Below are positions 1 to 64,000 of a DNA stretch of 64,000 nucleotides, piece by piece (position 1 is the first letter of the stretch; each line of letters begins with the position of its first letter). The notes under the pieces were generated by a model that was not told where the DNA came from, made no database searches, and worked only from the letters and a program-made list of their open reading frames with translations. Source of the DNA: Eledone cirrhosa (taxonomy: Eukaryota). The DNA is taken from the NCBI GenBank assembly GCA_964016885.1, contig OZ024747.1, forward strand, positions 67,704,001 through 67,768,000, given 5' to 3'. Made by a program: the position numbers and the translations under genes.

Positions 1-780
1 ATTTCGCATCGACGCTGGTTCAGGCTTTCTGTTTGTATCTTGATTGCGTGGTTTTAGATGTGTGTTATATGATAGCAATGTGGCAGCTGAAACATATAAC
101 AAAATATTAAGCGTTTCAAATGTCGTTTCTACACCTTTAGATCGTATAGCCTTCAGATAATTGCCAGCTATTTCGTTCACCGCTTCCAATTCCAATTTAG
201 TGGGTTCTTTACTGATTCTGGTGTTGTATGGTCTGTCACTCACATTAAGGCTGTGTATCTCTTGAAACATATCGTTCCATATCACTTGTAAGGTGTCCAC
301 AAGTTTTTGGTGTTCTGTTTGTTCAGTAGAGTCATGAATTTCAGCCTCGTTGTTGATGTGGTGACAATTACTACTAGAGTTAGCTGACCTTGCTCGCTGT
401 TCTTCAGTGGAAGTGGGATGGATTTCAGCAAAATTGTTGGTGAGCTGTTCACTGTTAGATTTAGCTGGCCATTCTCTTTGTCTGTCAGTGGAGGTGGGGT
501 GGTTGTCTACAAGGGCTGTATTTGTAGTATCACTCAATTCCGTTAGATGTATCAATTTACATCTAATGATACGTTTTGCCTGTTCATTTAAATGCTTTGG
601 AGAAAAGTCTAATTCTGGGTGTTTGGAGTTCCATAAAGTTTTTAGCCTTTGCATAAAACCGAACTTTTGGGGTTCAGATTGTTTGTATGCTTCATATAAT
701 TCTTTGTTAAGCTCGTAGCTCCACTGTATACAACGGTTGTAGTTGCGATTTGGTCGAAGGAGACTTGTACTTTTTGCCAT
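1..780 (-). CDS. N-terminal 260 aa of an R4/Dong-like non-LTR retrotransposon ORF, running off the window
   Basis: Manual translation from ATG at 780 is stop-free to position 1: MAKSTSLLRPNRNYNRCIQWSYELNKELYEAYKQSEPQKFGFMQRLKTLWNSKHPELDFSPKHLNEQAKRII...LNILLYVSAATL. The W..E.N..L...Y...G...R...LW...HP......L..Q...I and N..LY..A patterns match R4/Dong N-termini. Absent from the ORF track because it has no stop. Confidence 0.7.
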   Translation of the reverse strand, partial: MAKSTSLLRPNRNYNRCIQWSYELNKELYEAYKQSEPQKFGFMQRLKTLWNSKHPELDFSPKHLNEQAKRIIRCKLIHLTELSDTTNTALVDNHPTSTDRQREWPAKSNSEQLTNNFAEIHPTSTEEQRARSANSSSNCHHINNEAEIHDSTEQTEHQKLVDTLQVIWNDMFQEIHSLNVSDRPYNTRISKEPTKLELEAVNEIAGNYLKAIRSKGVETTFETLNILLYVSAATLLSYNTHLKPRNQDTNRKPEPASMRN

Positions 781-984
781 GATGAGTTCGTCTATTCACT
801 AATATTTCGTATTTATTTTTTCAAAATAGTCGATGATCTTTAAAAGTTTCGACAAAGTTCTGCCAGAATCAAATTTAAAGTTATTCACAGCTTGGGTAAT
901 ATTTCTTTTCAGTTAGTTTTTAATTCTACAACTGTGTTTTAAACGTTGTTCTTGAATCGTTTGCATCGAGTACAAAAAGAACCG

Positions 985-1280
985 TTACTTAGTATATTTC
1001 TTTATGAATGTAATATAATATAACAACGCTGTATTTATATGTTAAAGTTTATGTATCATTCATATAAATAGGTGTTCTACAACATATTCACAACATTCAC
1101 AGTTCAAACACTTATATTTTTGTTTCTGAATCGAAAACGTTACTTTTATATTTCTTTATAAATGTAATATAACAACGTTGCATTTATATGTTAAAGTGTA
1201 TGTATCGTTCATATATCATAAGTGTATGTATCGTTCATATAAATAGGTGTTTTACAACACACTTACAGTTCAAACACTTA
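985..1280. repeat. Imperfect tandem duplication (~150 bp x2) upstream of the R4/Dong-like ORF
   Basis: cgttactt...tatttctttat..atgtaatataa...ataaataggtgtt...acagttcaaacactta occurs at ~985-1115 and ~1138-1280. Confidence 0.75.
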
Positions 1281-1374
1281 TGTAGAATTATGTATGTATG
1301 TATGTATATATGTATGTATATATGTATATACATACATATATACATATATACATATATACATATATACATATTAT

Positions 1375-1955
1375 GTCAGGTCACCAGTTGGTGCTACTGG
1401 TAACATGTATCCCAGTACAACCTGTCTCATGGTCGGGTCGTTGGCGACTAAACTGGCAACAAGGTTTCTTGGTGAGGCGGGTGACTTTGGATATCCTGCA
1501 GGACTAAAAACAAAACCTGTCAAAGGGTAAAGGACCTCTTAAGAGTCAATGGCCATCCAAAATCACCGGGAGAGATGACCCCTTAGCCTTTGTCAAGGCA
1601 GAATTCTAGGAGAAGGAAAACCCTGATGGTATCCAATGATGTTGACTTGTTCTTCTTTTTGGTAAATATCATCTGGTCAAGAGAGTGGGACTGGCTTTGT
1701 GCAGTGCCTTTGCTCACTATAAAAGCTTCATGGCACAGGCATTGCTTTATATCTGGAGATCTCTCTGCACTTGTCGTCACATGGTACCATGGGCCCAGCA
1801 CTATGGGACAATAATTGTCACAAGTGTAGTGTTTGTACCAGAGTTTTCAAGTCGCTGGGTGGATTAAAAAGTCACACTCGTTCAGCGCATCGGTAGGGGT
1901 TCTCCTACATTGATATAAAGTAGTGGCCGTACTCGAAAACGAGTTGGCAGCCACC

Positions 1956-1957
<2 letters not shown>
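1375..1957 (+). mobile_element. Non-coding retroposon resembling an RTE LINE 5' region
   Basis: Contains gttggcgactaaactggcaac and gacccct..gcctttgtc...ctaggagaaggaaaaccctga, and ends ggcagccaccat before (TA)n. Homologous to 16106-16424 (-). Confidence 0.5.
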
Positions 1958-2320
<363 letters not shown>

Positions 2321-3165
2321 ACAAATTTTAGTACTGCATCAACGAAGCTTTTGGTGGCGGCCAAGCTAACGAATGCAGATTCGGAATGCAGCTTAGCACT
2401 CGATGGAGAATATTACCCCAGAGTTATAACAATACGTTTAGACAGCTTTGCAAATCAAATATAGCGACCGGTAGTCTGGCCGTATTGCCATAGTAACGAA
2501 AAAAACTGAACTCAGGAAAATATTTCGATATATTGTTATACTTGGGGAGGGTCATATTGTTGTAATAACAGAACACACTCACTGTTTGGTTGGTTTTCGC
2601 TTCTGTATCTTTTATATCAGTTAATTTATTCGGTCCTCAATGTTTACCATTGACTGACCAACGGTCAAAAATACAGATATAATATAGATATAAACACATA
2701 TATATAGTCTAACAAAGTTCTTTCGTTGCACATCTGCAACATCATCAGTGGTGCTATTATGTTTCCTCCTGTTGTATTGTGTGTCTACGCCATCTTTATT
2801 TAAGCTGTTTATTTATTTTTTCTTCTTCTTCTCTGCGTGTGTGTATTGTGTTTGATGTGTGTTCGCGTTTGGGTGACTGTGTTTTTGTTATTGCATTCTA
2901 TCTTAGTTTACTAGTGTGTGTTTATATGTGCTTGTTGTTATTGTGCTTGTGTATATATTTATTTATTTATTTATATTTCTCTTAGGTCAGTATTGTTTGT
3001 TTGGATGTTGTTGTTATTCCATTCATTTTTTCTGTTTAGCTTTGGCCTTCTAAGTTCTATTTCACTGGCCTCTCTGTATATATGTATATATATTTATCTA
3101 TATGTATAGATATATATCTATATGTGTGTGTGTGTGTGTGTGAGCGTGCGCATATATGTACACAG

Positions 3166-3196
<31 letters not shown>

Positions 3197-3246
3197 GAGC
3201 GACAGTAAACAAAGCAAGGATTCACATTAAGGTTTTTATTGATTAT

Positions 3247-3337
3247 ACACAGTTACTATCGTTTCACAGATGAGTGGCTCATAATCTATATAAATGATAT
3301 AAACCCGATTTCAGTCCGATCTGCTCATCAGACTTGT
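3247..3337 (-). ncRNA. Type I hammerhead ribozyme motif, canonical core, long stem II insertion
   Basis: Minus strand: ACAAGT CTGATGA GCAGAT-(~48 nt)-ATCTGT GAAAC GATA GTA ACT(G)TGT. Confidence 0.7.
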
Positions 3338-3393
3338 TAATCAAGCAAAGCCAAAATCTCAGCTAAAGCACAAATCTACTGAACCACATATCA

Positions 3394-3436
<43 letters not shown>

Positions 3437-3508
3437 AGAGGGAGAAAGAGACGATTATGAGGAAGAAAAAATGTTTTTTTCCCCTTTTTTTGTCCCTCTC
3501 TCTCTTTT

Positions 3509-3582
<74 letters not shown>

Positions 3583-3936
3583 TATAGGTATTTTATAATA
3601 TTATAGGTTGATAAAAAACACAACTCGGCTCCAGATTACATGTACAGAGTTAGCCCCATCAGTAAGTGTTTGCTGTTATTTTTATTCCTATGAATCTACA
3701 ACCCACCATCTATCTATTTATCTATCGATGCAAATGCCTTAACAATATCCTACAAAACGTGGTTCTGTCTTTGCGTGTAATTGTTTTTCACCGCTCCTAT
3801 TAATGACGTATTATATTCGTTTTTCCCGTTCTTTGCCAAGGAACGTTTCCACAAACCAAAGTATCGTTTTCCTGTCTTCCTACGGTTGCAACGTTTTTTG
3901 AAATATCCACATCTGCGTTTACAGATTGACTTTGTT

Positions 3937-3987
3937 AGTTTCAGAAGATCCCGTTAAGAGTGAAAGCAGCGATTCTTTGCTTAAACT
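3937..3987 (+). ncRNA. Degenerate type I hammerhead ribozyme (U4A core mutation)
   Basis: AGTTT CAGAAGA T CCC GTTAA GAG T GAAA GCA-9nt-TGC TT AAACT. Stems I and III are intact. The downstream tail (atctgtcattttaataaatatttgctctatggttcttata) recurs at ~53582-53622. Confidence 0.55.
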
Positions 3988-4978
3988 TTAATCTGTCATT
4001 TTAATAAATATTTGCTCTATGGTTCTTATATATTTGATATATATTTATCCTTATCGAGCCCTCTTTGGATTTTAGTCTTTGCTGGCCTTGTGCCTATATA
4101 AGAAACCATTATTACTATATATATATATAGCAGCTGGCTTAGACCCCGGATACTTTCCCCCTTTTTCCGACCGCTCCCACTATTCTCTGTGCCCTCTATA
4201 TTTCTTAGTGGCACATGCCTTATTTTTTCGTTTCAGTATTTCTTGCTTCGCTCTTCTTCTGGGCGGGGTGGATTCTGAATTTATTTCTCCGTATTCTACC
4301 TTTATTTCGTACGAACTTTCATGTAGCTTGTTTTAGATCTTTTAGAGTTAGCATTAGTATATATTTTTCTCGGGACTCAGAATTATTATCTCGTACAAGT
4401 TCACTTTGCTGCACTGGGTCGTTGCTGGCCCGGGATGGAAACCTTTATTGTTTATTTCGTGGTAGTCTCTTTAGTATTTTGGCCCCTTTTGTTGACCCGT
4501 CACCGTATCATTTACGTACTTATACCTCTTAAAAGGGTCCTTGCCTTATCCGTCCCACCTAGTTCTCTTACTTATTTCCTTATTTATTCATTTATTTATT
4601 TTTTTACTTCTTTCTTTCTTTCTTTATTTTATTCTCGCCTAACAATAGCCTGACACCTAGGTCGTAGAATTTAATTTACTTTACTTTTCTTTACACTTAT
4701 TTGCCTTTCTTCACTCTCAGTATTTTTTTTTTTTTTTTCTTTCCTATTTCTACCCCCCATTGTTCTACCTACCGTTCCGACTTCCTCCCCCTCCCCCTCC
4801 CCTGTATCTTCTTTGACCTCATGCCCAGCTGTAGCTGGCACTACCAACGCTTGATTGGGTCTACTCCACCCCTCCCCTCTTTCTCCTACTGGCAGGTTTA
4901 GCCACCATCTCCCCTACTAATTTGCAACCACAGAATTACTACTGATTTTTGACAATCACTTTGACCATATATGGAATT

Positions 4979-5072
4979 ACCCCTTGAGAAGATCGGCTAT
5001 TTAAATACCAGGATAAATTTTCATTTAGTCCAGAATTAGCCGTCGAAACGGCTTGAGCTCAGCTGTCGGGGT
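4979..5072 (+). ncRNA. Type I hammerhead ribozyme, U3-A8 variant core
   Basis: ACCCC TTGAGAA GA(T)CGGCTA...TAGCCGTC GAA ACGGCT-TGAGCTC-AGCTGT C GGGGT. GUC triplet at 5065-5067. Confidence 0.75.
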
Positions 5073-5163
5073 CTTACTGGTTCCTATTACCCACTCTACT
5101 ACCTCAAGTATTGAGTACTTTGGTGCGTTATGGTCCACCTGGTTCCTTACCACATTTCCTTCG

Positions 5164-5225
<62 letters not shown>

Positions 5226-5382
5226 ATATATGCATATATACGTACATGTGTGTGCATTTACTTGTTAGAACTAAAGGAATGACACTAAATTTTAACTTGA
5301 GTAAATCTTTTATTTCAATAAGCGTCGAAGTAAACAATTGTAAACAGGTTTTTGTACATATATATATTCTATATATGATATA

Positions 5383-5474
<92 letters not shown>

Positions 5475-5565
5475 ACACACATACACATCGGTCATTACCC
5501 TATCTGCCTATCGTTACCGTGTGGAACTAATGGAACTAAATATCCAACTCATTTCCTTTTGTATT

Positions 5566-5610
<45 letters not shown>

Positions 5611-5761
5611 ATGTGTGCGTTTATGATCGTGTGTGGGTTTGTGAGTAAGAGAGTATGTGCATGTTCTTTTTATGTCCATTTTTTAGTTTCGCTGCGTAAT
5701 TCTTTTGCAGCTTGTTTTCAAATGACAACACTGAAGACTTCAGCATGCACCCCCCCCCCCC

Positions 5762-5818
<57 letters not shown>

Positions 5819-5819
5819 G

Positions 5820-6060
5820 ATATATTAATAAATGGAAACTATATTTATAAAACCATATTTATTTCATTATATATATTTCAAGGACACCAAAGCAAAATAT
5901 GGTGCGCTTTCATCAGATAAAATATAATATAGATCAGTTTTATAAACAAATATTGACATGCCCTTAAAAGAGTGCGACCATATTTTGCTTTGGTGTCCTT
6001 GAAATATGTATAATGAAATAAATATGGTTTTATAAATATAGTTTCCATTTATTAATATAT
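5820..6060. repeat. ~85-bp inverted repeat (5820-5903 / 5977-6060), PLE pseudo-LTR-like inversion between (TA)n tracts
   Basis: tatattaataaatggaaactatatttataaaaccatatttatttcattatatatatttcaaggacaccaaagcaaaatatggt and its near-exact reverse complement. Confidence 0.9.
5860..5924 (-). ncRNA. Type I hammerhead ribozyme, canonical core, palindromic stem III
   Basis: Minus strand: TATTTTAT CTGATGA AAGCGCACCA-10nt-TGGTGTCCTT GAA ATATATAT A ATGAAATA. Confidence 0.75.
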
Positions 6061-6149
6061 TGTATTTTTACTCCAAAAATTTGTTGAGTGCTTTATGTCA
6101 GTTATAAAAATATTTGCTTGTTATATCCCAACAAATTAAATATAACTTC

Positions 6150-6239
<90 letters not shown>

Positions 6240-6336
6240 CTGGACCGGCAATCGCTTTGTATAATCAGTTCCTGATTATTACTGGAATTCTATAAGAATC
6301 CAACACCTATAATTTTTAACAGGCATCGGCGAGTAC

Positions 6337-6382
6337 TAAGCTCTGATGATTACCAACAGTATGAAACAGATCTGTCAGCTTA
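6337..6382 (+). ncRNA. Minimal type I hammerhead ribozyme, canonical core
   Basis: TAAGCT CTGATGA T TAC CAACA GTA T GAA ACAGATCTGT C AGCTTA: 6-bp stem I, perfect 10-nt palindromic stem III, GUC triplet at 6374-6376. Confidence 0.85.
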
Positions 6383-6455
6383 TCTCCCTCTGTTTGTTGA
6401 AAAAAGAGGTAAGTGACATAGTCACTACTTTAAAATAATAGCGCAAGTCTTCAAA

Positions 6456-6506
<51 letters not shown>

Positions 6507-6507
<1 letters not shown>

Positions 6508-7397
6508 TAGCATTAAAGCCCGGCGTTGCTCGGGGTCATTAAGTTACCAAAGTTAGGTTGCACCACCCATTTTATGGCAGCACTTTTTTGTCTGCCAGGC
6601 ACTGGGTGAATGAATTGCAGACCTGGAAGCAGGAGCTGCGCCAGCAGTGACAATTGTAGTTTCGCCTATGGATATTATCTCTGTGCAAAAAAGTGTTGAA
6701 ATTTATTGTTTCACAGTACTTGTGCAACACGCGCGTAGACGATGCCAGCCGAACAACAGAGCTGCGATGGAGTTGTTCTGCATGGTTGTCTGTGTGTTTT
6801 CTAAATTTAAGACAGTAGGGAGGTTTGTGATATAAGGGAGAGTTAGCTGTTGTTTCTAGCAGGTTTAGTGACCTCATAGAGGATATGTGTTTTCTAAATT
6901 TAAGACAGTAGGGCGTGGTGTGATATGGGGGAGAGTTAGCTGCTGTTTCTAGCAGATTTAGTGACCTCATAGAAGATATGTTTTCTAAATTTAAGACAGT
7001 AGGGAGGGGTGTGATATGGGGGAGAGTTAGATGCTGTTTCTAGCAGGTTTAGTAACCTCATAGAGGATATGTGTTTTCTAAATTTAAGACAGTAGGGAAT
7101 GGTGTGAACGGACAGTATCACCATCAAGCTTGGAAAGAGAAAGTAGCAGGAAGTATGAAGTTGTATAGATTTTGAATGGTAGTAGAAAGAGTTCAGCAGT
7201 TTAAATGAGAGAGAAAAATCGTAAAATATTGAGTTTTATCTATTTTTTGCGTAATTGTGGGTGAAATTAAAAAAATTAGCTGCGTCAAGACGCAATCGAA
7301 GCTATTTCGAATACTGAATTGTAAATTTCAATTGAAGAAATTCTATATCGTAGATTTCTATAACGAAGGAGCATGACCACACACTGAGCTTTATAGA
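6507..7397 (-). mobile_element. Non-autonomous Helitron
   Basis: Minus strand 5' A|TCTATAAAG and 3' CCCG-AGCAACGC-CGGG hairpin followed by CTAG|T, with no TSD. A decayed IGETTIV...KKCCHK stretch near 6570-6670 may be a Rep remnant. Confidence 0.75.
6793..7106. repeat. ~93-bp tandem repeat, ~3.4 copies, inside the Helitron
   Basis: tgtgttttctaaatttaagacagtaggg recurs at ~6793, 6886, 6977 and 7070. Confidence 0.9.
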
Positions 7398-7550
7398 TTA
7401 TGATATATAATAACTAGAAATTGATTAACATATAAATAAACATGAATAATCACAGGAGATAATTTTTACAAGTGTGTAAGCACACATAGCTAGGAAGGTA
7501 AATAAAGTTAACCAGAACTTCAAAAATAGATACCTTATAATATGATTAAC

Positions 7551-7643
7551 CTTCCCTGTATATATTCCATTAAAGAAATATATTTCACCAATTAATCGAA
7601 TGGTAAACCATGGAGGCCGGTACTTGGATTTTCAACAAGGAAG
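7551..7643 (-). ncRNA. Type I hammerhead ribozyme, U3-A8 core (paralog of 8209-8306)
   Basis: Minus strand: CTTCCTTG TTGAAAA T CCAA...TTGG T GAA ATATATTTC TTTAAT GGAATATAT A CAGGGAAG. Confidence 0.72.
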
Positions 7644-8208
7644 AAGTCCAGCGATCTATGTTTACACTTCAAGTTCAAATCAGCGACTGGCCAGCAACAC
7701 GTGCTGTATCTACTAGAAATACACACATCATACCAGCTTCTTCACATTGGCGTGAATAGGGTTATCGACAACTAGAAACAGCAGTCAAATCCTTTCAACA
7801 GAGTTCTGGCATGACACCCATAATTTTGATTATCTTAATTTTGGATATATATATATATATATATATATATAACTAGGAATTGATCAACATATATATAAAT
7901 AAATATAAACATGAAAAAATCACAGGAGATAATTTTTACAAGCGTGTAACCACGCATGGCTAGTAGGTAACAAATAAATAAAGTTACTAGAACTTCAAAA
8001 ATATATACCTTTTAATGAATATAGATATATAATACTGCTCCTTAATTGTAGAGCTAACTCTGTTGAAGGGAATTGACTGCTATTTCTAGTTGTCGAATAC
8101 CTATTCACGCCACTGAAACGAAGCCGCTGTGATGAGTAATATCAACACGTGGTAGCGGCCAGTTTAAGATTTTGACTCGAAGTGTAAACATGGATCGCTT
8201 GATATTGT

Positions 8209-8306
8209 TCTTCCTTGTTGATAATCCAATAATATCCACTTTCCGTGACTTACCATCTGATTAATTGGTGAAATATATTTCTTTAATGAAATATATACAG
8301 GGAAGA
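8209..8306 (+). ncRNA. Type I hammerhead ribozyme, U3-A8 core
   Basis: TCTTCCTTG TTGATAA T CCAAT...ATTGG T GAA ATATATTTC TTTAAT GAAATATAT A CAGGGAAGA: 9-bp stem I, 9-bp stem III, predicted cut after 8297. Confidence 0.78.
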
Positions 8307-8646
8307 TTAATCATTAAAAGGTATATATTTTTGAAGTTCTAGCTAACTTTATTTATTTGTTACCTACTAGCCATGCGTGGTTACACGCTTGTAAAAATTA
8401 TCTCCTGTGATTTTTCATGTTTATATTTATTTATATATATGTTGATCAATTCCTAGTTATTAAAATGCTCGTACTTACAAAATCCTAGGGCTTATTTTCC
8501 GGGCGATATGGCGCATTCCGTTAAGGAATGACACCCATAATTTCGATTCTGATTGAATTCTTTTAATCTATCTTAATTTTGGATATATATATATATACAT
8601 GTATATATATATACATGTATATATATATACATGTATATATATATAC

Positions 8647-8719
<73 letters not shown>

Positions 8720-8985
8720 TAGATTTCTTTTATTTGCCACTAGGGCATCAAAAGTGGGACAAGTACAAAGGAGGGAGTTTACACAAAAAGGCGTCCTCAA
8801 TAAGGAGGAGGCAATAACAAAATATAAAAATAAAATAAGATATAACAAAAAATAAAATTTTTAACAAAATCCTCAATAGAGAGGAGGCGCCTTGGGGGGT
8901 CGCACACACCCCCGAAAAAAGTGTGCAACCCTTCTCCTCAGGAGCACAGAGAAGGGGTGCTCCCTTGGTCTTTCATCTTCCTCAC

Positions 8986-11900
8986 CTATAGTCTGATGTA
9001 GAGTGAAGGCCCATTCACACGGGCCATTCTCGCCACTTTCACCCATCTTTCATAGAAACGGCTGGGGTGCAGCACCTCTCTCTCCATCCTGATCCTTCTT
9101 CCGAAATGATATCGGAAGAAACGGACCAGTTGTTGGCCAGAGAGAAAGGTGCCCGACCTCAGTCCTTTCAGACGCGTCCACCATACAACCTCTTTCGCCA
9201 TGGCTATTACGCACAGAAACACCGCCTCTGCTTCATCTTTGAAGGGGGGAGGCGGCTTGATCATTACAATAGACTCGGTGGTCAACCGGATCGGTCCCAC
9301 CCTTGACAGCAGTTGTTCGACATAGCCCCACAGATCGGCTACGCCCGAGCAGTGTACTAATGCGTGTGCAACGGTTTCCTCGTCGCACACGCATCTGGGA
9401 CAGATCTTTTTGGCGGGGTCCCTACCCGGGCGCCCGTGTCTGTAGAGCCTTTCTCGAACGGGTAAAGCCCCTCGGTAGCACTGCCAGGCCAGGGACTTCT
9501 GGAAGTTGTCCATAGGTCCCGGGCTGAATGTCCTACCGAACAGGCTGGCCAGTTCGTCCTCCTCCATGTCTAGGGCTTCTCCGAGGGCGTCGTCGCACCT
9601 GCTGCGCACCAGCCCTCTATAGAATGTTGCGGTGGAGTCTCCACTGATAACCGGATCCGCCTGCCAGAGGGCGGTGAGCGCCTGGGCACACTCAGTGTGC
9701 CAGGCGCCCAGTTTTCTCGGTCTTTGCTTGACCCAGGATTGCAGCTCGGTGAGTGAGACGAGTCTGGGAAAGGTTCGTCTCACAAACGAGGCCCACACCG
9801 GTTGTCCGGTGAGGAATACGTAGAGGTGCCGTAGCCTTAATGCGTGTTTACGCATCATTAGCCACGGCATCCCCAGCCCTCCTTTCGAAGGGTGTTGACA
9901 GCAGATGGATCTCCTCACCATAGGAGCCCGCCTCTTCCAAAGGAATTGGAAGAGCGCGCGCTCCATCTTGGTGAGGGTTTCCCTTGGGCAGGGCACTACG
10001 GTCAGGCGGTAGTAGATGACGGACGCTATGTAGGTGTTCGCCACCTCCGCCCGACCTTTCAGGGATAGTTTGCAACTGGCCCACTTCTGGGTCAGTGCAA
10101 ACACCCTGTTCGTAACCTCCGCCCAGTTTTTCTCCACCTGGAGGTCCGGTCCGAACCAGACCCCGAGCAACTTCACCGGGCCCTCCGTCCAGCGTCCGAC
10201 GACGCTATCGGAGGGCATCGGTCTGCCCCTCCACGTGCCGAGTTGCAAACCGATCGACTTGTCCCGGTTCAGCTTAGCCCCTGTGAACTTTTCGTACTCC
10301 TCCAGTAAGGTGCCGACCGCCTCGATTTCGGAGGCCGTCGACACCATTACTGTCACGTCATCGGCGTAGGCCGACACCGCTTTCCGCAATCCCGGTTCCA
10401 AAGGGATGCCCTGCAACAACTCCAACTTCCGCAGTAGTGGCTCGAGAGTCAACACATACAGAAGGGAGGAGAGAGGGCACCCTTGTCGGATGGACCGCGC
10501 GATTTTGAACGGCTCCGAGAGGTAGCCGTTCACCTTGACCCTAGAGCAGATGCGGCTGCTGTGCATAGCAGTGATCCAGCCCCTGAAAACGGGTCCGAAG
10601 CCTGCCGCCGCTAGCACCGCATCCAGGTAACCATGGTCGACCCTATCGAACGCCTTAGATTGATCCAAGTTGATCAGAGCCCCACCAAAGCCCGGTTCGT
10701 TCCCAACCCTCTCTATGATGTATCGCATGAGGTGGAGGTTGTCATGGATGGACCTGGACGGGATAGCGCATGTCTGCGCATCTCCCACCAAGTTGCCCAC
10801 GACAAGCGCTAACCTCTTTGCTAGCACCTTGGCCAAAATCTGTAACTCTGTATTTAGCAGTGTTATGGGCCTGAAGTTACTTATTTCGTCCCCCTTGTTC
10901 TCGTCCTTCCTCACTAGCGTGACTACTCCCTTGGTCACAGTACAGGGAATTCTCCCGTTCTGTTGCCAGTTGCAGTAGACCGCCTCGAGGAGATCGGGGA
11001 ACAAGTCCGGCATAGCTAGATATAATTCGTAAGGAAGACCATCGAGACCCGGGGATTTGCGTTTGCCGCATTGGCTCAGCACGTCCTCTATCTCAGCGGC
11101 CGAAATCGGCTCCTCGCAGGACTTCGCCTCCCTGTCCGAGAGGCGCGGCAGGCCGTCGAGGTATGGACCGAAGTCCACGTTCCCAACCGGCTCCCCGCCC
11201 CTCCCGAACAGTCGGGCAAAGTGCCTTTGAAAGGCCTCACACATCTGCTTAGGCTCAAGAATCGCCCGTCCATCCAGGTCTCGCAAAGACCGGATGGTGG
11301 ATTTAGTTCCACTGTTGGCCTCTGTCACGCGGGCCCAGCTAACAGCTTTGGTCCCCTCGTTCCCTAGAGCACGTATTTTACTTCGGACAACGCAGCCTTC
11401 GTGCTTCGCGTCGAAAAACTGGCTCAAAGCCGTTCTCGACGCTAGCACTCTGGCCACGTCGCCGCTTCTAATTGCCTCTTCTACTCTATCTATTAGCTCC
11501 CTTTCCTTCCTATTCCTATCCGCAGCTAGAACCTTACTAAATTCTATCGAGACTACTCTAATCTCTCTCTTTAGAGATACCCACCACCTGCTGTTGACGA
11601 TCGCTCCAGTCAACCGTTCCTTAACTAACGTACTAATCCGATTCCTGTAGGCTCTACTTGCCGGCAAGGACAAGTTGAGCTTCCAGTAACCGGGGCCCTG
11701 TCTATGAGTTCTGTCAAGGTTGACCATGCAGGTCCCTAATTTGTGGTCTGAATAGCCAACAATGCGCATTTTTGGACAACTTAAAAAGTCCTTATCCTTA
11801 ATTCTAACTAAGAACCTATCTAGATACGACCTAGATGATCCGCTACGATTTGCCCAAGTCCAGGTTGGCGCAGTCGGAAAATCTAGTCGATATCTATCGG

Positions 11901-12423
11901 CCAGGTCAAATCGACCGATTAACCCTTTGAGGCTATTACACCCCTCTCTATCGGGGCAGGCCCCTACGTAGTCCCAGCGTGCATCTAGGATACCATTCCA
12001 GTCCCCCACTAATAGCAAGGAGCGGGACGTCCCTAGAAAAGTCTCCAGACGATGGAAGAAGTCCGGCCGCATTGACCCGAAAGGGCCGTAGGCGGCTACC
12101 AACCTAAACGCTCCGCCTTTACCACTGCCAAGGTCCAGAACCACTAGTCGACCCTCCGGGTCCAAATGTACCATCTGTGTTGCGAGACCCAGATGTTTTT
12201 GCAGCAGAACGACAACTCCACCCCCACCTCCGGGCTGACAGAGAGATGCGTGCATCTCAAAGTCATCAAAGGTGGGGGCCAGCTGTCGCACGTTGCTGAT
12301 CCGGGCCTCGCAAATAACCATCACATCTATACGTTGTGACCTGAGGTCATTTAGAAGCATTGCTTGCTTCCAAGTTGAGCCCAGGCCACGCGCATTTAAA
12401 CAGCCTACTCTTAGCATAGCCAT
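8986..12423 (-). CDS. LINE ORF2p: APE endonuclease, reverse transcriptase and C-terminal CCHC zinc finger
   Basis: APE motifs LNARG, GDWN, SYLDRF and SDH; RT motifs KSPGLDG, FRPITLLN, DQSKAFDRV, RQGCPLS and YADD; C-terminal CPRC...ETVAHALVHC. The first ATG is at 12423 (aacATGg); the ORF track start at 12447 is GTG. Confidence 0.95.
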   Translation of the reverse strand: MAMLRVGCLNARGLGSTWKQAMLLNDLRSQRIDVMVICEARISNVRQLAPTFDDFEMHASLCQPGGGGGVVVLLQKHLGLATQMVHLDPEGRLVVLDLGSGKGGAFRLVAAYGPFGSMRPDFFHRLETFLGTSRSLLLVGDWNGILDARWDYVGACPDREGCNSLKGLIGRFDLADRYRLDFPTAPTWTWANRSGSSRSYLDRFLVRIKDKDFLSCPKMRIVGYSDHKLGTCMVNLDRTHRQGPGYWKLNLSLPASRAYRNRISTLVKERLTGAIVNSRWWVSLKREIRVVSIEFSKVLAADRNRKERELIDRVEEAIRSGDVARVLASRTALSQFFDAKHEGCVVRSKIRALGNEGTKAVSWARVTEANSGTKSTIRSLRDLDGRAILEPKQMCEAFQRHFARLFGRGGEPVGNVDFGPYLDGLPRLSDREAKSCEEPISAAEIEDVLSQCGKRKSPGLDGLPYELYLAMPDLFPDLLEAVYCNWQQNGRIPCTVTKGVVTLVRKDENKGDEISNFRPITLLNTELQILAKVLAKRLALVVGNLVGDAQTCAIPSRSIHDNLHLMRYIIERVGNEPGFGGALINLDQSKAFDRVDHGYLDAVLAAAGFGPVFRGWITAMHSSRICSRVKVNGYLSEPFKIARSIRQGCPLSSLLYVLTLEPLLRKLELLQGIPLEPGLRKAVSAYADDVTVMVSTASEIEAVGTLLEEYEKFTGAKLNRDKSIGLQLGTWRGRPMPSDSVVGRWTEGPVKLLGVWFGPDLQVEKNWAEVTNRVFALTQKWASCKLSLKGRAEVANTYIASVIYYRLTVVPCPRETLTKMERALFQFLWKRRAPMVRRSICCQHPSKGGLGMPWLMMRKHALRLRHLYVFLTGQPVWASFVRRTFPRLVSLTELQSWVKQRPRKLGAWHTECAQALTALWQADPVISGDSTATFYRGLVRSRCDDALGEALDMEEDELASLFGRTFSPGPMDNFQKSLAWQCYRGALPVRERLYRHGRPGRDPAKKICPRCVCDEETVAHALVHCSGVADLWGYVEQLLSRVGPIRLTTESIVMIKPPPPFKDEAEAVFLCVIAMAKEVVWWTRLKGLRSGTFLSGQQLVRFFRYHFGRRIRMEREVLHPSRFYERWVKVARMARVNGPSLYIRL

Positions 12424-12447
12424 GTTGGTGGTGAAGAGAAAAGGCAC

Positions 12448-14184
12448 TTACCTCTCTGCGTCCCGGGTATCGGGCTGCACAATTTCCATTAGGGTGGGGG
12501 ATGGGTTGTTGGGTGGGGTGGTGGTTTGTGGAAGTGTGGGGGCATCAGTGTGTTGTGTGGTTGGGGAGCTTGGAGTTGTGAGGGTGTTTGGGGAGGGGGT
12601 GGGATAGTTTTTTAGGAGGACGCGGTTAATGGGCCCGACGCAGGGGGGACCCACGTCCTCTTTAAAATTGTTTTTTAAAGTTTTATAGGTGTCCTGTGGG
12701 GCCTTAATCATTTTGAGGTGGGGGAAATCCCCTGCCTGGGTGAAGTTAGGCCCTTGTGTTTTTATTAGATTGTTGTTGTACACAATGTTTAACAGTTTTT
12801 TGTTTCTTGTATTTATGTATGTGTATGCATGTTTTTGTTTTTGTGTGGTGTTTTTTGTTTGCTGTTGTGAGCTCTTTTGTGTTGGTGTCAGTGTTATGTT
12901 TTGGGGAGGGGTTTTTTTCATTTGTGTGTCTGAGGTGTGTTTTCTTATTTTTCTTTTGATTGTGTGGAAGTGCTCCTCCTCGTCTGACGACGAACTAGGG
13001 TCATCTTCCGCGTTGGAGGGGAGGGGTATATTTTCGGGTTGTGTTTGCGGTACGGGTGTTTTGGAAATTGTTTTTGTTTTTTGAGTGGAGGGGATGGGTT
13101 GGACATTGTTTTGTTTTGGTTTGAGCTGTGGTGGTTGTTTTTGTAGTGGTAGTTGTGGTGATTGTGTTGGTTGTGCAGTTGTTGGTGGTGTAGGCAGGAT
13201 TGGGGTTTTCTTATTAAGTTGGGGACAGACAGCCCTCAGGTGACCTCTGGTTCCGCAGAGGTAACACGAGGGCCGTCTACCCTCAACGGTAATGTTGATG
13301 AAGGTTAGATCATCCAGTATGACGCGTTCAGGGATCTGGGCGATCCTTTCGGGCCTCATTTGAACTACAAGTTCGAGGCTCGTTCCACTGAACGCGTCAC
13401 CCGATGCCTTTCCCATGGACACCAGCATGTCATCCTCCAGGTCCAGAAAACCTGTCAAAACCCACCATATGTCCATAATCGGCAGGATGGTGTGGATTTT
13501 TATTTTTTGTGTTCTTCTACCCATGTACGTAGGGTAGAAGGTGTATGCGGTGGATGTGATTGGTTTGATGGACAGTTTCACTGCTGTGTCCCTGTCCTTC
13601 ATGAGAATGGATAGACTCCCGTAGAGTCTATCCTTCTGAATGAAGGTGATGTCCTTCATGACGTCTTTTAAAACCAGCTCTATCTCGCTCTGTGATGGTT
13701 GAGCTGGTTTTTTACTTTTGTTCGAGATTGTCCTAAACATGACCGTGTTTAGGAGTCTCTGGCTTTTTAGTTCCGGGGGGGAATGGATTGTGAATGAACC
13801 ATTTTCCCCGTACACTATATATTTTTTCGCATCCGCCAGTAGCTCCTTCGCTTTTGTTATATCTACTGGCAGATAGTCGAGGGTTTTCCTTGTCGTCTCG
13901 GCGAAGGAGAAATTTTGTTTGTTTGTGTTGTTGTTGTCGTTGGTGGTGTTGTTGTTATCATTGTTGTTGTTGTCACCGTTATTGGTCTTGTTGTTGTTAT
14001 TGTTATTGGTGTTGTTTTCGTCCGTCGCATTGTTGTTGTTGTTGCTGTTGCTGCTGGTTCTTTGGGTTGTTGCCATGGCAACGTCAAGTTGTCGGTTAAC
14101 AGGTGGAGAGAATTCTTCCTCTGGCTGACCTATCTTCTTGACCTCTGCTACTGTGACAGTGGCAGGGGGAAGCTGTAAGTTCAT
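12448..14184 (-). CDS. LINE ORF1p, gag-like with CCHC zinc knuckle
   Basis: Open frame from ATG 14184 (MNLQLPP) containing CYLCGTRGHLRAVC, an N/T-rich N-terminal tract and a P/Q/T-rich C-terminal tract. Confidence 0.85.
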   Translation of the reverse strand: MNLQLPPATVTVAEVKKIGQPEEEFSPPVNRQLDVAMATTQRTSSNSNNNNNATDENNTNNNNNNKTNNGDNNNNDNNNTTNDNNNTNKQNFSFAETTRKTLDYLPVDITKAKELLADAKKYIVYGENGSFTIHSPPELKSQRLLNTVMFRTISNKSKKPAQPSQSEIELVLKDVMKDITFIQKDRLYGSLSILMKDRDTAVKLSIKPITSTAYTFYPTYMGRRTQKIKIHTILPIMDIWWVLTGFLDLEDDMLVSMGKASGDAFSGTSLELVVQMRPERIAQIPERVILDDLTFINITVEGRRPSCYLCGTRGHLRAVCPQLNKKTPILPTPPTTAQPTQSPQLPLQKQPPQLKPKQNNVQPIPSTQKTKTISKTPVPQTQPENIPLPSNAEDDPSSSSDEEEHFHTIKRKIRKHTSDTQMKKTPPQNITLTPTQKSSQQQTKNTTQKQKHAYTYINTRNKKLLNIVYNNNLIKTQGPNFTQAGDFPHLKMIKAPQDTYKTLKNNFKEDVGPPCVGPINRVLLKNYPTPSPNTLTTPSSPTTQHTDAPTLPQTTTPPNNPSPTLMEIVQPDTRDAER

Positions 14185-14239
14185 CTTCCCCTTTCCTCCT
14201 TCGAATTTTGGTGAAGAAGCTTCATATATATATATAGAT

Positions 14240-15155
14240 ATATTTCTTTTATTTGCCACTAGGGCATCAAAAGTGGGACAAGTACAAAGGGGGGAGTTTA
14301 CACAAAAAGGCGTCCTCAATAAGGAGGAGGCAATAACAAAATATAAAAATAAAATAAGATATAACAAAAAATAAAATTTTTAACAAAATCCTCAATAGAG
14401 AGGAGGCGCCTTGGGGGGTCGCACACACCCCCGAAAAAAGTGTGCAACCCTTCTCCTCAGGAGCACAGAGAAGGGGTGCTCCCTTGGTCTTTCATCTTCC
14501 TCACCTATAGTCTGATGTAGAGTGAAGGCCCATTCACACGGGCCATTCTCGCCACTTTCACCCATCTTTCATAGAAACGGCTGGGGTGCAGCACCTCTCT
14601 CTCCATCCTGATCCTTCTTCCGAAATGATATCGGAAGAAACGGACCAGTTGTTGGCCAGAGAGAAAGGTGCCCGACCTCAGTCCTTTCAGACGCGTCCAC
14701 CATACAACCTCTTTCGCCATGGCTATTACGCACAGAAACACCGCCTCTGCTTCATCTTTGAAGGGGGGAGGCGGCTTGATCATTACAATAGACTCGGTGG
14801 TCAACCGGATCGGTCCCACCCTTGACAGCAGTTGTTCGACATAGCCCCACAGATCGGCTACGCCCGAGCAGTGTACTAATGCGTGTGCAACGGTTTCCTC
14901 GTCGCACACGCATCTGGGACAGATCTTTTTGGCGGGGTCCCGTGTCTGTAGAGCCTTTCTCGAACGGGTAAAGCCCCTCGGTAGCACTGCCAGGCCAGGG
15001 ACTTCTGGAAGTTGTCCATAGGTCCCGGGCTGAATGTCCTACCGAACAGGCTGGCCAGTTCGTCCTCCTCCATGTCTAGGGCTTCTCCGAGGGCGTCGTC
15101 GCACCAGCTGCGCACCAGCCCTCTATAGAATGTTGCGGTGGAGTCTCCACTGATA
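14240..15155 (-). mobile_element. 5'-truncated second copy of the same Tx1-like LINE, head-to-tail with the first
   Basis: Near-identical to ~8721-9649, with a 13-bp frameshifting deletion near 14940 between ccc microhomologies. Confidence 0.95.
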
Positions 15156-15166
15156 TATATAGATAT

Positions 15167-15229
<63 letters not shown>

Positions 15230-15244
15230 TGTATGTATGTTTCA

Positions 15245-15430
15245 CCCTGCCCGTCTCCTCAATTTTTCTAGATCTTAAATTTCTCATCTCATTCTTTTTT
15301 CTGATGATGGACTAGCGTCCGAAACCATAAGACCCTCTTCCTGCTATTTCAAGCATTGAACAAATATATTCCTTCCGTGTATTATGCCGTTTGTTTTATT
15401 CTTTTTGTTATTTATGTTTACCTTTTATAT
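15245..15430 (+). mobile_element. Solo PLE pseudo-LTR-like fragment with a decayed hammerhead (15297-15342)
   Basis: CTGATGA T GGAC TAGC GTCC GAAAC cataaga. Homologous along its length to 53270-53430. Confidence 0.7.
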
Positions 15431-15859
15431 ATATACTCACACACACACGCACACACACACGCACACATATATATATATATATACATACACGTGCGTAAGT
15501 ATGTAAGTATATAAACATACATATATACATGAATATTTCTAGCCGTGATCATGTCACAGCTCTCTCAGTTGACGTTTGAGGCGGCCTAACACTATTTAAA
15601 GCTTATTCTTGTCTCTGTACCGAGTAAGTAAACGACACCGATGATGGATAAACATCCCGAAACACGACTACTGAAATACTTGTGACATATTTACAGTTTA
15701 AAGCATTCATAGCGAAATCTATATAAACGTATCATATATGTCTCTCATCAGACGATGCCTCTGTGAGTAACCAGACTTATTATTTAGTCTTAATACAATG
15801 GATATTTAAAATCTACTTCGGTATTGAGTACTCTTTTCTATCGATCTTTAACTACATAC

Positions 15860-15955
<96 letters not shown>

Positions 15956-16105
15956 AGGGGTGTATATGCGTTTCTATGTATACATACACACATCTCAATA
16001 TTAGGATGATAGTTGCAGCGGTATGTGTGTGTGTATGTATTTAATGTATACGTGCATATATACACACACATACATACACACGTACATACATACATACATA
16101 TATAC

Positions 16106-16424
16106 ATGATGGCTGCCCCCTCGTTATCGAGTATGGCCAGTGCACGATATACCATTAATAATAATTATTAATTAATTCTATCGTGAGGAAAGACTGTGCA
16201 CTGAGCCAATCCCACTCTCTGAGCGACAGTAGCTATAACCCGAAAAGAAGAAAAGATCAACATCATCGGTAACTACTGAGTCGCAGGTTTTATATCGGAG
16301 TTATCCCAGTTTCCTGAGTTGCCTTCTCCTAGATGAATGCCCCGACAAAGGCAAGGGGTCCTTCACTCCCAGTGGTTTAACCGCGCGATCGGGTGTCCAG
16401 CCCGACTATCTCTATGTCCCCGCG
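16106..16424 (-). mobile_element. Second copy of the RTE-5'-like non-coding element
   Basis: Reverse complement contains gaccccttgcctttgtc...ctaggagaaggcaactc and ends ggcagccatcat, as at 1577-1957. Confidence 0.55.
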
Positions 16425-16899
16425 CATATACATACACATGCACCCATGTATATACATATATACATACGTACATATATACATACGTACATACACACATACG
16501 TACATACATACATACATACATACATACATACATACATACATACATACATACATACATACATACATACATACATACATGTCTATAATCTTTCTGCTGAAAT
16601 TGTGGTCTTGTGTGAAGTACGAATGTAAAAAATAATTCTTATCAGGGAAGACTGGGTCATTGGAATTGTTTGTGCTACATTGCTACATTCCGAGTAATAA
16701 TAGTAAATTCTCCCCCTCCAGGCCTTCCGTCAACAATTGTTAAGTATAGTAGAAGGATAAACAAGTGTAGCGATGTTTCAACTGTCTGAATTGAATAATC
16801 AAATGTGTTTTCTTTTGAGTTCGAAAACTAAGTTAAACTGAGGCAATGTGAATATACCATTCTAAGTACTTCCTATTACAATTCCTTGTCTTAATGTTT

Positions 16900-18190
16900 G
16901 GGTTGTTTATCATCCACAAACCTACTTTACCATATCTTCCAAGGAAATTATATTATACCACGCCTAATTGAAGAATTCAGGACGAAAGAATGCGTATTTA
17001 TTGTTTTCGTTTTTACTTTTTACTCTAGATTTTTCTTTCTTGTCTTGCTGTCTAGTCTTCTGTCAAAGTTACTTAGCCGACTTCAGAATAAGAGAACACA
17101 ACAAAATCCATGTAGAATCCTCTCCCGTTGGTCTCAAACAAAACAAATAATTTAAATTTTATTGACATATATTTCCTAGAACCATCCATCTTCAAGTGTC
17201 AGTGTCAGTATCTCTCACAGGCAAGCGATAAAAATCACATGGACAAAATATTCCCTTTGACATTTCGTATTTCAGTTCCTTACGTCAAGATGACAAACCA
17301 GAGACCAGTGTTTATTAAATCAAATAATGCAAATAGCCTTTGGGCTACAATTGGTAAACAGTTGTATAGTTTGAAGACTTCGTTCTTTATGTGTTGTGTC
17401 TTGGACAATTTCGCCTGATAGAGTATTTCTCATTTTGTTAGTAACACTCATAGAATACGCCCCTACTCAAGTAACACTCATAGAATACATCTCCTTTTAA
17501 GTGACACTCATATAATGCACCCCTTTTCAAGTGACACTCATAGAATACACTCCTATTCAAGTGACACTCATAGAATACATCCCTTTTCAAGTGACACTCA
17601 TAGAATACATCCCTATTCAAGTGACACTCATATAATATACCCCTTTTCAAGTGACACACAAAGACTGCATCTTTTCCAAGCGAAACTCATAGATGTGTTT
17701 AAATTCAGGATCCCCCTTTGCTTTACAATGGTACTTGTACCTGTAAAAGCATAAGCAAGATGGTAAATACGTTATTCTCTGAAGAATCTACGTTTAAGAA
17801 GGTCACAGAGTGCTGCAGTGAAACGCTATCACTTATCAGATATCAAGAACGAATCAATTACTTATCAACAAGATCTAACAATCACTATAAAAACATTAGG
17901 AGGGGAACTGTTGTAACGCACCAGCGTTTCAGTAATTTCACTCTTCCTAACTAAAAACCATTCTCCGAACGACGATAATTTCCACCATCTGTTTAACAAG
18001 AACAACACAAAGATGTGAAACAACTGCATGAAAAACATATCTAGAAGCCGTTAAAAATCGAAATGCAAAAATATCACAAACAAGAGTGGAGCGAAAGAGG
18101 TTGGCATGCAGTTTCCTGAATTAAGAGTTTGTCTCCTAGAGAAATATATTGTACACTGTGCCAATGTTGTGACCAATCTCACGTCAACAA
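16900..18190 (+). pseudogene. Highly decayed PLE ORF remnant, interrupted by a minisatellite
   Basis: ~17955-18075 translates NHSPNDDNFHHLFNKNNTKM*NNCMKNIS, matching the linker (FP..H...IFN...K..YS...N) of the PLE at 62383. Upstream extent is uncertain. Confidence 0.4.
17440..17660. repeat. 30-bp minisatellite, ~7 copies
   Basis: Unit aagtgacactcatagaatacatcccttttc, with alternating cctattc/ccttttc variants. Confidence 0.95.
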
Positions 18191-18636
18191 ACTGTAACCT
18201 AGTATTTTATATTTTCTGAGTCTAAGAAGCATTTGTAATGGTTATTTTAGACATTTTATGAGTCTTTTCGCTCTTTTAACCATGATTTATCACACGGGAT
18301 CATGTAGTGTTTGACACAAAATGTAAACATACTGCACAAAATTAGATTTAGAAGTATACAAGCAGAGGTAAAATGCACATTAACATAATCACTGGTATCA
18401 AACACAGAATCACATGACTGTGAATCGAACATCTTAACTAGACAGCAGACATCTTTGTTCTTATGTATTATTAACATTTTCGTTTGTCCAAATGTTAGTA
18501 CGAGAACAGTTGGGGGGGGGGGGGGGGTATATGAAGAAATATGAATAAACAAAATTGCTTAGTTTGCTTTGGCGGTAAGCAGGTCATCCACAGTCTTATA
18601 TACAATAGCCTGCGTGTTTGTATGTGTGTATAAATG

Positions 18637-18681
<45 letters not shown>

Positions 18682-18720
18682 TTATATACTTTTCATTTAT
18701 ATATATATATATACCTATAT

Positions 18721-18866
<146 letters not shown>

Positions 18867-18884
18867 AGAGAGAGAGTTGGTTAA

Positions 18885-18956
<72 letters not shown>

Positions 18957-18999
18957 TTGGTTAAAGAGTAAGTTGTATAGTGCTGGAGCTGGTGCTTGA

Positions 19000-19790
19000 A
19001 GTGGTTATTGTGGTGGTGGTATTGGTGGTGGTATTAGCAGTAGTAGTAAAGATGATATGTGCATTGATGGTGATGCTGCTGCTGTTGGTAGAGGTAATAT
19101 GACTGATAATAAGGGTGGTTGTAATAGTGATAGTGGTATTATTGGTGGTATGACGGTGGTGTGATAGTAGTGGTGGCGGTGTGATAGTGGTGGTGGTGGT
19201 AGTGGTGGTGGCAGTGGTGGTTGTGGTGATAGTGGTGGTGGTGATAGTGGCGGTGATAGTGGTGGTGGTGGCAGTGGTGATAGTGGTGGTGGTGGTGGTG
19301 ATAGTGGCGGTAGCGGTAGTGATAGTGGTAGTGGTGGTGGTGGTGGTGGTGGTGGTGATAGTGGCGGTGATAGTGGTAGTGACGGTGATGATAGTGGTGG
19401 TGGTGGTGGTGGTGGTGGTGGTGATAATGGCGGTGATAGTGGTAGTGACGGTGATGATAGTGGTGGTGGTGGTGGTGGTGGTGGTGGTGGTGATAGTGGC
19501 GGTGATAGTGGTAGTGACGGTGATGATAGTGGTGGTGGTGGTGGTGGTGGTGGTGATAGTGGCGGTGATAGTGGTAGTGACGGTGATGATAGTGGTGGTG
19601 GTGGTGGTGGTGGTGATAGTGGCGGTGATAGTGGTAGTGACGGTGATGATAGTGGTGGTGGTGGTGGTGGTGGTGGTGGTGGTGATAGTGGCGGTGATAG
19701 TGGTAGTGACGGTGATGATAGTGGTAGTGACGGTAGTGGCAGCGGCGACGGTGACAGTCATCGTGATGGTAGTGGGTGATGGTAATGGTA
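19000..19790. repeat. Compound (GGT)n/(GATAGT) low-complexity array
   Basis: Direct inspection; higher-order unit gatagtggcggtgatagtggtagtgacggtgat+(ggt)n. Confidence 0.95.
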
Positions 19791-19937
19791 TGCAGTGTTA
19801 ATGTCCTTCACCGCCATATCTGATGGAATAAACACAATGGCTGAAGCCTAAACACTTGCGTCAACTGTGAGATATACTGATATTCTGCTGTGTCATTGAA
19901 ATTAGAGAGTTCTTTTTGTTTGAAACACACGCACATG

Positions 19938-19989
<52 letters not shown>

Positions 19990-20105
19990 CGTGTTATGTA
20001 TATATATATTTATATATATATGTATATATAAATACATACATATATACACACATGCACTCATACACAGACACAAGCAGATAGACAAACAGAGAGACAGACA
20101 GACAG

Positions 20106-20179
<74 letters not shown>

Positions 20180-20769
20180 GTACATATATTCATATATATA
20201 CATATATATATCGATTGCTTAGATTGCAGTTAATGCTGGTGTAAACCACGCACATCAATGGGATACTTTAATCCCAGAGTGAAGTAATGTCATTGACCCA
20301 GAGTAACGGGAGATGGCAGCTACCTTGGTATTAAGAGGAATTGCAGTGTATAATAGTCAGAAGAGAGATATTTTAGTTTAATATATATTTATTCCATTAG
20401 ACGTGTCTCGTCAGTAGTATGGCTCAAAGCCGTTCTCAATTAAATTCGACCATAGCAAGCAAGGAAGTAACAAATACTCCAGAGGAAATGTAATAGAATA
20501 CTAGTATACGCAGATAAGAAATCTATAAAATTGTGCAAATCCTGTATATGCTGTGAACCACAAGAAATTAAAAAGTCCTTAATGCCCACAAGCTTAACAA
20601 CATAAATACTTAAACCAAAAACATAACGTGTCAACTTTGAAAATAGGATTGAGTGATGCACTCCCCAAACGCTATAAAGATTCCCGTTAGCGTAATCGCC
20701 CCAGGAAAGTTAACAACAACAACAACAACATTGATAGAATTATCATTAAATTTAGAAATAAAGTAGATC

Positions 20770-21275
20770 CAAACCAATGAAGTTGTAGAAGGTTTCAATG
20801 AATTGAAATTCATTCAAATCCTTTTATATAGTCATGAAAAATACTGATTTTAAAGAAGTGGACATACTAGTAACAGTTTGATAGATTTCGAGAACAAACT
20901 ATGGGCTAAACTGCTGTGCAGTTTCGGAACAAACTATGGGCTAAAAATGATAAGCTGTGCAATTTCGATATTACTATGGAGTTGAATGATTCTCCACAGT
21001 TGACAGACCTGGTGGGAATCAACATTCTACACAAATAGCAATGTAGAACTGGAAATAAAGTGTAAAATAAATAGGCAGTTTTTTTTTTTAAATAGAGAAC
21101 TAAGCGCAGATATAGAAAATAATACTAAAATTGTGATTTCTTTAGACGTGTTGTTAGCACTACAAACTGGACTACATCGCCTATATCATAAACTCAATGA
21201 GGATCTTCAGTACGATTAAAAATACTCAAACCACCCTAAAGCAATTATAAAATTCATAGTTAACTGTATTAGCTA
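20770..21275 (+). pseudogene. Decayed PLE reverse transcriptase fragment
   Basis: LIDFENKLWAK, NFDITMELNDSPQLTDLVGI, LDVLLALQTGLHRLYHKLNEDLQY and SNHP align with the 62383 ORF (LIEFNNQLW, NFDITMGSSDSAQVTDLVGL, FLDV...FHKLNENLNY, SNHP). Confidence 0.75.
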
Positions 21276-21503
21276 GAGCTGGTTACACCGAAAAAGTAGA
21301 AATATCAATTATTACGTCCCCCAAACACATTAAACCACGCAAACTACAAACACTTCATCCATTCATCATCACATCATTATGCTTAAAAACGTTTATATTC
21401 CAATAAACGTCTCTCTCTACATAGACACATATATTCAAATAGGAGTAGTTGGGCACAACAATCATCCTGTATTATCTTCATCACATATTCCATATTTTCT
21501 AGT

Positions 21504-24500
21504 CTGTAGATTATGTAGATTATGTATATTATGTATATTATGTATATTATGTATATTATGTATATTATGTATATTATGTATATTATGTATATTATGTATA
21601 TTATGTAGATTATGTAGATTATGTATATTATGTATATTATGTATATTATGTATATTATGTATATTATGTAGATTATGTATATTATGTATATTATGCAGAT
21701 TATGTATATTATGTATATTATGTATATTATGTATATTATGTATATTATGTATATTATGTATATTATGTATATTATGTATATTATGTAGATTATGTATATT
21801 ATGTATATTATGTATATTATGTATATTATGTATATTATGCAGATTATGTATATTATGTATATTATGTATATTATGTATATTATGTATATTATGTATATTA
21901 TGTAGATTATGTATATTATGCAGATTATGTATATTATGTATATTATGTATATTATGTATATTATGTATATTATGTATATTATGCAGATTATGTATATTAT
22001 GTATATTATGTATATTATGCAGATTATGTATATTATGTATATTATGTATATTATGCAGATTATGTATATTATGTATATTATGTATATTATGCAGATTATG
22101 TATATTATGTATATTATGTATATTATGCAGGTTATGTATATTATGTATATTATGTATATTATGCAGATTATGTATATTATGTATATTATGTAGATTATGT
22201 ATATTATGTATATTATGTATATTATGTATATTATGTATATTATGCAGATTATGTATATTATGTATATTATGCAGATTATGTATATTATGTATATTATGTA
22301 TATTATGCAGATTATGTATATTATGTATATTATGTAGATTATGTATATTATGTATATTATGTATATTATGCAGATTATGTATATTATGTATATTATGTAT
22401 ATTATGTATATTATGCAGATTATGTATATTATGTATATTATGTATATTATGTATATTATGTATATTATGTAGATTATGTATATTATGTATATTATGTATA
22501 TTATGTATATTATGTATATTATGTATATTATGCAGATTATGTATATTATGTATATTATGTATATTATGTATATTATGTATATTATGCAGATTATGTATAT
22601 TATGTATATTATGCAGATTATGTATATTATGTATATTATGTATATTATGTATATTATGCAGATTATGTATATTATGTATATTATGTATATTATGTATATT
22701 ATGTATATTATGTATATTATGCAGATTATGTATATTATGTATATTATGTATATTATGTATATTATGCAGATTATGTATATTATGTATATTATGTATATTA
22801 TGCAGATTATGTATATTATGTATATTATGTATATTATGTATATTATGCAGATTATGTATATTATGTATATTATGTATATTATGCAGATTATGTATATTAT
22901 GTATATTATGTATATTATGTATATTATGCAGATTATGTATATTATGTATATTATGTATATTATGTATATTATGCAGATTATGTATATTATGTATATTATG
23001 TATATTATGTATATTATGCAGATTATGTATATTATGTATATTATGTATATTATGCAGATTATGTATATTATGCAGATTATGTATATTATGTATATTATGT
23101 ATATTATGTATATTATGTATATTATGTATATTATGCAGATTATGTATATTATGTATATTATGTATATTATGTATATTATGCAGATTATGTATATTATGTA
23201 TATTATGTATATTATGCAGATTATGTATATTATGTATATTATGTATATTATGTATATTATGTATATTATGCAGATTATGTATATTATGTATATTATGTAT
23301 ATTATGCAGATTATGTATATTATGTATATTATGTATATTATGCAGATTATGTATATTATGTATATTATGTATATTATGCAGATTATGTATATTATGTATA
23401 TTATGTATATTATGTATATTATGTATATTATGTATATTATGCAGATTATGTATATTATGTATATTATGTATATTATGTATATTATGTATATTATGCAGAT
23501 TATGTATATTATGTATATTATGTATATTATGCAGATTATGTATATTATGTATATTATGCAGATTATGTATATTATGTATATTATGTATATTATGCAGATT
23601 ATGTATATTATGTATATTATGTATATTATGTATATTATGTATATTATGCAGATTATGTATATTATGTATATTATGTATATTATGCAGATTATGTATATTA
23701 TGTATATTATGTATATTATGCAGATTATGTATATTATGTATATTATGTATATTATGCAGATTATGTATATTATGTATATTATGTATATTATGCAGATTAT
23801 GTATATTATGTATATTATGCAGATTATGTATATTATGTATATTATGCAGATTATGTATATTATGCAGATTATGTATATTATGTATATTATGTATATTATG
23901 CAGATTATGTATATTATGTATATTATGTATATTATGTATATTATGTATATTATGTATATTATGTATATTATGTATATTATGCAGATTATGTATATTATGT
24001 ATATTATGTATATTATGTATATTATGCAGATTATGTATATTATGTATATTATGTATATTATGCAGATTATGTATATTATGTATATTATGTATATTATGTA
24101 TATTATGTATATTATGCAGATTATGTATATTATGTATATTATGTATATTATGCAGATTATGTATATTATGTATATTATGTATATTATGCAGATTATGTAT
24201 ATTATGTATATTATGTATATTATGCAGATTATGTATATTATGTATATTATGTATATTATGTATATTATGTATATTATGTATATTATGCAGATTATGTATA
24301 TTATGTATATTATGTATATTATGCAGATTATGTATATTATGTATATTATGTATATTATGTATATTATGTATATTATGCAGATTATGTATATTATGTATAT
24401 TATGTATATTATGCAGATTATGTATATTATGTATATTATGTATATTATGCAGATTATGTATATTATGTATATTATGTATATTATGCAGATTATGTATATT

Positions 24501-27500
24501 ATGTATATTATGTATATTATGCAGATTATGCAGATTATGTATATTATGTATATTATGTATATTATGCAGATTATGCAGATTATGTATATTATGTATATTA
24601 TGTATATTATGCAGATTATGTATATTATGTAGATTATGCAGATTATGTATATTATGTATATTATGTATATTATGCAGATTATGCAGATTATGTATATTAT
24701 GTATATTATGTATATTATGTATATTATGTATATTATGTATATTATGTATATTATGTATATTATGTATATTATGTATATTATGTATATTATGCAGATTATG
24801 TATATTATGTATATTATGTATATTATGCAGATTATGCAGATTATGTATATTATGTATATTATGTATATTATGCAGATTATGCAGATTATGTATATTATGT
24901 ATATTATGTATATTATGCAGATTATGTATATTATGTAGATTATGCAGATTATGTATATTATGTATATTATGTATATTATGCAGATTATGCAGATTATGTA
25001 TATTATGTATATTATGTATATTATGTATATTATGTATATTATGTAGATTATGCAGATTATGTATATTATGTATATTATGTATATTATGCAGATTATGCAG
25101 ATTATGTATATTATGTATATTATGTATATTATGCAGATTATGTATATTATGTATATTATGTATATTATGTATATTATGTATATTATGTAGCTTATGCAGA
25201 TTATGTATATTATGTATATTATGTATATTATGCAGATTATGCAGATTATGTATATTATGTATATTATGTATATTATGCAGATTATGCAGATTATGTATAT
25301 TATGTATATTATGTATATTATGCAGATTATGTATATTATGTATATTATGTATATTATGTATATTATGTATATTATGTATATTATGTATATTATGTAGATT
25401 ATGTAGATTATGTATATTATGCAGATTATGTATATTATGTATATTATGCAGATTATGTATATTATGTATATTATGTATATTATGTATATTATGTATATTA
25501 AGTATATTATGTATATTATGCAGATTATGTATATTATGTATATTATGTATATTATGTATATTATGTAGATTATGTATATTATGTATATTATGCAGATTAT
25601 GTATATTATGTATATTATGTATATTATGTATATTATGTATATTATGTATATTATGTATATTATGCAGATTATGTATATTATGCAGATTATGCAGATTATG
25701 TATATTATGTATATTATGCAGATTATGTATATTATGTATATTATGTATATTATGTATATTATGTAGATTATGCAGATTATGTATATTATGTATATTATGT
25801 ATATTATGTATATTATGTAGATTATGCAGATTATGTATATTATGTATATTATGTATATTATGTATATTATGTATATTATGTAGATTATGCAGATTATGTA
25901 TATTATGTATATTATGTATATTATGTATATTATGTATATTATGTATATTATGCAGATTATGCAGATTATGTATATTATGTATATTATGCAGATTATGTAT
26001 ATTATGTATATTCTGTATATTATGTATATTATGTATATTATGTATATTATGCAGATTATGTATATTATGTATATTATGTATATTATGTATATTATGTATA
26101 TTATGTATATTATGTAGATTATGCAGATTATGTATATTATGTATATTATGTATATTATGTATATTATGTATATTATGTAGATTATGCAGATTATGTATAT
26201 TATGTATATTATGTATATTATGTATATTATGTATATTATGTATATTATGCAGATTATGCAGATTATGTATATTATGTATATTATGCAGATTATGTAGATT
26301 ATGTATATTATGTAGATTATGTAGATTATGTATATTATGTATATTATGTATATTATGTATATTATGTATATTATGTATATTATGCAGATTATGTATATTA
26401 TGTATATTATGCAGATTATGTATATTATGTATATTATGTAGATTATGCAGATTATGTATATTATGTATATTATGCAGATTATGTATATTATGTATATTAT
26501 GCAGATTATGTATATTATGTATATTATGTATATTATGTATATTATGTATATTATGTATATTATGTATATTATGTATATTATGTATATTATGTATATTATG
26601 CAGATTATGTATATTATGTATATTATGCAGATTATGTATATTATGTATATTATGTATATTATGTATATTATGTATATTATGTAGATTATGTATATTATGT
26701 ATATTATGTATATTATGTAGATTATGTATATTATGTATATTATGTATATTATGTAGATTATGTATATTATGCAGATTATGTATATTATGTATATTATGTA
26801 TATTATGTATATTATGTATATTATGTATATTATGTATATTATGTATATTATGTATATTATGCAGATTATGTATATTATGTATATTATGCAGATTATGTAT
26901 ATTATGTATATTATGTATATTATGTATATTATGTATATTATGTATATTATGTATATTATGTATATTATGTAGATTATGTATATTATGTATATTATGCAGA
27001 TTATGTATATTATGTATATTATGTATATTATGTATATTATGTAGATTATGTATATTATGTATATTATGCAGATTATGTATATTATGTATATTATGTAGAT
27101 TATGTATATTATGTATATTATGTATATTATGTATATTATGTATATTATGTATATTATGTATATTATGTATATTATGTATATTATGTATATTATGTATATT
27201 ATGTATATTATGTATATTATGTATATTATGTAGATTATGTATATTATGTATATTATGTATATTATGTATATTATGTATATTATGTATATTATGTATATTA
27301 TGTATATTATGTATATTATGTAGATTATGTATATTATGTATATTATGTAGATTATGTATATTATGTATATTATGCAGATTATGTATATTATGTATATTAT
27401 GTAGATTATGTATATTATGTATATTATGTATATTATGTATATTATGTATATTATGTATATTATGTATATTATGTATATTATGTATATTATGTATATTATG

Positions 27501-30500
27501 TATATTATGTATATTATGTATATTATGTATATTATGTAGATTATGTATATTATGTATATTATGTATATTATGTATATTATGTATATTATGTATATTATGT
27601 ATATTATGTATATTATGTATATTATGTATATTATGTAGATTATGTATATTATGTATATTATGTAGATTATGTATATTATGTATATTATGCAGATTATGTA
27701 TATTATGTATATTATGTAGATTATGTATATTATGTATATTATGTATATTATGTATATTATGTATATTATGTATATTATGTATATTATGTATATTATGTAT
27801 ATTATGTATATTATGTATATTATGTATATTATGTATATTATGTATATTATGTATATTATGCAGATTATGTATATTATGTATATTATGTATATTATGTATA
27901 TTATGTAGATTATGCAGATTATGTATATTATGTATATTATGCAGATTATGTATATTATGTATATTATGCAGATTATGTATATTATGTATATTATGTATAT
28001 TATGCAGATTATGTATATTATGTATATTATGTATATTATGTATATTATGTATATTATGTATATTATGTATATTATGCAGATTATGTATATTATGTATATT
28101 ATGCAGATTATGTATATTATGTATATTATGTATATTATGTATATTATGTATATTATGTAGATTATGTATATTATGTATATTATGTATATTATGTAGATTA
28201 TGTATATTATGTATATTATGTATATTATGTATATTATGTATATTATGTATATTATGTAGATTATGTATATTATGTAGATTATGTATATTATGTATATTAT
28301 GTATATTATGTAGATTATGTATATTATGCAGATTATGTATATTATGTATATTATGTAGATTATGTATATTATGTATATTATGTATATTATGCAGATTATG
28401 CAGATTATGTATATTATGTATATTATGTAGATTATGTATATTATGTAGATTATGCAGATTATGTATATTATGTATATTATGCAGATTATGTATATTATGT
28501 ATATTATGTATATTATGTAGATTATGTATATTATGTAGATTATGCAGATTATGTATATTATGTATATTATGTATATTATGTATATTATGTATATTATGCA
28601 GATTATGTATATTATGTATATTATGTATATTATGTATATTATGTAGATTATGTATATTATGTAGATTATGCAGATTATGTATATTATGTATATTATGCAG
28701 ATTATGTATATTATGTATATTATGTATATTATGTATATTATGTATATTATGTATATTATGTATATTATGTATATTATGCAGATTATGTATATTATGTATA
28801 TTATGTATATTATGTATATTATGTATATTATGTATATTATGTAGATTATGTATATTATGCAGATTATGTATATTATGTAGATTATGTATATTATGTAGAT
28901 TATGCAGATTATGTATATTATGTATATTATGCAGATTATGTATATTATGTATATTATGTATATTATGTATATTATGTAGATTATGTATATTATGCAGATT
29001 ATGTATATTATGTATATTATGTATATTATGTATATTATGTATATTATGTATATTATGTATATTATGTAGATTATGTATATTATGCAGATTATGTATATTA
29101 TGTATATTATGTATATTATGTATATTATGTATATTATGTAGATTATGTATATTATGCAGATTATGTATATTATGTATATTATGCAGATTATGTATATTAT
29201 GCAGATTATGTATATTATGTAGATTATGTATATTATGTAGATTATGCAGATTATGTATATTATGTAGATTATGCAGATTATGTATATTATGTATATTATG
29301 CAGATTATGTATATTATGTATATTATGTATATTATGCAGATTATGTATATTATGTATATTATGTATATTATGTATATTATGTATATTATGTAGATTATGC
29401 AGATTATGTATATTATGCAGATTATGTATATTATGCAGATTATGTATATTATGTATATTATGTATATTATGTATATTATGCAGATTATGTATATTATGTA
29501 GATTATGCAGATTATGTATATTATGTATATTATGCAGATTATGTATATTATGTATATTATGTATATTATGTATATTATGCAGATTATGTATATTATGTAT
29601 ATTATGTATATTATGTATATTATGTATATTATGTAGATTATGTATATTATGCAGATTATGTATATTATGTATATTATGCAGATTATGTATATTATGTATA
29701 TTATGTATATTATGTATATTATGTATATTATGTATATTATGTATATTATGCAGATTATGTATATTATGTATATTATGTATATTATGTATATTATGTATAT
29801 TATGTAGATTATGCAGATTATGTATATTATGTATATTATGTATATTATGTATATTATGTATATTATGTATATTATGCAGATTATGTATATTATGTAGATT
29901 ATGTATATTATGCAGATTATGTATATTATGTATATTATGCAGATTATGTATATTATGTATATTATGCAGATTATGTATATTATGTATATTATGTATATTA
30001 TGCAGATTATGTATATTATGTATATTATGTATATTATGTATATTATGTATATTATGTAGATTATGTATATTATGCAGATTATGTATATTATGTATATTAT
30101 GCAGATTATGTATATTATGTATATTATGTATATTATGTATATTATGTATATTATGTATATTATGCAGATTATGTATATTATGTATATTATGTATATTATG
30201 TATATTATGTATATTATGTATATTATGCAGATTATGTATATTATGTAGATTATGTATATTATGCAGATTATGTATATTATGTATATTATGCAGATTATGT
30301 ATATTATGTATATTATGCAGATTATGTATATTATGTATATTATGTATATTATGCAGATTATGTATATTATGTATATTATGTATATTATGTATATTATGTA
30401 TATTATGTAGATTATGTATATTATGCAGATTATGTATATTATGTATATTATGCAGATTATGTATATTATGTAGATTATGTATATTATGCAGATTATGTAT

Positions 30501-33500
30501 ATTATGTATATTATGCAGATTATGTATATTATGTATATTATGCAGATTATGTATATTATGTATATTATGTATATTATGCAGATTATGTATATTATGTATA
30601 TTATGTATATTATGTATATTATGTATATTATGTAGATTATGTATATTATGCAGATTATGTATATTATGTATATTATGCAGATTATGTATATTATGTATAT
30701 TATGCAGATTATGTATATTATGTAGATTATGCAGATTATGTATATTATGTATATTATGTATATTATGCAGATTATGCAGATTATGTATATTATGTATATT
30801 ATGTATATTATGTATATTATGTATATTATGTATATTATGTATATTATGTATATTATGTATATTATGTATAGTATGTATATTATGCAGATTATGTATATTA
30901 TGTAGATTATGCAGATTATGTATATTATGTATATTATGTATATTATGCAGATTATGCAGATTATGTATATTATGTATATTATGTATATTATGTATATTAT
31001 GTATATTATGTATATTATGTATATTATGTATATTATGTATATTATGTATATTATGTATATTATGTATATTATGCAGATTATGTATATTATGTATATTATG
31101 TATATTATGCAGATTATGCAGATTATGTATATTATGTATATTATGTATATTATGCAGATTATGCAGATTATGTATATTATGTATATTATGTATATTATGC
31201 AGATTATGTATATTATGTAGATTATGCAGATTATGTATATTATGTATATTATGTATATTATGCAGATTATGCAGATTATGTATATTATGTATATTATGTA
31301 TATTATGTATATTATGTATATTATGTAGATTATGCAGATTATGTATATTATGTATATTATGTATATTATGCAGATTATGCAGATTATGTATATTATGTAT
31401 ATTATGTATATTATGCAGATTATGTATATTATGTATATTATGTATATTATGTATATTATGTATATTATGTAGCTTATGCAGATTATGTATATTATGTATA
31501 TTATGTATATTATGCAGATTATGCAGATTATGTATATTATGTATATTATGTATATTATGCAGATTATGCAGATTATGTATATTATGTATATTATGTATAT
31601 TATGCAGATTATGTATATTATGTATATTATGTATATTATGTATATTATGTATATTATGTATATTATGTATATTATGTAGATTATGTAGATTATGTATATT
31701 ATGCAGATTATGTATATTATGTATATTATGCAGATTATGTATATTATGTATATTATGTATATTATGTATATTATGTATATTATGTATATTATGTATATTA
31801 TGCAGATTATGTATATTATGTATATTATGTATATTATGTATATTATGTAGATTATGTATATTATGTATATTATGCAGATTATGTATATTATGTATATTAT
31901 GTATATTATGTATATTATGTATATTATGTATATTATGTATATTATGCAGATTATGTATATTATGCAGATTATGCAGATTATGTATATTATGTATATTATG
32001 CAGATTATGTATATTATGTATATTATGTATATTATGTATATTATGTAGATTATGCAGATTATGTATATTATGTATATTATGTAGATTATGTATATTATGT
32101 ATATTATGTAGATTATGCAGATTATGTATATTATGTATATTATGTATATTATGTATATTATGTATATTATGTAGATTATGCAGATTATGTATATTATGTA
32201 TATTATGTATATTATGTATATTATGTATATTATGTATATTATGCAGATTATGCAGATTATGTATATTATGTATATTATGCAGATTATGTATATTATGTAT
32301 ATTATGTATATTATGTATATTATGTATATTATGTATATTATGCAGATTATGTATATTATGTATATTATGTATATTATGTATATTATGTATATTATGTATA
32401 TTATGTAGATTATGCAGATTATGTATATTATGTATATTATGTATATTATGTATATTATGTATATTATGTAGATTATGCAGATTATGTATATTATGTATAT
32501 TATGTATATTATGTATATTATGTATATTATGTATATTATGCAGATTATGCAGATTATGTATATTATGTATATTATGCAGATTATGTAGATTATGTATATT
32601 ATGTAGATTATGTAGATTATGTATATTATGTATATTATGTATATTATGTATATTATGTATATTATGTATATTATGCAGATTATGTATATTATGTATATTA
32701 TGCAGATTATGTATATTATGTATATTATGTATATTATGCAGATTATGTATATTATGTATATTATGTAGATTATGTATATTATGTATATTATGCAGATTAT
32801 GTATATTATGTATATTATGTATATTATGTAGATTATGTATATTATGTATATTATGTATATTATGTATATTATGTATATTATGTATTATGTATATTATGCA
32901 GATTATGTATATTATGTATATTATGCAGATTATGTATATTATGTATATTATGTATATTATGTATATTATGTATATTATGTAGATTATGTATATTATGTAT
33001 ATTATGTATATTATGTAGATTATGTATATTATGTATATTATGCAGATTATGTATATTATGTAATTATGCAGATTATGTATATTATGTATATTATGTATAT
33101 TATGTATATTATGTATATTATGTATATTATGTATATTATGTATATTATGTATATTATGCAGATTATGTATATTATGTATATTATGCAGATTATGTATATT
33201 ATGTATATTATGCAGATTATGTATATTATGTATATTATGTATATTATGCTATATTATGTATATTATGTATATTATGTAGATTATGTATATTATGTATATT
33301 ATGTATATTATGTATATTATGTATATTATGTATATTATGTATATTATGTATGATTATGTATATTATGTATATTATGTATATTATGTAGATTATGTATATT
33401 ATGTATATTATGTATATTATGTATATTATGTATATTATGTATATTATGTATATTATGTATATTATGTATATTATGTATATTATGTAGATTATGTATATTA

Positions 33501-36500
33501 TGTATATTATGCAGATTATGTATATTATGTATATTATGTATATTATGCAGATTATGTATATTATGTATATTATGTATATTATGTATATTATGTAGATTAT
33601 GTATTATGTATATTATGTATATTATGTATATATGTAGATTATGTATATTATGTATATTATGTATATTATGTATATTATGTATATTATGTATATTATGTAT
33701 ATTATGCAGATTATGTATATTATGTATATTATGTAGATTATGTATATTATGTATATTATGTATATTATGTATATTATGTATATTATGTATATTATGTATA
33801 TTATGTATATTATGTAGATTATGTATATTATGTATATTATGTATATTATGTATATTATGTATATTATGTAGATTATGTATATTATGTATATTATGCAGAT
33901 TATGTATATTATGTATATTATGCAGATTATGTATATTATGTATATTATGTATATTATGCAGATTATGTATATTATGTATATTATGCTATATTATGTATAT
34001 TATGTATATTATGTATATTATGTATATTATGAGATTATGTATATTATGTATATTATGCAGATTATGTATATTATGTATTTATGTATATTATGTATATTAT
34101 GTATATTATGTAGATTATGTATATTATGTATATTATGTATATTATGTATATTATGTATATTATGTATATTATGTATATTATGTAGATTATGTATATTATG
34201 TATATTATGTATATTATGTAGATTATGTATATTATGTAGATTATGTATATTATGTAGATTATGCAGATTATGTATATTATGTATATTATGTATATTATGT
34301 ATATTATGTATATTATGTAGATATGTATTATGTAGATTATGTATATTATGTATATTATGTATATTATGTAGATTATGTATATTATGCAGATTATGTATAT
34401 TATGTATATTATGTATATTATGTATATTATGTATATTATGTATATTATGTAGATTATGTATATTATGCAGATTATGTAGATTATGTAGATTATGTATATT
34501 ATGTATATTATGCAGATTATGTATATTATGTATATTATGCTAGATTATGTATATTATGTATATTATGTATATTATGTATATTATGTATATTATGTATATT
34601 ATGCAGATTATGTATATTATGTATATTATGTATATTATGTATATTATGTATATTATGCAGATTATGTATATTATGTAGATTATGTATATTATGTAGATTA
34701 TGCAGATTATGTATATTATGTATATTATGCAGATTATGTATATTATGTATATTATGTATATTATGTAGATTATGTATATTATGTAGATTATGCAGATTAT
34801 GTATATTATGTATATTATGTATATTATGTATATTATGTATATTATGCAGATTATGTATATTATGTATATTATGTATATTATGTATATTATGTAGATTATG
34901 TATATTATGTAGATTATGCAGATTATGTATATTATGTATATTATGCAGATTATGTATATTATGTATATTATGTATATTATGTATATTATGTATATTATGT
35001 ATATTATGTATATTATGTATATTATGCAGATTATGTATATTATGTATATTATGTATATTATGTATATTATGTATATTATGTATATTATGTAGATTATGTA
35101 TATTATGCAGATTATGTATATTATGTAGATTATGTATATTATGTAGATTATGCAGATTATGTATATTATGTATATTATGCAGATTATGTATATTATGTAT
35201 ATTATGTATATTATGTATATTATGTAGATTATGTATATTATGCAGATTATGTATATTATGTATATTATGTATATTATGTATATTATGTATATTATGTATA
35301 TTATGTATATTATGTAGATTATGTATATTATGCAGATTATGTATATTATGTATATTATGTATATTATGTATATTATGTATATTATGTAGATTATGTATAT
35401 TATGCAGATTATGTATATTATGTATATTATGCAGATTATGTATATTATGCAGATTATGTATATTATGTAGATTATGTATATTATGTAGATTATGCAGATT
35501 ATGTATATTATGTAGATTATGCAGATTATGTATATTATGTATATTATGCAGATTATGTATATTATGTATATTATGTATATTATGCAGATTATGTATATTA
35601 TGTATATTATGTATATTATGTATATTATGTATATTATGTAGATTATGCAGATTATGTATATTATGCAGATTATGTATATTATGCAGATTATGTATATTAT
35701 GTATATTATGTATATTATGTATATTATGCAGATTATGTATATTATGTAGATTATGCAGATTATGTATATTATGTATATTATGCAGATTATGTATATTATG
35801 TATATTATGTATATTATGTATATTATGCAGATTATGTATATTATGTATATTATGTATATTATGTATATTATGTATATTATGTAGATTATGTATATTATGC
35901 AGATTATGTATATTATGTATATTATGCAGATTATGTATATTATGTATATTATGTATATTATGTATATTATGTATATTATGTATATTATGTATATTATGCA
36001 GATTATGTATATTATGTATATTATGTATATTATGTATATTATGTATATTATGTAGATTATGCAGATTATGTATATTATGTATATTATGTATATTATGTAT
36101 ATTATGTATATTATGTATATTATGCAGATTATGTATATTATGTAGATTATGTATATTATGCAGATTATGTATATTATGTATATTATGCAGATTATGTATA
36201 TTATGTATATTATGCAGATTATGTATATTATGTATATTATGTATATTATGCAGATTATGTATATTATGTATATTATGTATATTATGTATATTATGTATAT
36301 TATGTAGATTATGTATATTATGTATATTATGCAGATTATGTATATTATGTATATTATGTATATTATGTATATTATGTATATTATGTATATTATGCAGATT
36401 ATGTATATTATGTAGATTATGTATATTATGCAGATTATGTATATTATGTATATTATGCAGATTATGTATATTATGTATATTATGCAGATTATGTATATTA

Positions 36501-37225
36501 TGTATATTATGTATATTATGTATATTATGTATATTATGTATATTATGTATATTATGTATATTATGTATATTATGTATATTATGTATATTATGCAGATTAT
36601 GTATATTATGTATATTATGTATATTATGCAGATTATGTATATTATGTAGATTATGTATATTATGCAGATTATGTATATTATGTATATTATGCAGATTATG
36701 TATATTATGTATATTATGCAGATTATGTATATTATGTATATTATGTATATTATGTATATTATGTATATTATGTATATTATGTATATTATGTATATTATGT
36801 ATATTATGTATATTATGTATATTATGTAGATGATGTATATTATGCAGATTATGTATATTATGTATATTATGTATATTATGTATATTATGTAGATTATGTA
36901 TATTATGTATATTATGTATATTATGTAGATTATGTATATTATGCAGATTATGTATATTATGTATATTATGCAGATTATGTATATTATGTATATTATGCAG
37001 ATTATGTATATTATGTATATTATGTATATTATGTATATTATGTATATTATGCAGATTATGTATATTATGTATATTATGTATATTATGTATATTATGTATA
37101 TTATGTAGATGATGTATATTATGCAGATTATGTATATTATGTATATTATGTATATTATGTATATTATGTAGATTATGTATATTATGTATATTATGCAGAT
37201 TATGTATATTATGTATATTATGTAT
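21504..37225. repeat. 15.7-kb 9-bp satellite (TTATGTATA)n with TTATGCAGA and TTATGTAGA variants, ~1,750 units
   Basis: Direct inspection. Confidence 0.99.
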
Positions 37226-37251
37226 CATATATCATGTCACATAATAATATA

Positions 37252-37434
37252 ATAATAATTGTTTCTACTTTAGGCACAAGGCCAGCAATTCCCCAGTGCA
37301 TTACTGGTACTTTATTTTATCAACCCCGTAAGGATGAAAGGCAAAGTCAACCTCGGCGGGATTTTATCTCAGATCATACAGGGAGGTAACTCTGTGCTTC
37401 AAAGCATGGCGCCCGACCCTCTACCGATACTGCA
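37252..37434 (-). mobile_element. tRNA-derived SINE copy
   Basis: Matches the family consensus ...ccgccgaggttgactttgcctttcatccttacggg...aaaataaagtaccagt...aattgctggccttgtgcctaaagtagaaac. Confidence 0.85.
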
Positions 37435-37543
37435 TATGCTTATATGATGTAGTGTGGTTCATATTTTATACCTTATTCTTTATATTTTTTGATATTTTAT
37501 ATCTTATATTTCTTACCTTTATAGTCATTATATTGGTGTACGT

Positions 37544-37764
37544 GGAGGGCGGTGGAGTGACAGTCTCGGGCATGATTTGTAGCATAGAGTTACGGGCCTT
37601 TACATTCTGAGTTCAAATTCCGCCAAAGTTAACTTTGCCTTTCATCCTTACGGGGTCGCTAAAATAAAGTAGCAGTAATGCACTGGGGTCGATTTAATCA
37701 ATTTTCTCCCTTAAAAATGTTCCCTTAAAATTGCTGGCCTTGTGCCAAAAATAGGAACAATTAT
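37544..37764 (+). mobile_element. tRNA-derived SINE copy
   Basis: B box-like GAGTTCAAATTCC, central cctttcatccttacggggtcg domain and gctggccttgtgcc tail. Confidence 0.85.
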
Positions 37765-37779
37765 ATTGGTTGCAGTATT

Positions 37780-39187
37780 AGTGGTGGTGGTGGTGGTGGT
37801 GGTGGTGGTGGTGGTGGTGGTGGCGGTGGTGGCGGTGGTGATAGTGGTGGTGGCGGTGGTGGCGGTGGTGATAGTGGTGGTGGCGGTGGTGGTGGTGGCG
37901 GTGGTGGTGGTGGTGGTGGCGGTGGTGGCGGTGGTGGCGGTGGTAGTGGTGGTGGCGGTGGTAGTGGTGGTGGCGGTGGTAGTGGTGGTGGCGGTGGTAG
38001 TGGTGGTGGTGGCGGTGGTGGTGGTGGCGGTGGTGATAGTGGTGGTGGCGGTGGTGGTGGTGGCGGTGATAGTGATGGTGGTGGTGGTGATAGTGGTGGT
38101 GGTGGTGGTGTTGGTGGTGGTGGTGGTGGCGGTAGTGATAGTGTTGGCGGTGGTGATAGTGGTGGTGGCGGTGATAGTGGTGGTGGCGGCGGTGATAGTG
38201 GTGGTGGCGGTGATAGTGGTGGTGGCGGTGGTGATAGTGGTGGTGGCGGTGGTGGTGGTGATAGTGGTGGTGGCGGTGGTGGTGGTGATAGTGGTGGTGG
38301 CGGTCGTGATAGTGGTGGTGGCGGTGGTGGTGATAGTGGTGGTGGCGGTGGTGATAGTGGTGGTGGCGGTGGTGGTGGTGGCGGGGCGGTGGTGGTGGTG
38401 GTGATAGTGGTGGTGGCGGTGGTGATAGTGGTGGTGGCGGTGGTGATAGTGGTGGTGGCGGTGGTGGTGGTGGTGGCGGTGGTGGTGGTGATAGTGGTGG
38501 TGGCGGTGGTGATAGTGGTGGTGGCGGTGGTGGTGGTGATAGTGGTGGTGGCGGTGGTGGTGATAGTGGTGGTGGCGGTGGTGGTGATAGTGGTGGTGGC
38601 GGTGGTGATAGTGGTGGTGGCGGTGGTGGTGGTCGTGGCGGTGGTGGTGGTGATAGTGGTGGTGGCGGTGGTGGTGATAGTGGTGGTGGCGGTGGTGGTG
38701 ATAGTGGTGGTGGCGGTGGTGATAGTGGTGGCGGTGGTGGTGATGTGGTGATAGTGGTGGTGGTGGTGGTGATAGCGGTGGTGGTGGCGGCGGTGGTGAT
38801 AGTGGTGGTGGCGGTGGTGGTGGCGGCGGTGGTGATAGTGGTGGTGGCGTGGTGATAGTGGTGGTGGTGGTGGTGATAGTGGTGGTGGCGGTGGTGATAG
38901 TGGTGGTGGCGGTGGTGGTGGTGGTGGTGGCGGCGGTGATAGTGATGGCGGTGGTGGTGGTGGTGGTGGTGGCGGTGGTGATAGTGATAGTGGTGGCGGT
39001 GGTGGTGATAGTGGTGGTGGTGGTGGTGATAGTGGTGGTGGCGGTGGTGATAGTGGTGGTGGAGGTGGTGATAGTGGTGGTGGTGGTGGTGATAGTGGTG
39101 GTGGCGGTGGTGATAGTGGTGGTGGTGGTGGTGATAGTGGTGGTGTGTGGTGGTGATAGTGGTGGTGGTGGTGGTGATAGTGGTGGT
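37780..39187. repeat. 1.4-kb (GGT/GGC/GATAGT) compound microsatellite
   Basis: Direct inspection. Confidence 0.97.
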
Positions 39188-40059
39188 GAGAGGCCAACAC
39201 GTGGGACCCCATTTGCTCACAATACGGAGAGATGGGGAGGGCGAGAGAGATGGAGGCGATGACAGTGGGAGTTCGGACCACACCCCTGTGGTTGTGTCCA
39301 TCAAGTCCTAGTGCAGTAATGAAATATATGTAAAAATTATATTGGTGTACGTGGCTCGTTTATATATCTCTTTATTCGGCATTTGACCTCACTTGACATA
39401 TATTCATTATCTAACCATTTCCGATACAGTCTAGCTCACATACATCGGCCATTACAGTGAATTATGTTCTCATACTCTTGGGTTTACATCTTTAGTCCTA
39501 TCTGTCCTGAAATAACACTATGCCTACATCAAACCGAATTACAAGGAATCGAATAGACATGGATATAAAATAATATATTAACTAAGCCATATATCCATTC
39601 ATCATATTGCATTGCAATATAATGAATGGATATATAGCATCCCAGACGGAGGGAAAAATTATACACTAAACAAAAAAATAGATGCTTAATAAGTATTTCT
39701 GCTCTAGTGAAAACTTGTTATCTAATATTTAAGTATGTGCACTAACAGCTCTCTTGTGGCAGGAACTGTATGTGTCAGTTTATTAATATATTGTCACAGT
39801 ATTTTTTATTTTACTTAGTATATACATTGCAACATGTGAGATGTGTGGACTATCTGAAATAAACATGATTAACTATACTATTTTGTAAATTGATAAATAA
39901 TAGTTGATATGAGGATAAAGCAGCTGGACCAAAACACAAGAATACTTATATTGAAATTGTCGTATAGTTTATGCCAACTATCACCCACACTTAAATATTC
40001 ATATATTTATTACTTACTTGTCTGTTGTGGTACATTTATTTATCTTTCCACATTATTGT

Positions 40060-40226
40060 TGTAGTATCGGTAGAGGGTCGGACGCCATGCTTTGCAGCAA
40101 AGAGTTACGGCTCTTTATGATCTGAGCTCAAATCCCGCCTTTCATCCTTACGGGGTCGATAAAATAAAGTACCAGTAATACACTGGAATAATTGCTGGCC
40201 TTGAGCCACAAGTAGAAATAATTATT
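40060..40226 (+). mobile_element. tRNA-derived SINE copy
   Basis: gtatcggtagagggtcggacgccatgc...gagctcaaatcccgcctttcatccttacggggtcgataaaataaagtaccag...gctggccttg. Confidence 0.85.
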
Positions 40227-40402
40227 GCTATATGGATTAATTGTAGATATGACCAAATTCTTTATTAGTTCACCATCGGTCAACACTTTCACTTTCCGGC
40301 CTTCTATTGTTTCATATCTTCGCAAAAACATCAACAATTCTTCTTCTTCTTCTTCTTCTTCTTCTTGAAGGACATACAGAAATACAGAGCGAGAGAGAGA
40401 GA

Positions 40403-40464
<62 letters not shown>

Positions 40465-40849
40465 TATCATCATCATCATCATCATCATCATTATCATCAT
40501 CACCGTTTTACATCCGTTCTTCCACGCTAGCGTGGGTTAGACGGGTTGTCCTGTTTTGTGGGCAGTGTCCAGTCGGCTGACCTTGTCTTGCTCATACGGG
40601 AACTGATATATATATATATATATGTATATAGTATATATTTATATATATATATAGAGAGAGAGATGGAGGGGGAGAGAGAGAGATGGAGAGCGAGAGGGTA
40701 GAGAGAGGGAAAGAGAGAGTAATACACACACATACAAACGACCCCTCAAAAAACTCCGTATTCTTTTCGTTTGTTCGCAAGTTCTGTTTCAGTGAGAGAG
40801 AGGGGGAGGTGGAATGCCTGAGAGGTGGAGTAGTATTTCCCCATCTCTA

Positions 40850-41403
40850 CGAGGAGGCTTCAAAACGTTCGTGGAAAAGGGACTTTGGAAAGAACGGTTT
40901 AAGTTATGATGTTTACTTTTTAACATATGCTCCATCTAGGTCAAAACACTTCTACAAGTATTGATACCAGCCTTTAAGTTCATCTGTGTAAAACTGAGGG
41001 CCATGTGATTTAAACCATATCAAAGCAGCTTTTTATACATCTTCAACTGGGATCATCTTCAACCTCATCTCTTTCACTTCTAAAACGACTTATCCATTTG
41101 TAAGTTGTTGATTTCTTTGGGGCATAAACTTTGTCCCCATAAACTTACTCCAGGCCGTCAAAGATTTGGCTGCTCTTCCACCTTAGCCTCACCATGAATT
41201 TGATGTTTTGATGAAGGCTATGTTGCTAGAGTGGGTGCTGACTTCTGACTGGCGGCGCCGCGTTGCAACACATATTTAAAGGTTAATATTAGAACATATT
41301 ATGATACGTTAGTATGAGAACGTACAGATGCATTGAGATAAAAATCCCTGCATATGATGTTTAGCTAAGTACTTTTTCCACGAACGTTTTGAAACCCCCC
41401 TCG
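40850..41403 (-). mobile_element. Internally deleted mariner, Hsmar2-like (irritans subfamily)
   Basis: TA TSDs and ~31-bp TIRs CGAGG..G.TTCAAAACGTTCGTGGAAAA. Minus-strand remnants NIKFMVRLRWKSSQIFDGLE*VYGD...APKKSTTYKWISRFRSERDEVEDDP and AALIWFKSHGPQFYTDELKGWYQYL*KCFDLDGAYVKK*. Confidence 0.88.
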
Positions 41404-41491
41404 TATATAGAGAGCGTGACAGACGGACTGACAGACACGACTCTTATTATAATATAAATTTTCGACTATATACGTACCATTATATTTAGTA

Positions 41492-42074
41492 CTAGCAGTG
41501 GTACCCGGCATTGCACGGGATAAGGTATTTTGGAACGCGGGCCGCCAACAGACCTAATCGTGGAAAAACTGCATGCCTGGACAATATGTAAAGAAAATAA
41601 ACCGAATACTCTGATTGTTGGATAATCTTTAAGATTTTCTCGATGAAGCAGGAAAAATGCAGGTTTTCACCTAATGCGGGCCCTAGGGGATCATTTATGT
41701 GCATAATATGCCTTGAAATTTCGGGAAAAATCGGCTAGGCGTAACGCCCCCAAGAAGCCCTAAGAAGCTGAACAAATGAAGTTTTTCACCTAATGCGGGC
41801 CCTAGGCCATAAAAAAGTTGGATTTTCTTTGCTTACGGTATAAAGAAGAGACTGACTAATACATAGTTACAATTTCAAGGAAATCGGTCTGACGTAACGT
41901 CTCAAAAACCCCTAAAATTGTTAAAAAACGCAGTTTTTACCTAATGCGGGCCATAGGAGATAAAAGAGTTGAATTTTTTTAATGTGCATAACACTCCCTG
42001 AAACAAGTAAAACACATGTAAAGTTTGAAAACATCGGTTGGGTACTTCTAGAGTTTTAGGGATTCAAACTCACA

Positions 42075-42121
<47 letters not shown>

Positions 42122-42415
42122 ACATCCTCAGGGAAGTGACGTAATGCAGACAGTCAGACATACAGACAGATATTATAAGGGCGCGACGTTATAAGTATGT
42201 ATCTATCTAAAAAGAGAAAGACTAAGAATTATAGAGCGAGATCCCTAAATCGCCTAGGGCATTGAAAATTTGAAATTTGTTTTGCTTAGAACACTCCCTG
42301 AAACATAAGTATTACATATGTAAAGTTTGAAAACAGTCGGTTGGGTGCTTCTCTAGTTTTAGGGATTCGAACTCACACACACACAGACATCCTCAGTTTT
42401 ATATATATATATAGA
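41492..42415 (-). mobile_element. Non-autonomous Helitron
   Basis: 5' A|TCTATATATATATAAAACTGAGGATGTCTGTGTG and 3' CCCG-TGCAATGC-CGGG hairpin + CTAG|T. Internal acctaatgcgggcc occurs three times, and there is an internal duplication. Confidence 0.85.
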
Positions 42416-42669
42416 TATCAACATTTTTGTGCCTTTATCTTTTAGTTTTACTTTTGTTATCTTTATATTTTATGTTAATTTTTTATCTTTGATTTGTTTG
42501 CGGGATTGTTGGGTTATATAACTTTCCTTTTGCAGTAGAGTGGCCTTTAACAGCTGAAGAACCAATAACACAAGGAGTCGATATATAATTGTAAACCGTT
42601 TTCAGTAATCGCTGGTGAGATACGTGTGAAGGAATAAACATATGTTAAAATGATATTTCTCTTTTCTAG

Positions 42670-42723
<54 letters not shown>

Positions 42724-42822
42724 CGTATATATATATATATAGTGAAAGATTGAAAAATAACATGGTCGGCTGTACAAAACTATGGAAACCTCTTGTTGAA
42801 TCAAACAACGCCGTACGTTATA

Positions 42823-42872
<50 letters not shown>

Positions 42873-42887
42873 ATATATGTATATATA

Positions 42888-42987
<100 letters not shown>

Positions 42988-43757
42988 TCATACACAGGTA
43001 TACAAAGGTACGACAGTGTTCAAGATTAATTGTTTATTGTTGGGTTTCTATGAAAATTTCGTTATTTTCTCTTAACTTCATAGTGAATGAAGTAGTGATA
43101 ATCGCGCTATTATTGCCGCATTATTCTTGTTGACAACTATAGATCAAGCGAACGATTTTGTCACCGATAAAATAATCTTCACTGGAATTTATGTTCGTTA
43201 ACAGTTTATAGCAAAATTGTACTTTAGCAAGCTTTTTTATTGAACGAAACTGCGGAGAGTGCGAAAATCCTGGCCCTTTTATCAAACAAAGCCTTCCTCT
43301 CTGAACAGGGCTTCTTCTTTAAGCGAGATCCCAGCTTCAAACAGAGCTCCTGCTACCTTTTAAGAAAGAAGCCCTTAACATAGACATAATCTTATCTTTA
43401 GAAAATATGTTTTTAAAGTGTTTTAGTTTGCTTGAAGCATTGTGGAATAAGGGATACAAATACATTTAAGAAATAAGTTTGGTTATTTGGAACCTCAACA
43501 GTGCGTATGAGATAAAAGTGCCAAGGTAATAAGAACTTGAGAAAATAGAGAAAAAAACGAAAACAAAAGAACTGAGATAAAGAGTGGGGGCGATAGCAGG
43601 TTACCTTTTAATGTTCCTCTAATAACGGATTTACTATCCATTATTAAAGGGAATCCGTAGGGGGGACCTTAGAGAGAAACCTGAGAAATGTCGTGGTGGG
43701 GCAGTTCGATTCAATTTTAATGAAAAATATTTGGGATCATTAATGTATATATATATG

Positions 43758-43796
<39 letters not shown>

Positions 43797-43798
<2 letters not shown>

Positions 43799-43979
43799 AG
43801 GAGACCAGGGGTTAGACCCCGAGCAAGATGGTTGGATAACATCTATGAGTTTGGTTGGTCTCGCTTGGAGATCAAGCCGGATCAGTTGGAGAGGGGTGCT
43901 TCTGTCAGGACAGGACACGCTGGAAGGAGTGTTTGAGGACTTTGCCCCCAAGACCCTCTCAGGAATACGTAGGTAAAGA

Positions 43980-43980
<1 letters not shown>
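43797..43980 (+). mobile_element. 3' end of an RTE-clade (Rex3/Expander-like) LINE
   Basis: RRPGVRPRARWLDNIYEFGWSRLEIKPDQLER...RWKECLRTLPPRP resembles RTE ORF C-termini. Confidence 0.75.
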
Positions 43981-44049
<69 letters not shown>

Positions 44050-44447
44050 TCAAAACGCCTTCTGCTTCAAAATTTTGATGATTGAGGGTATTTTTAATGG
44101 GTCGTTTTTGTTGTTGATTTTTTTTATTTTCATTATTAGGTCTCTGAAATCTGGCAAATACATTCCGACGTAATATCCTGTTTTAAGAAAGAAAAGATTT
44201 AAAAAATATTTATTTACATTTCATATTTTTATCCTTTCTTTAAATGATTTCCTGACTTATTTGAAATGGCTCTTGTTTTTTTTAATTTAATTTCTTCCAA
44301 ATATTCACACATGTTTGTTTTACTGCTGTTGATGTTGTGTTTGTTGCTATTGCTTAGTTCCTTGAAAACATTGATCAAAGATGCTGCTGTTTTTAACCTT
44401 AAAGTGTTAATATATATTTATTTATTTACAATATATTAGTTTGTGAT

Positions 44448-44782
44448 TTAAGCACAAAGCCAACAATTTGAGTTGGGGTGTTGTTGTCGTTGGTGGTGGT
44501 GGTGGTGTCGAAAGGCGATTAAATCGACGCAGGCGCGTGACAGGTACTTTAGTTTAGTTTGGTTTTCTCGCTTGTTTCTTTCCCTCTCCTTCCAGCGTGT
44601 CCTGCCCTGACAGAAGCACCCCTCTCCAACTGATCCGGCTTGATCTCCAAGCGAGACCAACCATAAGGATGAAAGGCAAATCTAACATTGGCGGGCTTTG
44701 AACTCAGAACGAAAAGCGACGTGACTATATACCGCAAATCATTTTGTCCGACGCTCTACCTATACTGCCAATCCACCGCCCT
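44448..44782 (-). mobile_element. SINE copy interrupted by an RTE 3' fragment (~44590-44663)
   Basis: SINE head and tail flank a segment that matches the reverse complement of 43852-43928. Confidence 0.7.
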
Positions 44783-44944
44783 TATTATCAAAAAGAAAGT
44801 TTTGGTGGCCGTGGTGTTGTTTCACCTTGCTGTTGTTGTTTAACCCTAGGTCAAAGCGGATCTAGCAGACCTATGATGAATACCATGTGACAAATTCCAT
44901 TTTATTTCTGTGTACGCTGTTTTAATAAAATGCAATATTCAAAC

Positions 44945-47900
44945 ATTCAACACTATATAACAGCCAGAGTTAATAACAAACACTATATAACAGCGATAGT
45001 TAATAACAAACACTATATAACAGCGATAGTTAATAAAAAACACTATATAACAGCCAGAGTTAATAACAAACACTATATAACAGCGATAGTTAATAACAAA
45101 CACTATATAACAGCGATTGTTAATAACAAACACTATATAACAGCGATAGTTAATAACAAACACTATATAATAGCCATAGTTAATAACAAACACTATATAA
45201 CAGCGATAGTTAATAACAAACACTATATAACAGCGATAGTTAATAACAAACACTATATAACAGCCATAATAACAAACACTATATAACAGCCATAGTTAAT
45301 AACAAACACTATATAACAGCCAGGGTTAATAACAAACACTATATAACAGCCATAGTTAATAACTAACACTATATAACAGCCATAGTTAATAACTAACACT
45401 ATATAACAGCCTTAGTTAATAACAAACACTATATAACAGCGATAGTTAATAACAAACACTATATAACAGCCATAGTTAATAACAAACACTATATAACAGC
45501 CAGAGTTAATAACAAACACTATATAACAGCGATAGTTAATAACAAACACTATATAACAGCCATAGTTAATAACAAACACTATATAACAGACATAGTTAAT
45601 GACAAACACTATATAACAGCCATAGTTAATAACAAACACTATATAACAGCCATAGTTAATAACAAACACTATATAACAGCCATAGTTAATAACAAACACT
45701 ATATAACAGACATAGTTAATAACAAACACTATATAACAGCCATAGTTAATAACAAACACTATATAACAGCCATAGTTAATAACAAACACTATATAACAGC
45801 CATAGTTAATAACAAACACTATATAACAGCCATAGTTAATAACAAACACTATATAAAAGCCATAGTTAATAACAAACACTATATAACAGCGATAGTTAAT
45901 AACAAACACTATATAACAGCCATAGTTAATAACAAACACTATATAACAGCGATAGTTAATAACAAACACTATATAACAGCCATAGTTAATAACAAACATT
46001 ATATAACATCCATAGTTAATAACAAACACTATATAACGGCCATGGTTAATAACAAACACTATATAACAGCCATAGTTAATAACAAACACTATATAACAGC
46101 CATAGTTAATAACAAACACTATATAACAGCCATAGTTAATAACAAACACTATATAAAAGCCATAGTTAATAACAAACACTATATAACAGCGATAGTTAAT
46201 TACAAACACTATATAACAGCCATAGCCAATAACAAACACGATATAAAAGCCATAGTTAATATCAAGCACAATATAACAGCCATAGTTAATAACAAACAAT
46301 ATATAACAGCCATAGTTAATAACAAACACTATATAACAGCGATAGTTAATAACAAACACTATATAACAGCGATAGTTAATAACAAACACTATATAACAGC
46401 CATAGTTAATAACAAACACTATATATCAGCGATAGTTAATAACAAACACTATATAACAGCCATAGTTAATAACAAACATTTTATAACAGCCAGAGTTAAT
46501 AACAAACACTATATAACAGCCATAGTTAATAACAAACACTATATAACAGCCATAGTTAATAACAAACACTATATAACAGCGATAGTTAATAACAAACACT
46601 AAATAACAGCGATTGTTAATAACAAACACTATATAACAGCCATAGTTAATAACAAACACTATATAACAGCTGTAGTTAATAACAAACACTATATAACAGC
46701 CATAGTTAATAACAAACACTATATAACAGCCATAGTTAATAACAAACACTATATAACAGCCATAGTTACTAACAAACACTATATAACAGCCAGAGTTAAT
46801 AACAAACACTATATAACAGCCATAGTTAATAACAAATACTATATAACAGCGATAGTTAATAACAAACACTATATAACAGCGATTGTTAATAACAAACACT
46901 ATATAACAGCGATAGTTAATAACAAACACTATATAACAGCCATAGTTAATAACAAACACTATATAACAGCCATAGTTACTAACAAACACTATATAACAGC
47001 CAGAGTTAATTACAAACACTATATAACAGCCATAGTTAATAACAAACACTATATAACAGCCATAGTTAATAACAAACACTATATAACAGTCAGAGTTAAT
47101 AACAAACACTATATAACAGCCATAGTTAATAACAAACACTATATAGCAGCCATAGTTAATAACTAACACTATATAACAGCGATAGTTAATAACAAACACT
47201 ATATAACAGACATAGTTAATAACTAACACTATATAACAGCCATAGTTAATAACAAACACTATATAACAGCGATAGTTAATAACAAACACTATATAACAGC
47301 GATAGTTAATAACAAACGCTAAATAACAGCGATTGTTAATAACAAACACTATATAACAGCCATAGTTAATAACAAACACTATATAACAGCTGTAGTTAAT
47401 AACAAACACTATATAACAGCCATAGTTAATAACAAACACTATATAACAGCCATAGTTAATAACAAACACTATATAACAGCCATAGTTACTAACAAACACT
47501 ATATAACAGCCAGAGTTAATAACAAACACTATAAAACAGCGATAGTTAATAACAAACACTATATAACAGCCATAGTTAATAACTAACACTATATAACTGC
47601 CATAGTTAATAACAAACACTATATAACAGCCATAGTTAATAACAAACACTATATAACAGCCATAGTTAATAACAAACACTATATAATAGCCATAGTTAAT
47701 AACAAACACTATATAACAGCCATAGTTAATAACAAACACTATATAACAGCCATAGTTAATAACAAACACTATATAACAGCCATAGTTAATAACAAACACT
47801 ATATAACAGCCATAGTTAATAACAAACACTATATAACAGCCATAGTTAATAACAAACACTATATAACAGCGATAGTTAATAACAAACACTATATAACAGC

Positions 47901-48738
47901 CATAGTTAATAACAAACACTATATAACAGCCATAGTTAATAACAAACACTATATAATAGCCATAGTTAATAACAAACACTATATAACAGCCATAGTTAAT
48001 AACAAACACTATATAACAGCGATAGTTAATAACAAACACTATATAACAGCCATAGTTAATAACAAACACTATATAACAGCCATAGTTAATAACAAACACT
48101 ATATAACAGCCATAGTTAATAACAAACACTATATAATAGCCATAGTTAATAACAAACACTATATAACAGCCATAGTTAATAACAAACACTATATAACAGC
48201 CATAGTTAATAACAAACACTATATAACAGCCATAGTTAATAACAAACACTATATAACAGCCATAGTTAATAACAAACACTATATAACAGCCATAGTTAAT
48301 AACAAACACTATATAACAGCCATAGTTAATAACAAACACTATATAACAGCGATAGTTAATAACAAACACTATATAACAGCCATAGTTAATAACAAACACT
48401 ATATAACAGCCATAGTTAATAACAAACACTATATAACTGCGATAGTTAATAACAAACACTATATAATAGCCATAGTTACTAACAAACACTATATAACAGC
48501 CATAGTTAATAACAAACACTATATAACAGACATAGTTAATAACAAACACTATATAACTGCCATAGTTAATAACAAACACTATATAATAGCCATAGTTACT
48601 AACAAACACTATATAACAGCCATAGTTAATAACAAACACTATATAACAGCCATAGTTAATAACAAACACTATATAACAGCCATAGTTAATAACAAACACT
48701 ATATAACAGCCATAGTTAATAACAAACACTATATAACA
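44945..48738. repeat. 3.8-kb 30-bp minisatellite (AACAAACACTATATAACAGCCATAGTTAAT)n, ~126 units
   Basis: Direct inspection; phase is unbroken from ~45268 to the end. Confidence 0.99.
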
Positions 48739-49051
48739 AAACAAAACCACAAAAGAGAGGAAAAAGGAAGGAAAGGGCTAGGATTGTTAAGCAAAGAAAA
48801 AAGTGGGAAAGAAAGAAGCTGACAGACTCTACATCTATGTGAGAGTGGTGTTTCGGCTGCACCCTGCGGAAAAAATGACAAGGCCATTGCCGCGGGCAAT
48901 GGCCAGCGACACCCACTGCAACAACCATGCCACATTGCAGAACTCCTTCCTCAGACGGGCTGCTGCTATGATAAAATACTAAGGTGTGTTTTAAGGGCGA
49001 TTAGCTGCATTTCCTTTTAGGCTAAATAGCTATTTCAATATTCATTGATAG

Positions 49052-49580
49052 TGGGGTCGATAAAATAAAGTACCAGTAATGCACTGGAGTCGATTTAATC
49101 GACCCCCCCCCCCCAAAAAAAAATTGTCGGCCTTGTTCCTAAATCAGAAACCAATATTCATTGATAGTGGCAGAGTTAATAATAGTTTCTGATTTAGCAC
49201 AAACAATTTTGTGGGAGATGAAAATCGTTTAAATCGACCCAGTGCGTCATTGGTACTTTATTTTATCGACCCGTAAAGGTGAAAGTCAAAAGTAACATTT
49301 GAAATCAGATCGTAAAGAACTCTATACTGCGAAGCAAGGGGTCCGACGCTCTACCGACACTGCCAATCCACCGTCCTTGGCGGAATTAAATAATTGTTTC
49401 TACTTTTGGTACAAGGTCAGCAATTTTCCCAGTGCATTACTGGTACTTTATTTTATCGACCCCGTAAGGACGAAAGGCAAAGTTAACCTCGGCGGGATTT
49501 GAACTCCGAACATAAAGGGCCGTAACTCAATGCTGCAGAGCATGGCGCCCGACCCTCTACCGATACTGCCAATCTACCGT
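49052..49580. mobile_element. Cluster of three SINE pieces: 49052-49155 (+), 49180-49378 (-), 49389-49580 (-)
   Basis: All match the family consensus; the last retains A box-like TGGCAGTATCGG and B box GAGTTCAAATCC on the minus strand. Confidence 0.85.
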
Positions 49581-50220
49581 AGAAGGTGGTGGCCATAGTG
49601 GTGGTTGCTCTCGTCATCGTCGTTGTTGTTGTTGGTGGTGATGGTGGCAACTGTAGTGTGAGTTTGGTGTTGGAGTTGGTGCTGGTGATGGTGCTGGTGT
49701 TGATGTGGTTGATGCTGAAGGTATTGTTTATGGTAGTTATTACTGACGTGTGGATTAAGAAACGAGACGTATTTAAAGTATTTTTTTTTTCTTGGTGGTA
49801 TTGAGAACGATTTTAGGCCAGCCATTTGGGGAATATCTCCCCCCCCCCCACCCCTGCCTCGCCCTCTCCACGCACACACTCACGTGTTCACACATACATA
49901 CGTACACACGCACTTACAACCCGTTTGAAATTATGCAGACATCTATCAACACACATTCACAGAGACAGTCACAACACATATAGTCTCATTGTAACCCTCA
50001 CACACAGAAATAAAACAAAACGACACATACATAGGAACACTCACATATATATACATATAAAAACATATTCAAATATTATAGTTACGTATGAACACGCATA
50101 CACACACATCAAGAAAGATGCACGTTGGCCCACACTAATATGCCTGTATGCATGTATACATATATACATACATACGCACATACACACATAAACACTTACA
50201 CTCTCACACTCGTATATATA

Positions 50221-51018
50221 CGAGATGGGTCAGAAAAGTTCCAGGACTGATGTCACAAAAGATTTATTTCAAACTCAAACTTCACACTAAGAGTTTTCTC
50301 CTTCAAAGTAATCCCCTTGGAGTATGTAACTGTAATCTTAGCTCTCTGCAGCGATCAAACTTTTTTCTTTATAATTTTATGTACATGTCCTCTGTTTCAG
50401 GTCGTCAAGCAATGAACACAGAGCAACGAACAAACTTGAAAACTCCGTCAGAAGCACTGGGATTGCTGCAGCAAGTGTATGGAGATGAGATGATGTCACG
50501 CTCACGTGTTTTTGAGTGGTGCAAGAGGTTTAAAGAAGGACGCAAGGACGTGGAAGATGATCCCAGGAGCGGTAGGCCCACAACAACCAGGACTGAGGTC
50601 AACGTTGAGCGCGTCAGGCAGATGGTGCGTAGCGATCGTCGGCTGACTGTTCGACTGATGGCAAATGAGCTGGACATGAATCGGGACAGCGTCTGGAAGA
50701 TTCTCACTGAAGATTTGGACATGCGGAAAGTCTGCGCGAAGATGGTGCCAAAACTGCTGAACGATGACCAGAAGGGTCGACGCATGCAAGTGTGCCAGGA
50801 CATCCTCGAGCGTCTTGAAACCGAACCAGACTTGCTAGGGACAGTCATCACCGGTGATGAGTCATGGATCTTCGAGTACGCTAGCGTGGCAGAAAAGGAT
50901 AGAAAATTGCATTAGACTCCAGGGGGATTACTTTGAAGGAAAAAACTCTTAGTATGAAGTTTGGGTTTGAAATAAATCTGTTGTGATATCAGTACTTGAA
51001 CTTTTCTGACCCACCTCG
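50221..51018 (+). mobile_element. Internally deleted mariner with ~100-bp imperfect TIRs and TA TSD
   Basis: TA|CGAGATGGGTCAGAAAAGTTC...CCCCTTGGAGT at the left end and ACTCCAGGGG...GAACTTTTCTGACCCACCTCG|TA at the right end. Confidence 0.93.
50412..50915 (+). pseudogene. Truncated mariner transposase (HTH domains plus first catalytic D)
   Basis: VYGD..MSRSRVFEWCKRFKEGR..VEDDPRSGRP, KVCAKMVPKLL and ITGDESWIFEY, then deleted. Confidence 0.92.
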
Positions 51019-51271
51019 TATATATATGAAAAATTCGGGACCCAACGGCTGAGCTCCTGCCGTTTCAACAGCTTACCCACTCTACTACCCCAGGTATTGA
51101 GTAATCTGGCGAGTAATGGTCTAACTAGTTTTTACCGCTTTCATTCTGATATGTGTGTGTGTGTGTGTGTATATGTATGTATCTAAATTATAATAAAGGA
51201 AGGTCTGCGGGACTGCATACGGTTTATTATTTTTTTTATCCCGTTAGTAAAATAATCTGGATTACTTTGAA

Positions 51272-51468
51272 TAAATAATTGTTTCTACTTTAGGCACAAG
51301 GCCAGCAATTACCGAGTGCATTACAGGTACTTTATTTTATCGACCCCGTAAAGATGAAAGGCAAAGTCAACCTCGGCGGGATTTGAACTCGGATCGTAAA
51401 GGGACGTAACTATGCTGTAAAGCATGGTGTCCGACCCTATACTGATACTGCCAATCCACCGCCCTCCA
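51272..51468 (-). mobile_element. tRNA-derived SINE, near full length
   Basis: Minus strand: ggagggcggtggattggcagtatc...gagttcaaatcccgccgaggttgactttgcctttcat...gtagaaac(aattatt). Confidence 0.9.
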
Positions 51469-51946
51469 TTAGTTTGAATAAATAATGAATGAATATTACA
51501 TAATTTATCTACTAAATTTCGTAAACAAAAATAATTTCGTAAAAATAAATAATTTAAAATTGACTTCTTTTCAAAGTTGCACTTCCGGTATATCGTTGCC
51601 ACCACCAACACTTCAACTACCATATATATATAGAAAGAGAGTGTGTGATGTCAACAGTTCCGATGGCGATCACTTAAATAAACATATTAATTTTCTGTCA
51701 CTAATTTTCTCCTAATGCAGTTTATATATGATATCGTCTTTTTTAAATGTATCATGGATTACGTTACTGATTACAGAAGACAGTGTAACAACGTCTTCGT
51801 ACAATTTCTATGTATTATATATTGTCAATTACGATTTTATTTGATGTATCATATCTACATGTATATATACTTGGGTATAATATCAATATACACACTACAC
51901 ATGCTAGCAGAAAACCACCGAAGGGTGGTTTTTCTGTTAGTATATA

Positions 51947-52085
51947 TAATAATAATAGTTTCTACTTATAGCACAAGGCCAGCAATTACCCAGTACATTA
52001 CTGGTACTTTATTTTATCGATCCCGTAAGGATGAAAGGCAAAGTTAACCTCGGCGGGATTTGAACTCAGTCCGTAAAGGGACGTA
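51947..52085 (-). mobile_element. 5'-truncated SINE
   Basis: Matches the family consensus. Confidence 0.85.
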
Positions 52086-52229
52086 AATAATAATACAAGG
52101 ACGAATGGTTAAGTCTTCATTACGTTTATTGGTTGTTGACGCGCGGTCCGCAATTGATCAGCTCAAGGTTCCATCTGTATCGATCTGACCCGACTCTGGA
52201 ATCAAAAGGTCGTCGGACCTCTGTTGTAG

Positions 52230-52296
<67 letters not shown>

Positions 52297-52302
<6 letters not shown>

Positions 52303-52698
52303 GTCTCCCAAAAATGTATACACACTTTGATGACCTGTACAAGCAATATTTATTAGAATGCACAACCTTCCCCCACCGCACCCCACCATGAACTACAGAC
52401 AATTCAATTGTATATAAACACCCCAAAATGTTTACATAATTCAAATAATTATTTTTACTTTTGGCACAAGGCCAGCAATTACTCAGTACATTACTGGTAC
52501 TTTATTTTATCGATCCTGTAAGGATGAAAGGCAAAGTCAACCTCGACGGGATTTGAACTGAGACCGTGAAGAGACGTAACTATGCTAGAAAGCATGGCGT
52601 CCAACCCTCTACCGATACTGCCAATTCACCAGAAAAGAGCATTTAATTTCATGCAATCTTTCTGCTGTTGAAGTGTGTATACATTTTTTAGGATACCC

Positions 52699-52700
<2 letters not shown>
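52297..52700. mobile_element. Tc1/mariner-type MITE in (TA)n, with a nested SINE (52443-52630, -)
   Basis: TIRs agggtgtctcccaaaaatgtatacacactt / aagtgtgtatacattttttaggataccct. A ~75-bp version is at 58274-58348. Confidence 0.75.
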
Positions 52701-52795
<95 letters not shown>

Positions 52796-52881
52796 GTGAG
52801 GTTTTTTTTACAAAATGAAAAATAACCGAGGTGTCCTACACGAGTGAAAGTATAAAGAAAAAGAGATGAAATCGAAAATGC

Positions 52882-52972
<91 letters not shown>

Positions 52973-53309
52973 GGAGAAAAGACGTCGGTGATGGCTTTCA
53001 ATCAGGAATATATTTTCCGTGCTATTTCCAATTCCACACTTTACCTATAACCCCTGTTTTGTATAGAACCTTACTCCCTTTTCATAGCGCACAAATATAC
53101 CTCTTTTTACAAAACGGTTTTTTTTTTTCATTTCAGGTAGACGCGCTCCATCATCATTCACTTTTCTAAAAAATAAATCATACACAAAACGCCAGCACCA
53201 GCAGTTTTGCAAGAGATGTCAACATGAATGGTCCTGTTATTTTTATCTAAAGACATTTTTTCCAATACCAGCCAGCCCGTCCCCTCAATCTATCTTATTT
53301 ATCATTCTT

Positions 53310-53345
53310 TCTTCTGATGAAGGACTAGCGTCCGAAACATTAAGA
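53310..53345 (+). ncRNA. Minimal hammerhead motif in a pseudo-LTR-like fragment (53270-53430)
   Basis: TCTT CTGATGA A GGAC TAGC GTCC GAA ACAT T AAGA. Stem III ACAT is probably a CpG-decayed ACGT palindrome. Confidence 0.7.
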
Positions 53346-53427
53346 CCCTCTTCCTGCTATATCAAGCGTTAACCTAATATATCCCTTCCATATACTGTAC
53401 CGTTTGTGATGTTATTTCTGTTTACCT

Positions 53428-53459
<32 letters not shown>

Positions 53460-53474
53460 CATACATACATACAT

Positions 53475-53556
<82 letters not shown>

Positions 53557-53620
53557 ATTTCATTGTTTAACATTATATATATATCTGTTATTTTAATAAA
53601 TGTTTGCTCTATGGTTCTTA

Positions 53621-53734
<114 letters not shown>

Positions 53735-53909
53735 GTATCCACAGTAAGTTGTGGGGTCTATTCTGCATGAAGAACTCAATGTAATCCATATGTTGAAAAT
53801 GTTGTAGGTTAAGATAAATCCCGGAAAACAATTAAACATTAAAAGGAAAACAGAGTCATGATATAAGTTAAAACAATGAAATAAAAAATCAAGTCATTAG
53901 AGATATACT

Positions 53910-54053
53910 TCACTGCTTTACAATCGTTTCTAGGTGATAATAATACATTGTAGCTATACTCCGTTATTGATCTATGTAAGGTTAGTTACAAAATATCAGA
54001 TAAAGAGAATATTTACTTACATGCAAATCACCAGCTGTTTTCAAAAGCAATAA
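53910..54053 (-). ncRNA. U3-A8 hammerhead, inverted pseudo-LTR copy
   Basis: Minus strand: TTATTGCTT TTGAAAA CAGCTGGTGAT...ATCACCTA GAA ACGATTGT A AAGCAGTGA. Confidence 0.65.
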
Positions 54054-54149
54054 TAATTTTATTCAGAATTAGTTGTATGTTAGTATCATGTCCTTGTTTG
54101 GAGGTAGTTGAAGAACTAACCAATCAAATTCTTCGATTTCTCCAATTCT

Positions 54150-55562
54150 TTTAAACAAAGCACCGATCTTCGCCAGAAATAGATCGGATTTATCTACTGT
54201 GGAAATCAACATCATAACTCACGCTAGAAAAACCTTACTAAACTTCCAAGAAGAATACTGGACAAGAAACACATATAACAACTTATTTGATATAACGATG
54301 GGATCCATGGACTCTGCTCAAGTTACAGACCTCGTTGAACTATTTCTCCTCTATAATATTCATGACTCTTTTCCCCACCTCAAAGGTGGCCTTTATCGGG
54401 ATGATTGTCTATTGTTATCTAACAATCTTAGCAATTCCAAAATAGAGAAAACAAAAAAAACAAATTAGAAAATTCCCCAAGGACTATTACAGCCTTAGCA
54501 TCACTTGAAAACACTTCAACAGTAGCTAATTTCCTTGACGTTACCTTAGACCTCTCTACGAATACTTATCAACCTTACCACAAACCCAACCAGAATCTAC
54601 ATTATGTACATTCACGATCTAACCACCCTGGCTCTATACTCAAGAACTTAGTATATAACATATCTCTTAGACTTTCTAAATTATCTTCTAATGAAGATAT
54701 ATTTTATAATAATGCACCTTTCTACAACGAGGCCTTAACTAGAAGTGGATATAAAGAAAACATCTTATATATCCCCAACACTACTATGAACCAAAATATA
54801 AAACCTAGCAAAAACTACAAACACCAAAAAATACCATTGAAACAAATACCTAAAGTGGTTATTCCTATTACACCAAACAACCGAAAAACCACAACAACTA
54901 TTACTACACGATCTATGACCAATGTTATCAACCCACATATGAATACCAAGCACTCAAAACCTCATAATCTACCCAATAATAACACCAAATATAGAACACA
55001 AAATCACAATACAACTCTAGCACCAAACCACCCACAAAGCGACCTTCATTCTCCTGCTATCATTAATTACAATAGGAATAGCTCAAGGATTAATGAGAAT
55101 AGTATAGGCACCCCCAACAACCATCTTACGTATGGCTGTAATTGTAGAAATAGAAGCATTTGCCCCTTAAATGGCAACTGTTTGATTAATAATGTAATAT
55201 ATAAATGCACTGTGTCTACTACAGACTCCAACAAAACATATATAGGATCTACATCAAACACATTTAAGGAAAGATTTTACGCACACTCTAGTAGTTTCAA
55301 CAATACTAAACTAGCTAACACCACATCTTTAGCTGAAGCGGTAAATAATTATAAAAAGAAAAAAATAGATTTCAAGTTATCGTGGAACACCATTCTACAA
55401 TGAACTCCATATCTTGGGAACAGGAGGAAATGCAGATTATGTTCAGGGGAGATCTTGGAAATTACTAAATCTAAGGACGATTTATTAAATAAAAGGCAGG
55501 AACTGATCATAGTTTGTAATCACCGTATACGAAGAATATTTAAATACTATAAACCTAATTAA
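54150..55562 (+). pseudogene. PLE RT + GIY-YIG endonuclease, frameshifted
   Basis: FDITMGSMDSAQVTDLV, GLYRDD, NFLDV, SNHP, CNCRNRSICPLNGNC...VIYKC...YIGST..FKERF..H, and CRLC..E...LN...E...C.H. Confidence 0.9.
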
Positions 55563-55798
55563 ATATTCTAAATAGCAACTCACTATAATTCTATATAGAG
55601 TAACATTTATTAGTACCCCTTTCCACTAATTATATGCATTCATTTTTACCTTTTAATGTTTTAGCTTCCTTAAGTTTATGCGTTAATGACTAAAGGCAAC
55701 AAGGTACACAACCACCCGTAATTGCATGAGTAAAAATATATATCTATGTATGATATGAAAATATATTTATGTGTGTGTATATATATATTTATGTATGT

Positions 55799-55868
<70 letters not shown>

Positions 55869-56794
55869 ATATGTATGTGTGTGTGTGTATGTGTGTATAT
55901 ATATGTGTGTTTGTGTGTGTGTATATGTGAGTATATGTGTATGAGTGTTTATATATGAGTGTGTGTATATGTATGAGGTGTGTACATACACACATATATA
56001 TATGTGTGTGTATATATATATGTATGTGTGTATATATATATATATGTATATATGTGGGTATAGGTGTGTATGTGTTGATATAGATATGTATGGATATGTG
56101 TGTATATGATTATGTGCACATGTGTAAATGTGTATTTAGGTTTGCATCTATTTGTGCGTATGTATATTTTTGGTTGGATATCAATATAACTGTACCTCTC
56201 TATATATAGTGTGGATATATGCATTTTGTAATCTATGAAATTTATGTGTTTTAACTATGCCAACATGTATTTATCTGAGTTTGATTATTTATACATAAAC
56301 ATACTTGATAGTATTTTAGAGCATATCATATGCTGTATTATACTAAGTGCAATTTACCACACCGTACTATATTGTGTTGGTTATGTTGTATATTATCGCA
56401 TTACTGTATTTCATTATCTTATTATAATTTTCATCTTTTAATATACTATCTGTCCTAGCCCTAACCTTAATTTATATTCACCTAAAAACTCAATACAACA
56501 CTAATCACCATTTATTTTGACATTTATTTTTATTTTTATATTCCTTTTAAACTTCACTATACTAAATATATTCAACTATCAGTTTGACAATCCCTTTCCT
56601 CCTAATAGATTTTTATGCCAATTCTACTATTAACACCATTCAACCATTCCTTTCAAAGGGTCATGACCTCAACTAAAGTGTATTACTTTTCATCTTAACA
56701 CCATATGAAAAAAAAACAATTTGATTGGTTAATTCTTCAACTATCCCCAAACAAGGATATGATACTAACATACTACTAATTCTGAATACAATTA

Positions 56795-56938
56795 TTACTG
56801 CTTTTGAAAACAGCTGGTGATATGCATGTAAGTAAATATTCTCTTTATCTGATATTTTGTAACTAACCTTACATAGATCAATAACGGAGTATAGCTACAA
56901 TGTATTATCATCACCTAGAAACGATCGTAAAGCAGTAA
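56795..56938 (+). ncRNA. U3-A8 hammerhead with ~107-nt branched stem II, in the 3' pseudo-LTR
   Basis: TTACTGCTT TTGAAAA CAGCTGGTGAT...ATCACCTA GAA ACGATCGT A AAGCAGTAA: perfect 9-bp stem I and palindromic stem III. Confidence 0.72.
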
Positions 56939-56980
56939 AGTATATCTCTAATGACTTGATTTTTTATTTCATTGTTTTAA

Positions 56981-57045
<65 letters not shown>

Positions 57046-57197
57046 GTGTAGGTGCATCATCAGTGATTAGGTAGATAGGAAAGTATGCAGATATGGCAAG
57101 GTTAGCTTTATATGTGAATGTATTGCGTCGTCAGCGCTAACGTTGCTCTTGTAATGGTGGATGGAACCGGTTGTGGGCATTAATTGACATTGAAGTT

Positions 57198-57790
<593 letters not shown>

Positions 57791-57920
57791 GAGGGTGGGT
57801 AGTGATGTGGAAATATGGTGAAGAAATAGGAGTTTAAGGAGAATGAGTGACAAGATGAGAAGGGAGAGGAAAGTGAGAGAGAGGGAGAGAGAGGGAGAGT
57901 GAGAGAGAGTGAGGGAGAAA

Positions 57921-57951
<31 letters not shown>

Positions 57952-57955
57952 TTCT

Positions 57956-58020
<65 letters not shown>

Positions 58021-58161
58021 CACTGTATATACATATATATATTTATAACACTATTAACGAAGTCCTATAGTGAGCCAGCGTCTGGCTCACTCAACAAATT
58101 TAGTGAATTGTAGTTATGCAGCTGCAATCACCTGTTCAGAGTGAGTGTTAGCCTGTTTTTG

Positions 58162-58268
<107 letters not shown>

Positions 58269-58341
58269 ATATACAGGATGTCCCCCAAAATGTAGACATA
58301 TTTATTAGAATGCTGTTGAAGTGTGTATAAATGTTTTGGGA

Positions 58342-58422
<81 letters not shown>

Positions 58423-58732
58423 CAGAGAAAGAGATAGATAGATATAGAGAGGGAGAGACTGAGAGGGAGAGAGAGAAAGAGAGAGAGAGAATAACTGGAT
58501 AAGTGGAACCATATGTGACGGAGTGGAAATTTGTTTCCGTTAGCACAATTCTTCTTTTAACTCTAGGTCAGTGTTTTTCTTTGAAGATATTTGGGCGTCG
58601 TAAATAGGGAATATATTTTACAGGTATTTCTGTACATGTTAGTGATAACAGTTGTGGTGATGTAAATATTTGTTGTTGTGGTTATTGCTTAATCCCAGGT
58701 CAGCCAAGTACCTTTGTATGCACGTATGTAGG

Positions 58733-59004
58733 TAATAATTGTTTCTACTTTTTGGCACAAGGCCAACAATTACCTCAGTGTATTACTGGTGCTTTATTTT
58801 ATCGACCCCGTAAGGATGAAAGGCAAAGCTAACCTAGGAGGGATTTGAAATCAGAACGTAAAGGGCCATAACTCTATGCTTGCAAAGTATGGTGCCTGAC
58901 GCTCTACCAATACTGCCAATCCACCGGCCATATTGTTTTTACTTTTGGCACAAGGCCAGCAATTACCCCAGTGTATTATTGGTGTTTTATTTTATCGACC
59001 CCGT
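58733..59004 (-). mobile_element. Tandem SINE copies (one near full length, one partial)
   Basis: Match the family consensus. More decayed relatives lie at ~60330-60435 and ~60520-60700. Confidence 0.85.
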
Positions 59005-59083
59005 GTCGGAATGCCTGAGTGGAGGTGGCATAAGACCAGTCAGCTCGGAGGAATAGAAGCCATTGTAACAGCAGTGGAAAAGA

Positions 59084-59155
<72 letters not shown>

Positions 59156-61318
59156 CAGCGTATTTGCGAATTGCGAATTACTTTAAGACAATTAGTCGAG
59201 TGGCTTTTTTCTTCTGTATGAAATCTAAAAGAATTCTACACATTTTGGTATGAGAAATATATATTTATATTTTGACACGACAGAAAATGACACTCACGTT
59301 TTAACTATAAGGACTTAAACTGAAATTAGTGATGGACCAGAGGAAATTTACAAAATTTATTTGCTTGATATGAGAGACAAATGTAAGCAAGGACCGTGTC
59401 GCTTGTGATGTGGTAGAGTAAAGAATAATATTATTCAAATTTATTCTGTTTCAGAAAGCGCTACAACACCAATATTTGGTGGTGGAGAAGTCTTAGAATA
59501 CTCCGCCCTCTCTCTTTTTTCTCTCTCTAATTATAATAATGATATGCGTGTGAAAATCCTGCCCTAATTAATACACAGGATTAATTTCATGTAGAGTAAA
59601 AAAGAATTTATTATTTTATAATAAAAATATGTGATATTTCAGCTAAAATATGCAACATCAAGATCCGTCAAGAAGTTTTTCGGTAAAATTTAATTCCTTT
59701 CCTAACTTTTATTTTCATTATTTTATTTTTTGAGAAGAAAAAATGGATATAGATAGCAGAATAATAGAATACCTCGTGATATTCGGTTAAGTTTACATTC
59801 TCTTCTCAAATTTCGCCTCGGGTGCAGACTTCAAAAAAGCACATTCTTAAACCTTAAAGAATCAGTGTTTCATAAAAATTTGTATACTTAAGTTTAATCA
59901 ATAAGTGAATGCCTAAATATCACGTGTAGCAAGCGTTGTGAAAAAATCCAAAGGGGCGTAGTGAAAAAAAATGCTGACTTAATAATTTTCTTAGCATGGC
60001 TAGAGTAAGATGTGTCAAAAACTAGGTTCGTCAGTTCAGCAAGCAAATTAAAATTATTTGATTTGGGAGAATGTGGCGCATTACAGGGAAAAGTGGGACA
60101 CATTTTAGGGCATTAAATACCCAGGTATTGGTTTTTACATACACTATAGTTCGTTACACTATAGTTGTTATACGCCTACCACAACTCCTGCATAACATCC
60201 ACCAGAAAATTAAAGAATGCCATCGGCCATCAATCACACAGATTAAGGGTCAGCCACCTGGTGCTTAGTGTCCCTTACCAAGAGGAACCTCATTATCATC
60301 ATAAGTATTGAGGTGGATATTATCAACTACAACCATTCCTCAAAATTAAGGCAAAGGTGACTTCGGCAGGAATTAGAATCAGAATGCAGTAAGTAAGAAT
60401 AAATACAAAGATTCTAACGACTCTGCCAATTCACTAACTAGCAAATTAATGATTTCCAGAAGACAAAAAAAAAAAAAAAAAAAAATTATATAACAATCAA
60501 TTGGTGTTTCCAAGCGGTTGGTGCATTCATTCGATCAATGTTGGTATATTTAATCGATACTACTTACTTGATCGACCGCAGAATGACGAAAGTACAAATT
60601 CTACATAGGTGTGATTTGAACTTAGAATGTAAGATGTCTTAGCTAAATACCGTAAAGTATTTTGTACGTTGCTCTTCTGATTCTACTAATCCATAGCCCA
60701 CTACTTTGATGCCTGATGAAATTTGTTCTCTTAGTAGCTGTTATAATTGCTATGTTTTAATTGTATTGGGTAATGGTATTTGGGGGTGGTGGTGCAAGTT
60801 TACGTTAGTTGCTGGAGAGAGATGTGCAAGGAAAATTACACACACACACACACATACACACCCATGCACACACACACGCACACACACATACATACACCCC
60901 CCCCCACACACACACACGATTGCTTGCTCGCTTATCTGTAATATAATACAGCCAAAAGGGCGCATAATGGGAAAATTCTTTGAAAGGAAGTTGCCCCTGA
61001 AATGGGAATACAAATGGAATAAAATAAGTTTCCCCATAAATACGACCACGGGTTCCCGAGATATGGTTTTTTCCGGGTACCTTCATATAAACAAAGAGAG
61101 AGAAAGATAGAGAGGAAGAGATAGTGGTTGTGAGAGAGTAGATTGAGAGAGAAATATAGAGAGGGAGAGAGAAGGAGACAGAGAAGGAAAATGGAAGAGA
61201 GAGAGAGAGAGCTGGTAGAGTTGTGTATATATATATATATGTGAGCGTGTATCTATGACCAGTGTATATAGATCACAGACACCCACACACACACATATAT
61301 GTATATATACACACATAC

Positions 61319-61446
<128 letters not shown>

Positions 61447-61501
61447 GTGAGGTTCTTTTTACAAAATGAAAAATAATCGAGGTGTCCTACACGAGTGAAA
61501 G

Positions 61502-61709
61502 TATAAAGAAAAAGAGATGAAATCGAAAATGCAACTGGAGTCTTATTTTTTTAAAAAATATATATATTTATTTGGTTCCTTTACCGGTTTCGCAGTTCTT
61601 CTGCTTTTCAAAAGCAGAAGAACTGCGAAACCGGTAAAGGAACCAAATAAATATATATATTTAAAAAAAAAATAAGACTCCAGTTGCATTTTCGATTTCA
61701 TCTCTTTTT

Positions 61710-61716
<7 letters not shown>
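61502..61716. repeat. Near-perfect ~215-bp palindrome centred on 61609
   Basis: ...accggtttcgcagttcttctgctttt C aaaagcagaagaactgcgaaaccggt... The same family recurs truncated at 52789-52885. Confidence 0.95.
61579..61614 (-). ncRNA. Minimal U3-A8 hammerhead at the palindrome centre
   Basis: Minus strand: CTT TTGAAAA GCAG AAGAA CTGC GAA ACCGGT A AAG. Confidence 0.75.
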
Positions 61717-61782
<66 letters not shown>

Positions 61783-61937
61783 CACATGCGTATATATATG
61801 GGCCTTCCAGTTTTATTTCCCATTATATACATGTCTGCATATATTTTAATTATTTAAAAAGTATTTTGAAGTGAACTTAACCCAACGGGTCACGGGTGTT
61901 CTAGTATATATATATTTCCCCCAAGTCATTTGAAACA

Positions 61938-62005
61938 CTTGTACTGGTGAAGCCATCGAACCGACGAAATCTGGGTTTGAGTTTGAATTTAAATAGATTT
62001 CCAGG
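61938..62005 (+). ncRNA. Decayed hammerhead just upstream of a PLE ORF
   Basis: CTTGTA CTGGTGA A GCC-8nt-GAC GAA ATCTG...TAGAT T TCCAGG; needs three substitutions to be canonical. Confidence 0.4.
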
Positions 62006-62219
62006 CAGAAATAACGATATCTAAAAGAAAATAACTGAAACTTAAACTCACATAAATTGAATAATGATGATGCTAAAAATATTTGATTAAAACATAAATA
62101 TACTAAAAGTATTCTGTTTACTCTCTTTAAATTCTTTTAAAACAATACCATAACCTGTCCTGTGATCCCACGCAAAACTTCAATACCTCAACTTCAAATT
62201 CCTTGATAACTTTCGTTAT

Positions 62220-63747
62220 TAAAAGCCATCATAGTGAAGTTATCGATTGGTTTAAAGAAATTAAATATAACTATAATAATAAGTTTATTCAGTTGGATAT
62301 TGCTAACTATTAGTCATCTATCACTCCTAATCTACTGAATAAGACACTAACTTTTAAACATACAGACATAACTAGCAATGAAATGCACATTATATTATCG
62401 GCACGGAAAACATTAATAGAATTTAATAACCAACTCTGGACTAGGGCAGATAGAAATAATAATTTCGACATAACTATGGGATCATCCGATTCCGCTCAGG
62501 TAACGGATCTTGTAGGCCTATTTATAATTAATTCTCTACATAGAAAAATACCTGAGATAACCGGAGGTTTATATCGTGACGACATGCTTTTACTTATAGA
62601 AAATAATAACTGTGAACTAAATAGAAAAAGAAAACAAATTATACAATTTTATAATTACCTTAATCTAAAAGTAGAAATAGAGAATAACCATAAAATAGTC
62701 AATTTTCTAGATGTAACACTAAATCTTAACACATGTCTTCATTATCCATTTCACAAACTAAATGAGAACTTAAATTACGTCAATTTTAACTCTAATCACC
62801 CCAGATACGTTAAAAATACTATAGTGAACTCTGTACAAGAACGAATTTCGAGAATTTCAGCTAATAAGAATATATTTGATGAAAAGGCACATTATTACAA
62901 CGAAGCGTTAGGTAGAGCTGGGTATAGAAATAAAATTAAATACATCGATAATAATAATAATATAACAACTAACCATAATCGTAACAATTCTAACTATGGT
63001 AACAATTTTAACAACTATAATAGAAAACCTTACATTAATTCCGAAAGCCGAAAAAGAAATAGAACTAGGAACATATTATGGTTAGCTCCTCCTTTCTCAT
63101 TAAATATTAAAACCCCTATTGCTAAACTATTTTTTAAAGCTCTTGACAAATGCTTCCCTAGAACACATAGATATTACTCAATTTTTAATAGACATACTAT
63201 AAAATTAACTTATTCTTCCACCAAAAATTTAGCGCAAAATATTAATAGAATTAATAATAGAAATTTAAAACCTAACCAAAATACCAATAATAACCCAAGC
63301 AATATTCAATCTGATAAATGTAACTGTAGAAATAAATCTAACTGTCCGTTAAATAACAATTGCTTAGCTAAAAATGTAGTATATAATTGTAATGTAAAAA
63401 CTAATTTAAATTCATTTAATTATGTGGGATCTACTTCCACAGAGTTTAAATCCCGCTTCAATAATCATAAAAATTCTTTTACGGATCCAAACAAAAATTC
63501 TTCAACTTCTCTATCTAGCCTATTATGGTAACTAAAACTAAAGAACGTTGAATATTCGTTGATTTGGAATATTATTTCAAAAGCTACTCCTTTTAACTCC
63601 TCTTCAGAAAATTGCGATCTTTGTATAGAGGAAATATTCTTTATATTAAAGACCAAAAATTCCCTGAACTTAAGGAATAATTTATTCAGTTGCTGCAGAC
63701 ATAGATTAAACTCAACGTTTAAATATAAATATAAATTTAAAATGTAG
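62220..63747 (+). pseudogene. PLE RT + GIY-YIG endonuclease with premature stops
   Basis: EVIDWFKEIK..FIQLDIANY*, FDITMGSSDSAQVTDLVG, GLYRDD, WLAPPFS, CNCRNKSNCPLNNNC..VVY..YVGST..FKSRFNNH. After an in-frame TAA at 63529 it continues CDLCIEE..LN.R....CCRH. Confidence 0.92.
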
Positions 63748-64000
63748 TATATAATTAATTAATTAATTTTATTAATATTTTGAACCTGTCGATAAATCAT
63801 TAGATTCCTTCATCTTTTTTGACTGATTATACACTCAAGTAAAAATAACTTTTCTTCCTAAATATAAATAAATATAAATATAATAAACTATTCTAGAGAA
63901 ATATATTGAGAGCTCTTGAAAGGAGAAAATATTTCTTATTTCTTATTTTTTTTATTGTTTTTTTTTTATTTTTCTGATAGCTTCTCCTATTTCCGAAAGT

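What the first reader, a model, noticed from the sequence alone, without database searches (positions are those of the whole stretch)
3247..8306. Seven hammerhead motifs from six families within 5 kb
Seen: HHR folds at 3247-3337(-), 3937-3987(+), 4979-5072(+), 5860-5924(-), 6337-6382(+), 7551-7643(-) and 8209-8306(+), mostly in short non-coding islands between (TA)n tracts. Inference: these are solo pseudo-LTRs or retrozyme-like non-autonomous PLE derivatives that target TA repeats. If active, any transcript crossing this region on either strand would be cut, for example an intron of a long host gene.
Basis: partly seen in the sequence, partly recalled or inferred. Interest (0 to 1): 0.75.

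Follow-up and report, generated by a model that had tools for sequence, protein, structure and literature searches.

The report
Pile-up of Penelope hammerhead ends
Seven separate jumping-gene insertions, each carrying a hammerhead-ribozyme-shaped sequence, sit in TA repeats within 5 kb; this is a dense patch of something the genome holds an estimated quarter of a million times, likely pasted in by known Penelope-like retrotransposons, and most of these copies likely cut passing RNA poorly or not at all.

Summary
The motifs are real. Six of seven pass a type I hammerhead descriptor (shuffles: 0.03). The seventh has a broken stem II and a U4A core. Each belongs to a separate insertion from a multicopy family. 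Two are truncated 3' ends of protein-coding Penelope-like elements (PLEs) with Hydra-clade motifs; one family has 50 stop-free ORFs among 57 scored. Three come from 317-563-nt non-coding units; two are unresolved. Seventy-nine sampled 10-kb tiles give about 1 motif per 10 kb, roughly 2.5x10^5 genome-wide, tracking TA tracts. The cluster is a rare tail, but the 64-kb window is average. In 109 of 112 back-to-back insertions the two arms end at different family-specific points. This fits the published two-site internal priming by PLE reverse transcriptase. One family has 13,198 exact U4A copies against 54 canonical. The claim that any crossing transcript would be cut is not supported: PLE hammerheads are reported as weak, dimer- or protein-dependent, and no host gene was found. 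Verdict: new members of a known class. This scan noted the same class, scale, two-arm rule and U4A family before, on other DNA of this genome.

The parts
3207..3395 (-). Insertion 1: older PLE-type end. Minus arm 3207-3357 carries HHR 1 (core CTGATGA at 3331-3325, long stem II, 2-bp helix III, predicted cut after 3254). A short plus arm (about 3365-3395) runs into (TA)n.
   Evidence: (961 candidates, 79-88% identity). The plus arm was matched by eye to the family tail printed.
3755..4112 (+). Insertion 2: 5'-truncated 3' end of an autonomous PLE with Hydra-clade motifs. HHR 2 has a U4A core (3942-3948), stem II broken at 3959, and H17 = U at 3982.
   Evidence: 13,198 exact A4 copies; 54 U4 copies; 18 of 114 scored matches lie in stop-free frames of 700 aa or more.
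4130..5164 (+). Insertion 3: 1035-nt 3' end of a young autonomous Hydra-type PLE, starting in the TA tail of insertion 2. HHR 3 has a U3:A8 core (4984-4990), a 6-bp helix III and a predicted cut after 5067.
   Evidence: L252: pLTR-ORF-pLTR, unit 3546 nt; 50 of 57 scored ORFs stop-free, 99-100%; 99.7% to full-length copies; active fold is the MFE.
5818..6152 (.). Insertion 4: two-armed fold-back. Minus arm 5818-5981 carries HHR 4 (core 5916-5910, palindromic TATATA loop 3, predicted cut after 5868). Plus arm 5977-6152 lacks the core and ends at the second fixed site.
   Evidence: (inverted repeat I2).
6237..6458 (+). Insertion 5: partial copy of a 317-nt non-coding unit with HHR 5 (core 6343-6349, U.U at the base of stem II, palindromic loop 3, predicted cut after 6376).
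   Evidence: (2207 candidates; tandem copies 316-317 nt apart).
7410..7845 (.). Insertion 6: two-armed copy of a 546-nt non-coding unit. Minus arm 7410-7805 carries HHR 6 (U3:A8 core 7635-7629, 9-bp helix III, predicted cut after 7559). A short plus arm 7803-7845 runs into (TA)n.
   Evidence: 2081 candidates, 97-99%; unit spacing 546 in L317 and L319.
7869..8580 (.). Insertion 7: two-armed copy of a sister unit of about 563 nt. Minus arm 7869-8021; plus arm 8019-8580 carries HHR 7 (U3:A8 core 8218-8224, predicted cut after 8297).
   Evidence: (2704 candidates, 97-99%).
2520..3075 (-). Eighth insertion, just outside the finding: 3' end of another PLE-type element (frame ending ...KLNRKNEW). It has a hammerhead core at 2748-2742, a 6-bp stem II that covaries between families, and a weak stem I.
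   Evidence: Right boundary from the alignment; left boundary by eye.
3396..8721 (.). (TA)n tracts that bound and separate the insertions: 3396-3432, about 4113-4129, 5165-5209, 5765-5817, 6153-6236, 6459-6506, 7845-7871, 8583-8721.
   Evidence: junctions.

Best explanation
The region is a nest of seven independent insertions into (TA)n tracts, each carrying the type I hammerhead-shaped end of a Penelope-like element (two from protein-coding families with Hydra-clade motifs, three from short non-coding units, two unresolved), all likely written in by PLE endonuclease and reverse transcriptase. Shown here: multicopy families, TA-bounded ends, ORF linkage for families 2 and 3, two fixed 3' end sites per family, and genome-wide density that tracks TA tracts. 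Inferred: the PLE protein cuts both strands of a TA tract. It primes cDNA from each broken end at two different internal sites 3' of the hammerhead on an uncut (or circular) RNA, which gives back-to-back arms that keep the ribozyme whole. Each insertion leaves TA on both sides, so later insertions pile up beside it. The hammerheads likely serve the element's own RNA, cutting slowly or only with protein or dimer help, and are passengers for the host at this locus.
For: Descriptor against shuffles. All seven islands are multicopy, with closest relatives from 87% to 99.7%, so they arrived at different times. Full pLTR-ORF-pLTR elements exist for family 3: 29 of 30 ORF loci show two same-strand HHRs, 28 of them about 3.53-3.56 kb apart. 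Family 2 has them too (L327). RWR, DKT and CxCX5C motifs match the published Hydra definition, a clade reported to insert in (TA)n and known from Octopus. Back-to-back TA-bounded pairs end at different sites in 109 of 112 cases over six families. PMC11167929 shows a PLE protein cutting and extending both strands, starting at two internal sites, with HHR mutants inserting normally. Insertion events correlate with TA tracts (rho 0.51, 79 tiles). Flanks of family copies hold 0.9-1.9 other-family events per 10 kb against 0.56 in tiles. Four neighbouring pairs of repeats share one TA tract.
Against: The cluster exceeds every sampled tile: 6 events in about 5 kb against a maximum of 3 in 198 five-kb half-tiles. 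The estimate of 13-17 such tiles genome-wide is an extrapolation. No ORF partner was identified for families 1, 4, 5, 6 and 7, so mobilisation in trans is inferred. Hydra membership rests on motifs, not a tree; Pfam gave no hit for the family 2 and 3 proteins, and DKT/DKG was not found in family 2. PMC11167929 saw no difference in start site between strands, so the strict one-site-per-arm rule is not explained by it. Compensatory stem changes show the fold was selected in the elements, and motifs 3, 6 and 7 have helices long enough to act as monomers.
Confidence: 0.85

Rival explanations
1. Circular-RNA (retrozyme) route: tandem units self-cleave, circularise and are reverse-transcribed as circles, so the hammerheads are essential and active in the source elements.
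For: Tandem non-coding units of 317, 546 and about 563 nt and arrays of the 3.5-kb unit. Copies read through the cut site intact. Circles are shown for coral, mussel and axolotl retrozymes (PMC7229834). Compensatory stems.
Against: A family with a U4A core reached more than 13,000 exact copies. HHR mutants insert normally in vitro, and no reads ended at the HHR site (PMC11167929). Uncut read-through RNA explains the same DNA structures. This rival concerns the template and is compatible with the nest explanation.
Confidence: 0.3
2. The cluster is a host-selected RNA-cutting element that ends or destabilises transcripts on both strands.
For: Four motifs on + and three on -. Local density is about 20 times the mean for 5-kb tiles. 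Motif 3 is predicted to fold as an active monomer. Domesticated intronic hammerheads exist in amniotes (PMC6155905).
Against: Insertion 3 is 99.7% identical to full-length elements, and five others are 96-99% identical to their closest dispersed copies, so they are too young to show selection. Motif 2 is broken. No host exon was found in 264 kb (60, weak test). The whole window has average density.
Confidence: 0.04
3. The islands are MITE-like DNA transposons (inverted repeats, TA target), and the hammerhead shapes are incidental or chance.
For: Long inverted repeats at 5810-6070 and 7869-8460 flanked by TA.
Against: The arms have unequal fixed ends and variable inner truncation, and tandem partial units occur. 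Families 2 and 3 are linked to RT ORFs. Shuffles give 0.03 motifs.
Confidence: 0.02

Closest known systems
Hydra clade of C-terminal EN+ Penelope-like elements, including Hydra-1_Obim of Octopus bimaculoides (Craig et al. 2021, PMC8557442; passages, section 11, supplement part 2 of 59)
   Same: Single RT-then-GIY-YIG ORF with RWR, DKT (family 3) and CxCX5C; HHR near the 3' end, often with U.U at the base of stem II; (TA)n insertion; tandem and inverted arrangements.
   Different: Units here are 3.2-3.5 kb (published: mostly under 3 kb). Family 3 has a U3:A8 core and long stem II; family 2 has a fixed U4A core. All Hydra HHRs listed in the supplement have CUGAnGA. Families here are young and very abundant.
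PLE pLTR hammerheads (Cervera and de la Pena 2014, PMC4209133; parts 1-2 of 4)
   Same: Type I motifs in many families per genome, mostly as single truncated copies, some in opposite-strand pairs 100-700 bp apart; U3-A8 variant; palindromic short helix III; low activity in vitro.
   Different: Reported counts are thousands (about 9,000 in Xenopus tropicalis, about 2,000 plus 1,300 in Schistosoma); the estimate here is about 2.5x10^5 with a different descriptor.
Metazoan non-LTR retrozymes (Cervera and de la Pena 2020, PMC7229834, passages; Li, Clavereau and Pollet 2026, 10.64898/2026.07.22.740005, parts 1-2 of 5)
   Same: Non-coding units of a few hundred nt with one type I HHR each, low GC, tandem copies and dispersed monomers, proposed to be non-autonomous PLE derivatives.
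   Different: Circular RNA and cleavage were not testable here. Window copies are partial monomers or two-armed, so they fail the two-consecutive-unit criterion for an 'active' retrozyme. Units of 546-563 nt exceed the 170-400 nt of the 2020 paper but lie within the 51-972 nt of the 2026 one.
PAc Poseidon element mechanism (Frangieh et al. 2024, PMC11167929; parts 1-2 of 4) and the one-sided 'tail' of inverted pLTRs (Arkhipova et al. 2013, PMC3846280; passages)
   Same: AT-rich target, both strands extended, two internal start sites giving two fixed 3' ends, tail on one of two inverted arms.
   Different: The sites here lie about 25-120 nt apart rather than 30-40. The one-site-per-arm rule is near-strict (109 of 112), whereas PAc showed no strand difference in vitro.

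Membership tests
Type I hammerhead ribozyme | Core C3(U3)-U4-G5-A6-N7-G8(A8)-A9, then GAAA, then UH, in type I order | tested here: met
   Met for motifs 1 and 3-7. Motif 2 has A at position 4, so the feature is not met for it.
Type I hammerhead ribozyme | Three helices with conserved or compensating pairs | tested here: met
   Descriptor; sister copies passing: 9/24, 24/29, 29/29, 22/24, 9/24 and 24/29 for families 1, 2, 3, 4, 5 and 7 (29); covariation in the family-4 group (84). Stem II is broken in the window copy of motif 2.
Type I hammerhead ribozyme | Self-cleavage at the UH site | not testable with these tools
   No assay. Folding prediction favours the active fold only for motif 3 (59), and this model tends to under-rate three-way junctions (own knowledge).
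Hydra-clade PLE (families 2 and 3) | Single ORF with RT and C-terminal GIY-YIG endonuclease, flanked by pLTRs | tested here: met
   YRDD then YIG in 784-aa and 713-aa frames between HHR-bearing repeats. Pfam gave no hit on these two proteins; a weak GIY-YIG hit fell on another PLE-like ORF in the window.
Hydra-clade PLE (families 2 and 3) | RWK-type motif and DKT in place of DKG | tested here: inconclusive
   Family 3: RWR at 104 and DKT at 184. Family 2: RWR present; DKT/DKG not found in L325 or L327 (80).
Hydra-clade PLE (families 2 and 3) | CxCX5C linker; CxxC and CxH flanking the conserved E and N | tested here: met
   Both families against the definition.
Hydra-clade PLE (families 2 and 3) | Absence of the CCHH motif in the endonuclease | tested here: inconclusive
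   No CX2-5CxxC in P0001 (80); no alignment to reference endonucleases was made.
Hydra-clade PLE (families 2 and 3) | Insertion into (TA)n and an HHR near the 3' end | tested here: met
   27 of 29 loci in each family (32); HHR positions.
Hydra-clade PLE (families 2 and 3) | Placement in the Hydra clade by RT phylogeny | not tested
Non-LTR retrozyme (families 5, 6, 7) | Non-coding unit of a few hundred nt with one type I HHR, found in tandem | tested here: met
   Units of 316-317, 546 and about 563-567 nt seen as partial or full tandems in sister loci; no sense-strand PLE ORF end within 1.5 kb upstream in 24 (family 5) and 29 (family 7) loci.
Non-LTR retrozyme (families 5, 6, 7) | Two consecutive HHR-bearing units at the locus (Li et al. 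criterion for 'active') | tested here: not met
   Each window copy holds one HHR.
Non-LTR retrozyme (families 5, 6, 7) | Expressed linear and circular unit-length RNA | not testable with these tools
   No RNA data could be examined; see Tried and rejected.
Non-LTR retrozyme (families 1, 4) | Defined short non-coding repeat unit | tested here: inconclusive
   Shared sequence mostly stops within 300 nt upstream of the HHR and no ORF was seen, but no consistent unit length emerged; these could be short ends of autonomous elements.

The most novel reading that the evidence does not exclude
This genome is a natural experiment on what PLE hammerheads are for. It holds about 250,000 motifs. An autonomous family spread to more than 13,000 copies with A fixed at core position 4. 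Insertions follow a near-strict rule that one PLE complex primes the two ends of a cut TA tract at two different sites of its RNA. Together these would mean that the hammerhead works as a slow, protein-gated processing or docking structure, and that PLE integration is asymmetric twin priming, with nests like this one as its self-reinforcing product.
Probability: 0.4. Interest if true: 0.65.

Novelty: new member of a known kind. Interest (0 to 1): 0.38.

Why it matters
The cluster itself is ordinary for this genome, but it samples a large load of PLE hammerheads: about 83 per Mb, against 126,247 motifs reported for the 28-Gb axolotl genome (PMC7229834 for the count; 10.64898/2026.07.22.740005 for the size; descriptors differ). 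It gives two concrete handles on the open question of what PLE hammerheads do and how PLEs integrate. One is a young family with many intact ORFs whose hammerhead is predicted to fold as a monomer (family 3). The other is a successful family with a U4A core (family 2). At about one motif per 10 kb, long introns would often contain such motifs, so either most are inert in passing transcripts or they shape where insertions are tolerated; strand bias within introns would tell.

Tried and rejected
Rfam scans: nothing at gathering score; only simple-repeat noise in the listed E-value matches. Sequencing runs: no RNA holder listed, so no reads were laid. Host gene search: 125 non-repeat ORFs of 62 aa or more across the window and 100 kb each side gave no Pfam hit above cut-off (five ORFs had sub-threshold hits); short exons would be missed. 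A possible ninth motif at 5630-5750 (core-like TTGAAAA with a 5-bp hairpin) is single-copy in the genome search and was rejected. Pfam did not recognise the family 2 and 3 ORFs. Background sample: 79 evenly spaced tiles were obtained of 120 asked for, so the density interval is wide. The first two-arm count was swamped by TA matches for family 3 and was redone with masking; known overlapping loci were dropped before counting, and a few overlaps may remain. The MITE and chance readings were rejected (see rivals). Literature: searches showed no paper on cephalopod hammerhead counts or on a U4A natural core. Three listed papers containing 'u4a' with 'hammerhead ribozyme' (PMC2770079, PMC8096339, PMC5993326) were not opened, and figures of Perreault 2011 and Cervera 2014 that draw core variants could not be seen, so absence from print is not established. 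The shared 3' hairpin proposed in earlier scan notes was not tested.


Full report
Setting. The window is G000:C7:67704001-67768000 in a 3.0-Gb animal genome, rich in simple repeats. An octopod host is likely: earlier scan notes say so, and Hydra-clade PLEs are listed for Octopus. I did not test this.

Observation. Reading 2500-9500 and applying a type I descriptor finds six of the seven claimed motifs, with cores at 3331(-), 4984(+), 5916(-), 6343(+), 7635(-) and 8218(+). Two hundred local dinucleotide shuffles give a mean of 0.03. Motif 2 has the layout, but its core is CAGAAGA and its stem II is broken by a private change; 24 of 29 sister copies pass when position 4 is left free. Motifs 3, 6 and 7 carry U3:A8, a known natural covariation (PMC4209133; PMC3088659 section 8). 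Motifs 2, 5, 6 and 7 open stem II with U.U, which is also known and common in the Hydra list. Rfam has no match at gathering score. In 13 family-4-like motifs, 93% of stem cells pair and 14 cells change on both sides against 5.4 in shuffles; relatedness is not controlled.

What the islands are. Each island is a separate multicopy repeat: first-look candidates numbered 961, 4329, 406, 356, 2207, 2081 and 2704 for families 1-7, with 40 scored each. Closest relatives run from about 87% (family 1) to 99.7% (family 3). Family 3 copies continue upstream into a GIY-YIG-type C-terminus about 1.2 kb before the HHR. L252 is a complete pLTR-ORF-pLTR unit of 3546 nt with a 784-aa open frame. Fifty of 57 scored genomic matches have no stop, at 99-100% identity, and 29 of 30 fetched loci show two same-strand HHRs, 28 of them about 3.53-3.56 kb apart. 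The protein has RWR, DKT, YRDD, CxCX5C, YIG and CxxC/CxH around E and N, which are the features Craig et al. use to define the Hydra clade. Family 2 is a second such family: 18 of 114 scored matches lie in stop-free frames of at least 700 aa, with RWR and CxCX5C but no DKT found. Its HHR is fixed at A4: 13,198 exact copies against 54 with U4 (the second pattern is 4 nt shorter and allows any N7). Families 5, 6 and 7 are non-coding units of 317, 546 and about 563 nt seen in partial tandems. Families 1 and 4 show no ORF and no clear unit.

Insertion anatomy. Copies end in (TA)n at fixed sites 3' of the HHR. Prompted by earlier scan notes, I counted back-to-back pairs bounded by TA on both sides. 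The two arms end at different points in 15 of 15 (family 7), 23 of 24 (4), 8 of 8 (5), 1 of 1 (1), 37 of 38 (3) and 25 of 26 (2), that is 109 of 112 (62). Most pairs use the family's two modal sites, for example +109/+192 in family 3 (31 pairs) and +252/+372 in family 7 (13 pairs). One arm was fixed by how loci were chosen, but the other was free. In the window, insertions 4 and 7 (62), 6 and, by eye, 1 are two-armed; 2, 3 and 5 are single truncated arms. Four neighbouring pairs share one TA tract: 2|3, 4|5, 5|the 6507 repeat, and 6|7. This fits published work. A PLE protein cuts AT-rich DNA, extends both strands and starts at two internal RNA sites that define the 'tail'; its HHR cuts only with protein, and HHR mutants insert normally (PMC11167929). 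The tail is reported on one of two inverted pLTRs (PMC3846280; PMC8557442).

Is the cluster special? In 79 evenly spaced 10-kb tiles the same descriptor finds 71 motifs (shuffles 3, 6, 6, 8) in 44 insertion events. That is about 2.5x10^5 motifs net; the bootstrap range on the raw count is 1.7-4.0x10^5. The 200 kb around the window holds 26 (23), and the window as a whole holds 6 in 64 kb, the genome average. Events rise with TA tracts (rho 0.51), and flanks of family copies hold 0.9-1.9 other-family events per 10 kb against 0.56 (57). No 5-kb half-tile of 198 had more than 3 events, so 6 is rare. Poisson or negative-binomial extrapolation gives about 13-17 such tiles genome-wide. A rare tail of a clumped process accounts for it.

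Would passing transcripts be cut? Not shown, and mostly unlikely. Motifs 1, 4 and 5 have short or palindromic helix III and no same-family partner on their strand; single minimal motifs showed no activity and dimers low activity in PMC4209133. Motif 2 is broken and has U4A; changes at most core positions sharply lower activity, though U4C is tolerated in a viroid. Motifs 3, 6 and 7 could fold alone, and only motif 3 has the active fold as its minimum-energy structure (P 0.47 with 20-nt flanks, 0.03 with 150). No host exon was detected among 125 ORFs in 264 kb (60), a weak test.

Comparison and verdict. Hammerheads in PLE ends, TA-targeting Hydra elements in Octopus, non-autonomous retrozyme-like derivatives and two-site priming are all described. 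The scale, the fixed U4A core and the near-strict arm asymmetry were not found in the papers searched; a 2026 O. vulgaris repeat annotation has no occurrence of 'ribozyme' or 'hammerhead'. Figures and some listed papers were not seen. This scan's earlier notes reached the same points on other DNA of this genome; they are leads, and the counts above are my own. Papers seen: PMC8557442 (passages, section 11, supplement search and part 2 of 59), PMC4209133 (parts 1-2 of 4), PMC7229834 (passages), 10.64898/2026.07.22.740005 (parts 1-2 of 5), PMC3088659 (passages, section 8), PMC11167929 (parts 1-2 of 4), PMC3846280, PMC6155905 and PMC13282606 (passages). The finding is real, explained by a known class, and of moderate interest.

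Noticed in passing
window 2520-3075 (-), core 2748: Eighth hammerhead-like motif at the 3' end of another PLE-type family (frame ending LNRKNEW). Core and stem II are conserved and covary between two families, but stem I is weak in this family.
   Followed up: partly
window 6507-7405: Repeat without an HHR, inserted in TA, with an internal 93-nt tandem (3.4 copies); 2 relatives in 79 tiles at about 95%. Its ends look like a Helitron/Helentron-type non-autonomous element (recalled resemblance, not tested).
   Followed up: partly
window 8725-15040 (-): Apparently intact two-ORF LINE (643 aa, then 1153 aa with endonuclease, RVT_1 and zf-RVT), followed by a partial second copy of its 3' end.
   Followed up: partly
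window 54432-55400 (+) and 62314-63528 (+): Two further PLE ORF fragments; the second is 42% identical to the family 3 protein with a CxCX5C linker. No HHR was detected beside them by either descriptor.
   Followed up: partly
window 21505-37225 and 44949-48738: A 15.7-kb array of a 9-nt unit and a 3.8-kb array of a 30-nt unit; these HHR-free satellites dilute the window's motif density.
   Followed up: no
L176, L181, L212, L223, L237, L242; L208:4374: Other fixed position-4 variants: a family with CCGAnGA (U4C) in 10 of 10 motifs, and a second, unrelated CAGAAGA motif.
   Followed up: no
L185, L210, L212: Tandem arrays of 311-nt and about 482-nt HHR units; those in L185 and L210 are two-armed with opposite orientations. 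These are typical retrozyme arrays.
   Followed up: no
window 5630-5750: Hairpin with a hammerhead-like core on the minus strand; single-copy in the genome search, so probably chance or a decayed copy.
   Followed up: yes

What the first reader, a model, noticed from the sequence alone, without database searches (positions are those of the whole stretch)
53861..56987. PLE physically linked to an oversized variant ribozyme in both inverted pseudo-LTRs
Seen: RT/GIY-YIG remnants bracketed by 270-bp inverted copies, each holding a U3-A8 HHR. Its stem II is expanded to ~107 nt (GGTGAT/ATCACC base, inner ATGTAAG/CTTACAT and AAATAT/ATATTT helices). The stem I and III differences between copies keep pairing as G-U. 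PLE HHRs are usually minimal, so a branched domain here is atypical and might be an RT-binding or regulatory module (inference). This links the variant ribozyme to a specific element with a CxCx5C linker; clade assignment needs phylogeny.
Basis: partly seen in the sequence, partly recalled or inferred. Interest (0 to 1): 0.72.

Follow-up and report, generated by a model that had tools for sequence, protein, structure and literature searches.

The report
Rod-armed hammerhead in Hydra-type retrotransposon
This is a broken copy of a known kind of animal jumping gene (a Penelope-like element) whose end repeat carries a hammerhead, predicted self-cutting, RNA motif with one arm stretched to 107 bases, four to ten times longer than in relatives from other organisms; the arm is predicted to fold as an unbranched rod kept by selection and likely serves as a protein-docking handle.

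Summary
The observation largely holds. Window 53728-56987 is a two-armed, 5'-truncated insertion of a Hydra-type Penelope-like element in (TA)n. Both arms carry a type I hammerhead motif with a U3-A8 core, an 8-nt palindromic stem III and a 107-nt stem II. The family has 968 exact-pattern copies (control 0), and 12 of 30 loci show the motif in a true direct-repeat pLTR before the ORF.

Three corrections. (2) The between-copy G-U differences are private mutations, not covariation. (3) The 273-bp arm is a truncation product.

Inherited variants keep rod pairing more often than private ones (10/16 vs 15/52, p 0.02), without two-sided covariation. A sister family has a C3-G8 core and a homologous 101-nt arm. 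A long-arm pattern matches 11,025 places (control 517). Hammerheads in 55 of 77 Hydra-like metagenome loci have only 10-27-nt arms. A UAG-containing internal loop recurs. Cleavage and binding are untested.

This scan reported long-armed hammerheads before, in this and other genomes. Verdict: new variant of a known kind.

The parts
53629..53727 (.). (TA)n target microsatellite, left flank
   Evidence: sequence
53728..53860 (-). 133-nt tail (start of the next unit's 5' leader), present on this arm only
   Evidence: in full-length copies it follows the pLTR and ends about 81 nt before the ATG
53861..54133 (-). inverted, 5'-truncated copy of the element's 3' end (left arm)
   Evidence: other copies are truncated at other points
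53910..54053 (-). left hammerhead motif: core 54044-54038, stem II 54037-53931, predicted cleavage after 53919; carries a C-to-T change in stem III and an A-to-T change in stem II
54134..55562 (+). 5'-truncated RT plus C-terminal GIY-YIG ORF remnant: N-terminal third missing, one frameshift near 54460, a stop at about 55401, and an internal deletion of about 440 nt at about 54991
55137..55163 (+). CxCX5C linker (CNCRNRSIC), diagnostic of the Hydra clade
   Evidence: PMC8557442 section 11
55563..56987 (+). 3' UTR / pseudo-LTR with internal microsatellites, ending at the short 3' end
56795..56938 (+). right hammerhead motif, type I: stem I 56795-56803 with 56930-56938, U3-A8 core 56804-56810, GAAA 56918-56921, palindromic stem III 56921-56928, predicted cleavage after A56929
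56811..56917 (+). 107-nt stem II, predicted unbranched rod with C-A at its base and a C-C mismatch at the fourth position
56850..56879 (+). apical part shared in sequence with the sister family: internal loop ATTT (56854-56857) opposite TAG (56874-56876), and the TGTAA/TTACA hairpin
56988..57040 (.). (TA)n target microsatellite, right flank
   Evidence: sequence

Best explanation
This is a dead, two-armed insertion of a Hydra-type Penelope-like retrotransposon whose end repeat holds a type I hammerhead motif, predicted to cut only as a dimer, with stem II extended into a predicted 107-nt unbranched rod that likely acts as a protein-docking handle controlling when the ribozyme folds and cuts. 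Shown: the element, its two kinds of 3' end, the motif's position about 270 nt before the ATG in tandem copies, and selection for pairing in the rod. Inferred: tandem transcripts pair two motifs through the ACGAUCGU palindrome. As a monomer the core is trapped by pairing with the cleavage strand. Reverse transcription starts about 55 or about 190 nt downstream of the cut site on uncut (or re-joined) RNA, one site per arm, which gives the inverted short-end/tail-end insertion. Least certain (about 40%): the rod's internal loop, A(U/G)UU opposite UAG, binds the element's RT-EN protein or a host factor that assists cleavage.
For: Element: CxCX5C, DKT, RWR, CxxC and CxH round the EN E/N residues, and (TA)n flanks (PMC8557442 section 11). 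Ribozyme register: across three subfamilies (100 copies) the only subfamily change in the core is at the free N7; stem I changes C-G to U-G, and variation starts just outside stem I. The sister family has C3-G8 instead of U3-A8, two compensatory changes in stem I and the same stem III. Dimer: palindrome duplex -10.0 kcal/mol; monomer core sequestered with p 0.8-0.9 in the right copy; precedent in PMC4209133. Rod: basal and apical helices p about 0.8-0.9, z -3.1 to -4.3. In 70 copies, inherited alleles keep pairing 10 of 16 times against 15 of 52 for private alleles (Fisher p 0.02, structure from the window copy alone; 9/15 vs 15/54, p 0.03, with the old-subfamily fold). In about 1.5 kb of UTR plus tail, the hammerhead with its apical arm is the only significant non-microsatellite match to the sister family (E 3e-5 and 6e-8). 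UAG ends 41 nt before G12 in both families, and 14-19 nt before it in 10 of 12 other long-arm types (1.4 expected; the types are related, so not independent). Ends: 22 of 26 divergent pairs have one short and one tail end. Precedent for a protein-assisted PLE hammerhead and internal RT start: PMC11167929.
Against: No cleavage, probing or binding data. No two-sided covariation in the rod: 159-258 of 500 shuffles reach the observed measures. The middle of the rod shifts register between subfamilies, and 6 of 16 inherited alleles break a pair of the single-sequence fold. The arm has no sequence likeness to 12 other long-arm types (z at most 2.0). The 5' partner of the UAG is A(U/G)U-like in only some of them, and my automatic partner search picked another segment for types C and E. 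Hydra-like families with 31-, 36- and 54-nt arms occur in the same radiation, and the 54-nt one has many intact ORFs, so a long arm is not needed for transposition. In the anole PLE, hammerhead mutants insert normally and the minimal template lies mostly downstream of stem II (PMC11167929). The C-A at 10.1-11.1 and the U3-A8 core may make cleavage weak (inference).
Confidence: 0.5

Rival explanations
1. The long arm is a tolerated by-product. Stem II grew by hairpin expansion in this host's Hydra radiation, and selection keeps it paired only so that the core can close; it has no function of its own.
For: Arm lengths form a continuum of 14-107 nt in this genome. Arms of different families do not align. 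All supporting changes are one-sided. Short-armed families thrive.
Against: The apical loop region outlasts the rest of the UTR between the two sister families. A UAG recurs at a fixed distance from the core. Only 6 copies with large internal deletions were found, in 5 different forms, against 968 full-arm matches.
Confidence: 0.27
2. The UAG is a 3' splice site. Splicing of a pLTR intron would remove the 5' half of the ribozyme from the mRNA, while unspliced RNA keeps it.
For: TAG is followed by G or A in most types. Donor-like AG/GTAAAT and AG/GTATGT lie 45 and 42 nt upstream in the old subfamily and the sister family. In Drosophila Penelope an intron ends at the hammerhead (PMC4209133).
Against: 0 of 6 deletion copies have a GT-AG junction. 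About a fifth of the first 100 listed copies lack the branch-point-like CTAA (counted by eye). Pyrimidine tracts are poor in several types. An intron of 42-45 nt is shorter than usual for molluscs (recalled, no call).
Confidence: 0.1
3. The motif is kept as a structure but cuts little or not at all; the element copies uncut RNA and the hammerhead shape has another use.
For: U3-A8 core, C-A at the base of stem II and a self-inhibiting monomer fold. All genomic 3' ends lie downstream of the cut site. PLE hammerheads cut weakly in vitro (PMC4209133), and cleavage was not needed for insertion in PMC11167929.
Against: The core positions are kept with only N7 free, and U3-A8 exchanges with C3-G8 between sister families, as expected under selection for catalysis.
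Confidence: 0.09
4. The insert is a branched domain built from the first reader's inner helices, or a second hammerhead nested inside stem II (old copies read CTGATGA ... CGAAA ... GTA there).
For: The inner helices can be drawn. One pair in ATGTAAG/CTTACAT shows A-U to G-C in 3 of 16 rows. 167 copies have the inner CTGATGA.
Against: Probability 0.00 for both helices. That same pair is A-C in 15 of 55 old copies. Inherited alleles keep and break this model equally, 3 and 3. The inner core has no proper stems I-III, is lost in the younger subfamilies and is absent from the sister family.
Confidence: 0.04

Closest known systems
Hydra clade of Penelope-like elements and their hammerheads, including Hydra-1_Obim of Octopus bimaculoides (Craig et al. 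2021, PMC8557442; passages, sections 6 and 11, supplement parts 1, 2 and 52 read)
   Same: RT followed by C-terminal GIY-YIG, CxCX5C linker, DKT, no CCHH, (TA)n target, inverted truncated arm, tail on one end, type I hammerhead near the 3' end, self-complementary short stem III, often a non-canonical pair at the base of stem II.
   Different: Stem II segment is 107 nt against about 12-26 nt in File S2 (read by eye) and 10-27 nt in 55 metagenome loci. U3-A8 core; RWR instead of RWK; tail 133 nt instead of 30-40; unit about 4.3 kb (my estimate) instead of under 3 kb. Hydra-1_Obim's own hammerhead is short and differs in sequence.
Minimal hammerheads of metazoan PLEs, including the U3-A8 variant of Schistosoma Cercyon elements (Cervera and De la Pena 2014, PMC4209133; parts 1-2 of 4 read)
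   Same: Located in the pLTR, palindromic stem III, predicted dimer activity; the U3-A8 core is known.
   Different: Their helix II is 6-8 bp with a conserved G10.1-C11.1 pair; here it is a rod of about 36-40 bp closed by C-A.
PAc (Poseidon of Anolis carolinensis) protein-assisted hammerhead and internal RT start (Frangieh et al. 2024, PMC11167929; parts 1-2 of 4 read)
   Same: Two 3' ends that define a tail, both downstream of the ribozyme; AT-rich target.
   Different: Other clade; the ORF starts inside stem II; the passages read report no long arm; tested in vitro, whereas this one is not.
Plant PLE-X hammerheads of Selaginella (File S2 of PMC8557442)
   Same: Longest stem II segments I saw in print for PLEs, about 50 nt (read by eye).
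   Different: Half the length, EN-minus elements in 28S rDNA, C3-G8 core, long unpaired loop.

Membership tests
Hydra clade PLE | single ORF with RT and C-terminal GIY-YIG endonuclease | tested here: met
   (GIY-YIG E 0.0009, below Pfam's cut-off)
Hydra clade PLE | CxCX5C linker | tested here: met
   CNCRNRSIC
Hydra clade PLE | DKG changed to DKT | tested here: met
   not in the truncated window copy; SDKT in most family copies that cover it, single exceptions DET and DTT
Hydra clade PLE | RWK motif in place of GxKF/Y | tested here: inconclusive
   RWR in 11 of the 17 loci that cover the site; a conservative variant
Hydra clade PLE | CCHH motif absent; CxxC and CxH flank the EN E and N residues | tested here: met
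   one Cys only between IY and YIG; CRLC...E...N...CNH (read by eye)
Hydra clade PLE | insertion into (TA)n | tested here: met
   both window flanks; 72 of the 83 non-tail 3' ends run straight into a TA or CA dinucleotide run
Hydra clade PLE | hammerhead in a pseudo-LTR | tested here: met
   pLTR, tail and ORF start in 12 of 30 loci, two of them near-duplicates
Hydra clade PLE | no insertion-in-fingers domain | not tested
   not examined
Hydra clade PLE | RT phylogeny groups with named Hydra elements against Penelope/Poseidon, Neptune and Nematis | not testable with these tools
   no named reference proteins were available to the tree; one search holds only unnamed Hydra-like proteins
Type I hammerhead ribozyme | core YUGANRA...GAAA...NUH with a 3-8 pair | tested here: met
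   U3-A8, GUA site; N7 varies, rest fixed; C3-G8 in the sister family
Type I hammerhead ribozyme | stems I, II and III around the core | tested here: met
   stem I 9 bp; stem II rod; stem III only as an 8-bp intermolecular palindrome
Type I hammerhead ribozyme | tertiary contact between stems I and II | not tested
   a C-C mismatch at position 4 of stem II recurs in long and short relatives and may serve; inference only
Type I hammerhead ribozyme | site-specific self-cleavage | not testable with these tools
   needs an assay or raw RNA reads
PLE minimal hammerhead (Cervera and De la Pena 2014) | helix II of 6-8 bp closed by G10.1-C11.1 | tested here: not met
   C-A at the base in 99 of 100 copies, 107-nt arm; not filed as a minimal hammerhead

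The most novel reading that the evidence does not exclude
This host's Hydra retrotransposons have evolved a distinct class of rod-armed hammerheads, over ten thousand copies in at least six protein-linked families and too long for the spacer limits quoted in the literature read. In them stem II carries a conserved internal loop that docks the element's own RT-endonuclease, so that cleavage is switched by protein binding and coupled to the choice between translation and copying.
Probability: 0.25. Interest if true: 0.78.

Novelty: new variant of a known kind. Interest (0 to 1): 0.5.

Why it matters
The role of hammerheads in Penelope-like elements is an open question (PMC8557442, PMC11167929). 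Here natural variants with arms from 14 to 107 nt sit in one radiation, some very young (40 of 40 scored copies of a 90-nt-arm family are 100% identical by the rounded score). That allows a clean test of whether stem II is a passive closure or a protein-binding control arm. It also shows that searches with short stem II limits can miss thousands of motifs in one genome. The window's copy itself is dead and ordinary; the element class, the U3-A8 core and the inverted layout are all published.

Tried and rejected
Rfam scan: no hammerhead family matched, only microsatellite-driven miRNA noise. Pfam: weak GIY-YIG only; nothing for two full-length relatives.

Nested second hammerhead: suggested, rejected. 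Intron inside stem II: no support from deletion copies, kept as a minor rival. A-to-I editing as the source of the G-U pairs: inherited alleles are 9 A/G against 8 C/T of 22, so no bias.

Expression: no RNA holder listed. The four runs laid were contigs of unknown library that behave like genomic DNA, with no clean GT-AG joint; uninformative.

Tree: the EN tree joins the two long-arm groups only weakly (86/79) and the RT+EN tree leaves them unresolved, so one origin or two cannot be told. Left out of the tree: long-arm types with no ORF in the fetched stretch (8 of 14), and L037, whose short hammerhead belongs to a nested insert. Weak members of the long-arm set: L192 (z 0.09, stem III not palindromic), L194 (z -0.34), L086, L151, L189, D and L161 (z -1.0 to -1.7).

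Literature: six searches found no report of 80-110-nt stem II in PLE hammerheads. Luense et al. 2017 (RNA Biol) is not held, and it or its supplements, and the supplements of PMC4209133 (not opened), may hold long-arm variants.

Full report
1. What is in the window. The arms 53861-54133 and 56715-56987 are 273 nt and 96% complementary. Between them, on the + strand, lies a broken RT-to-GIY-YIG frame with the linker CNCRNRSIC. It lacks the N-terminal third, has one frameshift and one stop, and about 440 nt are missing at about 54991 relative to other copies. The right end runs into (TA)n. The left arm continues for 133 nt (53728-53860) before (TA)n, and this stretch is shared by many copies. 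The host genome is 3.0 Gb in 1796 contigs. An octopus is likely, from likeness to Hydra-1_Obim (by eye) and from earlier notes of this scan; no call names it.

2. The element. A search with the N-terminal DNA gave 30 loci. In 12 of them the order is pLTR, 133-nt tail, about 81 nt, ATG, so the repeat is a true direct pseudo-LTR in tandem copies. The family has DKT, RWR (11 of 17 loci that cover it), CxCX5C, no CCHH, and CxxC/CxH round the EN E and N. These match the Hydra clade of Craig et al. 2021 (PMC8557442, section 11), which already includes an octopus member with a short hammerhead (File S1/S2). An inverted 5'-truncated copy and a one-sided tail are described there as usual (section 6). 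In my loci 22 of 26 divergent pairs have one short end and one tail end, 2 have two tails and 2 were unclassified. It fits two internal start sites of reverse transcription, as shown for the anole element (PMC11167929).

3. The ribozyme register. Right copy: stem I 56795-56803 with 56930-56938, core TTGAAAA 56804-56810, 107-nt spacer, GAAA at 56918, palindrome ACGATCGT, site GTA at 56927-56929. Among 100 copies in three subfamilies (37, 8, 55; 3 further rows dropped as truncated or mixed), the only subfamily change in the core is N7 (A or C). Stem I changes C-G to U-G at one pair, and free variation begins just outside stem I. The O group was partly selected by a pattern that fixes some 5' positions. 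An exact pattern finds 968 copies, control 0. A sister family has CTGAAGA (C3-G8), two compensatory changes in stem I, the same stem III and a homologous 101-nt spacer; its protein is sister to the window family with 100/96 and 100/99 support. U3-A8 itself is published for Schistosoma PLEs (PMC4209133). The palindrome gives an 8-bp duplex of -10.0 kcal/mol, and in the right monomer the core pairs with the cleavage strand (p 0.8-0.9; 0.1-0.2 for three of the four pairs in the left copy), so dimer-only cleavage is predicted. The differences between the two window copies are private: 30 of 31 close copies have T at 56798 and G at 56937.

4. The insert. Folded alone, all six subfamily majorities give one hairpin loop, z -3.1 to -4.3, with basal and apical helices at p about 0.8-0.9. 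That register does appear in the whole-molecule MFE of the window copies, but it is broken in the old subfamily. RNAalifold on 16 copies gives the rod. On 70 gap-free copies, alleles shared by 5 or more copies keep pairing 10 of 11 times against 15 of 49 for private alleles under the alifold model (partly circular). With a fold from the window copy alone it is 10 of 16 against 15 of 52, p 0.02, and with the old-subfamily fold 9 of 15 against 15 of 54, p 0.03. Against this, there is no two-sided covariation beyond shuffles, and the middle of the rod changes register between subfamilies. Between the window family and its sister, the hammerhead with the apical part of the arm is the only significant non-microsatellite match in about 1.5 kb. 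Only 6 copies with large deletions in the arm were found, none at a GT-AG junction.

5. How widespread. A pattern for C3-G8 cores with 70-100-nt spacers matches 11,025 places against 517 for the control (pattern matches, most not checked). From the loci fetched I saw 14 long-arm types of 76-107 nt; 11 fold unbranched and 3 branched, and several fold weakly. Six of the 14 are linked to a Hydra-like ORF. Arms of 14-63 nt also occur, and a family with many intact 784-aa frames has a U3-A8 core, a 54-nt arm and a long stem III. The long arms of other types do not align with the window's (z at most 2.0), but a TAG ends 14-19 nt before G12 in 10 of 12 (1.4 expected; related sequences), and 41 nt before it in the window family and its sister, there opposite A(T/G)TT. 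As an outside control, 55 of 77 Hydra-like loci from metagenome contigs hold a hammerhead on the sense strand (3 on the antisense strand), all with spacers of 10-27 nt, 42 distinct.

6. Mechanism. Shown: anatomy, copy number, end pattern, selection for pairing. Inferred from known PLE biology: transcription through tandem units, dimer cleavage via stem III, and copying of uncut or re-joined RNA from two sites past the cut. Because both 3' ends lie downstream of the cut site, the rod is not the RT start site, and after cleavage it would end the upstream RNA. I commit to the rod as a protein-docking arm that helps or times cleavage, about 40% for that step. The by-product explanation is the main rival.

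7. Known or new. Element class, layout, U3-A8 and dimer logic are known. An 80-110-nt stem II was not found in six searches or in the papers read: PMC8557442 (passages, sections 6 and 11, supplement parts 1, 2, 52), PMC4209133 and PMC11167929 (parts 1-2 of 4), bioRxiv 10.64898/2026.07.22.740005 (part 1 of 5), and passages of PMC7229834, PMC3088659, PMC6765202, PMC13725137 and PMC13282606. Luense et al. 2017 could not be read. This scan has reported long-armed Hydra hammerheads before, 26 notes in at least 3 genomes; a look-up with this exact sequence found none. Verdict: new variant of a known kind, interest 0.5.

Noticed in passing
window 53306-53345 (+): A separate minimal hammerhead motif (CTGATGA, 13-nt stem II with GGAC/GTCC, 4-bp stem I) about 110 nt before a microsatellite; probably the 3' end of another PLE.
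   Followed up: partly
window 62236-63702 (+): A second, more divergent Hydra-like RT-EN remnant (38% to P0001, CNCRNKSNC linker) whose 3' UTR runs off the window.
   Followed up: partly
window 61488-61716: Long near-perfect inverted repeat, read by eye, centred on 61573-61645; each arm holds GAAACCGGTA and the 3' half of a hammerhead-like end. It looks like a very short two-armed PLE insertion, and similar sequence lies at 52790-52885.
   Followed up: no
window 20928-21273 (+): Short Hydra-like RT fragment.
   Followed up: no
window 51273-51460, 51950-52137, 52443-52630, 58750-58930: Copies of a dispersed SINE-like repeat of about 190 nt; it resembles octopus SINEs as I recall them, no call tested this.
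   Followed up: no
L142:1256-7138 (G000:C1:437199000-437208900): Young Hydra-like family in head-to-tail arrays of 3531 bp with intact 784-aa frames at many sites; its hammerhead has a U3-A8 core, a 54-nt stem II and a long stem III that should fold as a monomer.
   Followed up: partly
L031:5630-7000 (-): A very young second Hydra family with a 90-nt-arm C3-G8 hammerhead, inserted into the (TA)n inside the window family's own 3' UTR.
   Followed up: yes
several loci, e.g. L140:867, L113:2092, L037:4600, L045:7704: Short-armed relatives (26-32 nt) share the C-C mismatch at the fourth position of stem II with the window family and its sister, a candidate tertiary contact.
   Followed up: partly
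family copies, e.g. L041, L046; window 56863-56866: A subfamily with a 4-nt deletion in the apical loop and ATTT changed to AGTT in the internal loop, the same loop sequence as the sister family.
   Followed up: partly
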